Below are positions 1 through 64,000 of a DNA stretch of 64,000 nucleotides, piece by piece. Source of the stretch: Mobula hypostoma (Eukaryota). The stretch covers positions 42,410,001 to 42,474,000 of the forward strand of contig NC_086097.1 of the NCBI RefSeq assembly GCF_963921235.1, given 5' to 3'. Both the position numbers and the translations under genes were made by a program. The notes beneath the pieces are model-generated. The model had not been told where the DNA came from, made no database searches, and was given only the letters and a program-made list of their open reading frames with translations. Within the stretch, counting starts at the first letter, position 1. Each line of letters begins with the position of its first letter.

Positions 1-479
1 GACTGTCCGTGATATGTTTAAAATTGAAGCTCTGAGAAAAAAGAACGTTAGAACAAAGGAAATTCTAAAGCCACAGGAATATCTTACAGTCCATTTAAGT
101 GCATACATCTAGGTAATGATTTATTGATACTCACTGGTAAAATAACATTTAGAGAATTTAATGGTTTATTTAATGCCATATCTTAAAAAAATGACTGAAC
201 CTACAGGAAGAATTGGAAGGATCACCAAGAGTGCAATTCAGGAGTCAAAAATATGAAGAAAATCTCAGCAAATTAAATCTACTATCAATCAGAAGCAAAC
301 AGAGAAAATTCATGTTTTTGGGATGTTGATACGGAAGCAAGAATAATGTAGATGATTAATGATAATTTAACTGATACTAGAATTCTAATTTTGAGGGTTT
401 TTTTCTACTGTTACATGAGGTGAAATCTTTAAAAACAAAACAAATCTGGGATCATTCTGTAACAGAAAAGGCAAAATAA

Positions 480-665
480 AACCTGCAGATATTTGAAATG
501 TGAAATGAAAACAAAGAATGCTGGAAATGCTCAGTGGGCTAGTAATGAGAGGAACAGAAACATCTCAGGCCGATGACTTTTGATCGTACATTTAAAATAC
601 TGTGTTTCTTTCTACGCTTTTGATTGCTGACCTGTTGAGAACTCCCAGCATCCTCCATTTCAGTT
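480..665. repeat. Degenerate fold-back remnant of a Penelope-like element end
   Basis: 'aatgctggaaatgctcag' and the inverted 'ctgttgagaactcccagcat' resemble the PLE terminal motif seen many times in the window. Confidence 0.5.
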
Positions 666-1080
666 TTGGCTGTTGCATAACATGCTTCCTTCCATAATAA
701 ATCTCTGTGTAAAGCATGGTTAAGGTTTTACTCCAAGTATTTAGCAAGTAGGTATTGCAGAGTTTTAAAATAGCTTTTCATGTAAGTAGCAAAGTTTGCA
801 AAAGGCTAGGCAAAGGTATTCAAGTACATAAGGTAACTTAATAGCTTATGCAGTTCTGCTTCTGTGCAAACTAACTTTTGGATTACAAGCATGGATAATG
901 AGGCTGAAAGCAGATTTTGCTGTTTTGCTTAATGAACTTTGAAAGTTGAGCTTCTTAGAAACTTACTACTGTATAGTTAGTTCTTTCAGGTGATAATCAG
1001 ACTGAAAATGATCAAGCAAAATTGCATGATTAGACCACTGTCACAGTGGGAGGCTTTGGTTCATCGGGCTTTAGTGAGGT

Positions 1081-1323
1081 ATAGAAAAGTAGAAACATAG
1101 AAAACCTACAGCACAAAGCTATCAACCCACAAAGCTGTACCAAACATGTCCTTACCTTAGAAATTACCTAGGGTCACCCATAACCCTCTATTTTTCTAAG
1201 CTCCATGTATCCATCCAGGAGTCTCTTAAAAGACCCCATTGTATCCATTTCCACCACCGTCACCGGCAGTTCATTCCACGCTCTCACCACTCTCTGCGTA
1301 AAAAACTTACCCCTGACATCTCC
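1081..1323 (-). mobile_element. CR1 LINE 3' end fragment
   Basis: (tagaaa)-type tail followed by the reverse complement of the CR1 ORF2 C-terminus (ttccacgctctcaccactctctgcgtaaaaaac). Confidence 0.75.
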
Positions 1324-2146
1324 ATGTACGTGGCAAGTTTCTTCTTCATTCTTAGTCTATTAGTACATAGTTAGAACAGTGAGAATGGCTCCAGGGGCTG
1401 TGATGGGTTCTTTGTGTGAGATTTGGGAATTCTTGAAGACGTCCAGACTCCCAGATAAACACATCAACACCAGGTCCACCGAACAGCTGCCCCTCAGTCA
1501 CTCTCACTAAAAATGCTCCCCTACCAAGAGGTCTGCCACCTGACCAGGTTCATTACCCAGAACTAGATCCAGTATGGCCTCTCCAATCGTCGGCCAGTCC
1601 ACATACTGTGTCGGGAATCCTTCTTCAACACTCCTGACAATTTCAGCCCCGTCTATCCCCTTTGCAGTCAGGAGGTGCCAGTCAATATGAGGGAAGTTGG
1701 AATCACCCATAACCACAACCCTGTATTTCTCGCACCATTCTAAAATCTGCCTGCTTATCTGCTCCTCGGTGTCCCAAGGGCTATTTAGGGGCCTATAGAC
1801 CACTCTCAGCATAGTGACTGATCCCTTTCTATTTCTGACTTCCACCCACACCGACTCAGTGGACACTCCCTCTACAGCGTCCTCCCTTTCTATAGCCGTG
1901 ATACTATCCCTGACCAGTAATGCTACTCCCCTCACACCCCCTTTCTACCTCCCATCCTATCCCTTTTAAAACACCTAAACCCCGGTACCTGCATCAGCCA
2001 ATCCTGCCCTTCCTCCAGCCAAGTTTCAGTAATGGCCACATCGTAGTTCCACGTTCTGATCCATGCTCTAAGTTCATCCCCTTTATTCCTAATACTCCTA
2101 GCGTTGAAATAAACACATTTCAACCCCTCTAACTGGCTACATTTAT

Positions 2147-2802
2147 AACACGCTGGAGGAACTCAGCAGGTCAGGCAGCATCCGTGGAAAAGATCGGTCA
2201 ACGTTTCGGGCCGGAACCCTTCGTCAGGACTGAAGAGGGAAGGGGCAGAGGCCCTATAAAGAAGGTGGGGGGAGGGTGGGAAGGAGAAGGCTGGTAGGTT
2301 CCAGGTGAAAAACCAGTCAGGGGAAAGATAAAGGGGTGGGGGAGGGGAAGCAGGGAAGTGATAGGCAGGAAAGGTGAAGAAAGAATAGGGGAAAACACAA
2401 TGGGTAGCAGAAGGAGGCAGAACCAAGAGGGAGGTGATAGGCAGCTGGGGGAGGGGGCAGAGTGACATAGGGATAGGGGAAGGGAGGGGGAGGGAATTAC
2501 CAGAAGTTGGAGAGTTCTATGTTCATACCAAGGGGCTGGAGTCTACCTAGACGGTATATGGGGTGTTGCTCCTCTAACCTGAGTTTAGCCTCATCATGGC
2601 AGTAGAGGACGTCATGTTTGGACATATCGGAATGGGAATGGGAAGCAGAGTTGAAGTGGGTGGCTACTGGGAGATCCTGTCCGTCTTGGCGGACGGAGCG
2701 GAGGTGCTCGACGAAGCGGTCCCCCAATCTGCATCGGGTTTCACCGATGTAGAGGAGGCCGCACCGGGAGCACTGGATGCAATAGATGACCCCAACAGAC
2801 TC
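2147..2802 (-). mobile_element. Penelope-like element (PLE) 3' part with GIY-YIG endonuclease C-terminus, 7-bp TSD
   Basis: ORF 2497..2805 VIYCIQCSRCGLLYIGET..RLGDRFVEH..VATHFN; TSD catttat at 2140-2146 and 2803-2809. Confidence 0.9.
2195..2232 (-). ncRNA. Minimal hammerhead ribozyme motif in PLE end
   Basis: Minus strand reads cagtc-CTGACGA-agggttccggccc-GAAAC-gtt-gaccg. Confidence 0.7.
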
Positions 2803-2955
2803 CATTTATGTTTTGTCCCCTGCCTGTCCTTCCTACCAACTCAGAACATATAGCATCATGCCCTTGTCCTTCTACCCTAATCTCTGCACTCACATTCTGA
2901 TTCCCACCCCCCTGCCAAACTAGTTTAAACCCTCCCCAACAGCTCTAGCAAATCT

Positions 2956-3332
2956 GAAAGGGAGAGAGGCAGAAGGAAGGAAATGACAGGCCAGTTAGCC
3001 TGACCTCAGTGGTTGGGAAGGTATTGGAGATAGTCATTAAGGATGAGGTTTCAGGGTACTTGGAGGCCCAAGATAAAATAGGCATGGTTTCCTGAAGGGA
3101 AAATCTTACCCCACAAATTTATTGGGATTCTTTGTGTACTTGGATTTTCAGAAGGCCTTTGACAAAATGCCACACGTGAGGCTGTTTATCAAGCTACGAG
3201 GCCATGGTATTACAGGAAAGATTTTAGTATGAATAAAGCCGTGGCTGATTGACAGGAGGCAAAGAATGGGAATAAAGAAAGCCTTTTTTGGTTGGCTGCC
3301 ACAGGGGTCTGTGCTGGGGCCGATGCTTTTTA
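2956..3332 (+). mobile_element. CR1 RT fragment (decayed)
   Basis: aggccagttagcctgacctcagtgg (RPVSLTS) and ttggattttcagaaggcctttgac (LDFQKAFD); similar to 61980-62410. Confidence 0.85.
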
Positions 3333-4454
3333 CCCTCCCCAACCCCACTCAGATCCCAGCAATGTGCCTCCAGGGCCTGCAATTGCCATGTCTCTACCCC
3401 ATAAAGCTCAGGGAAAGTCCACTCACACAATGCAGCAGGTCCTGGTGCTCTGGGTTACCTTGAGAGGGTGATGGCTCCCCAGAAACTCACCGTGTCAGCA
3501 GATCCTGAGTCAGCCAGTGGTATGCAGTGGGTTTACCTGTCATTACTGCACATGGCATGGTATTACTTGCTTTATATGGAGTTACTGCAGAAGCTGGTAT
3601 GGTTCTCCTTAGAATAGGAAAGGTCACAGGAAGTTTTAATAGAGATGTTTAAGAACATATTTTCAGAAATCATGCAGTAATGAAAATTCTTGAAGCGTGC
3701 CAACTAGTGCCTGCTCTTTAGATCTGATAACACATCACTGTGTATAATGAGATAGTTTCTTATCCCTGACATCAAGCATGGCAGCAGAAAAATTCAAGTA
3801 TTGCATCTATCCTAAAAATACCACACTGGCAATTCATCAGTATGAGATGTTCAATTTTATAATATAAGTGGTCTGATATAAAGTAGCCTAATCAATAACC
3901 TACTTCATTGATGTGAGAACAGAACGAAAAAAAAAATAATTCAAAGCGGGTGCTACTCTCACTGAAGTGCTTTATTAATAATTGCTATAGGTGTATAGAG
4001 TATGCTGGAGGTATGATTTTACATCTAATCAGGTTGTGCACTGTATGATGCTTTGTATTGCATTTGTGTTTGCTTGTATTGTGTAAATAAAGGGATGAAA
4101 TCACTTTCAATTTAGATTCCTTCCCTTCAAAACAGTGCAAATATGAAACACAATATTTAATACACTTGATGCCAGATTCAATCCCCACACAAAATTAATT
4201 ATATCAATGATATGAAAATCATGTGACCTGTTCTATTTCAATATTAAAACTCCACATAAACATTTAGCAAAGATTTTTAAATCTGTAGGACAGTTTAACG
4301 AGGATATGGTGATCTCTGCTGAGTATAACTCAAACTTTGGATCAAACTCGCTGTTAAAAATTATGGAGGCAAATAGTGACACTCAACAACAATATTAAGA
4401 GGACTAAATATATCAGAATAGGACAATAAATTCTTAAAAGACACTGCAATTTGG

Positions 4455-4541
4455 GTTGAGAGGGAAATGGACCAGCCATGATCAAATGGCAGAGCAAAAT
4501 GGGCCAAATGGCCTAATTCTGCTCCCATGTCTTATGGTCTC
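4455..4541 (+). mobile_element. CR1 3' UTR fragment
   Basis: cagccatgat..gggccaaatggcctaattctgctcccatgtcttatggtct matches 63325-63398. Confidence 0.8.
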
Positions 4542-4879
4542 ACAGTTTAAAATAGTGCTAGTCTATGAAGAGATTTAGGAATGAAATGTATGGCACTATT
4601 GTATTCATATTTTCATATATTTATATTCAGACTTCCTCCTTAAGGCAATTCCTTGAAACTGGAGACAACCTGTCCCCACAATGAAGATTGGAAGGTGTCA
4701 TTGCATGTTTCACTTTTACATGCAGTGACTTTTCCACCAAGTTTCAGTGGAGCAAAGTCTTGGAGGCTTAGAGAGATATATTTACTGGTTAGCTTAGAGA
4801 GATATATATATGTGGAAGCACACACAGATGCCCAGTCAGACACAAACACACTACACCACAAATACCCTTGATCAAATCT

Positions 4880-5140
4880 TCTTTCGCACGTGCTCCTCTC
4901 CCTCATCCAACCCTTCTCTTAACCCCTTTCTTCCAACCTCAGTTTCCCTTCCTCTCTTATCCTCTGTAACTTTCTCTCCTTACTTCTCCTTAATCCCTCT
5001 CTCTTCCTCTCTCCCTCTCCTTTCACCACCACCCTCAACTTTTCAGTTGCAACCTCATTTACTCTTTACCTGGGGTTTACTTCCTCTTTCCCCCTTCCAC
5101 ATACCAGCCCCACTTACATTTGCCTGGACTCCCCCCTACC
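4880..5140. repeat. Pyrimidine-rich low-complexity tract
   Basis: Strong C/T bias. Confidence 0.7.
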
Positions 5141-6158
5141 CCAATCATATACATATTGCACTCCACTACTGAAATTAATATGATCCAGCAACAGAAATGG
5201 AGCACAATGCATCCCACATTTAGCACAGGCCACTGAGATTGAATTTCTACCCTGATGCTTATGGTTTCATCCACAAAAAGTTAATTTCTTTAAATACCTC
5301 AAACCAGAAATACTACCTTCAATGTAATTAGATGCTACTGTTTATTACCAAGAACTGAATTGAATTTTAATCCAATTTACCCTAAAGCCACGTTTGGTGT
5401 CTAATGCATATATGTGTACAATTAATTCACTGACAAGTCAATAAGAAGCATGCAGATGGTGCAAGAGGGAGAAACATTAGGTAATAAATAAATTAAAATA
5501 AATTGGAAATCAATTTGGCAGAATTCCTAGTATTTAACTCAAAGTTATTTGGCTTGGGCTCATTTGACTTGGAGACATTTGACTAAGATAAATACTTTGA
5601 CTTTGGATAAATATTCAAAGTGAAATCCTACTCAATGAACTGCTTTGCATGCAGAAAGGAAATGTCCAGAGCTCCATCTATTTCTAGAAATAGAGTGATA
5701 ACATATTCTCAATTATAATCAATCATGTTTGGCTATAGATATACAAGTTAGGAAATGTTTTCATTTGGAATCCACGGCAAGATTCAATGTTGTGTCCCTT
5801 CTCAATGGTTGAAGGATTACCATGATGATGTAGAAATCATCCACTGTGTAACTTGAACCACCTTTGGCTGGACAGATTGCAGGAATATATCATAGCAGCA
5901 TGGAGCCTTTGCTTCTGGATATATTTGTTCCAAATGTCCTTTGAAATGTATCCATCACATTACACCTGTCAAACCGTTGCAGAAGAACATTTTTTTTTTA
6001 CGGTGCACTTAAATATTAAAAGCAGCAAGCTAACTACTTATGATGCATAGAGGATTTTCATCAACTCATTTCTGAGTGCGGTGTAGAATTTGACATATAC
6101 GGACAACCAAGATTGTCATTACCAGAACAGGAAGTTTGTTCATTCTTCCTTGGGATAA

Positions 6159-7067
6159 TGTATATGCAAGACTATTCTTACAAATGAACCCCTCTCACTG
6201 GGGCTCGAAACAAACTCAGCTTGTTAGTGAACTCTGCTAACAGCCACGTGACCCAGAGGTAAGGTGGTCACTTAAGCAACACACATCTAGGGTTGGTATG
6301 ATTAGGGCTCAGCCAAGCAGGAAAGTTGGTACGTTCCAATTAAGGAACATTGCTTCGAGTGGATGCTGTGTAAATATTGTCCCATGCACAGTTATCATTC
6401 ACCAGGAAATGACAGATCATACACTGGCATAAAATTACAAAGTATATTTACCAAATTTTCAACTTTAACAGTTACAGAAAAAGAAAAGAGAAACAAAAGG
6501 GCCCATTAGAGTTAAGCCAGTCTAAATGTGCACATAAACATTGGAGCTCATTTCTGGTGTATTCAAGTGTATCGCTTTACTCGCGGGCTGAACCCATGTT
6601 CTGTGTGAAGGACACAAGCCATGGTTTGAACTTCCCTCGAAGACTATCTTGAATGAACTGGCTCTCTCAGGATTATTGACACATCCTCCCTGGAACCATT
6701 CATCTGCACGAAGCACCTCTGATAATGGGATCTCTCCTACATGCGGCATTCTACGAACATCTTCCCTTGTGATCTTCTTTCCATACGTTCCGCTCAAGAG
6801 ACTCCAAACCAGACTACTGTCCTTCAGAAATCTGATCCCACCAAGCCCTCTTGAATCTTACTCCACATCCCACTGGGCAGAAAGTTAGAACACATACTAA
6901 GACAAACCCAATTGGATGATGCCACATTCCTAAATTGGACTAAAGGCTCCTTATCTTTAGCTGAAGCCAAAACACTCTTACTAATAGGACACACTGCTCT
7001 TGCAGAAAACTGCTAAAGTAAAAATACCTCACAGCATATCAGTAAAAATCCTAACTAGGGCATTACA
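6159..7067. mobile_element. Probable solo LTR related to 58096-58653
   Basis: Shared blocks (gatgctgtgt; aaaagggcccatt..cagtcta(a)atgtgcac..ttggagctca); ends 'agggcattaca'; left boundary uncertain (flanks ataa/ctaa). Confidence 0.55.
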
Positions 7068-7599
7068 CTAATAAAGATACAACTATAAACCAAAGTTATA
7101 TCATAATTTCAGGATCATCCAAACATTTTGTAATTAATAATTTGGAAATATTGGCCTGGATTTTGCTGGTGTTTGTCTTCTGGCATATTTCAGCAAAAGT
7201 GATGGGAGGATTTGGGACTCATAACACGAGTTCTGCCAGTGATTTCCCAGCAAAACTCCAACTGTTACATCTAGTAGCAAAATAATTTGCACTGGGGGAT
7301 CAGTTCTGTCTTACACTGGATTACATCCTGCCTGCAAGCCCATTTTCTTCAATGGAAATTGAGGGGCTTCAGTGAAGGTCAAAAAATGGAAAATTAAATC
7401 CATTCATTAATTTAATCAGCTCTGATAGAATCTCCACAGATGCACCCTAATTTCCTAAGCATTGCCAGCAGGGTTGTTTTAATTTTATATTAGTTAATAT
7501 GTCAATTACTTATTTTGGTATAATTCTATTTTATAATTTGAAAGTAGTTCTAGATAGTATTTCATTTTAAATGTAATGTTTGCTTTTTAAAATTTAATA

Positions 7600-7865
7600 T
7601 AATAAAATAATAATAATAATAATAATAGTAAGTACTTTATTTATCTCAAGTGGGAAATTATTTCATTACAGCAGAAACATTTAAATAAACAATTAGCAAT
7701 AACAATAGATATAATAATAAAGTACAGAATAATAAAATACACAATAATAATATACCAATGTGCAATACATGGAATAATAATAAACAAAATAATAAAACAG
7801 AGACTACAGGTATTGTACTATGATGTGTGTTCTCCTGTCGCACAGAGATGAACTGTTGTATATGC
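7600..7865 (-). mobile_element. LINE 3' end (Rex1/L2-like) with (taa)n tail
   Basis: (aat)n followed by 'tactttatttatctcaagtgggaaatt', similar to other Rex1-like tails here (20445-20470). Confidence 0.55.
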
Positions 7866-8129
7866 TTATTGAAATTTATTTCAATTACTAAGTTATTGAA
7901 TATAACTAGATGTCATGGAAATATCTTGGGAGTTTTTAATATATGCCCCAGTTGAGGCTTGGGCATTACCATATGTGAAAAGCTTTCAGAGGATTTAATG
8001 GAAAGGGCTCATTGAGACAAACACAATTTGCCCCTGTGGTCTGTCCACCCCTGTGCCTGCTTCTACTTGGTCTGCTGGGCCATCTCTTTCAGGTCCTAAA
8101 GGCAGTGTTTCGTTCAGGTCCACCTAAGC

Positions 8130-9287
8130 ATCACCCTGCCTTCTCCCCATCAGGTGTGCTGGAGAGCCATTCTGCCTTCTAGAACTCAGGTGTGCTGGAG
8201 AGCCACTCTGCCTTCCCATCAGGTGTGCTGGAGAGCCACTTTGCCTTCTGGCACTCAGGTGCGCTGGAGAGCCATTCTGCCTTCCCATCAGGTGTGCTGG
8301 AGAGACACCCTGCCTTCTCCCCATCAGGTGCACAGGAGAGCCATTCTGCCTTCCCATCAGGTGTGCTGGACAGCCACCCTGCCTTCTCCCCCTCAGGTGT
8401 GTTGGAGAGACACCCTGCCTTCTCTCCCTCAGGTGTGCTGGAGAGACACCCTGCCTTCTCCCCCTCAGGTGTGCTGGACAGCCACCCTGCCTTCTCCCCC
8501 TCTGGTGTGCTGGACAGCCACCCTGCCTTCTCCCCCTCTGGTGTGCTGGACAGCCACCCTGCCTTCTCTCCCTCAGGTGTGCTGGACAGCCACCCTGCCT
8601 TCTCCCCCTCTGGTGTGCTGGACAGCCACCCTGCCTTCTCCCCCTCTGGTGTGCTGGACAGCCACCCTGCCTTCTCTCCCTCAGGTGTGCTGGAGAGCCA
8701 CCCTGCCTTCTCTCCCTCAGGTGTGCTGGAGAGACACCCTGCCTTCTCTCCCTCAGGTGTGCTGGAGAGAGACCCTGCCTTCTCTCCCTCAGGTGTGCTG
8801 GAGAGACACCCTGCCTTCTCCCCCTCAGGTGTGCTGGACAGCCACCCTGCCTTCTCCCCCTCTGGTATGCTGGACAGCCACCCTGCCTTCTCCCCCTCAG
8901 GTGTGCTGAACAGCCACCCTGCCTTCTCCCCCTCAGGTGCGCTGGACAGCCACCCTGCCTTCTCCCCCTCAGGTGCGCTGGACAGCCACCCTGCCTTCTC
9001 CCCCTCAGGTGTGCTGGAGAGCCACCCTGCCTTCTCCCCCTCAGGTGTGCTGAACAACCACCCTGCCTTCTCCCCCTCAGGTGTGCTGAACAGCCACCCT
9101 GCCTTCTCCCCCTCAGGTGTGCTGGAGAGCCACCCTGCCTTCTCTCCCTCAGGTGTGCTGGAGAGCCACCCTGCCTTCTCCCCTTCAGGTGTGCTGGACA
9201 GCCACGCTGCTTTCTCTCCCTCAGGTGTGCTGGACAGCCACCCTGCCTTCTCCCCCTCAGGTGTGCTGGACAGCCACCCTGCCTTTT
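8130..9287. repeat. Minisatellite, ~32 units of 36 bp (33-bp variants at left end)
   Basis: Unit cagccaccctgccttctccccctcaggtgtgctgga; 12-aa periodic ORFs in several frames. Confidence 0.97.
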
Positions 9288-9294
9288 CATACAT
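8179..9294 (-). CDS. Candidate repeat protein ORF (EKAGWLSSTPEG)n, unverified
   Basis: 371-aa ORF; most unit variants are synonymous in this frame; possible splice acceptor at 9305-9317 (minus). Confidence 0.2.
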   Translation of the reverse strand: MYEKAGWLSSTPEGEKAGWLSSTPEGEKAAWLSSTPEGEKAGWLSSTPEGEKAGWLSSTPEGEKAGWLFSTPEGEKAGWLFSTPEGEKAGWLSSTPEGEKAGWLSSAPEGEKAGWLSSAPEGEKAGWLFSTPEGEKAGWLSSIPEGEKAGWLSSTPEGEKAGCLSSTPEGEKAGSLSSTPEGEKAGCLSSTPEGEKAGWLSSTPEGEKAGWLSSTPEGEKAGWLSSTPEGEKAGWLSSTPEGEKAGWLSSTPEGEKAGWLSSTPEGEKAGWLSSTPEGEKAGCLSSTPEGEKAGCLSNTPEGEKAGWLSSTPDGKAEWLSCAPDGEKAGCLSSTPDGKAEWLSSAPECQKAKWLSSTPDGKAEWLSSTPEF

Positions 9295-10729
9295 TGCTTT
9301 AATTCTATAGAAGAGAGTTCAATATTCCCTACATCTAGAGGACCTTTCTGCACTGCCTCCAATGCAAGCAATGAGTTAATAAATTCTCCCTTTCTTTGCT
9401 TGATTTGTTAGTGGTGGACTTATATTTATATTCATTTGCTTTGGACACACCTCATAGCAGAAGCCCATCAGGTGCTTTTGATTTGGTCACAACGAGAAAA
9501 CAATGAAAATTGTATCCTATTATTGGCTATTAATGAAAGGTTTACCATAGCACACACCCTCTTAATTTTAGCAGCCTTTGTCAGATCTGTTTCATCTTTC
9601 TTTTGCAAAAAACCTGAGACCCAGCCTGCTTAATTTTGCCTTGCTGGTCACATCTTCCCAATGCCATGAAGATCCTTGTAAATCTTTATAGCAATTTCTC
9701 TCATGCTTCACTATCTTCTGTCATAGAGGCCACAAATGCATGCATTTCGGTAATAGTGCTCTAACCAATGCTTTATATCAATTCATTGTTTCTCTTTACT
9801 TTTGTATTTCATTCCTCTGGAAATAAACCCTATCACTTTGCAGACCTTTGGCTTGGGAATTTACATTACTACTTTTATTGATTTATCTACCTCTTTGCTT
9901 CTTCACCCCATGAACCATCTTGTACTTCATTATATTGAATTTTACTTCCAGCAAATCTTTTGCCTCTCCTTGGTAACCACTGAGAAGCATTAAATCTACT
10001 TCAGATTTAAGAAGAGCAACATAAGCTGATCATTCTGATTTAAACAATTTGCAGCAGTCGGGAAGGGAGAGGAATAGAAAGTTTTGCTTTGAAACAGAGG
10101 TGATAGATTAGAGAGAATGGTGTTGGTACCAAGGATTTAGTAAGAGAGAGTTTTTTGTGCTCCAGCTTGACCCTCCAACTGCGATGACTTTCTGCTGCTT
10201 CAAGCCCAGCTGAAAAACTAAATGCACGGCCAGGAGAATGAATCCCATTAACACCGTGTTAACCAGAAACCAATTAGTGGAGGCCCTGAGCAGGTACCCA
10301 AGGAACATTAGAGAGTAACATTTGGATCCATTTGTGCATGGATTCCATCCTTAAATTACAATCAAAAGTGGATTTAACTGGGATCACATTGTGCTATTGA
10401 TCATTTCCAAGTGAAATTGTGCCCATCGGGAAATTGACAGGGTACTCCTGAGCACAGCTGATATTTTACTGGAAACAGTTATGTACTATGTGATGGCATA
10501 GCTCACGTGCCACACATTTCCTTTGTCACCGGCATGAATTAGAACTCTTAGGTCTGGCAGCCACAAGAACCAGGGAGCGGGTCGCGTGGCAACTAAAAAT
10601 GTGATGGGAGTTAGCATGTCTGCACTATGCCCCTGGGTTTGCCCACAGCATCTACCAGCTCCAACTTTCAGTGAATGCAGCATCAGTGGTGCTTTGTCTG
10701 AGATGGATAGTGTGAGCACTGGAAGCTTT

Positions 10730-11122
10730 ATACTTCTTAGCTTGACTAAAGTGTTAGTAAAGTAAGACATAAAGAAAAGGGCCTATTTAAGTGAAACAGT
10801 CTAATGTGCACTAGTTGGAGCTCATGGCTTCTCTTCCGCTGGTCCTTCATCGATTTCCCCGGGCTTCGTTGACTCCTGACACCACTCCGAGTCCATTCCT
10901 TTCTCGTGTCTATGACCTCTCGTTTCTGGCATCTTCTCTCTTCATCTTCCACCAAACAAAAGCCCCAGATCAGCTCAGTCGCAGGCAGACAACAAGAATA
11001 AAACACTCTCTTCATTGGATGGCGCATATTGCAAAGCCCCCGTTATCTCTAGCCATAACCCAAACACTGCTGCTACAGAGAAACCATTACATTAGCAGTG
11101 AAACCTCTCCCAGGGTGTAACA
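10730..11122. mobile_element. Truncated LTR, same family as 58096-58653
   Basis: Near-identical end 'ataacccaaacactgctgctacag..aaccattacattagcagtgaaacctctcccagggtgt(a/t)aca'. Confidence 0.85.
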
Positions 11123-14100
11123 CTAAGATACCTGTGGTAAACTATATATATATATGTTGTAACCGGGTTACCTGTCTGGACATGCCTGGACACACTCCTC
11201 TGCTGACTGCTCCTGTGGCTCCTCCCACAGACCCCTGAATAAAGGCGATTGTGTCACTGCTCCTCCCTCAGTCCAGGACAGACATATAGCATGGACATTG
11301 GACCATTTACTGTTAATAAAAGCCTTCCAGTATTTACTCTACTTCCAGCCTTTTGGAGTAATTGATAGTGCATCAATACCACTAGAGAAGACCTCAGTGG
11401 TACTAAAGATTTACACAGGTGAAAAAGTGTCTCCCAGAGGAAAACTGAAAGTAAATGTGACATAGGGAGGCCCCCATATGCAACAGTTGGAGCTTTATGT
11501 ATTGAAAAGTGGAGCTCAACTCTTCTCCGATGTGAATGGTTGGGAAAAATCCAACTAGACTGGTAACAATCAAATCTCTCAGTATAACATCAACAGGCAA
11601 CAGCAGCCCAATGGTAGCACTAACCAGAGCCTGGCACAGCTGCTTAATGCTAATGAGAAGGTGTTTGAGAAGGGTATTGACAAACTCAAAGGTACAAAGG
11701 CCAGAATTGAACTGGATGAAACAGCAACACCAAGATTCCATTGAGTATGTCCAGTTCCTTACCCACCATGTCCTAAAGTGGATGCTGAACTGCAGAACTT
11801 GGAAGTATCTGCCATTGTCTCCAAGATTGAGTAGAGCTATTGAGCCACACCAATTGCCCAGTGATCTAGAAAGGGATGGCCAGAGCCTTTCGCTTATGTG
11901 AGTATTTCAACCCAGTGCTGCGTACTGTGCAGTATACTCTGCCACAAATAGAAGACATTTTGCATCTTTGGCAGGCAGGGAGAGGTTTTCAAAGGTTGAC
12001 TTGTCACAAGCTTATCTGCAAATGGAGATTAAGGAGTCACAATCAACACTCACAAGGGACTGTTCCAGTATAATCGTCACATCTTTGGTGTTGCCTCAGC
12101 TCCAACAATTTGGCAAAGAACAATGGACCAAGTACTCCAAGACATCCCAGGACACAGTGTTACCCTTGATGACATTATCATGACTGGCAAAAATGATGAA
12201 GAACACCTCCAGAGCCTTGGAAAAGTACTTATCAGGACAAGTGAATATGGTCTGCATGCAAAGAGAGAGAAATGTGAGTTTTTCAAGAATGAGATCTCAT
12301 ATTGTGGATGAATCAGTGACAAGCATGGCTTACATAAGTCACAAAAGAAGATTGAAGCAGGGCTACAGGCATTCAAACCAGAAAATGTGTCACAATTCAG
12401 GCTATATTTGGGCCTTGTAAACTAATACCACCGGTATCTTTCAGACATTGCGACAGTGAACACACTTTTACAGACAGGTGCAAAGTAGGAATGGTCAGAA
12501 AGATGTGAAGAAGCAGTCAAGGAAACAAAGAGACTAATAACATCTGATGAACTGCTCTCCCATTATGACCCATCCTCAACCATCAGACTGGCGTGTGATG
12601 CATTCTCTTATGGCATTGGAGCCATTTTATCACATATTATGAAAGATGCATCTGTGAGCCTGATTGCATATGCTTAAAGATCACTGACAAGAACGCAACT
12701 GCACACAGTTCAACTGAGAGGTCCTTAGTATGGTATAGGGAATGAAGAAGTTCCATCACTACCCCTACACACAAAAGTTTACACTAGTGACAAATCACCA
12801 CCCCCTTGTGCCCATTTTCAATCCCAGGAAGGGAATTCCAGTGATGACTGCTACCCTATTATAAAATTGTGCACTTTTCCTAGGAGCCCATTCTTATGAC
12901 ATAGAGTTCAAGGGTACCAGACAACACAGAAACACTGATGGCTTGTCACATCTTCCAGTATTGGCAACTGAAGAAGAAAAGTGTTCATACTGTGACTGAG
13001 CAGGAGTGTTCCACACCACATTGGTGGACCAGTTGCCAGTAACAAATTCTGAAATACAAAGGAATACAATGAATGACCTGACATTGATAGAAGTCTATGA
13101 AATCACCACACAAGGATGGCTAGCTCATCCTTGTTTCCAGAGTTCTCAGCGAGACAAGACCAACTGTTTATATATCAAAAAGTGTTGATGTACGGATCTT
13201 GTGTTGTGATTCTCTCTAAACTGCGCACCAGAGTGTTAGAAAATCTGTGTGAAGGACACCTCCGTACAGTCAAAATGAGGAGTCTTGCCCGGAGCTACAT
13301 GTGGTGCTGGGAATAGATAAACAGATTGAAAACACGGCCAAAAGCTGTTTAGGATGCCAAAAAGTTTAAAATGCACCCCACAGGTGCATTACACCTGTGG
13401 GAGTGGCTGTCGTCACCATGGCAAAGAGTTCATATTGACATTGCTGGGCCATTCATGAACCCAGTGTTTCTGATTTCTATGGGTGCTCATTCAAAGTGGC
13501 CGAAGTTTGTACCAATGAAGTCAACTCCCTCAGCCATAACTGTTTCCACTCAGAGGACGATCTTCACCAGAAATGGCTTACCAGAACAAATTGTGAGTGA
13601 CGACAGACCACAATACACATCAGAAGAATTCCGACTGTTCATGAAGAAAGATGGCATCAGATATTTCAAGTCAGCTCCTCACCACCCAGCAATGAATGGG
13701 TTAGCTGAAAGGTTCATCCAAACCTTCAAGAAGTCCATTAAAGTGATGGACAAGGAGGACATTTCTCTACAGCACAAGGTGGGTAACTTCCTTTTCGTGT
13801 ATCAGAACTCTGTTCATGTGATGACAAATCAAATACCTGCAATGCTGTTCGTGAACAGGAATCTGAGATCTCGCATTGACCTCCTGAAACCAGATCTACA
13901 GAGGGAAGTGCAGAATAAACAATTTAACCAGTTGCCAAGTGAAGCAGCAAGGAGCTTTGAAATTGGACAGTAAGTCCTAGCACATGGTTACTGAGAGGAC
14001 AAGTGGACACCCAATAGGATAGCTATAAGAACTGGACCACTGATGTACACAGTGGATGTTGAAGGTCAGACAAGGAGATGTCATGTGGACCAGATACTGG

Positions 14101-14653
14101 ATACTCAACTGAAGAACACAGCTGAGTCAACTGCATCCAACAAGATGGACACGATACAGTCACCGGACTCACCTCTCAGTGATGATGTCACTGACAGCAA
14201 CGTGACACCAGAAACTGAGAACTTTGTCTTAGACAAGACACCTACCAAACTTGATGCAACTCCACCGGTCCTGAGGCGTTATACCGAAAGAAACAGAGCC
14301 ATCCAAAAGAATGAATATTTAGAACAGTGAAGTTAGTTCTGGACTGTTATTGTGAAAGCACATTTAGTTGGAACATGGTTAGTGAAAGGGAAATAGAATG
14401 TTTTGTACATAAACAGTTTTATGTTGCATTAATCTAACGGGGGGAGGGGGGAAATGTAACGTATGGATCTATTTCAGTGACCCTGCTCCCCCTTGGCACC
14501 ATGTATTGATGTGTTGTCTGCACATGTGCTGTTGTCTATGCATGTACATTGTTCTCTCTCTCTCCTTCACTAAAATGTAAGTACACCAGTTAAAACCATG
14601 TCCCACATGAGTGCTCTTATTTAATCGATATGTAGTTGCACACAGACACAACA
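11123..14653 (+). mobile_element. Decayed Ty3/Gypsy retrotransposon (protease end, RT, RNase H, integrase, PPT, 3' LTR 14455-14653); 5' part missing
   Basis: FSKVDLSQAYLQ, LDDIIMTG, KCEFFK; integrase PWQRVHIDIAGPF..GLPEQIVSD..NGLAERF; PPT ggggggaggggggaaa before tgtaac...acaaca. Confidence 0.93.
11133..11375 (+). mobile_element. Solo LTR (243 bp) inserted in the Gypsy protease region
   Basis: TG...CA ends, aataaa signals, exact 5-bp TSD atacc at 11128-11132 and 11376-11380. Confidence 0.9.
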
Positions 14654-15855
14654 AAAAGCACTAGGATAGGTAAGTCCTAAGGGCTGGACAGGATATACCC
14701 CAGGTATTAAGCAAGAGAAGAAATTGCTCTGCCTTTGGTGATGATCATTTCATCCTCACTGGCCACGGTTGTAGTATCAGAAAATTGGAGGGTGGCAAAT
14801 ATTATTCCTTTGTCCAAGAAAGTTAATCAGAATTCTGGAAATTATAGATCAGTGAGTCCTACTTCAGTGGTGGAAAAATTGTTGGAGTGGATTCCTAGAG
14901 ACAGGATGTATGAGCATTTGTGAAAGTATCGCCTGATAAGGGATAGTTAGCATGGCTTTGTGAAGAGCAGGTCATACCTCACAAACCTGATTGAATTCTT
15001 TGAAGAAGAGACAAAACATATCAATGAAGGCAGAGCAGTGGATGGGGCTTATCTGGAATTTAGTAATGCATTTGACAAGGTTCCCCGTGGAAGGCTCGTT
15101 CAGAAAGTTAGCAGGCACAGGATCCAGGCAAACTTGGATGTGTGGATTCAGAGTTGGCTTTCCCACGGAAGGCAGTGGGTGGTAGTAGATGGAGTACATT
15201 CTGCTTGGAGGTCAGTGACCAGTGGTGTTCCGCGGGGATCTGTTCTGGGACACCTGCTCTTTGTGATGTTTATAAATGACTTGGATGAGGAAGTGGAAGG
15301 GTGAGTTAATAAATTTGCAGATGACACAAAGGTTGGTAGTGCTGTGGATAGTGTAGAGCATTGTTGTAGGTCACGGCAGCACATTAGTAGGATGCAGAGC
15401 TGGGCTGCAAAGTAGCAGATGGAGTTTAGTCCTGCAAAGTGTGAAGAGATACACTTTGAAAGTTCAAAGGCAGAATACAGGGTTAATGGCAGAGTTCTTA
15501 GTACTGTGGAGAAACAAAGGGATTTTGGAATCCACGTCCATAGATATCTCAAATTTGCTGCACAAGTTGATAGCGTGGTTAAGAAGGCATATGATGTGTT
15601 GGCCTTTATTAGTTGGGGGATTGAGTTCAAAAGCTGTGAGGTAATATAGCAGCTCTGTAAAGATCTGGTTAGACCACACTTGGAATATTGTGTTCTGTTC
15701 TGGTTGCCTCATTATAGAAAGGATGTGGAAGGCTCAGAAAAGGTGCAGAAGAGATTGACCAGCATCCTGTCTGGATTAGAGAACATGTCCTATGAGAACA
15801 GTTTGAGTGCGCCAGGGCTTTTCTCCATATAGCCAATGGAGACAAGAGGAGAGAT
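14654..15855 (+). mobile_element. CR1 ORF2 RT fragment
   Basis: [44 protein letters not shown]; stops and frameshifts. Confidence 0.92.
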
Positions 15856-16111
15856 TTTTTTTTAGTACGGTCAAGAAGAAATTCAAGAGTTCAGGACACT
15901 GAAACCTGGCTGAGTGGTGCCACAACCACAACCTCTTACTCAATGTCAGCAAGACCAAGGAGTAGATTGTTGATCTCAGGAGGAGGAAACCGGAGGTCCA
16001 TAATCCAATCCACTTTGGGGGATCAGAGATGGCAAAGGTCATCAATTTTAAATTCCTTGATGTTATCATTTCAAGGGACCTGTCCTGGGCCCAGCATGTA
16101 AGTGGAATTTA

Positions 16112-16722
16112 CTTCGCCTTTACTTCCTGAGAAAACTAAAGAAATTTGGCCTGTCCCCTAAAACCCTCACTAATTTTTACAGATGCACCGTAGAAAGCAT
16201 TCTTCTAGGGTGCATCACGACTTGGTATGGAAGTTGTCCTGTCCAAGACCAGAAGAAGCTGCAGAAGATCGTGAACACGGTGAAGCACATCACACAAACC
16301 AATCTTCCGTCCTTAGACTCACCTTACACCGCACGCTTTCGGAGCACTGCTGTCAGGATAATCAAGGACACAACCCACCCAGCCAACACACTTTTCGTCC
16401 CTCTTCCCTCCGGGAGAAGGCTCAGGAGCTTGAAGACTCATACGGCCAGATTTGGGAACAGCTTCTTTCCAACTGTGTTAAGATTGCTGAACGGATCCTG
16501 ACCTGGATCTGGGCCATACCCTCCAAATATCCGGACCTGCATCTCGGTTTTTTTGCACTACCTTACTTACCATTTTTCTATTTTCTATTTATGATTTATA
16601 ATTTAAATTTTTAATATTTACTATCGATTTGTAATCCAGGGAGCGGGAAGCGCAGAATCAAATATCGCTATGATGATTGTACGTTCTAGTATCAATTGTA
16701 TGGCGACAATAAAGTATAAAGT
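16112..16722 (+). mobile_element. Second Rex1/Babar 3' fragment nested in the first
   Basis: RLYFLRKLKKFG..ESILLGCITTWYG..LPSGRRLRSLKTHTARFGNSFFP; own tail 'caataaagtataaagt'. Confidence 0.8.
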
Positions 16723-17254
16723 AAGTAATTATGAAGGAAGCACGGCTCTACTTCCTTAGTAACTTGCGAAGGTTTGGTATGACATCTAAAACTTCGACAA
16801 ACCTCTCTGAATGTGTGGTGGAGAGCATATTGACTGGCTGCATAACGGCCCGGTCTGGAAACACAAATGTCATTGAACAGAAAATCCAACAAAAAGTAAT
16901 GAATACGGCCCTGTCCATCATGCGTAAAGCCCCTCTCCCATATCACTCAACACATGGAAATAGAGAATAGTCACAGGAAAGCAGCATCCGTCATCAGGGA
17001 CCCCCCACCACCCAGATCATGCTCTCTCCTCTTCACTGTCATCAGGAAGAAGGTACAGGAGCCTCAGGACTCAAACCGCCAGGTTTGCGAACAGTTTTTA
17101 CCCCTCAACCATATCGTCTTGAACCAAAGGGGATAGCTTCACTCAACTTCACTTGTCCCATTACTGAAATGTTCCCACAACCTCAGGACCCACTTTCAAG
17201 GATTCTTCAACTCATGTTCTCAATATTTATTGTTTGCTTGTTTGTTTGTTTATT

Positions 17255-17635
17255 TTCTCGGCTCAAGTTGGTAAAACCTGAGGTACTGGCATTGCCCAGC
17301 ATTCATTTCTCAATTACAAGGAACTTTCAGACTACTCTAGCGGTGTTTAGTATTGTGGCTTTCTGGAGATTTACATAAATATTGCTGTGTTTAATGCTAT
17401 TGTGTTGTGACTTTCGGATGATACCAGTTGCAGATATTACTATCGGGACAGTGTATACCCTGTTCATGTCCCATAGTCTTTCAATTTCCTTTTTTAATTC
17501 AGCATATTTCTGGTGTTTCTCACTTACTGATTTCTGTGTGTTATATGTGTTTGGAATGGCTGTATGGATTAAGTAATTTGTTCTTGCTTGTTTATCTTGT
17601 ATTATTATATCCAGACAGTTATTATGGACCATCCG
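17255..17635 (-). mobile_element. R4/Dong-like non-LTR element 3' fragment (restriction-like endonuclease)
   Basis: ORF 17327..17632 DIIIQDK..IP..EKHQKYAELKKEIERLW..VPIVISATGII..LQKATILNTARVV. Confidence 0.75.
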
Positions 17636-18079
17636 TGAGGAGGAAACCAGAGGTCCATGAGCCAGTCCACATTGGCTGTATTGTATCTATTATTAATTTT
17701 TTTGCTTTTTGTATTGGCACAGTTTGTTATCTTTTCAACACCAGTTATACACGCAGTTTGTGCAGCCTTTCATTGATTCTATTACAGTTATTGAATTTAT
17801 TGAGAATACCCATAAGAAAATGAATCTCAGGGTTGTATATGGTAACATATATGTACTTTGAAAATAACTTTGCCTTGAACTTTGACTTTTCTGGGCTCTT
17901 GATCAAGCCTGATTATTGGGAACCATGTTTCCCACTTCTTTAATGTTTTGGAACTCTCTCCCCATCACTTTGTTTCCTTTAAGACACTTGATTAGAAATA
18001 TATCTTTGAACGAACTTTTGGTCAACTACCCTATACTGCTTTGTGTGACTTTGTGTCATATTTTGTTTCATAAACAATT

Positions 18080-18820
18080 GCTGAATTAAAGGGTATGAGC
18101 TGTAAGAGAGGTTGGATAAACCTCTCGGGTTATTTTCTCTAGAATTTCAAATGCTGAGGGGAGAACTGATTGAAGTTTATAAAATTATGAAAGGCGTTGA
18201 TAGGGTAGACAGGCAGAATCTTTTCTCCCAAATTTCAAATACTAGTCGGCATGCATTTAATTTATTTGTATTACTTAGGGATACGGCACAGAATAGTCCG
18301 TTCTGGACCTTCGAGCCAAGCCATCCAGCAATCCTGACAGCCCCAATTTAACCCTATCCTAACCACAGTGCAATTTACAATGCCCAATTAACCTAGCTGG
18401 TACATCTTTGGACTGTGGAAGGAAACCAAAGTGCCCAAAGAAAACCACTCATCCACGGGGAGGACGTACAGAGGGTCCTTTCAGAGAATGCTGAGACTGA
18501 ACTCCAAACTCCAACAGCCAGAGCTGTAATAGCATCATGCTAACCGCTACACTTCCATGGAGTGAACGTATTTAGGAAGTTGTACAGGGCAAGTTTTTTC
18601 CCCCACAAAGTGTAGTCACCTGGAACAGACTCCCAAGGGTAGTAGTGGTAGCAGATACAATTGTGGCATTAAAAAAGTTGCTATAAACTTGAATATTCTG
18701 AGATGGAAGGATATGAATTGTGTACAGGTGGAAAAGACAGTTTAATTTGGCATTGTGTTCTGTGCAAACATTGCAGGCTGAAGGGCTTGTCCTGTGCTGT
18801 GCTTTCTACTGTTCTATAAC
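18080..18820 (+). mobile_element. CR1 3' end, interrupted by a SINE
   Basis: LGLFSLE..LRGELIEVYKIMKGVDRVD; 3' UTR gctgaagggcttgtcctgtgctg..gttctat. Confidence 0.85.
18260..18560 (-). mobile_element. V-SINE (HE1-like tRNA-derived SINE)
   Basis: V-domain-like 'tttggactgtggaaggaaaccaaagtgcccaaagaaaacc' and tRNA-like head 'gctaaccgctacac' (reverse complement). Confidence 0.75.
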
Positions 18821-19837
18821 CGTTCCATGAAGCTACATTAAGGATGTTATATGAATGCCAACTTTTCGTGAGATGCAACTGGTATAACAATCAAGAAGGA
18901 TAATAGAATGCAAACCTCATTTAAAAGTTTTTCCAAAACATAATGAGGACAATTTCACCTGCTCACTTCATTCCAACAAGGCAAATGACATTCAGCACCT
19001 TGCAACAGATTGAAACAAGCCTTTAGTTATTTCCATCAGCAGATAAATATTAATAAGCTTATTTAAATAGATTGCTGGTACATTTTGTTGTCAACATAGC
19101 AGTATAATTTTGAGTCTGTGAGTCAACATGAAAGAATTCACAAGTATTTCTGAGGTGAGAAGTAGCCTGATGCCATGAGCTATAAATACTTATATTTCAC
19201 TTCCAGGAGACAGAGAGATTAAAGTATCCAATTTTGTGTTCTGATTTACACATACAGCACGATTTTGGCCAGAGAACTTTTGCAGAAATGAGGTATTTCT
19301 TTCTTCTGTAAATCGTTGGTAGGGATAGATGCGAAAAGTTAGGAACTCCCATGTTGTTGTTTACCTCTGATAACGCAGGTTCCCTAACAGCTGCAATATT
19401 TGCATTTTAAGTTGGATTCAGCTATAACAAGGATGGGACAAGCAGAAAAACAAATCATAACAGTCTTGCTGGGTCAATTTAATCCATTTGTTTGTGCTGG
19501 AAAACTAGATACTTCTTATTTTGGGTATTTCCTCTGGCCAACATTAAGAATCTCCAACTGGATATGTTTGAGTTTCTGATACTGACCCTGTCGCCAACTA
19601 TGCACCAGTATTTCAAATGGGCATCTCTTACTAGAGCAATGTGAATTGTTGAACTTCTCATAACAAAAATAATGGCCTTGACTGTACTTTGGGTGGCTCT
19701 TAAATGGACATATCACAATCGAACAACATCCCTCCATTTACAGGGGAGTGTCACTACAGCATGAATGGTTATAGTTTCACTCCTGTGCCTGGTGTCACTT
19801 TTCATACAATCCATATATGTTTATAAGCTGTCTTATG

Positions 19838-20175
19838 TACAGTGGATTTCGATTAATCGGTGCGGTCTCTTGTTTGGGACAACTCAAAGAGCAAAAACTA
19901 ATTAAGAAAATAGCCAGAATTCCCTTTGTTTATTTGGGACACTATGCCGTTTAATTGGGACAGGAGACTGTTGCCGATCAGATTCGAACTAGCATTAGTG
20001 ATGTGCGCTTGTGTGGCTGTCAGACACTACACCGTGCTTGCAGCGAACAGTTTTTAAACTGCGTTAGTTGCATGTGTTTGTGTTTAAAAAGCAGGCGTTT
20101 TTGTCACTGGTAGTTGGCAGGTGATAGGCCGTAAGGCAATTCAGAACTGCTCTGCTCACTGCAGTTTCAATCATT
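19838..20175. mobile_element. Tigger/pogo-like DNA transposon remnant
   Basis: Starts ta|cagtggatttcgattaat; repeated 'tttgggaca/aattgggaca' subterminal motifs. Confidence 0.5.
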
Positions 20176-20419
20176 TAATCGGACCCGGAGCTCCTAAGGC
20201 AGTCCTACATTGAGTTCAATGCTGACTAGCAACTCCTGCAACTGGTACCAAACTGTATCGGTCTCACTAATCCTTTGGATTCATCAGCTGTGAGGAGGGG
20301 GGAAGCCTGCTGCATGGGTAACAGCTTGTTCTCCATGTTGTGCTGCCCTGGCTTGTGTACCAAATGTACCAGCTAGTGTGAAATATCCATGGTCGACCAT
20401 GAGGGCCTCCCTATCTTTA

Positions 20420-20643
20420 TTAGATAGATAGATAGATAGACATACTTTATTGATCCTGAGGGAAACTGAGTTTCGTTAAAGCTGCACCAACCAAGAATAG
20501 AGCATAAATATAGCAATACAAAAACCACAAACAATCAAACAACAATATGCAAACTACGCCAAATGGAAATAAGTCCAGGACCAGCCTATTGGCTCAGGGT
20601 GTCTGACCCTCCACGGGAGGAGCTGCAAAGTTCAATGGCCACA
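20420..20643 (-). mobile_element. Rex1-like LINE 3' end with (taga)n tail
   Basis: (taga)n + 'catactttattgatcctgagggaaac' is the reverse complement of the 38520-38550 tail type. Confidence 0.7.
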
Positions 20644-20874
20644 TAATTATTGTGTTTCTTCTTATTATTATTATTCTCTTTATCTTATTTTTTTTTTGGT
20701 GCTGCATCGGATCTGGAGTAACAATTCTCCTTCACACTTGAATACAGAAAATGACATTAAACAATCTTGAATCTTGAACAATGATGCAGGAGTTTTGAAG
20801 AATGTTCTCAGAGAGTTAGAGGTGATCGCAAATAAGTTTCGTTTTAATTATCCACTTCCAGAATGTGTGCAGTT

Positions 20875-21180
20875 ATTTTCCATCCCTAAATGACCCAAAT
20901 TGAGGAGACAGTTACGTATCAATCACATTAGTGGATCTAAAGTCACTTTCACACCAGACAGAGCAAGAATGATCAGGACCTTCCCTGAAGGACATTAGTG
21001 AATATCATGTGTTTCTACAGCAACAGTTATATTGTTAGAATTACTGACTTTAATTCAAGATTTATTTCATTAATTGAATCTGATTTCTCCCAGATGCCAT
21101 AGTGGGATTCATATTCGTAAGTCTGGATCAATGACCTGGAACACTAGCTGTTAATCCAGTAGCTATATTTCTACACAACT
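20875..21180 (-). mobile_element. Old SINE-like repeat
   Basis: 'ccttccctgaaggacattagtgaa' and 'gccatagtgggattcat' resemble a chondrichthyan tRNA-SINE (from memory). Confidence 0.45.
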
Positions 21181-22505
21181 ATACTTCTCAATGTCTGTTC
21201 ATACTTTCAACAGCCAAAGACTTAATTAGGGTTTTTGAGTGAGAATTCTTTTCTAGGTTCCCAAATATGTCAATTTTTCTAATCTTTTCACTGGTCAGAT
21301 GAGCATTTTCTGTCGTAATCATAGTATTTCTTTCAAAGAAAATCCCCAAGACCAGTTTCAAGAAAGCACAATTACCTTTGATCCTTCACTGATTAATTTA
21401 GTTACTCTTTATATCCCCAATCTGTCCAGGAATCACTCATAGGGAATTTCACATTCTTCCTTATGAAGCCGCAAAATGCCTGTAATTGCATTGGGTGATC
21501 TAAATTGAGTCACTTTAATCTGATTATTCATGCAAAATCTAGATATTAAGAATACTAATGCAGGGTTTGTCCAGGAATGGATATCATTCTTAGCAATAAG
21601 GTGTAAAAATACGCCAGGTTCTTTCAGGACCATTTCTTGTACAGTGTTCAACGGGAGCATTGTACAAGAAGTGCTCCTGAAAGAAATTAGTGTTTCTTTG
21701 CATATTACTACTAAGAATAATAACCATGTTTTATTATCGATAATTAAATGAAATATTGAAATGATGTGTACATTACAGCGGTGACTCAACTTCACAAAAC
21801 ACTTTATTGACTGTAAAATGTTTCGGGAAGTCCAGTGGTTCTAAAAGGTGCTCTATAAACACATGCTTTTCTGTGCTGCTAATGGATAATCTCATAAATT
21901 TAATACAAGGATAGGAACGTTGCACTCTGCTTGCTCACTGAATCAGAGCACAGATGGACATATTTTAATTAAACTTAGATTGGGATGAATAACTACCAGA
22001 ATTACTCATTGATTTGGTTCCCTATGCCCCTTTCCCCTCTGCAGCTCCTGCGAAGGTACTTACAGTTCTTCACTGTAAACACGCCACTTCTAAATTAAGA
22101 CAATTTAAATAAATCAATTTCCAAAGAATGATAAATGTGCTCCCAGGATATCATTAAATATTTGAACAGCGTGCCAGGTTCAACAAGCTAACACAAGAAA
22201 TGAATGCACAGAACACCAATATGTAATGTCATTCCAGTTTTGTCTCCACCACTAATGTTGCACCCTTGGCGAAAGCAGTAGTAGAAAGCAAATACAGCAC
22301 AGGCAATCTGAATGACTGTGAGGCTCAAATATTTTTGTTATTGAACTGTTGTGCCAACCTGGGTAGCCACAATTCCATTTTACTTTATATCCTGTAGAGT
22401 AAGTCAGCCCATGGGATGTCACATGTGATGTCAACAGAATCTTCATTATACATTTATTTAAATCCCTGTGTGTTAATATATTAGATGACCAGTCCTAGGG
22501 CCAGC

Positions 22506-23769
22506 TGTCAGGGTCACCTGCGAACTCAAGTGCAGGAACCCCAGAGACTTCGGCAATTCAAACAAAACAAAAGATTTATTACAAAAATTAATTGGCAAAA
22601 CTAAATGGGAACTCAGTCAGTCTATACAGAATCTTGAAGCACGATACACAGAAGAACGTGGTCAGAGTTTAACTAGGCAAGGGTCCACAATGACCTAGCA
22701 AAGAGGGGTTAGCAAGCCTGCCCTGGAACACATAGAAATTCAGGACCTATCAGGCAATCCCAGTGTACAGATGAAGCAATAACCCACCAGAAACAACTCC
22801 AATGCAAGTCATTGAAAACCCCATGCTAATTCAATCACTCCAAATTGAATAAAAGTGATAAATAAAAGCGGCCGCTCCAAAATGATATTGTATTTGTAAG
22901 TAGGTACCGTGCACAATCCTGATTTGATAGAGACAGACGTGAGAAGCACGGAGGAACATCTGGAGAAGCTTCTGAAATGCCTACTTCACTGCCGCTGCTA
23001 CTGTGCAATCGAGAATCTCCGGAGGGGAAGGCCCCAAATCCTCGGCTTTGCCTATTGCCGGGGCCAGGGTCGAAGCGCTCGGCAGAGATGGTGCTCGGTG
23101 CTCAGTGTCAGTGGCTCGAAGTTTTCGGATGGACTCAAGAGTCGGCTGTGGTCGGGTGCTTCCAGGGTGCTGCATCGGCAGGTTTGCGGCGCTGGAAGCT
23201 CATGGCAGGGAGAGTTTTTCTTCCTTCTACCGTCTGTGTGAGATGATGGGACTTTCGAGAGACTTTGAGACTCTTTTTTACCGTGACCATGGTCTGTTCT
23301 TTATCAAATTATGGTATTGCTTTGCATTGTTGTAACTGTATGTTACAACAGTTTATGTGGTTTTACATAAACTGATTATGATGATATAAACTGACATTAA
23401 ACTGATTATTTTACATAAACTAATTATGTGGTTTTTGTCAGTTTTTCAGTCTTGGTTGTCTTGTTTTCTGTGATATCATTCTGGAGGAACATTGTATCAT
23501 TTCTTAATGCATGCATTACTAAATGACAATAAAAGAGGACTGCATGTCCTCATAATCTAATCTAATCTAACCTAAATACAAAGGGAGTTTAACGATCCCC
23601 ATGATACCAAATGCAACATAGACTGAAAAACCAGAGCTAGTCCAAAGACAAATAATTAGTCATAAAAGGTAAGAAATCCCAAGAACAACTGCATACCTGA
23701 GAAAGTACAATCCACATACTAACTGGGAAAAACTTTTCTATTTCTTTTAAATGACCGCTGGTTATGACA
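22506..23769. mobile_element. Solo LTR with nested non-autonomous retroelement
   Basis: Ends tgtca...tgaca; exact 5-bp TSD ccagc at 22501-22505 and 23770-23774. Confidence 0.85.
22869..23573 (+). mobile_element. Non-autonomous non-LTR retroelement with (aatct)n tail, copy 1
   Basis: Colinear with 41200-41884; GC-rich 5' half, AT-rich 3' half, tail aatctaatctaatct. Confidence 0.8.
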
Positions 23770-24174
23770 CCAGCATATAGATATTGTATAATCACAAGGA
23801 AATTTTACCTTTTTAGGGGGTCAAGGAGTTTCTGCTTTTCATTGCATAGTTTAACAAACTTCTACAGATGTGCTGTTGAAAGTATCCTGAAAGGAGAGAG
23901 AGAATCAGTGCATACTTGTAAGTTTCACTTCACAGGATGCTGAAAGAGGTTAAGTCAACTAATTGATTGTTCAAAGGTGATTGGCTAATTAACAGCAGCC
24001 AATACAAAGAAGATTGAGGCAATCAGAATAGCCTTTATGTGAGAGTGGATCATAGCTCAAAAGGCTGATAATTGTAGTGAGAGTAAGAACATTAAAAAGG
24101 GTGACCACCAGGAAAAGTAAGATGAATAGGCAGTCAGCCCCCTCAATAACAGGTACATCTTTTGCCTAAGACAG

Positions 24175-24282
24175 GATATAGTCCTAATGAAGGGTCTCGG
24201 ACCCAAACGTCCACTATTTACTCTTCTTCATAGATGCTCCCTGGCCTGCCAAGTTCCTCAAGCATTTTGTGTGTGTTGCTAA
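24175..24282 (+). repeat. PLE terminal fragment with degenerate hammerhead
   Basis: agtcctaatgaagggtctcggacccaaacgtcc..gttcctcaagcattttgtgtgtgttgct. Confidence 0.7.
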
Positions 24283-25111
24283 GGATATAGTTACCATGGA
24301 GGTTATGCAGCAAAGGCTCACGAGATCAGTTCCAGAAATTGTGGGACCGTTGAGGAAAGTAAGTCAATTAGGTTTGTATTCACTAGACAAATGAGTGTGG
24401 ATCTTATTAAAGCATACAAATCCCTGTCAAAGTCTAGACAGGCTGGATGTGGGGAGAATATTTCTCTTGAGTGAGGATCTCAGCCTTGGGTTATTGGGCA
24501 AAAGATTTACAATTGAGCAAAAGAGAAATAATCAGAGGATAGTGAACCCGTGTTATTCAACCCAGAAGGCAATAGAGGCCAAGTTTGAATGGATTTAGGG
24601 AGGAGAATAAATTTCCTCCCTCAGCTGCTGCTCACCCTGCTGAGTTCCTTCAGATCATTTTCCTGTAATCTACTCAGGCCCCTGTCACTTGTTTATTTTG
24701 TCTAAATCCCTTCGATTTTACAAATCGAGATATTAAATAATAAATATTCAACAATTTTTCTAGCACTTACTGACACAAGAATCAACTTGATTTTATCCAC
24801 AAACTTTATCCATATTATTTTTATTGTGGCTTCAAACGACACACACAATTTGAATGTACAGACAGTTGCCACTTTAATAAGTACACCAGTACACCTGCTC
24901 ATTAATGCAAATATCCAAGCAGCCAATCGTGTGGGAGCAACTCAATGCATAAAAACATGCAGGCGTTGCCAAGAGGTTCAATTGGTGTTCAGACCAAACA
25001 TTAGAATGGAGAAGAAATGTGACTTTGACCGTGATTGATGCCAGACAGGGTGGTTTGAGTATTACAGAATCTGCTGATCTCCTGGGATTTTCATGCACAA
25101 TAGTCTCAAAG

Positions 25112-25191
25112 CAGAGTTTCTCAATCTGGGGTCCACAGACCCCTCGGTAAAGGATAAGGGTCAATGGCATAAAAATGGTTGCAAACCCCTG
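25112..25191. mobile_element. 80-bp hAT-type MITE
   Basis: Ends cagagtttctcaa / ttgcaaacccctg; target ctctagag (right copy intact, left degenerate); empty site visible at ~63812-63822. Confidence 0.7.
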
Positions 25192-25312
25192 CTCTAGAGC
25201 TTGCAGAGAATGGTACAAAAATCAAAAAAACATTCGGTGAGTGGCAGTTCTGTGGGTGAAAATGTCTTGTCAGAGAGCTCAGAGGAGAATAGCCAGACTC
25301 CAAGCAAACATG

Positions 25313-25533
25313 GAGGGGAGGGAGCGTCGACTCAGACCACGGGAGGCCTGCGTCAGGCATTTTCATGCCTTACAAGACGCAGATTGGAAGTCTGTGTAGG
25401 GTGCCACGCCTCGCACAGACTAGAGCAATGTGTGATTAAGTGCCTTGCTCAAGGGCACAAACAGCTGGGGCTCAAACTAGCGACATTGAGATCACTAGAC
25501 AAACGCCTTAACCACTTGGCCACATGCCCAACA
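25313..25533 (-). mobile_element. tRNA-derived SINE, copy 1
   Basis: Minus strand starts tgttgggcatgtggccaagtggttaaggcg (A-box) and has a B-box-like agtttgagccc; highly similar to 35052-35280. Confidence 0.8.
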
Positions 25534-28050
25534 CAACAGGAAGCTAACAGGAAGGACACAATAACTCAAATAACCGCAAGTTACAACAGTGGAGTTCTGA
25601 AGAACATCACTGAACACACAACACATGGAACCCAGAGCTGAATAGCCTACAGTAGCAGAAGACAATGAACATACACTTACTGGCCACTTTATTAGGTACA
25701 GAAGGTAGCTAATAATGTGGCCACTGAGTGTATATATTCAATAATACTTGCTATTCATAGCATTAGATATAGAATGCAATTTTATTAATAACCATTATAC
25801 CAGGAAGCAGCTTCCTCTGTTATTGAAGTGTTTGTGTTATCTTGGATTGCATTTTCCGATTTACTTAAAAACAGGAACAAATAGCAAATGAGAAGAAACC
25901 TTGGCTCAGTATTCTAAATCATCAAACAAGGTTTTGAAGGCAATGTAGTATTAGCAAGAGCTTAACTGAGGATAAACATTTTGTTTAATGCTGGCGTCAG
26001 GTTCGCCCCAGATTTGATCAGCAACTGAAATGAGTCAACTGAACTCTGTCAGGGTTAGTGTGAGGAAGAGTCGAGCTCTTGCTGCTGAGTGCTTTCCAAT
26101 TAACTCCTAGTAGAAGGTGCGTGACAAATGAGGTCAGATTTAAGTTAAAATGTGCTACGACATATAAATTAATAGTGTGCCAGCATGCATTGCTTGGGCT
26201 CCTGTGAGGAATGAGCAATGGGAGACGATTGTGAAAATTGCAGCTATTGTACCCAGCGTGTGTCTCGTTCTTGTTTCACTGTGGAAATAGACCCAAATTA
26301 TAACTCTTACTTTCTGTTACAAATGTTAATATCTAAGGACATCAGGCAATTAAGAAGCCATGATTTTTTTTGATAAATGGTATTTTTGCCTTTATGGCAT
26401 TGGATTAACATTGTAATAGTCCAAGGGCTTGATGCATTTCGATGGGTGTTAGGCATACTGTGCACAGTTTGGTGTCCTTCACTAATGAAGCTCATACTTG
26501 CTTTCAACAGGGTTCAATCAACGTTCAGTAATGATTCCAGGGATGCTAGACTGACTAGACCTAGCTTATGTCATCTGAAGTTAATATTTTCTGACTGAAA
26601 TATAGAACATTTTGGATTCTCAGCTGTTTTGTCTGCCTAGGAGTATGGTTACTAGTGGTTACGCTTGCAAAATCAGTAGTGTAATTTGAACTTTAGATAA
26701 GGCACTGATTCTTTGTATATGTGACAAAATACCCTGTACTTGTCTCTCCATATATACAAGATATTGCCTCTGCCACTGAAATGCCCTTCATTCCTTTACC
26801 CAGATATGTTTACAGACAAATAGAAACATATGCACATGCAAGAGAAGTTGGTGCATGGATTGGTATACTGGAGTAGAAGTTAGGAAGGAATTTCCAGGTA
26901 ATTGAGTTGAAAGCCAATGCATTATCGATGACAGTATTTCGCTGTGATCATATTGTTTGGGTGAATACATTTGCATGTGTGTGTGTCATGAGGAAAAGGG
27001 GTTCTGCTGATGGAAGTCACATTACTGACCTTTCCCTCACTGGGCTCCACCAATCTTGTACCCTTTTCCCTCATCCCACCTTCTTCCTCAACACCACCCC
27101 CCCACCCCCCGTTTCAATGATGAATATTCTTGATGTGCTGAAGAAATCACTTTTCCTCATGTTTAAATGTCTTTGTGGGGACTGAAAAGTGATGACAAGG
27201 TGCAGAGTTCCTTGCCTGGAGACAGACAAATTACGTATAAACATGCAGACTGCTTGTCGAAGCCTGTGGTATGATCACATACCATAAGCTGCTAGCTGTG
27301 CCTCCCACAACGTTGCTGCCAGTGTTGAAGTGGCAATGTAATACAACTGAAGAAAGATTTCAGCCAAAACATCGCCAGTTTATTCCTCTCCACGGATGAT
27401 ACCTGACCTCCTGAGTTCACCCAGCATTTTATGCATTGCTCTACATTACTGACTTCTCCAGCTATTTCCAGTTATGCCTTTTTCATTAGTAGGTTACCTC
27501 GTCCCGCCAGCAAGAAGTAAGAGGACCCAGTGTCCTTGTGTGACATACTTTCAGGCATCATCAGCCTTGGGACACCAGCCCATTTTCATCAACACCTCTG
27601 CTGTCCAGGTAACTTCAAAGTCCATCAAATGAAACACATGCTGTGCAGATTTAAAAAAATAATTATACACATTGTCATCACACATTCTCAGAGTAACAGT
27701 CAAAAAACCCAATCAGCATAGATTAAAAGGTGTGACTGAATTAAAGAAACTTTTACACACAAAAAAATTGATGGAGGTTTTCAGGAGTTACAGGCAGCCT
27801 CCTAATATACTGGAGAGTTACATATACCTCCATTTACATGTCGACTCACCTCTCTGTGCAGAAAATAAAATCAAAGGAGCAGCATGAAACGAGGCTTCTA
27901 GTTAACCGTCTTTCAATAGACGGTTTCAGGGCATGATTTCATCATGAAATCATGATGCCTGATTTCAGGGCATCTTGTTATTATAATGGATGAGGCCATT
28001 GTCTGCCTCACTGTCCAACTAATTCCACTCCACTGATCTTTCCACCTAAC

Positions 28051-31000
28051 TGTTGCGACGAACGAGGCGAACCCAAATGCAGGACACAGTCGTGGAGATT
28101 GAGTTAGGATGCAGACACGGGTGTGAGTGTTGAACTGCAAACAGGAGGGAGCGCAGGAAAGCAGGAGGCAGGCAGAACTTATCTTGACACAGAGCGTAGA
28201 AAGGAAAGCGGCAGACAAAACTTTTCTTAGCACAGAGAGACGGAGTTACTCAGGTAAACCTCAGTGCTAAAATAAAACTTAGAATATTTATCTTGACATG
28301 GAGAGACTGAGTTTCACAGGTAAGTCTCAGTACTAAAGCAAAACTTGAACACACAATCCGAAGCGGCCAGGAAACATTAATTACCACACTGGCAAAACCA
28401 ACGATCTGGCAACTAGTGGGTGCAAAGCTGGGTTCTTATGCTGCAGGTCTTGATGAAAACCAGGTGTGTCGCCATCAAAGGAAATTAGGAGAAAATGGGG
28501 AATTAACGGTTGGGACCATGATAGTACCGCCCCCAACGGGAGCCTCCAGGCAAACCACCAGGCTTGTCTGGATTGTCTCGATGGAAATCTCGGATGAAGG
28601 AAGGGTCCAAGATGAAGGAGCAGGGGATCGAGGTGTGCTCCTAAGGACCGTATCCCTCCCAATCAACCAGGTACTGGAGACCCCTGCCTTGGCGGCACAC
28701 ATCCAGTATTCACCGAACGGTGTAAGTTGGTTAGTCGTCAATGATCCAGGCGGGTGGAGGAGGTTCAGCAGGAGGGCACAAAGGGCTGACAGATACAGGT
28801 TTCCATTGGGAGACATGGAACATGGGATGAATGTACATGGATCTGGGCAGTTTGAGTTTGACCACCAAGGGGTTGATGATGCTCTCGATTTTGAATGGCC
28901 CGAGGTAATGAGGGGTGAGTTTCTTGGGTTCATTCTTGAGGAGGATGTCTTTTGAAGAGAGCCAAACCTTCTGAGCAGGCCGATAGTTGGGCACAGGAAT
29001 TCGATGGCGATCGGCAATCCTCTTGTTGCGGTCAGTTGAGCGGAGCAGGGCTGCGTGTGCATCCTTCCAGACCTTGCGGCACTGGCGGAGGTGGGCCTGA
29101 ACTGAAGGCACAGTGATGTCGTCTTCATGGGCAGGAAACAGAGGGGGTTGATAACCGAGGGAGCATTCGAAGGGAGACATTCTGGTGGCGGTGCTGGCCA
29201 GGGAGTTGTGGGCATACTCCACCCAAGTGAGGTGGGTGCTCCAGGGTGACAGGTTGTTGGCGGATATGCAGTGCAGTGCTGTTTCCAAATCCTGGTTTGC
29301 TCGTTCCGTTTGACTGTTAGTCTGTGGATGGCAACCGGAAAACAGACTTACTGAGGCTCCAAGGGCTTGACAGAAGGATCTCCAGACTTGAGAGATGAAT
29401 TGGGGGCCCTGGTCAGAAACAATGTCAGAGGGAATTCCATGAAGGCGGAAGACGTGATGGACAAGAAGGTTGGCTGTTTCACGGGCTGTAGGGAGTTTGG
29501 GAAGGGCTATGAAGTGCATGGCTTTGGATAAACGGTCCACCACGGTGAATACAGCAGTGTTACCCTGTGGAGGGTGTAGTCCAGTAACGAAATCCAGAGC
29601 AATGTGGGACCAAGAGCGGCTAGGGACAGGTAGAGGACGAAGTAACCCAGCAGGTGGCCGATGGGAGGCTTTTCCACGGGCACAAACAGAACAGGCAGAG
29701 ATGAAGGAGAAAGTGTCAGCATCCATGGTGGGCCACCAGAAATGTCGCTTCAGAAGGAACAGAGTTCGATCGATTCCAGGATGGCAGGCGAAATGAGAAG
29801 TTTGCCCCCACTGGAGAACCTGAGACCAAACAGAGTCAGGCACAAAGAGGTGATTGGGAGGTCCATTGCTGGGTCAGGTTGAGTCCATTGGGGCTCTTTG
29901 ACTATGGATTCGATCTCTCAGGTGAGGTGCAGCCACCACACAAAATGGTGGAAGGGTTGGGAAGGCCCTCCTCAGAGACGTATTGATGAAAGAGAGCATT
30001 GGGCTTCCCATTCGTGGAACCAGGACGATAGGTGAGGGTGAATTTGAAATGGCCAAAAAATAATGCCCAACAGGCTTGGCGGGAATTAAGGCGTTTAGCG
30101 GTTTGGATGTATGCGAGCTTCTTGTGATCCGTCCAGATGATGAATGGATGTTCAGCTCCCTCCAGCCAGTGCCTCCGCTCCTCCAAGGCGGGCTTGACGG
30201 CCAGCAACTCCAGGTTCCAACGTCGTAGTTCTATTCAGCGGTGGATAGACAGCGAGAGAAGAAGGCGGAGGGATGGAGATTTTGGTCTGGGATGGAGTGT
30301 TGGGAGAGGACTGCTCCCCCCCCAGAGTCGGAGGCGTGGACTTCCACAATGAGTTGGCGAGAGGGGTCAAGTTGGACCCGGATGGGAGCAGAGGTGAAAC
30401 GCCTCTTCGGCTCCGAGAAGGCTGAGTCCGCTTCAGGGGTCCAGTGAAAAGGGGTCGCAGGAGAAGTGAGCTGAGTAAGGGGCGCTGTCACCCGGCTGTA
30501 ATCCCTGATGAAGTGACGGTAGAAGTTTGCGAATCCCAGAAATCGCTGGAGTTGTTTGAGTGTCATGAGTTTTGGCCACTCTGCTACAGCCCGGATCTTT
30601 TCGGGATCTGCCCTCACCTGCCCGCTCTCAATGATGTGCCCCAGGAAACTGACGGAATAGGCATGGAACTCGCACTTCTCTGCCTTAACAAATAGCTTTT
30701 TCTCCAAAAGCCTCTGAAGAACCTGAGGGACATGGTGGGTGTGTTCCTGAAGACTACGGGAGAAGATTAGGATGTCAACCAAATAAACAAAAATGAAACA
30801 GTTAATAATGTCCCTAAGGACTTCATTTAGCAGGGCTTGGAAGACGGTGGGGGCATTGGTGAGACCGAATGGCATGACCAGATATTCGAAATGACCGAGG
30901 GGGCTGTTAAAAGCTGTTTTCCATTCATCTCCCTCCCTTATCCTGACCAAGTGATAGGCATTCCGCAGGTCCAACTTAGAGAAAATGGTGGCTCCGTGAA

Positions 31001-31122
31001 GGGGTTGGAAAGCAGAGTTGATAGGGGCAGGGGATACTTATTCTTTATGGTGATGCAATTCAGGCCACGGTAATCAATGCAGGGGTGCAGTGAGCCGTCT
31101 TTCTTCCCCACAAAGAAGAAAC
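28051..31122 (-). mobile_element. Decayed Gypsy chromovirus (Sushi-like): RT, RNase H, integrase, chromodomain, 3' LTR 28051-28523; 5' part lost
   Basis: [65 protein letters not shown]; minus strand near 28620-28680 reads QYLVDWEGYGP. Confidence 0.95.
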
Positions 31123-31655
31123 CTACGCCTCATCATGGCAGTAGAGGAGGCCCTGTATGGACATGGACTAAACTCAAGTTGGAGAAGCAACACCTCATAT
31201 ACCATCTGGGTAGTCTCCAGCCCCTTGGTATGAACATAGAATTCTCCAACTTCCGGTAATTCCCTCCCCCCTCCCTTCCCCTATCCCTATTTCACTCTGC
31301 CCCCTCCCCCAGCTGCCTATCACCTCCCTCATGGTTCCGCCTCCTTCTACTACCCATTGTGTTTTCCCCTATTCCTTCTTCACCTTTCCTGCCTGTCACC
31401 TCCCAGCTTCCCTTCCCCCACCCCTTTATCTTTCCCCTTACTGGTTTTTCACCTGGAACCTACCAGCCTTCTCCTTCCCACCCTCTCCCACCTTCTTTAT
31501 AGGGCCTCTGCCCCTTCCCTCTTCAGTCCTGACGAAGGGTTCTGGCCCAAAACCTTGACTGATCGTTTCCACGGATGCTGCCTGACCTGCTGAGTTCCTC
31601 CAGTGTGTTGTGAGTGCTGCTTTGATCCCAGCATCTGCAGAGTATTTTGTGTTTA
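31123..31655 (+). mobile_element. PLE 3' end (GIY-YIG C-terminus, pyrimidine tract, mutated hammerhead)
   Basis: KLKLEKQHLIYHLGSLQPLGMNIEFSNFR; near reverse complement of 2147-2600. Confidence 0.9.
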
Positions 31656-32512
31656 TTACGAATATTAGATAGCAGTTACTTAAACTTAATTTTCAGTACA
31701 AATGTCCATATTTTAATATACAGATTTGTTACTCACTTGTGTTATTTTAGGAGGTTAATTAAATTGTACATACTAAATCATCATGTTAAACTGCATTTGA
31801 TAGATACAGAGATGTCCATTCTGTGATTTTCATTCAAATAGCAAAACAGTGCAGATGCTGGAAATCCGAATTAAAACAGGAGATGTAAAGCAAATTGGGC
31901 TGTATCAGGAGAGACCAGAGCTGATGTTTCATAGCTATGACATCCAAGTGTTTCCTGAGATGAGCATTTTAGATTTGTGGTGACTCATTCAGTCTGAGCT
32001 AATAGTAACTATTAGTGATTTAGCAAATTGCTTAAAGACCGTAAAGCTAAAGCAAGAGAAAATAAAACTATTTAGTTTTAAGTTCTCTTATTGGACTGAC
32101 TAAGCATTTTTATAAAATGCGATTATCAATATAGGCAGCACTAGCAAGCCAGGCTGCATCTGTGGACAAAGAAGCAGAGTTAATGTTCTTAAAACATTAA
32201 TTTTCTTTCAATAGAAGGTGTCTGACATGAGTGTTTCTATCATTGCCAGTTTTGTTTCAAATTTACAGCATCTGCAGCTTTTTTTTGATATGAAAATGGC
32301 AACAAAATGGAAACTGATCAAAATATACTTGCCAGCTCCTTTAGTCAGTTGCAGTCAGCAATTTGGTGACATCATTAGGTCCCTCATAACAGACTGCAAG
32401 GCACTGGATGTAGTTTTTCAAAAGTTTGTACAATACCTGCTGGAACTTTGACAAACTTCAAAAACCACCAGCAAACAAGCGAACAACCAGGATGCACCAC
32501 ACATCTTCATCA

Positions 32513-33900
32513 AGGTCAAAGTAAATTTATTATCAAAGTACATTTGTAGGCATTTACAGGAAAATAAATACAATGATTTTATGAAAAATATACAAAGATT
32601 GACGAACAGCCAGTGTGCAAAGAGAGACAAAATAGTGAGAGCATGAGCTGTAAAGAGTCCTGCAAGAAGAGAGATGGTGGGGTTGCTTGATGATGGATGC
32701 TGTTTTCTCGTGGCGGTGTTTCTTGTAAGTGTGCTCAGTGGTGGAGAGTGCTTTGCCTGCGATGGACTGGGCTATATCCACCATTTTTGTAGACCTTTAC
32801 ATTCCTGAGCATTGGTCTTTCCACACCAGGCTGTGATGCAACCAGTTAGGATACTCTCCACCGTGCATCTATAGAAGTTTGTCAAAGTATTAGGTGACAT
32901 GCAGAATCTATGCAGACTTCCAAGAAAGCAGAGACGCTGTCAGTCCTTGTTTTTAATCATACTTGCATGCTAGTCCTAGTCCCAGGACAGATCCCCTGAT
33001 ATGAGAATGCCAAGAAGTTTAAAGTTGCTGACCTTTTACACATCTGATCCCCTTTTGCAGCTGGCACATGGACCTCAGGCTTCCTCCTCTTATAGTCAAT
33101 AATCATTTTGCTGACTGGCTGAAATGTTGTTGTGGTGCCATTCAGCCAGATTTTCAATCTCCCCCTTGTATGCTGATTCATCACCAACTTTGATTTAAGC
33201 AACAGTGGTGTCATCAGCAGACTTAAATACGACACAGGAGCTGTGCTTAGCCTCAGCAGGGGGCTAAGCACTCGGCCTTGTGGTCAGCCCGTGCTGATGG
33301 AGTCTGTGGAGGAGATGTTGTTGCCAAACCATACTCACGGGAGTCTGCAAGTGAGGAAATTGAGGATCCATTTGGATGGGGTGGAGGGGGGTGGAATTGA
33401 AGCCCAGGTCTGGAGATTAGTAATTAGTTTAAAGGGGATGATAGTGTTGGATACTGAGCTGTAGTCAATGAGGAGCGTGCTGATATAATGCATCTTCAAT
33501 GTCCATAGTTGCATAAGGGGCCAAGGAAATGGCATCTGCTGACCTATTGTGACGGAAGGCAAATTGGAGTGGATCCAGGATACTCAGGCAGATGTTGATA
33601 TGATTAATGACTAATTTCTCAAAGCACTTCATCAGAGGATGTAAGTGCCACTGGATGATAGTCATTGGGGCAGGTTACCATGTTCTTCTTGGGCACTGAT
33701 ATGACTGAAGTTTGCCTGAAGCAGGTGGATACCTCAGACTGCCACAGGGACAGGTGGAAGTCATCTTTAAACACTCCAGCCAGTTGATTTGTACAAGATT
33801 TCAGTACTCGACCATTAATACCGTCCCAGAGAAGTTTTTCATGAATTCACCCTCCTGAAGGATGTTCTCATGACAGCCTCAGACTGAAGTCACTGGGACT
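32513..33900 (-). mobile_element. Rex1/Babar-like LINE RT fragment
   Basis: MKCFEKLV..LDPLQFAFRHNRS, LLIDYSSVSNTIIP, WILNFLT.R; tail matches 17820-17890. Confidence 0.88.
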
Positions 33901-33994
33901 GTGGAAGTTTGTGAAGGAGCCCCCATGCTCTGCTAGTTCATGGTGGTCAGTTCATGAGACAAAATGGTGCCATTTCTAGAGCAATACAAATAGA

Positions 33995-34290
33995 GGAACT
34001 CAGCAGATAAGGCAGCTTCGATGGAGTCATGTGTATGTCTGAGACCCTTCATCAGGACTGGAAAGAAAGGAAGCAGAGACAAGGGTTACAAGCTGCAGTT
34101 GAGACTAGGCTAAGCTGAATATGGGAGGGGAGGAGGTGATGTAAGGAGGAGGCAGAGGTAAAGGGCTGAAGAAGGATTCTAATAGAATTCAGTGAAATAA
34201 AGGGAAGGAGGTGGATAACCAGAAGGTGACGATGGGCAGATCATAAGGGCAGGAGAGAAGGGGTGAGAGGGTAACCAGAATAGAGAATAA
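33995..34290 (-). repeat. Degenerate PLE end
   Basis: gaggaactcagcag..gagacccttcatcaggactg followed by a purine-rich tract. Confidence 0.6.
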
Positions 34291-34904
34291 TTCATTAGCT
34301 TTCCCTTCTGAGTTTTTCATTTGAAGATGTATTTTGGCTTATCTGCCTGTAATAAATAAGCAAGCAGTAAAAATATTTCAGATATCCAACTTCTGAGCTG
34401 GTAAATCTTCACTTATCAGTGCCCAGACGTATGAAAGGGATACTGCAAGAAAAATAATAATTTAATAGAGAGTGAAGTGGTTCATTTGTAGTCAGAAAAA
34501 GTAGGTGTGTAGCATTTTGACCAGTATGGAGTGGAGATTGTAAGATTTACACTTTGGCCGTGCCCTCTCTGTTAAACAAGACAATTCTAAATTACCATCA
34601 GCAACCTTGTGTTTGTGTACTATTAACCTTCTGACATTAAGTTTCTCCTGTAATATAACACAGTTCTTCCTTTCCAAATTAGCTTCCCATACACTTGCCA
34701 CTGAACATGCTTATTAGATTTCTAACCTTCTGCAGCAACAATTAAGTCTGCTTTATCCACATGTCTGAACTGCAGAGAATTTCTAGTCTTTACAGTCTTG
34801 CTAGGGTGAGGGTCGAGCAAGATTGACAGTGACACAGAGATGGGGATTGGCGCTGCCAAAGGAAAAAACATGAGCGGGAGAATGCAATGAGGAAGAGATT
34901 CCTA

Positions 34905-35760
34905 TCAGTTATCAGTGGCTCACACTGCATCATCTGTGGATCTACTGCATCTTGATCTTCTGGATGAGTCTCCCATGAGGTACCTTGTCAAACAATTTAC
35001 TAAAATCTATGTAAACATCATCTTCAGCTCTACCTTCATCAATCACCTTTGGGAGGGAACGTCGACTCAGACCATGAGAGGCCTGCATCGAGCATTTTCA
35101 TGCCTTACAAGGTGGAGATTGGAAGTCTGTGTGGGGCGCCACTCCTCACACAGACACTAGAGCAATGTGTGATTAAGTGCCTTGCTCAAGGACACAAACA
35201 CGCTGCCACAGCTGAGGCTCAAACCAGCGACCTTGAGATCACTAGACAAACACCTTAACCACTTGGCCATGTGCCCAACACCTTTGACACCTCCTCAAAA
35301 CTCAATTAAGTTAGTCAGGCATGACCTGCTCCACAAGGCCATGTTGACCGTTCATAATTAGGGCATGGTTTTCCAATTGCTCATAAATCCTACCCCTAAA
35401 AATTTCCCCAGCAACTTCCCTACCTCTGAAGTGAGGCTTACCAGTCTATGATTTCCAGAATTATCTCTGGTTCCCTTCTTGAATAATGAAACAATATCAG
35501 CTACTTGTCAGTCCTCTGGTAACTCTTGTAGCTAGAGAGGACATGAAGGTATTGGTCCTGGCCCCAGCAATCTCATCTCTTGCCTCTCTTAATGATTTGG
35601 GATGTGTACCATCAGGCCCTGGGGACTTATCACCTTAATATACTTTAAGAAATCCCACGCTACCCTTTTATTGTAATGGCCTAGCAAATTAATATGCTTC
35701 AGACTGATCTCCCTATCAGCCACCGTCTTCTCCTTGATAAGTACTCACTCAGGACCTCAC
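34905..35760 (-). mobile_element. Decayed CR1 RT fragment split by a SINE
   Basis: Reverse complement of KSPGPDG (catcaggccctggggactt) and of the NYRPVSLTS-like region. Confidence 0.75.
35052..35280 (-). mobile_element. tRNA-derived SINE, copy 2
   Basis: Similar to 25313-25533; flanked by a (ca)cctttg duplication. Confidence 0.85.
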
Positions 35761-36059
35761 GGGCTCCCTCCTTTATCCTTGAATGATCCTGTTTGTTTGG
35801 ACTGAGATTGAGGCTATAGGAAGAAAGAGAAAAATGGGTACACTTCCAAGGATAGTAGAATGAACTAGCGTGTTAGAGTAGATGTGACGAGTCGGTAAGG
35901 AGTAGAGCGAGTCACAGGGCAGGATTTATCTGAATGTGTCACTGTGTTTACCTTTCCTGAATTTGCTAGATCTCTGCACTAAATCTAGTACAATACTCTT
36001 GCTACTGATAATCTGAATCACTGTTGCTGCAGTAGATTTCTTCCCCACATACTCTGGAG

Positions 36060-36205
36060 ACTATATGACATAGGAGCAGAATTAGGCCATTTGGCCCATT
36101 GAGTCTGCTCTGTCATTCAGTCATGGCTGATCCTTTTCCCCTCCTTAGCCCCACTCCCCAATATGACCTTAAGACATAGGAGCAGAATTAGGCCATTTGG
36201 CCTGT
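36060..36205 (-). mobile_element. Two short CR1 3' tail fragments
   Basis: gacataggagcagaattaggccatttggcc occurs twice. Confidence 0.75.
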
Positions 36206-36599
36206 CGGCGTCCTGATAGAGGCATGCACCCATCCCTCCAGTTCTCTTTCTGTCCAATCAGTACATCAGGCAGCACATGATCAATCAAGATTCAACCATT
36301 CTGAATCCAGAATGAAACCTCAAACTTCAAATAACTTCTGTGAAAGTCAACAGCATACCTGGAAGTAATATTATAATTTGAGGTACTGCATTTTTTTTTA
36401 AAAAGCCTCAAACAGGATAACATTTCTCCCTTTTCTTTTACTTTGCGCCACTCACTACACCAGAAGTCTATTTCAAATGCTTCCCAGAGTCGTTATACTG
36501 GAGCAATGTTACTTCCAATCATGAAATGGATTACTTGCAACAGTTCATACAGAAGTATTTATATTAAACATTGAATGGATTTTTTACATTGAACTAATG

Positions 36600-37040
36600 C
36601 ACACAAAATGCTGGAGGAACTCAGCAGGCCAGGCAGCATCTTTGGAAAAGGGTACAGTCGGCGTTTTGGGCCGTGACCCTTCGGCAGGACACACTGAACT
36701 TATCAGTTTCAGGTAACTCTCTCCCCAGTCTTCTCTTCCCACATGCATTCATCTGTCCACTTAGTTTTCTACTCCATTTCTTTATCCCTCGGACGTCTTC
36801 CCCCAACTGTACCTTGTGCTCATCATCCCTCCCCACCTGGCTCCATCTGTCACCAACCACCCTCTGTCTCAGCCTCTTTGTACTTTATAAACTGGCAATC
36901 TTCCCTGCTCCCCCTCCGTCCTGAGGAAGACTCTCAACCCAAAATGCCAACTTACATTTTTGCCTCTACAGATGCTTCGTATTTGCTGAGTTCTTCCAGC
37001 TTTGTTTTTTTTTTATTCTGGAGTCTGGCATTTGCAATAT
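36600..37040. repeat. Older fold-back PLE-derived insertion
   Basis: aaaatgctggaggaactcagc at left, inverted gctgagttcttccagc at right. Confidence 0.65.
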
Positions 37041-37230
37041 CTCTAGTTTCCATACAAAAGTAGTTGTTTGGGGAACAGCAAGTTCTCCTGCTCAGGAGCC
37101 TCTAGCACCCTGACTGGGGATGTGATCGGTGTGCTGAACAATGAAGAGAAGCAACAGCTCATGTACAAGCAACACACATAAAAATTGCTGGTGAACGCAG
37201 CAGGCCAGGCAGTATCTCTAGGAAGAGGTA

Positions 37231-37268
37231 CAGTCGACGTTTCGGGCCGAGACCCTTCATCAGGACTA
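37231..37268 (-). ncRNA. Minimal hammerhead ribozyme motif, intact core
   Basis: Minus strand tagtc-CTGATGA-agggtctcggccc-GAAAC-GTC-gactg. Confidence 0.8.
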
Positions 37269-37980
37269 ACTGAAAGAAGAGATAGTAAGAGATTTGAAAG
37301 TGGGAGGGGGAGGGGGAGATCGGAAATGATAGGAGAAGACAGGAGGGGGAGAGATGGAGCCAAGAGCTGGAAAGTTGATTGACAAAAGGGATACAAGGCT
37401 GGAGAAGGGGAGAGGATCATGGGACGGGAGGCCTAGGGAGAAAAAAAGGGGGAGGGGAGCCCAGAGAATGGAGAGCAGGCAAGTTATAGTGAGAGGGACA
37501 AAGGGAGAAAAAAAAAGAGAGAAAATAATTAATTAATTAATTAATAGATAAGGGATGGGGTACAAAGGAAAGGTGGGGCATTAACGGAAGTTAGAGAAGT
37601 CAATGTTCATGCCATCAGGCTACCCAGACGGAATATAAGGTGTTGTTCCTCCAACCTGAGTGTGGCTTCATCTTGACAGTAGAGGAGGCCGTGGATAGAC
37701 ATATCAGAATGGGAATGGGACGTGGCATTAAAATGTGTGGCCACTGGGAGATCCTGCTTTCTCTGTCCCTCTTACTATAACTCCTTGCCCATCCTCTGGG
37801 CTCCCCTCCCCTTTCTTTCTCCCTGGGCCTCCCGTCCCATGATCTCCAGCCTCATTTCCCTTTTGTAAATCAACTTTCCAGCTCTTAGCTCCGCCCCTCC
37901 CCCTCCTGTCTTATCCTACCATTTCGGATCTCCCCCTCCCCACTACCACTTCCAAATCTCTTTCTATCTCTTCTTTCAGT

Positions 37981-38018
37981 TAGTCCTGACGAAGGGTCTC
38001 GGCCCGAAACGTCGACTG
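37981..38018 (+). ncRNA. Minimal hammerhead ribozyme motif, intact core
   Basis: tagtc-CTGACGA-agggtctcggccc-GAAAC-GTC-gactg; stem I tagtc/gactg, stem II ggg/ccc. Confidence 0.8.
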
Positions 38019-38254
38019 TACCTCTTCCTATAGCTGCTGCCTGGCCTGCTGTGTTCACCAGCATTTTTTGTGTGTTGCTTGAAATTCCAGCACCTGCAGA
38101 TTTCCTCGTGTTTGAACTCATGCTCAACTTTACTGGCTTGGGTCCGTCTCCTTCCTGTTTCTGTTGTTCTGCCACATTGACTTGAGCCACAGCAAAATAC
38201 CAGTTTAAGAAATGATTACAACCCTCAGGTGTTAAAATATTTTATAATTGGAGA

Positions 38255-38558
38255 CATCCACTACATAATGTACTGGTTGGGCACAGGAGTACATTCAGCC
38301 AGAGACTCATTCCACCGAGATGCAACACTGAGCGTCATAGGAAGTCATTCCTGCCTGTGGCCATCAAAATTACAACTCCTCCCTTGGAAGGTCAGACACC
38401 CTGAGCCAATAGGCTGGTCCTGGACTTATTTCCTGGCATTTACATATTACTATTTAATTATTTGTGGTTTTATATTGCTTTATTTATACTCTATTCTTGG
38501 TTGGTGCAACTGTAACGAAAACCAATTTCCCTCGGGATCAGTAAAGTATGACTATGAT
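38255..38558 (+). mobile_element. Rex1-like LINE 3' end
   Basis: RCNTERHRKSFLPVAI-like coding end; tail 'ccctcgggatcagtaaagtatgactatga'. Confidence 0.7.
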
Positions 38559-39101
38559 AGGATTTCAAGGAATGTTCAAGAATCACACACAAAATGCTGG
38601 AAGAACTCAGCAGCATCTATACAGGGAAATGATCAGCCAGCTCTTCATCAGGGTCCTGATGCCTGACCTACTATGAAGGGAAATACATTTCAGGCTGAGA
38701 CCTTTCATCAGGACCCTGGTGAAACGTTGACTGTAGATGCTGCCTGACCTGAGTTCCTCGGCATTTTGTATTATTCAAGCTTTCCAGAATCTTTTGTGTC
38801 TAATGATTAAACATCTAATTTCAAAATGAAAACGTAATCTAGTGCAGGTAAATCCTGCTCAGTATGATAGAAACTGTTGGTTCAGACAGTGAATGTGCTT
38901 AGCTGAGGAGACAATGGCACAAAACTACCATTCATGGGATAATGACTCATTCAGAATTTTGTCTAAATGCTGTTAAATGGTATCAGGTCTTCAGAAAGTG
39001 GATGCATACTTGACTTTCATGTTCAATGTTAGCAATTAAAAAAACGCATTACATTCAACATTTGGATCTATCACTAAAACATCCAAATCACTTATTCAAT
39101 C

Positions 39102-39953
39102 TGTTACGCACCCTGTAACTGGGTTGCCAAACCAGCAGAAATGGACCACTTAGTTGGAGTCTGGATTACTGGAACTAAGAAAGTTTTTATTAAAGAAATA
39201 AGTAACACAGTATTCTAATAGTAAGGATATAAATGCAACAGGTTAGCAATGATAAAACACGCATGTACACAGAACTAGGATAATAGGAATCAATCAAGCT
39301 CTATCGCAGTCTAGGGGTAAAATGATCAGTCTCAAGTGACGCAGAGTTCAGTTCAGCTGAGTACAGTTCGCAGTAATCGCTGCTGTGCCGTTGGAGAGAG
39401 AGAGATAGAGCGAATGATGATATTCAAATCAGATTCAAACAGACCTTTGATATTCCTCGCAGTTAGCTTTCGGGCGAGCCCTTTGTAATGTCTTCTGAGG
39501 TCACCGACTGTGACCCCTCTGTTCCGGATACAATCGTTCTTCTGCGGTGAACCCAGCACCCAGGCAAGGGTGGACACACACACCAGGTTCCCGCCGATTG
39601 TACCTTCTCACCCTGTGCGTCTATGGTCGGTTCCGCGACCAGACCTCCAAAAACTCCCACCAACTTGTGGGGGGGGGCACACCGCACTTCCAGGGTCTCG
39701 TTACCTCGTGATCTCGTGGTGTGTCCCTTGCCTTAGCGAACCTGTTCCTTTTATCCCCCTGCTGGGGTATCGCCTGTCCATCAAACTTCAAACAGTTCAG
39801 GTTCAAAGCAATCGGTCTGACAATACTCGGAACTGTGTCTCTTTTCGTTAATCTCTCTCCTCTCTCTCTTATTAGCATTTTGAATGTTTCCCCATTGTCT
39901 CTCTTATCTCTCTTATCGGCATCAATCTTCTGATAACTTGGACTTTTGTCACA
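39102..39953. mobile_element. Solo LTR (852 bp)
   Basis: tgtta...tcaca; exact 4-bp TSD aatc at 39098-39101 and 39954-39957. Confidence 0.85.
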
Positions 39954-40009
39954 AATCAAAGAACTACAGGAAGGGAGATTTTACTAGAATGTTACTACTA
40001 AACATTCAG

Positions 40010-40145
40010 AGTCCAAAAGAAGGGTCTCAGCCTGAAACGTTGGCAGTTTTCTCTTTTCCATAGACACTGCCTGACCTGCTAAGTTCCTCCAGCATTTTGT
40101 GTGTTGCTTTGGATTTCCAGTATCAGCAGACCTCGTCGTGTTTTT
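40010..40145 (+). repeat. PLE terminal fragment
   Basis: gaagggtctcagcctgaaacgttg..gttcctccagcattttgtgtgttgct. Confidence 0.7.
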
Positions 40146-40991
40146 AGATTGTACAGTACATCTTTACCATCTTTGCATCCACAATTAGACAAGAGTCATT
40201 CACAATATCTGTAAAGTGTCAGGCTCAGGCCTCAAAGTTATTTTTAATTTGTGCACTCTATTAAATACGTTGCGTGTGAAGTAACTATTTAAATTGCGGT
40301 CAAAACCTCCTCCATTTTTGTCTGGAGGTTGACAGTGATTTAGGCTACAACTTTTTACGGCTGGCATTTAATCTATAGCATAAATCACTTTGAAAGCCAA
40401 TTATTCCTTAGTTGTCATTTTCGAAAGCCAAGGTTATAAGAGCCATATATGGTGCAACATGAAGAAGACAGTGCAATTTTTTGTTGCTAATGTGATGACA
40501 TGCATTACATTTTATTAGCTCAGTGACTGGTGTGTAGGCTGGAAGCAACAGCTGGCAGATAATATTTTGTATAGTCAGTCCATGTTTTCACATAGCTTTG
40601 CATTTACTCTTCGTAAAAAGGAGAATCATGGCTCAAATTTTGCAGTCAGTGGAAAACAATTGGGCTTTGACATTGATTCAGAATTTGCCCACACAATATC
40701 CTAGGTAATCTGGAAAGTATTTTGCAGTGGAACCATCTACATGGAAGTGCGACAGGTATGGGCTCAGTCAGCAATAGCAGCGCTTTTCAACCAATCAAGC
40801 TGAACAATGAGCAGGGACAAAACCCAAAGCTGCAAGTTAGAATATGTAAGGCATGCACAGTCACTTTCAGAGATCAATGAAAGATTAAGTGGAGTGGGTG
40901 ACAGGAAAACTATGTAAAAAACATTCATTTGTAAAACCATCACTAACACACAGTCTGAAGCAAGGGGACATTAGACGTGTAAACACGTACA

Positions 40992-42200
40992 CACTCAGTG
41001 GCCACATATTTCGGTGCAGGTGTGGAGTCCAGTGTGGCCTTCTGTTGCTGTAGCCCAACCACTTCAAGTGTGGTGTTGTGCATTCAGCACACCAGTGTTG
41101 CAATGTGCGGTTATTTCAGCTGATGTCCCTTGTCCCTTTCCTGTCAGCTTGAACCAGTCTGGCTATTCTCCTCTGACATCTCTCATTAACAAGGCAAGGA
41201 GGAGGAGGAGAAGATGGCGGCGCGACGGCAGCGCGCGCGGCCTCTCTGGTGAATGATATCTGTAATCTGTCAAGTAGGGGACCGTGCATAATTCTGATTT
41301 GATGGAGACAGATGTAAGAGCACGGAGGAACATCTGGAAAACTTCTGAAATGCCTGCTTCGCTGCTGCTGCCACTGTGTGGTAACCGGAATCTCCGAAGC
41401 TGCATGCCCCGAAATCCTCGGCTTTGCGTGTTTCAGCGGCCGAGACGAGGTCGAAGGCGCTCAGCAGAGGATGGCGCTCGGGAGGCTGTATCGGAGAGGC
41501 TGGTCGGAAGCTCTAAGTTTTCGGACGGATGGACTCAGTGTCGGCTGCTTCCAAGGCATCAGCAAGTTGACACTGCCTGGAGGTTTATGGCAGTGAGTTT
41601 CTCCATTTTGCCGCCTGCTATCGGGGACTCGGGAGTCGATCAACTCAGGGACTTTTGAGACTTTATTTACCATGCCCATGGTTTGTTTTTCCATCAAATT
41701 ATGGTATTATTTGCACTGCTGTAACTATATGTTATAATTATGTGGTTCTGTCAGTGTTAGTCTTTGGTTTGTCCTGTTTTCTGTGATATCACTCTGGAGA
41801 AACATTATATCATTCCTTAATGCATGTATGCATTTCTAAATGACAATAGAAAGAGGACTGAGTGTTCTCATAATCTAATCTAAATTTTGCCCACAGAACT
41901 GCTACTCACTGGATGTTTATTGTTTTACGCACCATTCTCTGTAAACCCAGACTATTGTGCCTGAAAATCCTAGCAGGTCAGCAGTTTCTGAGATACTCAA
42001 ACCACCCCATCTGGCACCAACAATCATTCCACCATCAAAGTCACCTAGATCATACTTCTTCCCCATCCTGATGTTTAGTCTGAATAACAACTGAACCTCT
42101 TAACCATGCCTGCATGCTTTTATGCATTGCGTTGATGCCACATGAGTGGCTGATTAGATATTTGCATTACTGAGCAGGTATACCTAATAAAGTGGCCACT
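40992..42200 (-). mobile_element. Tc1-like non-autonomous element with nested retroelement
   Basis: Ends cactcagtggccac / taataaagtggccact; reverse complement of 63560-64000. Confidence 0.8.
41200..41884 (+). mobile_element. Non-autonomous non-LTR retroelement, copy 2 (probably full length)
   Basis: 5' 'gagaagatggcggcg', tail aatctaatctaa; colinear with 22869-23573. Confidence 0.8.
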
Positions 42201-43566
42201 TCCAAGGAGGCAGTTTTGCAATAATTAAAGCATTACTTATTAAAAGTACAGGTATATTAGAATGGACAAGCTAGATTTTTCTGATACAGAACAATATTAA
42301 TGGGGGAATTACAGCCATGTCACAAGTCTCTCAGTAAGGTGTCTTTGCAGTGAATTGTGTGGAGGAACAGTGAACTGGATAAATTTGCATTCACATTTTT
42401 GTATGCATGTGCAGCCACTGGAAGCTTTTCAAGTTACTCCATGATAATGGTGTTTGTTGATGTACTGATAATTATTCATTATGAAATGATCAGTATCACT
42501 GACTTGCACAGTCTTTCTCAAAATCTCTCTTCTTTTCTAGAGTTAATAATTCCCTGTTGCCACTCAAAGCTGCTGACTTATATTTTGTGTGATTCCCTGA
42601 GTGCAACAAAGACCACCAATCCTGTACATAAATTCTCCTTCCTTTAAGTGAGCCAAGGAGATCAAATATTAATGGGTAATGAACCCACTAAGTACCTGGG
42701 TGAGTGCAGTCTCTGCTTTTCCTCCTTCCTTGCTGTGAAGATGCATTAAAATATCAACTCATTGTATCACAAGGATCAAAAGCCAATTTCCTTTTCCTTT
42801 AAAGAACTGAGGCTAGTTACCAACACACTGGTGTCATCCTAGTGAAGGCCAGACAACACTGTTCTGACTGTGGCATTGATCCCAAGCTCTTCCCAATATC
42901 TGTGCCTTGTTTTCATCTACACCATGGAACAATCTGGGGACAGTTTATATTTATCCTTCATCATTCATGTAAAACAGTCAACATCTGCAAGGGTAATCTG
43001 CTTCTAAACTTCAGCCTACATTGACAAATGGATTTTGCATTTCTACTCAGTAAAATACAATGGATGTTTTCAACATGTACCCTCTAAAAGTGATGGTGGG
43101 GATAACCGAAACATTTTCTGCTCAAGGCCTCTATTTAATTCATCCATCAAGCTGCAAGCATCATATTTAGCCTTGAGTGTGGTTAAGCCAGATTTGAAAG
43201 GTTTAAAGATTCACACAAAACTGGAGGAATTCAGCTGTTCTCTCCACACTTCTGTGCTTTGGATTCCTGCATCTGCGCTCCCTTGTCTCTGTTTTGAAAG
43301 GCTTATAATTGGTTAGCTTTTATGTAGAGCTGGTTGCACAATGTAGTTAAATGATTTTCTATAATACATGGTGCTTCTGAATCTGACAATCCTGTGCTGA
43401 GGGAAAAGTGTATGAGAAAGATGATTGGGGCTTGTTGATCCTAGGGGGGCAGGGCGGGGGCGCGAGTATGGGGACAGGTGGACAGATGTGTGGTGATGCG
43501 TTATATGAATTCCTCAACAGGAGGACAAAGGATTTCTCAAAAGGAGGGGGTTATGAGCATTCCTTT

Positions 43567-44850
43567 GCAACACACACAAAATGCTGGAGGAACTCAGGAG
43601 ACCAGGTGGCATCTATGGAAAAGAGTACAGTCGATGTTTTGAACTCAGACACTTCAGCAGGACTAGAGAAAAAAACTGAAGAGTAGATTTAGAAGGTGGG
43701 GGAGGGGAGGGAGAAACACAAGGTGATAGGTGAAACCGGGAGGAGGAGGGATGAAGTAAAGATCTGGGAAGTTGATTGATAAAAGATACAGGGCTGGAGA
43801 AAGGGGAATTTAATAGGAGAGGACAGAAGACCATGGAAGAAAGAAAAGGGGGGGAGGAGCACCAGAGGGAGAAGATGGGAAGGCAGGGAGATCAGGTGAG
43901 AGGGAAAAGGGGATGGGGATTGATGAAAAGTGGGGGGAGGGCATTACCGGAAGTTTGAGAAATCGATGTTCATGCCATCAGGTTGGAGGCTACCCAGATG
44001 GAATATAAGGTGTTGTTCCTCCAACCTGAGTGTGGCCGCATCACAACAGTAGAGGGGGCCATGGATTGACATATCGGAATGGGAATGGGAATGGAATTAA
44101 AATGGGTGGCCACTGGGAGATCCCACTTCTTCTGGCGGACGGAGCATAGAAGAAGTAGTCTCCCAATCTATTTTGGGTCTCACCAATACACAGGAGGCCA
44201 CACCAGTCACAGTATATGACTGCAACAGACTCGCAGGTAAAATGCTGCCTCACCTGGAAGGATTGTTTACGGCCCTGAATGGTAGTCTCATCGTGACAGT
44301 AAAGGAAGCCATGAATTGACATATCAGAATTTGTCTCATCGCGACAGTAGAACCTGACAAACTCAGGTTGGAGGATCAACATCTTATATTCCATCTGGGT
44401 AGCATCCAACCTGATGGCATGATTATCAATTTCTCAAACTTCCAGTAATGCCCCCCCCCCACTCAACATTCCCCATCCCCTTTCCCCTCTCTTACCTATT
44501 TCCCTGCCTGCCCATTGCCTCCCTCGGTGCTCCTGTCCCCTTTACCTTCTTCCATGGCCTTCTGTCCTCTCCTATCAGGCTCGCCCTTCGCCAGCCCTGT
44601 ATCTCTTTCACCAAATTCCCGGCTCTTTACTTCATCCCTCCCCCTCCCAGTTTCACTTATCACCTTGTGCTTCTCTCTCCTCCCCCCACCCCACCTTTTA
44701 AATCTACTTCTCATCTTTTTTTCTCCAGACCTGCTGAAGGACCTCAGCCTGAAACGTCAACTGTACTCTTTTCCACAGGTGCCGCCTGACCTGCTGAGTT
44801 CCTCCAGCATTTTGTGTGTGTTGCTTGGATTCCCAGCATCAGCAGATTTT
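43567..44850. mobile_element. PLE with inverted terminal repeats and GIY-YIG fragment
   Basis: Left arm on minus strand (QHFTCESVAVIYC..IGETQNRLGD); right arm 44355-44850 on plus strand. Confidence 0.88.
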
Positions 44851-45114
44851 CTCCTGTTTATGAACTTTCCTTTTCCCTTTTGTCTTTTTTGTGACTGACA
44901 ACCGCAGTTGAATTAAGGACCATGTTTAGCAGCAAAAGTCCAAACAAATCTTGCCCAATGTAGGACATTATTCTCCTAACATGGATATATGCTCCATTTC
45001 ACTTTCAATAGCCTTCCTGCTTTCAATGGGCATGATGGACTTTCGTTTAAGTACTGTCAAAAGTGCCTTCCAAATTTGATCTGTTCTTCTGAAGAAAGGC
45101 CATAAGATATTTTT

Positions 45115-47052
45115 CACTTCTTTTTATGCTGTATATAAATGATTTAGATGATGAAATAGATGGCTTCATTGCCAAGTTTGCAGATGATATAAAGATTGGT
45201 GGAGGGACAGGTAGGATGCAGAAGGACTTAGACAGATTAGGGGAATGGGCAAGAAAATGCCAAATGAAATATAATGTAGGAAAATGCATGGTCATGCACT
45301 TTGGTAGTAGAAATAAATGTGCATACTATTTTCTAAACAGGGAGAAAATCCAAAAATCTGAGATGCAAAGGGAGTTCTCGTGCAGAACACCCTAAAGGTT
45401 AACTTGCAGGTAGAGTAGTTGGTTAGGAAGGCAAATGCACAACACAACACTCCTCTCAACACAGGAGCCCCTCAGGGCTGGGTACTAAATCCGCCCCACC
45501 CCCACCTTTACTCCCTGTGTGCCTATAATTGTGTCGCCACCCACAGCTCTAATCTGCTAATTAAATTTGCTGACGACACTACACTGATTGGCCTAAACTC
45601 AAACAATAGCGAGGTGGTCTACAGGGAAGAAGTCATCTCTCTGACACATTGGTGTCAAGAAAACAACCTCTCCCTCAATGTCACAAATACAAAGGATCTG
45701 GTTGTGGATTACAGGAGGAATGGAGATGGGCTAACCCCTATTGACATCAATGGATCTGGGATTGAGAGGGTAAACAGTTTAAAGTCCCTCGGCATCTACA
45801 TCACCGAGGACCTCACGTGGTCTGTACACACCAGCTGTGTGGTGAAAAAGTCACAACAGCTCCTCTTTCACCTCAGGCGGTTCAGGAAGTTTGGATTGGC
45901 CCACAAATCCTAAGAACTTTCTACAGGGGCACAATTGAGAGCATCCTTACTGGCTGCATCACTGCCTGGTATGGGAACTATACTCCCCTCAATAGCAGGA
46001 CTCTGCAGGGAGTGGTGCAGACAGCCCAGCACATCTGTAGTTGTGAACTTCCCATGATTCAGGACTTTTACAAAGTCAGATGTGAAAAAAGGGCCCGAAG
46101 GATCATTGCAGACCTGAGTCACCCCAACCACAACCTATTCCCATCTGGGAAATGGTACTGCAGCATAAAAGCCAGGACCAACAGGCTCCAGGACAGCTTC
46201 TTCCACCAGGCCATCAGACTGATTAACTCACACTGCTTTGAGTGTACTTCTATGTTACATTGACTGCTTTATTTATTATAAATTTATTATGAATTACTAT
46301 GATTGCACATTGCACAATTAGACGGAGACGTAACGTGAAGATTTGTACTCCTCATGTATGTGAAGGATGTAAGTAATAAAGTCAAGTCAATTCAATTCAA
46401 TGTTAGCATTCATTTCAAGAAGTCTAGAATACAAGAGCAGGGATGTGATGCTGAGGCTTTATAAGGCCCTGGTCAGGCCTCATCTTGAGTATTGTGTACA
46501 GTTTTATGTTCCTCATCTTAGAAGATATGCGCTGGCATTGGAGATGGTCCAGAGGAGGTTCACAAGAATGATTCCAGGAATGAAAGAGTTATCATACAAG
46601 GAACGTTTGATGCCTCTGGGTCTGTACTTTCTGGAATTCAGAGGGGTGAGGGGGGATCTCATTGAAACCTTTCGAATGTTTAAAGGACTAGACAGAGTAG
46701 ATGTGGAAAGGATGTTTCCTATGATGAGAGAGTCTAGGACAAAAGGGAACAGCTTCAGGATAGAGGGGTGCCCATTCAGAACAGAGATGCGGGGAAATTT
46801 CTTTAGCCAGAGAGTGGTGAGTTTGTGGAATTTGTTGCCACATGCAGCTGGGGAGGCCAGGTTGTTGAGTCTATTTGAGGCAGAGAATGATAGGTTCTTG
46901 ATTGGCTATGGGATCAAAGATTACAGGGAGAAGGGTAGGAATGTGATTGAGGAGGGAAAAAAAAGGATCAGACATGATTGAATGGTGGAGCAGACTTGAT
47001 GGGCCAAGTGGCCTAATTCTGCTCCTATGCCTTATGGTCTTATGGTCTTATA
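45115..47052 (+). mobile_element. CR1 RT/3' end interrupted by a Rex1 element
   Basis: YINDLD..FADDIK; ORF 46400..46981 LYKALVRPHLEYCVQF..; tail (cttatggt)2. Confidence 0.92.
45438..46398 (+). mobile_element. Rex1/Babar LINE 5'-truncated copy nested in CR1
   Basis: NTGAPQG.VL.P, KFADDTTLIGL, WCQENNLSLNV; (aattc)n tail; CR1 resumes at 'aatgttagcattc'. Confidence 0.9.
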
Positions 47053-47410
47053 TAGGAGCAGAATGACTTGGTCTCCACAGTGGTCTGTGGCAATGAATTC
47101 TACAGATTCACTACACTCTAGCTAAAGATATTCCACCTCATCTCTGTTCTGAGGCTGTGTCCTCTGCTCCTAGACTCCCCCACCATAAGAAATGTACTGG
47201 CCCAGAGCAATCAAATGGTCCTCACAGATGAAATCTATTATTTCCATAATCATTCTCAAAAACCTCCTCTGGACCCTCTCCAATGCCAACGTGTGTTTTC
47301 ATAGATAAGGGGCCCAAAATTGCTCATGATACTCCAAATGCAGTCTGATTAATGCCTTATAAAGCTTCAGCATTACAACCTTGCTTTTATATTCTAGTCC
47401 TCTCGAAATG
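47053..47410 (-). mobile_element. Deleted CR1 fragment, tail-to-tail with the preceding copy
   Basis: ISRGLEYKSK.VMLKLYKALIRLHLEY on minus strand. Confidence 0.8.
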
Positions 47411-48469
47411 AGAAGACATGGGTGTTGTAGATGAATAACCCCAAAATGAAATCTTCTCTCGAAGACAATGAGCTCAGCATTAACATCCACCCAGAATCAC
47501 TTCTTTACTGTGTTAATATAAAAAACAATGTCTATGCGTTCAGACAGATTGTATGCATATTCACAGACTTTGTGCATTCTGTTCTTAAAACAATTCAAAA
47601 ACCAAAATGATCTCACCCTCCCTCAATCTGTCATTAAAAGGAAGTCATTTAAAAAGATGTTTGCTGTAGCAAGCACTTAAAATATATCATGCTATAATTA
47701 ATAACCATTCATTTCTTGCCAAAATGTGCAGAATGTAGAAACAATGAATGTCTTGTATTGTTATTGTAAATCTGAGTTGAGTACTGACAACTTGAGACAA
47801 AGAGTTTAAGTTATCATGAGAAACTCTAAAATCCAAGCCTGTCCAGCCTACACCAGAATGGGGATACTTTCACAATGGTCCTTCACTGAGTCAACCAGAT
47901 TCCAAGGAACAAATAAGCATTCTTCTTCCTTCCTAGGGAGTTTAATAAAAAGCAGATTTTCCCTATTTTACAGTCGCATTTCTGTGGCATGTTTCCAAGC
48001 AACCCAGTACATGCTTCATGATATCAATGGTTACATCAAAGATTATTTGTCTGCTCTCATTTATCTGTTATACAGGGGATCACTGGACACTGGTCCAGAG
48101 TCAACTTATCCATCCAGGGAGAGTTGCACTGCAAAGAAAAAATCAACTGGACAATTCAGGGGTGCACAAGGTAGGGGTGTGTGTGCGTATTGGGAGATAA
48201 CTACTGAGGTATGGAATTTGGTTATATTTACCTTCTCAGATCAGCTGATCTTGACCTGCTAGTGGGAAGGTTATGGCAGAGAATGAAAGTCCCGCATGAC
48301 ATGATACAACCAGGTGGGTGGGTCAAAATATATCCTGTACACAAGATGGGTATCAGAGCAATTAAGAACTTCAAAGTTTCTCAGTGTCTGTATTAAAAAT
48401 CATTGAAAATGTTAAGAATTATCAAAAATCAATATTACTTTCAAATCTTCTAACTTAAAAACAATAAAG

Positions 48470-49128
48470 TAAGATCCAAGTCCACAGATCCCTCAAAGTT
48501 CCTGTGCATGTTAATAGGGTGATTAAGAGGACATATAGTGTGTTGGCCTTCATTAGTCAGGGAATTAAGCTCAAGAGCCATGAGGTAATGTTCAGCTCTA
48601 TAAAACTCTGGTTAGACCACAGTCAGGAGTATTGTGTTTTTTTCCAGTCCTCATTATAGGACATGGAAGCTTTAGAGAGGATGCAGAGGAGATTTTCCAG
48701 AATACTGCCTCGGTTAGAGAGCATGTCTTATGAGGAGTGGTTGAGTGAGCTAGGGTTTTCCTCCTTGGAGTGAAGGAGGATGAGAGGCAATTTGATAAAG
48801 GTGTATAAGATATAAGAGACATAGACAGAGTGGACAACCAGCACCTTCTCCCAAGAGTGGCAATTGCTAATACGAGAAGAATCCTTTCAAAGCAAGTGGA
48901 GGAATGTCCGGTAGTTTCTTTTTTCACAGGGTGTAAGTTCCTGTCAGGTGGTGGAGAAGGTAGATATATTAGGGACATTCAAAAGAATCTTTAGATAGGC
49001 ACATGGATGAAAGGAAAATGGACGGTAATGCCCTATGTAGGAGGGAAGGGTTTGATCGATTGTGCAGTAGGTTTACATGGGTTGACAAAGCCACTAAGGG
49101 ATGAAGGACCTGCACTGTTCTATGTTCC
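48470..49128 (+). mobile_element. CR1 3' fragment
   Basis: ctctataaaactctggttagaccaca; 3' UTR gaaggacctgcactgttctatgttc. Confidence 0.85.
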
Positions 49129-49559
49129 AAATTTAAATAACAAATTATTTTGAAATAAAGGTAAATCTCAAATACCATTCTTCCTAATAGTCTTTCTTCC
49201 CCTCTTGCATAATTGGTCCACTGATCTGTCATTGGTCTACAGTGGCAGAGATCCAGCAGGAAAATTCCTGAGATTCTCAACGTTGGTGAGCACCTAGAAA
49301 CTCACTTGTGGAATTTGACCAGCACGTTTGCGACTTCCAGATTTGTACAGGTATCCCAGATTTCCTGTATTGGTTATCGTTTATTATTGATATTGGTTTA
49401 TTATTGTCACATGTACTGGGACACAATGAAATGCTTTAAGCTAAATGCCATCCAGACAGATGATTCAAAGCATAAATAAAACAGATCTTCTGAGAGCAGG
49501 TCAAAGTCAAATTCTGGCAGTCTAACATCAACTTGAGATAATAAAACACACATGCATAA

Positions 49560-49870
49560 CTTGATCATACAAAGTCAACATGGTTTTGTGAAAATCAAAA
49601 TCAAACGTCGTTGATTATTCTTAAGGATGTAATTAACACGGTGCAGTGTGTGTGGATTTCGAAAAGGCATATTATAAGATGCCATGTAAAGTATTATTGC
49701 ACGAGATAAAAGCTCATTGAATTGAGAGTAACATTGCTATGGATTGTTCAGCAGACAGAAAGCAAAGGATTGGATCTTGTTAAGTGGGGTGCTCAGAGAT
49801 TACTGCCTCAGCTACTTACCATCTATATTAACACCTTGGATAAAGCAACTAATAATATTTCTATGTTCTG
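49560..49870 (+). mobile_element. Highly decayed CR1 RT fragment
   Basis: agtcaacatggtttt, tggatttcgaaaaggcat, catctatattaac. Confidence 0.55.
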
Positions 49871-51477
49871 CTGGGGAAATAAAAATCCGTTGAAGGTAAA
49901 TCTGTACGGAGGACAAAGAGGTAGAAATGTTTCGCTGTCAAAAATAAAGTATGCATTTGAAAATTATGTTCACCTAAAGTGGACCAATACTCCTCACATT
50001 CTGTGTGTGATTACCTTCACCCTTTTTCCAACAGAAAACTCTCCCAAATGACATCAGCCATGCAGAAACATGTCATATTGGACCATTTTTTACATGGTTA
50101 TTGGTAGGTATAAAACGTGTGTTGTTATTTTGGCTATTAACATAAGTTATTTTGCAATTGGGGTAATTTCTGTATGCAATTTTAATCTGCTTGTAGAGTC
50201 CACTGAAATAGTAAAAAAAAGACATCCATTCCTCTGCACAGAACCAAATGTTAAAAAAAATCATGCTTCAAAATGTTTTTCCTGTCTGAATCCTTAGTTT
50301 TTGGGACAAACCTATGTTTTCATTTTTAATGGTTACATTGTTAATGTTGACAATACTCTGTCCAAGAGTAGAAAACATCAGAATTGCGTAGAAATATTAG
50401 TGATTTATTCTGAGGAAGGGCCACACCAGCAGTCTTATGTTATCAGTCAGGTTGCTTCTCATCTTTCAGTTCATCCACTGAGAGATTTTCTTTTTTAAGC
50501 AGGCCCCCAGATCAGCTGGACCAGGGCACTGTGCATGATACAATTTCATTCAATGAATCATGCAACCACATCAAGTATCTTATTTATTGATTGAATCCCT
50601 AAAACTAACTGAAAATAAATGTGAAAATTGAAGTACATGTGGCCAACGTGCATATTATGAAATACTAGATTGCTGCGATGTGCATATAACGGTACCCTGG
50701 TCTGTTCTAAGTTGTTTACGCTCCTTCCGTTCCTCTATCCCAGTAGTAAACAAGGTTTACTTAGTGGCATTTTTAATTGTTCCTCTGAAAGAAGTTTCTG
50801 CATGCAGAATGGAACATCAATACTCCTGAGTGCTAAATTGCTAGGTGAGCTGTTGAATTACTAATGCAGGAGCATGAAGGGAAAGGGCATGCCACAGCAT
50901 AAATCCAGCTCTTAAGCAGTCTTTACTCCCTCCAAATAATATTGTATTGTGCAAACCATGCTACAGAGAAAAAAATACTGTGTAAATATTTGTACAAAAT
51001 AAATAACTACATTCAAAATGGCCTAGTGGCTGCAGTTAGTGTATTAAAAGCTCCTGGACAACTTAAATGAAGTGAATCCCAAACATGGCACTATTTAACA
51101 TGTCTCTCACTTTTTGGAGGACTTTCTAGAAATTTTTGTGGACCTTAATGGCTGCAAAAGGAGGGAGCAGGAACAGTGGTCACTTGGCACTAAGGTTTCA
51201 AATGCAAGAGACCAATCAATGGTCATTTTCAAAGTAAGTCCCTTCCAACATCCTACAATAAGGGGAAGACTAAGAACTTGGCCGGGGAGGGATGCAATTA
51301 GGACAAACCGGATCAAATTTTCAGAATGACATAGATCGAACCAGGAATGGTCCTCATCATGTTTCACTCTGGAAAAAAATTGTCAGTTGCACAACACTGA
51401 GAAAAAGCAACTTCACAGAATACTGAACGCTTGCCCATATTTAACGGTCAGATATTTCTACAGATAGCTATGTAGCA

Positions 51478-51615
51478 GATAGCTATATGGACAGGAAAGG
51501 AATAGAGGATTATGGGCTGAGTGCAGGTCGGTGGGACTAGGTGAGGGTAGGAGTTCGGCACGGACTAGAAGGGCCGAGATGGCCTGTTTCCGTGTCGTAA
51601 TTGTTATATGGTTAC
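51478..51615 (+). mobile_element. CR1 3' UTR fragment
   Basis: ggcacggactagaagggccgagatggcctgtttccgtg..gttatatggtt. Confidence 0.7.
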
Positions 51616-51794
51616 ATGATAAAGTGCAGAGCACCAACTTTAATATTATCATGTAGTGGAATTTTAATCAATATTTTCAGACACATAAGTGATATTCACA
51701 GCCATGTTCACTTTTACAAGGAAAGGTAAATATTAAACAGTCTGACACATAGCAGAACTGACAGATTCTGGTTAATGCAGTTCGAGCTGCGGAG

Positions 51795-52210
51795 CCCCAT
51801 CAGTGTTGTCCCACCACTAACTCAGGCACCCTTCCCGCCTTGCCTCTGGATTTTCCTTGAGTGCTGCCTAATGTGGACCTGGGCACTGCCCCAGTGCTCA
51901 AACATTCTCTCAGTATTATCGCAATGTGGGCCTAGGCATTCCCTCAGTCGTGTCCCAATGTGAGCCAGGCATCTCCTATCCAATGTGGGCCCAAGCACTC
52001 CCACTGTGGTGTCCCAGTATCAGCCTGAGAGTGCCAATAATGTTGTCCTAACGTGGCTGGGCACCTCTCTATGCTGTCCCATTGAAGGCCTGAATGCACC
52101 ATCAGTACTATCTGGCATTGTCCCAATGTGAGCCCAGACCCTTTCTCAACACTATCCCAATGTATGCTTAAGTGCCCCATCAGTACTGTCCCAATGACTG
52201 CCTGGGTGTA
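51795..52210. repeat. Degenerate tandem repeat, ~30-35 bp period
   Basis: About ten copies of a tgtcccaatgtg(g/a)gcc..gca-like motif. Confidence 0.7.
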
Positions 52211-52853
52211 TCAGCATTACTGCCTTCATGATGTCAGAGAACTGAGCTCTTACAGTCCCAATAACCTCCTAAATTAAAATGTGTTACATTATCATCTTCA
52301 AGTGCCTTTCTTTATACACCCTATCTTATTTGCATGTTTCTCTTGCCAAGAGTAGATATTTGTACAAAAGCACTTTTCTTTCAACATTTCATGTTTGATA
52401 AATGTACGAACAGGAAGACCAAATATTTGACAGCCCAAGGTATACTGATACTGGTGAGATTTAATTTAGTCTGATTCAAAGTAAATAAAATGCTAATAAT
52501 AACTTTTTACAGCATCCACAATAATTAAAACATTATTGTGGACCTATATCCTTTAAAATGTACCTCTATATTTCAATACAACTTAATTTCACTCACAGAG
52601 CTTTCCTCTTGTATTTCATGACACCTGAGTAAATGCATTGAGATTCATAGTTAATACCTTGATGATTTCACATAGCAACTGTCTTTTTATAAGCTAAGAG
52701 TGTCTCTGAACAATTTGTTTAACTTCACATGTCAAATTATGTATCTCAGTAAAATTTAGAAGCAACCATATATGAGCTGTTTAGGAACCATGGCAGCAGA
52801 TACAAAATAAAAACCTACCGGGGGAAGGATAGATGGTTAATGCAAAAATATTG

Positions 52854-53262
52854 AAAATCTGCAGATGCTGGAAATCCAAGCAACACACACAAAATGCTGG
52901 AGGAACTCAGCAAGCCAGGCAGTATCTGTGGAAAAGAGTAAACAGTCAATGTTTTGGGGTGAGACCCTTCATCAGCATCCTCCAGTATTTTGTGTGTGTG
53001 TTGCTCTGGATTTCCAGCATCTGCAGATTTTCTCATCTTTGTGCAGCTACTACACTGTGAAGCCCCTTCCAGGCATGTCTACCCTGAACAAGTTTAAATC
53101 TTCCCTTCAGGAGTTCAGTGAAACCCTCTGTCACTGCTCCCCCTCTGTGACCTCTGCTGCCAGCCCTGATGAAGGGTCTCGGCCCAAAACGTCAGCTATT
53201 TATTCTTCTCCATTGATGCCGCCTGGTCTGCTGAGTTCCTCCAGCATTTTGTGTGTGTTGCT
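52854..53262. repeat. PLE-derived short fold-back (52854-53031) plus a second PLE end (53161-53262)
   Basis: aaaatctgcagatgctggaaatcc / ggatttccagcatctgcagatttt inverted; ctgatgaagggtctcggcccaaaacgtc. Confidence 0.8.
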
Positions 53263-54281
53263 AACACAAAAATAACTTGAGTTTAATGGATATTTCTCAC
53301 TGATCAAAAAAGACAGTTCTGGTGGCAAGGTCTTTGTTGGAGCACAGAGCAGAATGGAGCAGTGCTAGGGAGGGACGAGACATATCTATACAGACACAGC
53401 TAATCAAGAGGTGAATGGAAAATGCCTGGATGTGTGCTTGAACCTCCCTGCTATTCCTGTCCTTGTTAGTGGAAATTGTTTTATGTGCATGACCTTCAGT
53501 CCTTTAATTCCAATCATGAACCTCAATGTTATCCCACTGACAGCCTGATGTTCCATTAGTGTCCATGACAGCCTGGGCATATTATCATTGCTGTCCTCAT
53601 GTCATCCGGCTTGCTTCCTCTCAAGCACCCGCGATTGGATCACCCAGATAACCAGCCGGCAGAAAACTGCGCTTCTACAGTCCCAGCAACTTCCTAACTT
53701 GGAAGGTGTCATGTTATCCAAAATTACAGTCCACACACTAGAAATACAACGTCTCTATAAAAGCCCCTCTGCTATGTTCAGTCTGTTAACAGACTGACTA
53801 CTTTCATAGGGAAACAGAAAAGAGAAATAGGATGATCTCCGGAAGACTGGTTCTTAACAGTAGACTCAAGTGGCATTCAATAGCAAAGTCAATTGACTGA
53901 TTCGGAACACTGAACTCATTAGTGTTACAATTCCCAACTTATGGAGTAAGTTGAGTATACTCCATAACTCCCTTGACTTGTGCCTTCTGATCAGTGGAAA
54001 GACTTTGAAGTATCAGGAGATGAATGAATCTCCATAGGATGCAAAGCCTCAGACTTACTCTTGTAGCTGGTCTAGTTAAAACCTTAGGCAATAATAAATC
54101 TGGGATACAGCTTTGAAGAGCAGATATGCACTGCAGATATTCTGACTACACCTGTGGCCAAAATCATTTGCATAAGATAATGAGGCCTGATTCCAGATGC
54201 TGGTTTTAGAATGTCAAGGCAACCAATTTCAGCAAAATTTTTAATCTTTTTCCACAGTGGGATTTAGGGAGGTGCATGCTA

Positions 54282-54376
54282 CAGGTTGAGTGGCCCTTAT
54301 CCAAAAATCCAAAAACCGCTGAAATCCAAAATTTTTTTGAGTGCTGACGTGATATCACAAATGGAAAATTCCACAA
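54282..54376 (+). mobile_element. Tigger/pogo terminal fragment (Tigger4-like)
   Basis: ta|caggttgagtggcccttatccaaaaatcc..tttttgagtgctgac..tggaaaattccaca. Confidence 0.6.
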
Positions 54377-55059
54377 GGCCCTGTGAATCAATGAATCACC
54401 AGTAATCTCAGGATTTGGACGCCAAAGCAAACACTTCCAATGGACCTCCCTTAAAGCTAACCAGTCAGAAGCTTCTACTGCCAAACTGTTCGCCTGGTTT
54501 TGTACCAGCCACCAGATCAAGACGTCTAATCAATATCCATTCGGGCCCCAGAGGAGTAGATAAGCCTGCATTCTGAGGAGACAGCACCCTCAACTGCGCA
54601 CTGATGAGGGGTCCTCAACTGGAGCTGAAACGTCTGGAAACATTTTGCCAAGCTCTGCAATCAACCAAACTTCCAATCATCCTGAAATATGATTGAAATA
54701 TTGACTAACAAGTTAGCAGGCATAAGTAAATGCATAGAACTGTTTTTTTTTCTTATTGCAGTTACTTCAAAAAATGCACGGAATTTATTGGCATTTCATA
54801 AAATCCAGTAATTGAGAAGGGCTCAGTGATATTGATCAGGGCTGACATTAGGACATTAAATCAGCATCATACCTCTTATGCATATGCTAGTTCATCATCT
54901 CATCTCCAGGATGTTCCTATGTGCAAGAGTTCCTCAGGGTAGTGCCCCATGCCCAACCATCTTAATCTGCTTCAGTAATTACCTCTTTCCATTGTAAGGT
55001 CAAAAGTGAAAATATTTGATGATAGCAAAGTATTTAATTGATTCCTCAGAAATAAAGCG

Positions 55060-56228
55060 GATGTGTGTACTTGGATTTTCAGAAGGCCTCTGACACTGTG
55101 ATGAACACAAGGCTACGTAACATGGTATTAAAGGAAAGACAATAGCACTCATAGAGCATTGGCTGATAGGCAGGAGGCAAAGAGTGGGAATAAAGGGAGC
55201 CTTTTCTGATTGGCTGCTGATGACTAGTGGTGTACCACAGGGGTCAGTGTTCTGTTCACTCCTTCTTACATTGTATGTCAATGTTCTGGATAATGGAATT
55301 GACGTCTTTGTAGCCAAGCTTGCAGACAGTATGACGATAGGGGAGGTGCAGGGGTAGTTTTGAGGAAGCAGGAAGGCTGCAGAAGGACTTGAACAGATTA
55401 GGAGAATGGGCAAAGAAGTGGCTAAAGGAACACAGTGGCAGGAAGTGTCTGGTCATACACTTTGGTAGAAGGAATAAAAGCACAGACTATTTTCTAAAAG
55501 GGGAGGAAATTCAAAACTGAGGTATAAAGGGACTTGGGAGTCTTTCTGTAGGATTCCCTAAAGGTTAATTTGTATGTTGAGTCGCTGATGAGGAAGGCAA
55601 ATGCAATTAAGTTAGCATTCATTTTGAAAGGACTGGAATACAAAATCAAGGATGCAACGCTGAGGCTTTATAAGGCATTGGTGAGGCCACACTCGGGGTA
55701 TTGTGAGGTGTTTTCGGCCCCTTATTTAAGAAAGGATTTGTTGACATTGGAGAGGGTTCAGAGGAGATTCACAAAAATGATTCCAGGAATGAAAGGTTTA
55801 TTGTATGAGGGTCATTTGATGGCTCTGGGCCTAAACTCACTGGAGTTTAGAAGAATGAGGAGAATCTCATTGAAGCCTATCGAATATTGAAAGGCCTAGG
55901 TAGAGTGGATGTGGATAGGATATTTCCTTTGGTGGGGGAGTGTAGGACCTAAAGGCACAGCCTCAGAATAGAGGAATGTCTATTTAGAACAGAGATGAGT
56001 AGGAATTTCTTTAGCCAGAGGGTGGTGAATCTGTGGAATTCATTGCCATATGCAATTGTCATTTGGGCAGAGATTGATAAGCCTTGGATTAGTTGAGACG
56101 TGAAAGGTTATGGGTTAGAAAACAGGTAATGGGTTTGACAGGTAAATGGATCAGCCATGATGAAATGGCAGAAATGACTCAGTGGGCTGAATAGCCTTAT
56201 TCTGCTCCTATGTCTTATGGTCTTATAG
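55060..56228 (+). mobile_element. CR1 RT and 3' end
   Basis: YLDFQK, SGVPQGSV, LYKALVRPH, ERVQRRFTKMIPG; tail gtcttatggtcttat. Confidence 0.92.
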
Positions 56229-58095
56229 TCTAAAGCAGTCTCTGCAACAATCAGGTATAAGCTGATAAGAAACAGATTATATTCACATCACAAGTGAAAG
56301 TCTCCTGAACACTTAATAATGGTTACATTTCCCCACTTTCAACAACTGGATTATAATTGACCAAAATTTTAGCAAGATCTGGCCATTAGAGTCTGACCTT
56401 GGTATCCTATGGAGATTGACTCACTTGCTGACACCTCAAAGTCTTTTCACCAATCAGAAGGCACAGGTCAAGAGGGTAATGGGATACATTTAAAGAGCAG
56501 TATACACATGTACGGTTGAATGACAGTAAACTAAACTTGAACTCTCTCAGCCACTGGCGCATTGTCTGAATTATGCCCTGATTATCTGGCTACTCCAGCA
56601 ACTTTCAAAGCTTCTACTCTCTATCATCAGGGTAGCAGCAGCAAGGAAGAGGCACCACCTGCTAGACCCTACCTGAGTTGTATCCACTCCTGACGAGAAT
56701 AGATTATTCTTCTTCTCTGTGTTCAAAATCCTGGAGTGCGTGCATCTTCACTACAACTGAGGAGGTTCCCGATGGCACAGCACCTCATACAGCTCACATC
56801 AGCTGATCAGGAGACTAGAGATGACAGCAAGCAGCTCTGATGTGCACTGTATAAAGATGCTGTGAACAGTGACTTGGTAATCAGTGATGAAAATGTGCAT
56901 TGGCCTGACCATTGAACCTGAGGCTGGCAGATGCTGTGTATGACATCAATGTCAGAATGCTGACTTCTTCATCAATATTTTTTTTCTATATCTCAGTACG
57001 ATATGTTCCTAGTTTTTTTGGTGTAAATGTGCACAAAATGTGATGGCCATACCCAAAACTCAAATTGTGTATGAAAAATGGGTGCTTTTGGACCCATTAT
57101 CTGGGCTTACAAGTAGATTCCATTGTAACTTCATGCAAGCAGTCAATTTCCATCAACTTGAAACATCAATGAGTTATTTCTGGCATACTCAATTTGTAAC
57201 AACTTTTCTTGATGTAGACTCTATTCTTGAGCCATTTTATTGCTAAACAAGTTAAAATGTTGATGTTCATGACTGAGGAATATTTCTCACAATTGTTCTC
57301 TTGTTGTGAATAAGAGGTTTTCATCAGCACTTTGGATGGTAGAAATGTTCATAGCAACTACATAAGGGGTTCAGTTCTGAAGATTAACCAACATGGATTG
57401 GGTGAACTAATTGAATGTACCTCCCGATGGCTGAGAATAAAACGGCCTTTGAAACACCCACAAACTGCTAAATCCAATCAGCCACCGAAGTTGAAGATCA
57501 TCAAAGTGAGATAGGCAAGATATGTCAAAAAGTAGGAATTAAATCTCATCAAAAGTGACTTTAATGGGCTTCTTTGCAGCAAAATAGAAAAATTCACCAG
57601 AGATTATCTGTTGAGCGGAAGAGATACAAATGTAGTGCTACCTATCAACTTGACATATTTATGGTTTGATAACTCACAACAGAGCACTGGCATTACTCAT
57701 TTTCCTTCTGATGTCTCCCCTTCTATTCCATCACATTCCTTTTGAAATTTAATGGCCTGGACTTCCTGTCAAATTAGAGGGTGATCCCAATGACATTCGC
57801 CGCTACTAAAGTGTAAATCACCCAGAAATTTATGACAAGGAAGAGAAGCCATGAATTTCAAATTATTATGATTAGATGGTTAATTTGCACTTCCAACGCC
57901 ATCCTTAAATAAAAAGCATCAGCTCACCTTGAAACTTTGTGAACTTGCATTCTTATAAATTAATAACTAATTAGACTTGGTGGAGAAAGTCGCTTACCTT
58001 TTTGAGTACAGAAATTTATCTTACTGCAAAGGTAATTAGCTTCATCAGTCCAGAAAGGGAACAACTCAAACAACAATTTTCTTACAGGTAACAAT

Positions 58096-58653
58096 TGTAA
58101 GCCTCAGGTTCGGCCAGCATCATTAGTCTAGGGAAGACAGTCTCTGGCCCCATCAAACGTGTGAAATCTGAGGTGCAAAACCTCGAGTTTGTGTAGATGC
58201 TGTGTGATCTGTTCCCCCATTATAAATCAGTACCAATGAAATAAGACAGTACACCATATACAATTAAATGATTTAGCTCTTTAATTCTTAATTTGACTAA
58301 ACGGTTAGTAAAGAACTACAAAAAGAAAAGGGCCCATTTTAATGAAACAGTCTAATGTGCACATTGGAGCTCACAGTTTCCATCGATTTTCCCGGGCTCT
58401 GTCGACTCCCGGCCCTACTCCAAGTCCACTCCGCCCTGCTGTCTACAATCTCTCCATTCTGGCATCTTCTCTCTTCATCTCTCGCTGAACCAAAAGACAC
58501 AGATCACCTCGTTCTCAGACAACAAGAAAAAAAACGCTCCCTTCATTGGGCAGCGCACATTCCAAAGCCCCCATTATCTCTAGTCATAACCCAAACACTG
58601 CTGCTACAGAAAAACCATTACATTAGCAGTGAAACCTCTCCCAGGGTGTTACA
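58096..58653. mobile_element. Solo LTR (558 bp)
   Basis: tgtaa...ttaca; exact 4-bp TSD caat at 58092-58095 and 58654-58657. Confidence 0.9.
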
Positions 58654-59155
58654 CAATATTGTATGGAGCCTATCATCAGCATCAACAGAGCTTTATGAAC
58701 TAAATAAAAATACAGAAGGGATAAGCAGAGCAATCATAAACAGAGCAGCACTGGCCACTACTAGGCCAGTGGTGAGAGTAGAAGCGACAGGCTTTGTCTC
58801 AAAAGAGGCTTCGGCTAGAAAGAGGTGTCAGTTCTGTGTAAAGCATCTGTTAAGGTTCCCTTTTTATCTTTTTTTCCCTCACTAACTGTATCATTTAAAT
58901 GGCTGTGGTGTGCTCTTCATGCTGGATGTTGGAGAACTGGGAGACCCAGAGTCTCCCAGGGAACTACATCTGCATGGAGTGCATCTGGCTGCAGTTCCTT
59001 GAATTCCATGTTAGGGATCTGGAGCAGCAACTGGATGATCTTCGGCTTATACTGGAGAGTAAGGACATAATCGATCAAAGTTACAAGGAAGTAGTCACCC
59101 TGAAGTTGCAAGAGGCGAGTAGCTGGGTGACCGTCAGGAGAAATGGAAATAGGCA

Positions 59156-59674
59156 ACACTCACAACACGCTGGAGGAACTCAGCAGGTCAGGCAGCATCC
59201 GTGGAGAAGATTGGTCGACATTTCAGGCCAGAACCTTTCGTCAGGACTGTAGAGGGAAGGGGCAGAAGCCCTATAAAGAAGGTGGGGGGAGGGTGGGAAG
59301 GAGAAGGCTGGTAGGTTCCAGGTGAAAAACCAATAAGGGGAAAGATAAAGGGGTTCCGCCTCCTTCTACTACCCATTGTGTTTTCCCCTATTCTTTCTTC
59401 ACCTTTCCTGCCTATCACCTCCCTGCCTCCCCTCCCCCACCTCTTTATCTTTCCCCTTACTGGTTTTTCACCTGGAACCTACCAGCCGTCTCCTTCCCCC
59501 CCTCCCCCCACCCTCTTTATAGGGCCTCTGCCCCTTCCCCCTACAGTCCTGACGAAGGGTTCCGGCCCGAAACGTTGACCGATCTTTTCCACGGATGCTG
59601 CCTGACCTGCTGAGTTCCTCCAGCGTGTTGTGAGTGTTGCTTTGACCCCAACATCTGCAGATTATTTTGTGTTT
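59156..59674. mobile_element. Fold-back PLE insertion in CR1 ORF1 with 13-bp TSD
   Basis: TSD atggaaataggca at 59143-59155 and 59675-59687; ~200-bp inverted arms. Confidence 0.93.
59544..59581 (+). ncRNA. Minimal hammerhead ribozyme motif
   Basis: cagtc-CTGACGA-agggttccggccc-GAAAC-gtt-gaccg. Confidence 0.72.
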
Positions 59675-62600
59675 ATGGAAATAGGCAGTTAGAGAAGAAC
59701 ACCACTGTGGCCATTCCCCTCATAAACAAGTATACCGCTTTAGATACTTTTGTGGGAGTGACCTCCCAGGAGAATGCCACAGCGACCGGGTTACAGGCAC
59801 TGACCATGGGTCCATGGTGCAGAAGGAAAAGAGAGAAGAAGGGAGCAATAGTGGTAGGGGACTCTGTAGTGAGGGGAACAGACAGGAGATTCTGTGGACG
59901 TGAACGGGACACCCAGGTGGTACGTTGCCTCCCAGGTGCCAGGGTTAGGGATGTCTCAGAACGTATCCACAACATTTTGGAGAGGGATGGGGAGCAGCCA
60001 GATGTCTTGGTACATATTGGTATCAATGACATAGGAAGGAAAAACAAAGAGGTCCTGAAAAGAGAATTTAGAGAGCTAGGTAGAAAGCAGAGAAGCAGGA
60101 CCTTTGGGGTAGTAACTTCTGGATTGCTGCCTGTGCCATGCATCAGTGAGGGTAGAAACATGACGATTTGGCAGATAAATGCACAGCTGAAGAGCTGGTG
60201 CAGGGGGCAGGGCTTCAGGTTCTTGGATCATTGGGATCTCTTCTGGGGGAGGTATAACCTGTAGAAAAGTGATGGGTTACACTTGAACCCAAGGGAAACC
60301 AATATTCTCGTGAGCAGGTTTGTTAGAGCTGTTGGGAGGGTTTAAACTAACTTGACAAGGGGGTGGGAACCAGAGTGAAGGGACTGAGGATAGGATGGAT
60401 GGTAAAAAAGTAAAGATAGCGTGCAGTCAGACTATCAGGAAGGGCAGGCAGGTGATGGGACATAGCTGCAGCCAACAGGCTGAGTATCAAATCATTAGGG
60501 ATGCAGAATCAGAAAGGATAGCAAATACAACTCAAGGTGTTGTATCTAAATGTACATAGTATAAAAAATAAGGTGGATGAACTTGTTGCAAAATTACAGA
60601 TTGCCAGGTATGATGTTGCAGCCATCACTGAATTGTGGCTGAAGGATGGTTGTAGTTGGAAACTGAATGTCCAAGTTTAAACATTGTATCGGAGGGATAG
60701 GAAGGTAGGCCGAGGGGATGGCGTGGCTCAGCTGGTAAAGAATGGCATCAAATCAGTAGAAAGATGTTGAATCCTTGTGGGTTGAGTCCAGAAACTGCAA
60801 GGGTAAAAGGACATTGATGGCAGTTACATACAGGCCTCCCAACAGTGGCTGGCAGATGGACCACAGATTACAACAGGAAATAGAAAAGGTGTGTCAAAAG
60901 GGCAATGTCATGGTAGTTATGGGAGATTTTGACATGCAGGTCGATTGGGAAAATCAGGTTGGTAATGGATCTCCGGAGAGTAAGTTTGTTGAATGCCTAA
61001 GAGATAGCTCTTTAGAGCAGTTTGTCGTTGAGCCTACTAGGGGATCAGCTATACTGGATTGGGTGTTATGTAATGAACCAGAGGTGTGTAGGGAGCTTAA
61101 GGTAAAAGAACCCTTAGGAACCAGTGATCACAATATGATTGAGTTCAACTTGAAATTTGATTGGGAGAAAGTAAAGTTTGATGTAGCAGTATTTCAGTGG
61201 AGTAAGGGAAATTACAGTGGTATGAGAGAGGAGAAGGCCAAAGTAAATTGGAAGGAGCTACTGGCAGGGATGTCAGCAGAGCAGCAATGGCGTGCTTTTC
61301 TGGGAAAAATGAAGAAGATGCAGGGCACACATATTCCAAAAATGAAGAAATACTCAAATGGTAAAATACTACAACCATGGCTGACAAGGGAAGTCAAAGC
61401 CATTATAAAAGCAAAGAAAAGGGCACACAACAAAGTAAAACTTAGTGAGAAGATAGAGGATTGGGAAGTTTTAAAATACCTTCAGAGAGCAACTAAAAAA
61501 TCATTAGAAGGGAAAAGATGAAATATGAAAGCAAGCTGGCAAATAATGTCGAAGTGGATAGTAAGAATTTTTTTAAGTGTGTTAAAAATAAAAACGAAAT
61601 GAGAGTGGACATAGGACCACTAGAAAATGAGCCAGGAGAAATAATAACGGGGACAAAGAGATGGCTGATGAACTAAATGAGTATTTTGCATCAGTCTTCA
61701 CGGTGGAGAACACTAACAGTATGCCTGATGTTGTAGTGTGTGAAGGAAGAGAAGTAGGTGCAGTTACTGTTACAAGAGAGAAGGTGCTCAAAAAGCTGAA
61801 AGACTTAAAGGTACACAAGTCACCCGGACCAGATGAACTGCATCCTAGGGTTCTGAAAGAGGTAGCATTAGAGGTTGTGGCAGCATTAGAAATAATCTTA
61901 CAAAAATCATTGGACTCTGGCATGGTGCCAGAGGACTGGAAAATTGCAAATGTCACTCCACTCTTTAAGAAAGGAGGAAGGCAGTAGAAAGGAAATTGTA
62001 GACCAGTTAGCCTCAGTGGTTGAGAAGATGTTAGGGTCAATTGATAAGGATGAGGTGATGGAGTACTTGGTGACACAGGACAAGGTAGTACAAAGTCAGT
62101 ATGGTTTCCTTCAGGGAAAATTCTGCTTGACGAACCTGTTGGAATTCTTTGAGAAGGTTACAAGTAGGATCGATAAGAGGGATACAGTGAATGTTGTATA
62201 TTTGGATTTCCAGAAGGCCTTTGACTAAGTGCCACACATCAGGCTGCTTACCAAGAAAAGAGCCCATGGTATTACAGGAAAGTTACTAACATGGTTAAAG
62301 CATTGGCTGATTGGTAGGAGGCAGCCAGTGGGAATAAAAGGATCCTTTTCTGGTTGGCTGCCAGTGATTAGTAGTGTTCCACGGAGGTTGGTGTTGGGAC
62401 CACTTCTTTTTATGCTGTATATAAATGATTTAGATGATAGAATAGATGACTTTGTTGCCAAGTTTGCAGATGATACAAGGATTGGTGGAGGGGCAAGTAG
62501 TGTTGAGGAAGCAGGTAGGATGCAGAAGGACATAGACAGATTAGGAGAATGGGCAAGAAAGTGGCAAATGAAACACAATGTTGGAAAAAGCATGGTCATG

Positions 62601-63559
62601 CACTTGGGTAGTAGAAATAAATGTGCAGATTATTTTCTAAACAGGGAGAAAATCTAGGAATCTGAGATACAGAGGGACTTGGGAGTCCTTGTGCAGAACA
62701 CCCTGAAGGTTAATTTGCAGGCTGAGTTGGTGGTGAGGAAGGCAAATGCCATGTTAGCACTAATTTCAAGAGGTCTAGAATACAAGAGCACGGATGTGAT
62801 GCTGAGGCTTTATAAGGCACTGGTGAGGCCTCACCTTGAGTATAGTGAACAGTCTGGGGGTCCTCATCTTAGAAGAGATGTGCTGGCATTGCAGAGGGTT
62901 CAGAGGAGGTTCACAAGGATGATTCCAGGAACGGGAAAGGGTTATCATATGAGGAACATTTGATGGCTCTGGGTCTGTACTCGCTGGAATTCTGAAGAAT
63001 GAGGGAAGATCACATTGAGACCTTTCGAATGTTGAAAGGCCTAGACAGAGTAGATGTGGAAAGGATGTTTCCCATGGTGGCAGGGTCTAGGACAAGAGGG
63101 AACAGCCTCAAGATAGAGGGGCACCCTTTCAAAACAGAGATGCGAAGAAATTTCTTTAGCCAATGAGTGGTGGATTTGTGGAATTTGTTGCCACGTGCAG
63201 CTGTGGAGGCCAGGTCGTTGGATGCATTTAAGGCAGAGACTGATTGGTTCTTGATTGGACATGGCATCAAAGGTTATGGGGAGAAGGCTGGGAACTGGGG
63301 TTGAGGAGGAAGGAAATAAAAGGATCAGCCATGATTGAATGGTGGAGCAGATTCGATGGGCCAAATGGCCTGATTCTGCTCCCATGTCTTATGGTCTAAT
63401 ATTCTTGCTAGAGCGGCTTATTAAAATCTATAATCAATTATTTTTCTCTTTATTTTACAGTCTGCAATTCTTTTTCTCCCTCTTAATACAATCGTTGACA
63501 GAAAATTTGCAATTGAAAAGCAGGCCAATCAGCCCAACGTATTCCCACCTTCCAGTACT

Positions 63560-64000
63560 ACACTCGATGGCCACTTTATTAGGTACACCTGCTCATTAAT
63601 GTGAATGTCTAACCAGCCAATCATGTGGAAGCAACTCAATGTATATAATATGCAGACATGGTCAGGAGATTCAGTGTTGTTCAGCCCAAACATTAGAATG
63701 GGGAAGAAATGTGATCCAAGTGATTTTGACCGTGGAATGATTGGTGGTTCCAGAAAGGATGGTTTGAGTACCTGAAAAATGGCTGATCTCCTGGGGTTTT
63801 CATATACTGCAGTCTCTAGAGTTTACAGAGAATGGTGGGGGGAAAAAAAGCAAAAAAAAAAAAAATCCAGTCAGCAGCAGTTCTTTGGGAGGAAATGCCT
63901 TGTTAACGAGAGAGGTCAGAGGAGAATGGCCAGACTGGTTCAAGCTGATGGAAAGGCCACAGCAACTCGCATATCTATGCATTACAATAGTGGCGTGCAA
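63560..64000 (+). mobile_element. Tc1-like element, runs off the window end
   Basis: ta|cactcgatggccactttattaggtacacc; uninterrupted version of 24859-25730. Confidence 0.8.

Follow-up and report, generated by a model that had tools for sequence, protein, structure and literature searches.

Penelope-like elements (PLEs) that encode an endonuclease (EN+) are described as inserting with an inverted, 5'-truncated copy beside the 5' end and a tail of 30-40 bp at one end (Craig et al. 2021, PMC8557442). Arkhipova et al. 2013 (PMC3846280) report terminal repeats in inverted orientation flanked by target duplications of 8-10 bp and give head-to-head as the most frequent arrangement. The minimal hammerhead ribozymes (min-HHRs) of PLEs have an extra base between positions 9 and 10.1 and a palindromic segment 15.2-16.2, and are also reported as opposite-strand pairs with about 100-700 bp between the two motifs (Cervera and De la Pena 2014, PMC4209133); in the same source, cleavage by a single minimal Schistosoma PLE hammerhead was undetectable and that by dimers was low. 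The PLE protein of Anolis, a predicted dimer, cuts and extends both target strands, with two internal RNA start sites delimiting the tail; insertion in vitro takes place without hammerhead cleavage, and the hammerhead cuts only in the presence of its protein (Frangieh et al. 2024, PMC11167929).

The locus analyzed here is a further copy of this known insertion type with a known motif, real and ordinary, and a first-pass annotation had described it correctly. Very probably it represents a single dead insertion, in which two 5'-truncated copies of a high-copy EN+ PLE stand head to head and the hammerheads are passengers of the family, predicted to be buried in double-stranded RNA (dsRNA). It comprises the following features.

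37155-37168, plus strand: probable 14-bp target-site duplication, left copy, matching 38114-38127 at 10/14 positions
37166-37765, minus strand: longer 5'-truncated Penelope-like copy, with the end of the endonuclease frame, a pyrimidine-rich 3' region, a hammerhead and an end without a tail
37231-37268, minus strand: minimal type I hammerhead with U at position 7, predicted cut after 37236
37616-37765, minus strand: end of the GIY-YIG endonuclease frame
37764-37765, no strand: head-to-head inversion junction, a 2-nt microhomology common to both copies, no spacer, read directly
37764-38113, plus strand: shorter inverted 5'-truncated copy, with 3' region, hammerhead and tail
37981-38018, plus strand: minimal type I hammerhead with C at position 7, predicted cut after 38013
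38079-38113, plus strand: one-sided tail of 32-35 nt, missing from the left arm
38114-38127, plus strand: probable 14-bp target-site duplication, right copy, matching 37155-37168 at 10/14 positions

The locus resembles published EN+ PLE insertion units (PMC8557442, PMC3846280) in its inverted, head-to-head copies, 5' truncation, 30-40-bp tail on one side, probable short duplication and microhomology joint. It differs from them in that both copies are truncated, with neither a reverse transcriptase (RT) nor a full open reading frame, in its 2-nt microhomology junction without a long palindrome, and in its ray-type host; the probable duplication is about 13-14 bp here, compared with 8-10 bp in the Adineta examples of PMC3846280. 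The motifs agree with the metazoan PLE min-HHRs of PMC4209133, being type I with a 5-bp helix I, an unpaired base between 9 and 10.1, the G10.1-C11.1 pair and no helix III, whereas helix II has three firm pairs and a 6-nt loop here and 7-8 bp in Schistosoma. No mention of cartilaginous fish was found in that source, whose supplements may hold chondrichthyan motifs. Poseidon of Anolis carolinensis (PMC11167929) likewise carries a hammerhead in its terminal repeat, and its tail, which arises from two reverse-transcription start sites with both strands cut and extended, can be likened to the layout of the locus. Poseidon belongs to another clade, one without the CX2-5CxxC linker found in relatives of this family, and activity was shown there, whereas the present case is known from sequence only. 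Non-LTR retrozymes, with a chondrichthyan example among them, also have a type I hammerhead from PLE terminal repeats (bioRxiv 10.64898/2026.07.22.740005). In these the repeats are in same-strand tandem, which makes a cis dimer possible; here the motifs lie on opposite strands, with one CUGANGA box per strand in 37160-38120 rather than the at least two same-strand tandem hammerhead units of a non-LTR retrozyme. A search of mostly non-subscription literature, without supplements, revealed no publication dealing with the present ray family or with formation from two templates.

Layout, identity and abundance of the element

The insertion spans 945 bases (37169-38113), with limits set from the target duplication and the tail; the limits first annotated, 37169 to 38112, agree with these to within one base. 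The 10/14 match of the flanking 14-mers has p = 0.024 against 5000 random right flanks, and its register and length are the same as those of two clear duplications in the window, the whole 64-kb stretch of DNA that was analyzed. The final three bases of the left duplication copy also match the end of the left arm. The paired arms (37166-37501 and 37764-38081) differ by substitution in 26 of 317 aligned columns and have gaps in 20 further columns, and the complete fold-back is predicted to form one hairpin with a minimum free energy of -628 kcal/mol (z = -26.8, 20 shuffles). The arm alignment and the folding energy thus confirm the fold-back of two inverted arms that had been annotated.

The arms are unequal, a feature absent from the first-pass annotation. 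The DNA between them belongs to the left copy, and the right copy begins in the pyrimidine-rich 3' region, abutting the 5' end of the left copy. The antisense frame of the family matches the stretch as far as 37765.

An endonuclease remnant, which the annotation had also not recorded, identifies the longer copy. The minus strand at 37765-37616 encodes 50 residues, 47 of them identical to P0004, a protein named from Mobula hypostoma. The frame is broken by a 7-nt deletion absent from family contigs, which end loose at 37617/37619 and carry the letters deleted in the left copy. The 50-residue remnant itself has no match in Pfam; P0004 matches PF01541 with E = 4.6e-4, short of the curated cut-off, and a longer copy in the window (2500-2805) gives a sub-threshold GIY-YIG match with E = 8.7e-4. 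A search with this longer piece matched 18 of 80 candidate proteins, and the six top-ranking ones are named from Hypanus sabinus and Mobula hypostoma. Two full-length, more distant relatives, P0012 and P0014, which share 45-46% identity with this endonuclease piece, have RVT_1 hits and combine the RT, its DKG motif, a CX4CxxC linker and a C-terminal endonuclease in one frame; the RT with its DKG motif is absent from the truncated locus. Reading by eye, P0004 and P0005 contain a C-X4-C-X2-C linker, in a region that lies outside the locus, and P0005 has a CxxC between the GIY and YIG boxes followed by two later histidines (CCHH motif). A CX2-5CxxC linker between RT and endonuclease is assigned by PMC8557442 to Neptune and Nematis and not to Penelope or Poseidon. 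From the linker and the CCHH motif in its close relatives, the clade is likely Neptune.

The annotated Penelope-like origin is upheld by the endonuclease remnant, the related proteins and the hammerhead unit of the family, and, judged by its sequence, the locus is a dead, 5'-truncated and frameshifted EN+ PLE in a ray-type genome. Penelope RT/endonuclease sequence also makes up most or part of two further ray proteins, P0001 and P0002, which bear the names of kinase-domain gene and mucin-2 isoforms; in these the gene annotation has probably read through into copies lying in introns.

Searching the 64 kb with a hammerhead-unit profile yields 22 hits, roughly one unit every 3 kb, and the hammerhead is not a chance match, because it is the repeat unit of an abundant family. 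Orientation was analyzed for 19 units, after short fragments beside another hit (at 24622, 38685 and 52978) were dropped. Among the ten neighboring pairs within 1.3 kb, six are head to head, three tail to tail and one in tandem (permutation p = 0.007). The locus is ordinary, since the same head-to-head layout is frequent in the window and is already in print. In run X1, 132,970 contigs match 37550-38570 (1,021 bases, including an unrelated repeat from about 38255), and the summed depth, which is not a copy number, is 1.0-1.1e7 on the hammerhead versus 0-9 on the unique flank. Run X15, guessed to be RNA, contains family contigs and has zero depth on the unique flank 38145-38249, a result without bearing on expression. 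No family copies were found in metagenome contigs, searched with two patterns, or in viral contigs.

Several other arrangements in the window touch on this family. The cleanest fold-back, at 59143-59687, belongs to a second subfamily; its arms have 14 differences in 201, its junction has a 3-nt microhomology, and the left motif has lost G10.1-C11.1. Between its inner limits (59153-59674) it has the same one-sided tail as the focal locus and a perfect duplication (13/13, p < 0.001). The fold-back at 43553-44873 is older, with 61 differences in 460 and a rearranged junction containing short repeated pieces; it too has the one-sided tail (43567-44859), with a duplication of 12/14 (p < 0.001). The A6-to-C change present in the hammerhead core of both its arms recurs in the unit at 36585-36691, which suggests that a source lineage spread with a variant or dead core. 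A tiny fold-back at 52850-53290 joins a full minus-strand unit to the last ~55 bases and tail of a plus-strand copy, with a further plus-strand unit 130 bp away. The plus-strand copy at 31127-31655 carries at its 5' end 38 bp of the endonuclease frame in inverted orientation and adjoins gypsy-like RT and integrase frames (28734-31037, minus strand).

Other repeats are also present. One that is very abundant (38255-38560; depth ~1e6 in all four runs) is inserted in the right flank of the locus and may be absent in organism C, whose contig match ends at 38257. Across a tandem repeat of ~33 bp at 8100-9408, several frames of both strands run without a stop for 270-430 codons, and inverted pairs of other repeats, with 74-81% identity, lie at 46410-47411, within LINE-like RT frames, and at 53962-56482. 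No host exon was identified in the window, where the long listed frames appear by eye to be transposon-derived or of low complexity.

Formation of the two arms

Both copies were likely laid down in one event. By analogy with the Anolis enzyme (PMC11167929), a dimeric RT-endonuclease would cut the two target strands ~14 bp apart, and reverse transcription would start on each strand, at the outer RNA start site on one and at the inner site on the other, which would account for a tail on one side only. Both cDNAs would stop early and be joined through microhomology, fill-in of ~14 bp would yield the target duplication, and the arms would subsequently decay neutrally, by about 4% each. If the hammerhead has a role, it would be in the source element's tandem RNA, through dimeric or protein-assisted cleavage, and not at this locus. 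Self-priming on an antisense template, the alternative proposed in PMC3846280, is conceivable here and is not favored, as the junction has no long palindrome.

The 26 arm differences can be compared with the family at large. At nine of them the family (at least 85% of depth) has the letter of the left arm, which indicates decay of the right arm; three are family-variable, one has a third letter and 13 have no listed variant. An organism-C contig matches the right flank at 38131-38257 with 7 differences in 127 and then continues with 124 letters unlike the stretch, which fits an empty site. An excess divergence of the arms (26/317) over this flank (7/127) was considered and rejected as not significant (p = 0.42). 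Some observations count against a single insertion with passenger hammerheads. The 10/14 duplication is weak, more decayed than the 8% divergence of the arms, and both cores are whole here, with nine of the ten CpGs in the two motifs preserved, yet 11 of 15 near-full units in the window have a core defect.

A variant of the single event, possible and on balance unlikely, is that a dimeric enzyme priming both strands copied the arms from two RNAs, or from two terminal repeats of one tandem source. The Anolis protein, extending both strands as a predicted dimer (PMC11167929), offers a precedent. Nine family-variable sites are listed in the arm overlap. At three (37887, 38031 and 38052) the arms carry opposite common family alleles, at five the left arm agrees with the right and at one it has a third letter; three discordant sites in nine have p of about 0.03 under one template, and 4.3 would be expected for a random family member. 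Across four runs the shares of the two non-CpG alleles are also correlated (r = 0.95, p = 0.05). Without CpG sites, however, the discordance falls to 2/7, with p of 0.03-0.11, and the tally covers listed variants only. The arms share an allele at 37866 that 98% of the family depth lacks, where 0.42 would be expected by chance, and both arms of the 59153 fold-back have an allele missing from two other copies. Later gene conversion from the huge family would produce the same pattern. The discordance is therefore a weak hint that fits two templates, gene conversion or chance.

Two separate insertions, the later one landing inverted against the 5' end of an older copy, are improbable. The weak duplication would be consistent with such a history, as would the distribution of private changes among the listed variants, with one private substitution in the 215-nt middle of the left copy versus 11 rare letters in the right arm. 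But 13 of the 26 arm differences have no listed variant and are probably left-arm changes, and two independent events would have to leave 5' ends that abut exactly, with microhomology, and a tail on one side only. The register of the duplication, moreover, is as expected (p = 0.024), and other sites in the window repeat this layout with clear duplications. A single event thus remains the preferred reading.

Hammerhead motifs in the fold-back

Position-by-position reading finds, as annotated, a complete minimal hammerhead in each arm. In the plus-arm motif, the 5' strand of stem I (37981-37985) is followed by CUGANGA (37986-37992) and an unpaired A (37993); stem II (37994-37996/38003-38005) is closed by G10.1-C11.1; and the 3' half consists of GAAA (38006-38009), the palindromic ACGU (38009-38012), C17 at 38013 and the second strand of stem I (38014-38018). 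The minus-arm motif (37268-37231) is built in the same way, with C17 at 37236, and differs from its counterpart at position 7 only. Both motifs have a stem I of five pairs, a stem II of three, an ACGU palindrome replacing helix III and a GUC triplet, and they contain the elements that define a minimal type I hammerhead: C3-A9, G12-A15.1, U16.1, H17, helices I and II and the palindromic 15.2-16.2. Nine of ten CpG positions survive in the two motifs on a simple reading of the sequence. Direct reading thus places the motif in both arms, while the Rfam hammerhead families give no match at the gathering threshold in the whole 64-kb window, a blank that is plausible for a motif without helix III.

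All 12 core positions and G10.1-C11.1 are intact in both arms, as in 4 of the 15 near-full units of the window; in the 11 others a core base or this pair has been lost (G12 in 8). Excess conservation of the core, a prediction made beforehand, holds across these 15 copies, where non-CpG core columns vary less than others (8/135 versus 155/1068, p = 0.005), and does not hold between the arms, where an untouched 13-base core has P = 0.33. High arm identity around the hammerhead (67 columns with at most one difference) was likewise rejected as a signal (scan p = 0.26). Low core variation together with frequent core loss points to selection on source elements and not evidently on inserted copies.

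The first-pass annotation had further suggested that any transcript crossing the locus carries one ribozyme and might switch between cleavage and dsRNA. The first part is borne out for either direction by the single CUGANGA box on each strand. Since the 3' ends of the copies point outward, a crossing transcript makes the complementary arm ~715 nt before the sense ribozyme. The predicted probability of stems I and II, from folding energies that exclude tertiary contacts and protein help, falls from 0.83-1.0 in isolated 48-mers to 0.06-0.11 in a single copy and to 0.000 in the whole fold-back and the nascent transcript alike, and forcing the hammerhead stems within the fold-back costs 72 kcal/mol. 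The 48-nt monomers fold with z of -0.9 and -0.5, and in the lowest-energy 48-mer fold (-14.1, compared with -8.1 for the open form) the cleavage triplet is base-paired with the core. With one core box per strand, a double hammerhead cannot form in cis, and a double hammerhead modeled in trans reaches -15.1, a lower stability than the -28.2 of two monomer folds.

These predictions do not sustain the second part of the suggestion, and it is very improbable that the host uses the locus in this way, with a crossing transcript either cut by its ribozyme or folded into dsRNA. In its favor, both cores are intact, the isolated 48-mer is predicted to form both hammerhead stems, and an RNA initiated between the two motifs would not contain the complement to its own ribozyme. 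Intact cores are nevertheless expected by chance (P = 0.33), the stems are predicted to be rare even in a single arm, the antisense arm always comes first, a double hammerhead is impossible in cis and disfavored in the trans model, and the window is without an identified host exon. The hammerheads are thus predicted to be buried in the hairpin and not to act as a switch.

Least credible is an assembly artefact of a collapsed repeat: none of the contigs listed on 37550-38570 spans the inversion junction, which therefore rests on the assembly, but the arms differ by 26 substitutions and several indels, a duplication flanks them, a 139-nt contig of single-copy-like depth matches the right arm with one difference (run X1), and 0.49-0.79 of the words of 34100-40000 are found in runs of two organisms.

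Significance for Penelope-like elements in rays

The single locus carries little weight, as one dead copy in a vast family with a published layout. A switch between cleavage and dsRNA that a host used would be notable, and nothing at the locus supports one. Any transcript reading through the locus would most likely form a long hairpin, a putative substrate for A-to-I editing or small-RNA pathways by analogy with other inverted repeats.

Collectively, the fold-backs are fossils of the Penelope integration mechanism, with a bearing on the formation of head-to-head copies and on the role of the hammerhead. If the arms were indeed copied from two templates, the arm ancestry of the duplication-bounded fold-backs that ray genomes contain in vast numbers could, compared genome-wide, separate two-template priming from self-priming on one antisense template. 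Where they are transcribed, the fold-backs are likely a large source of dsRNA in ray genomes.
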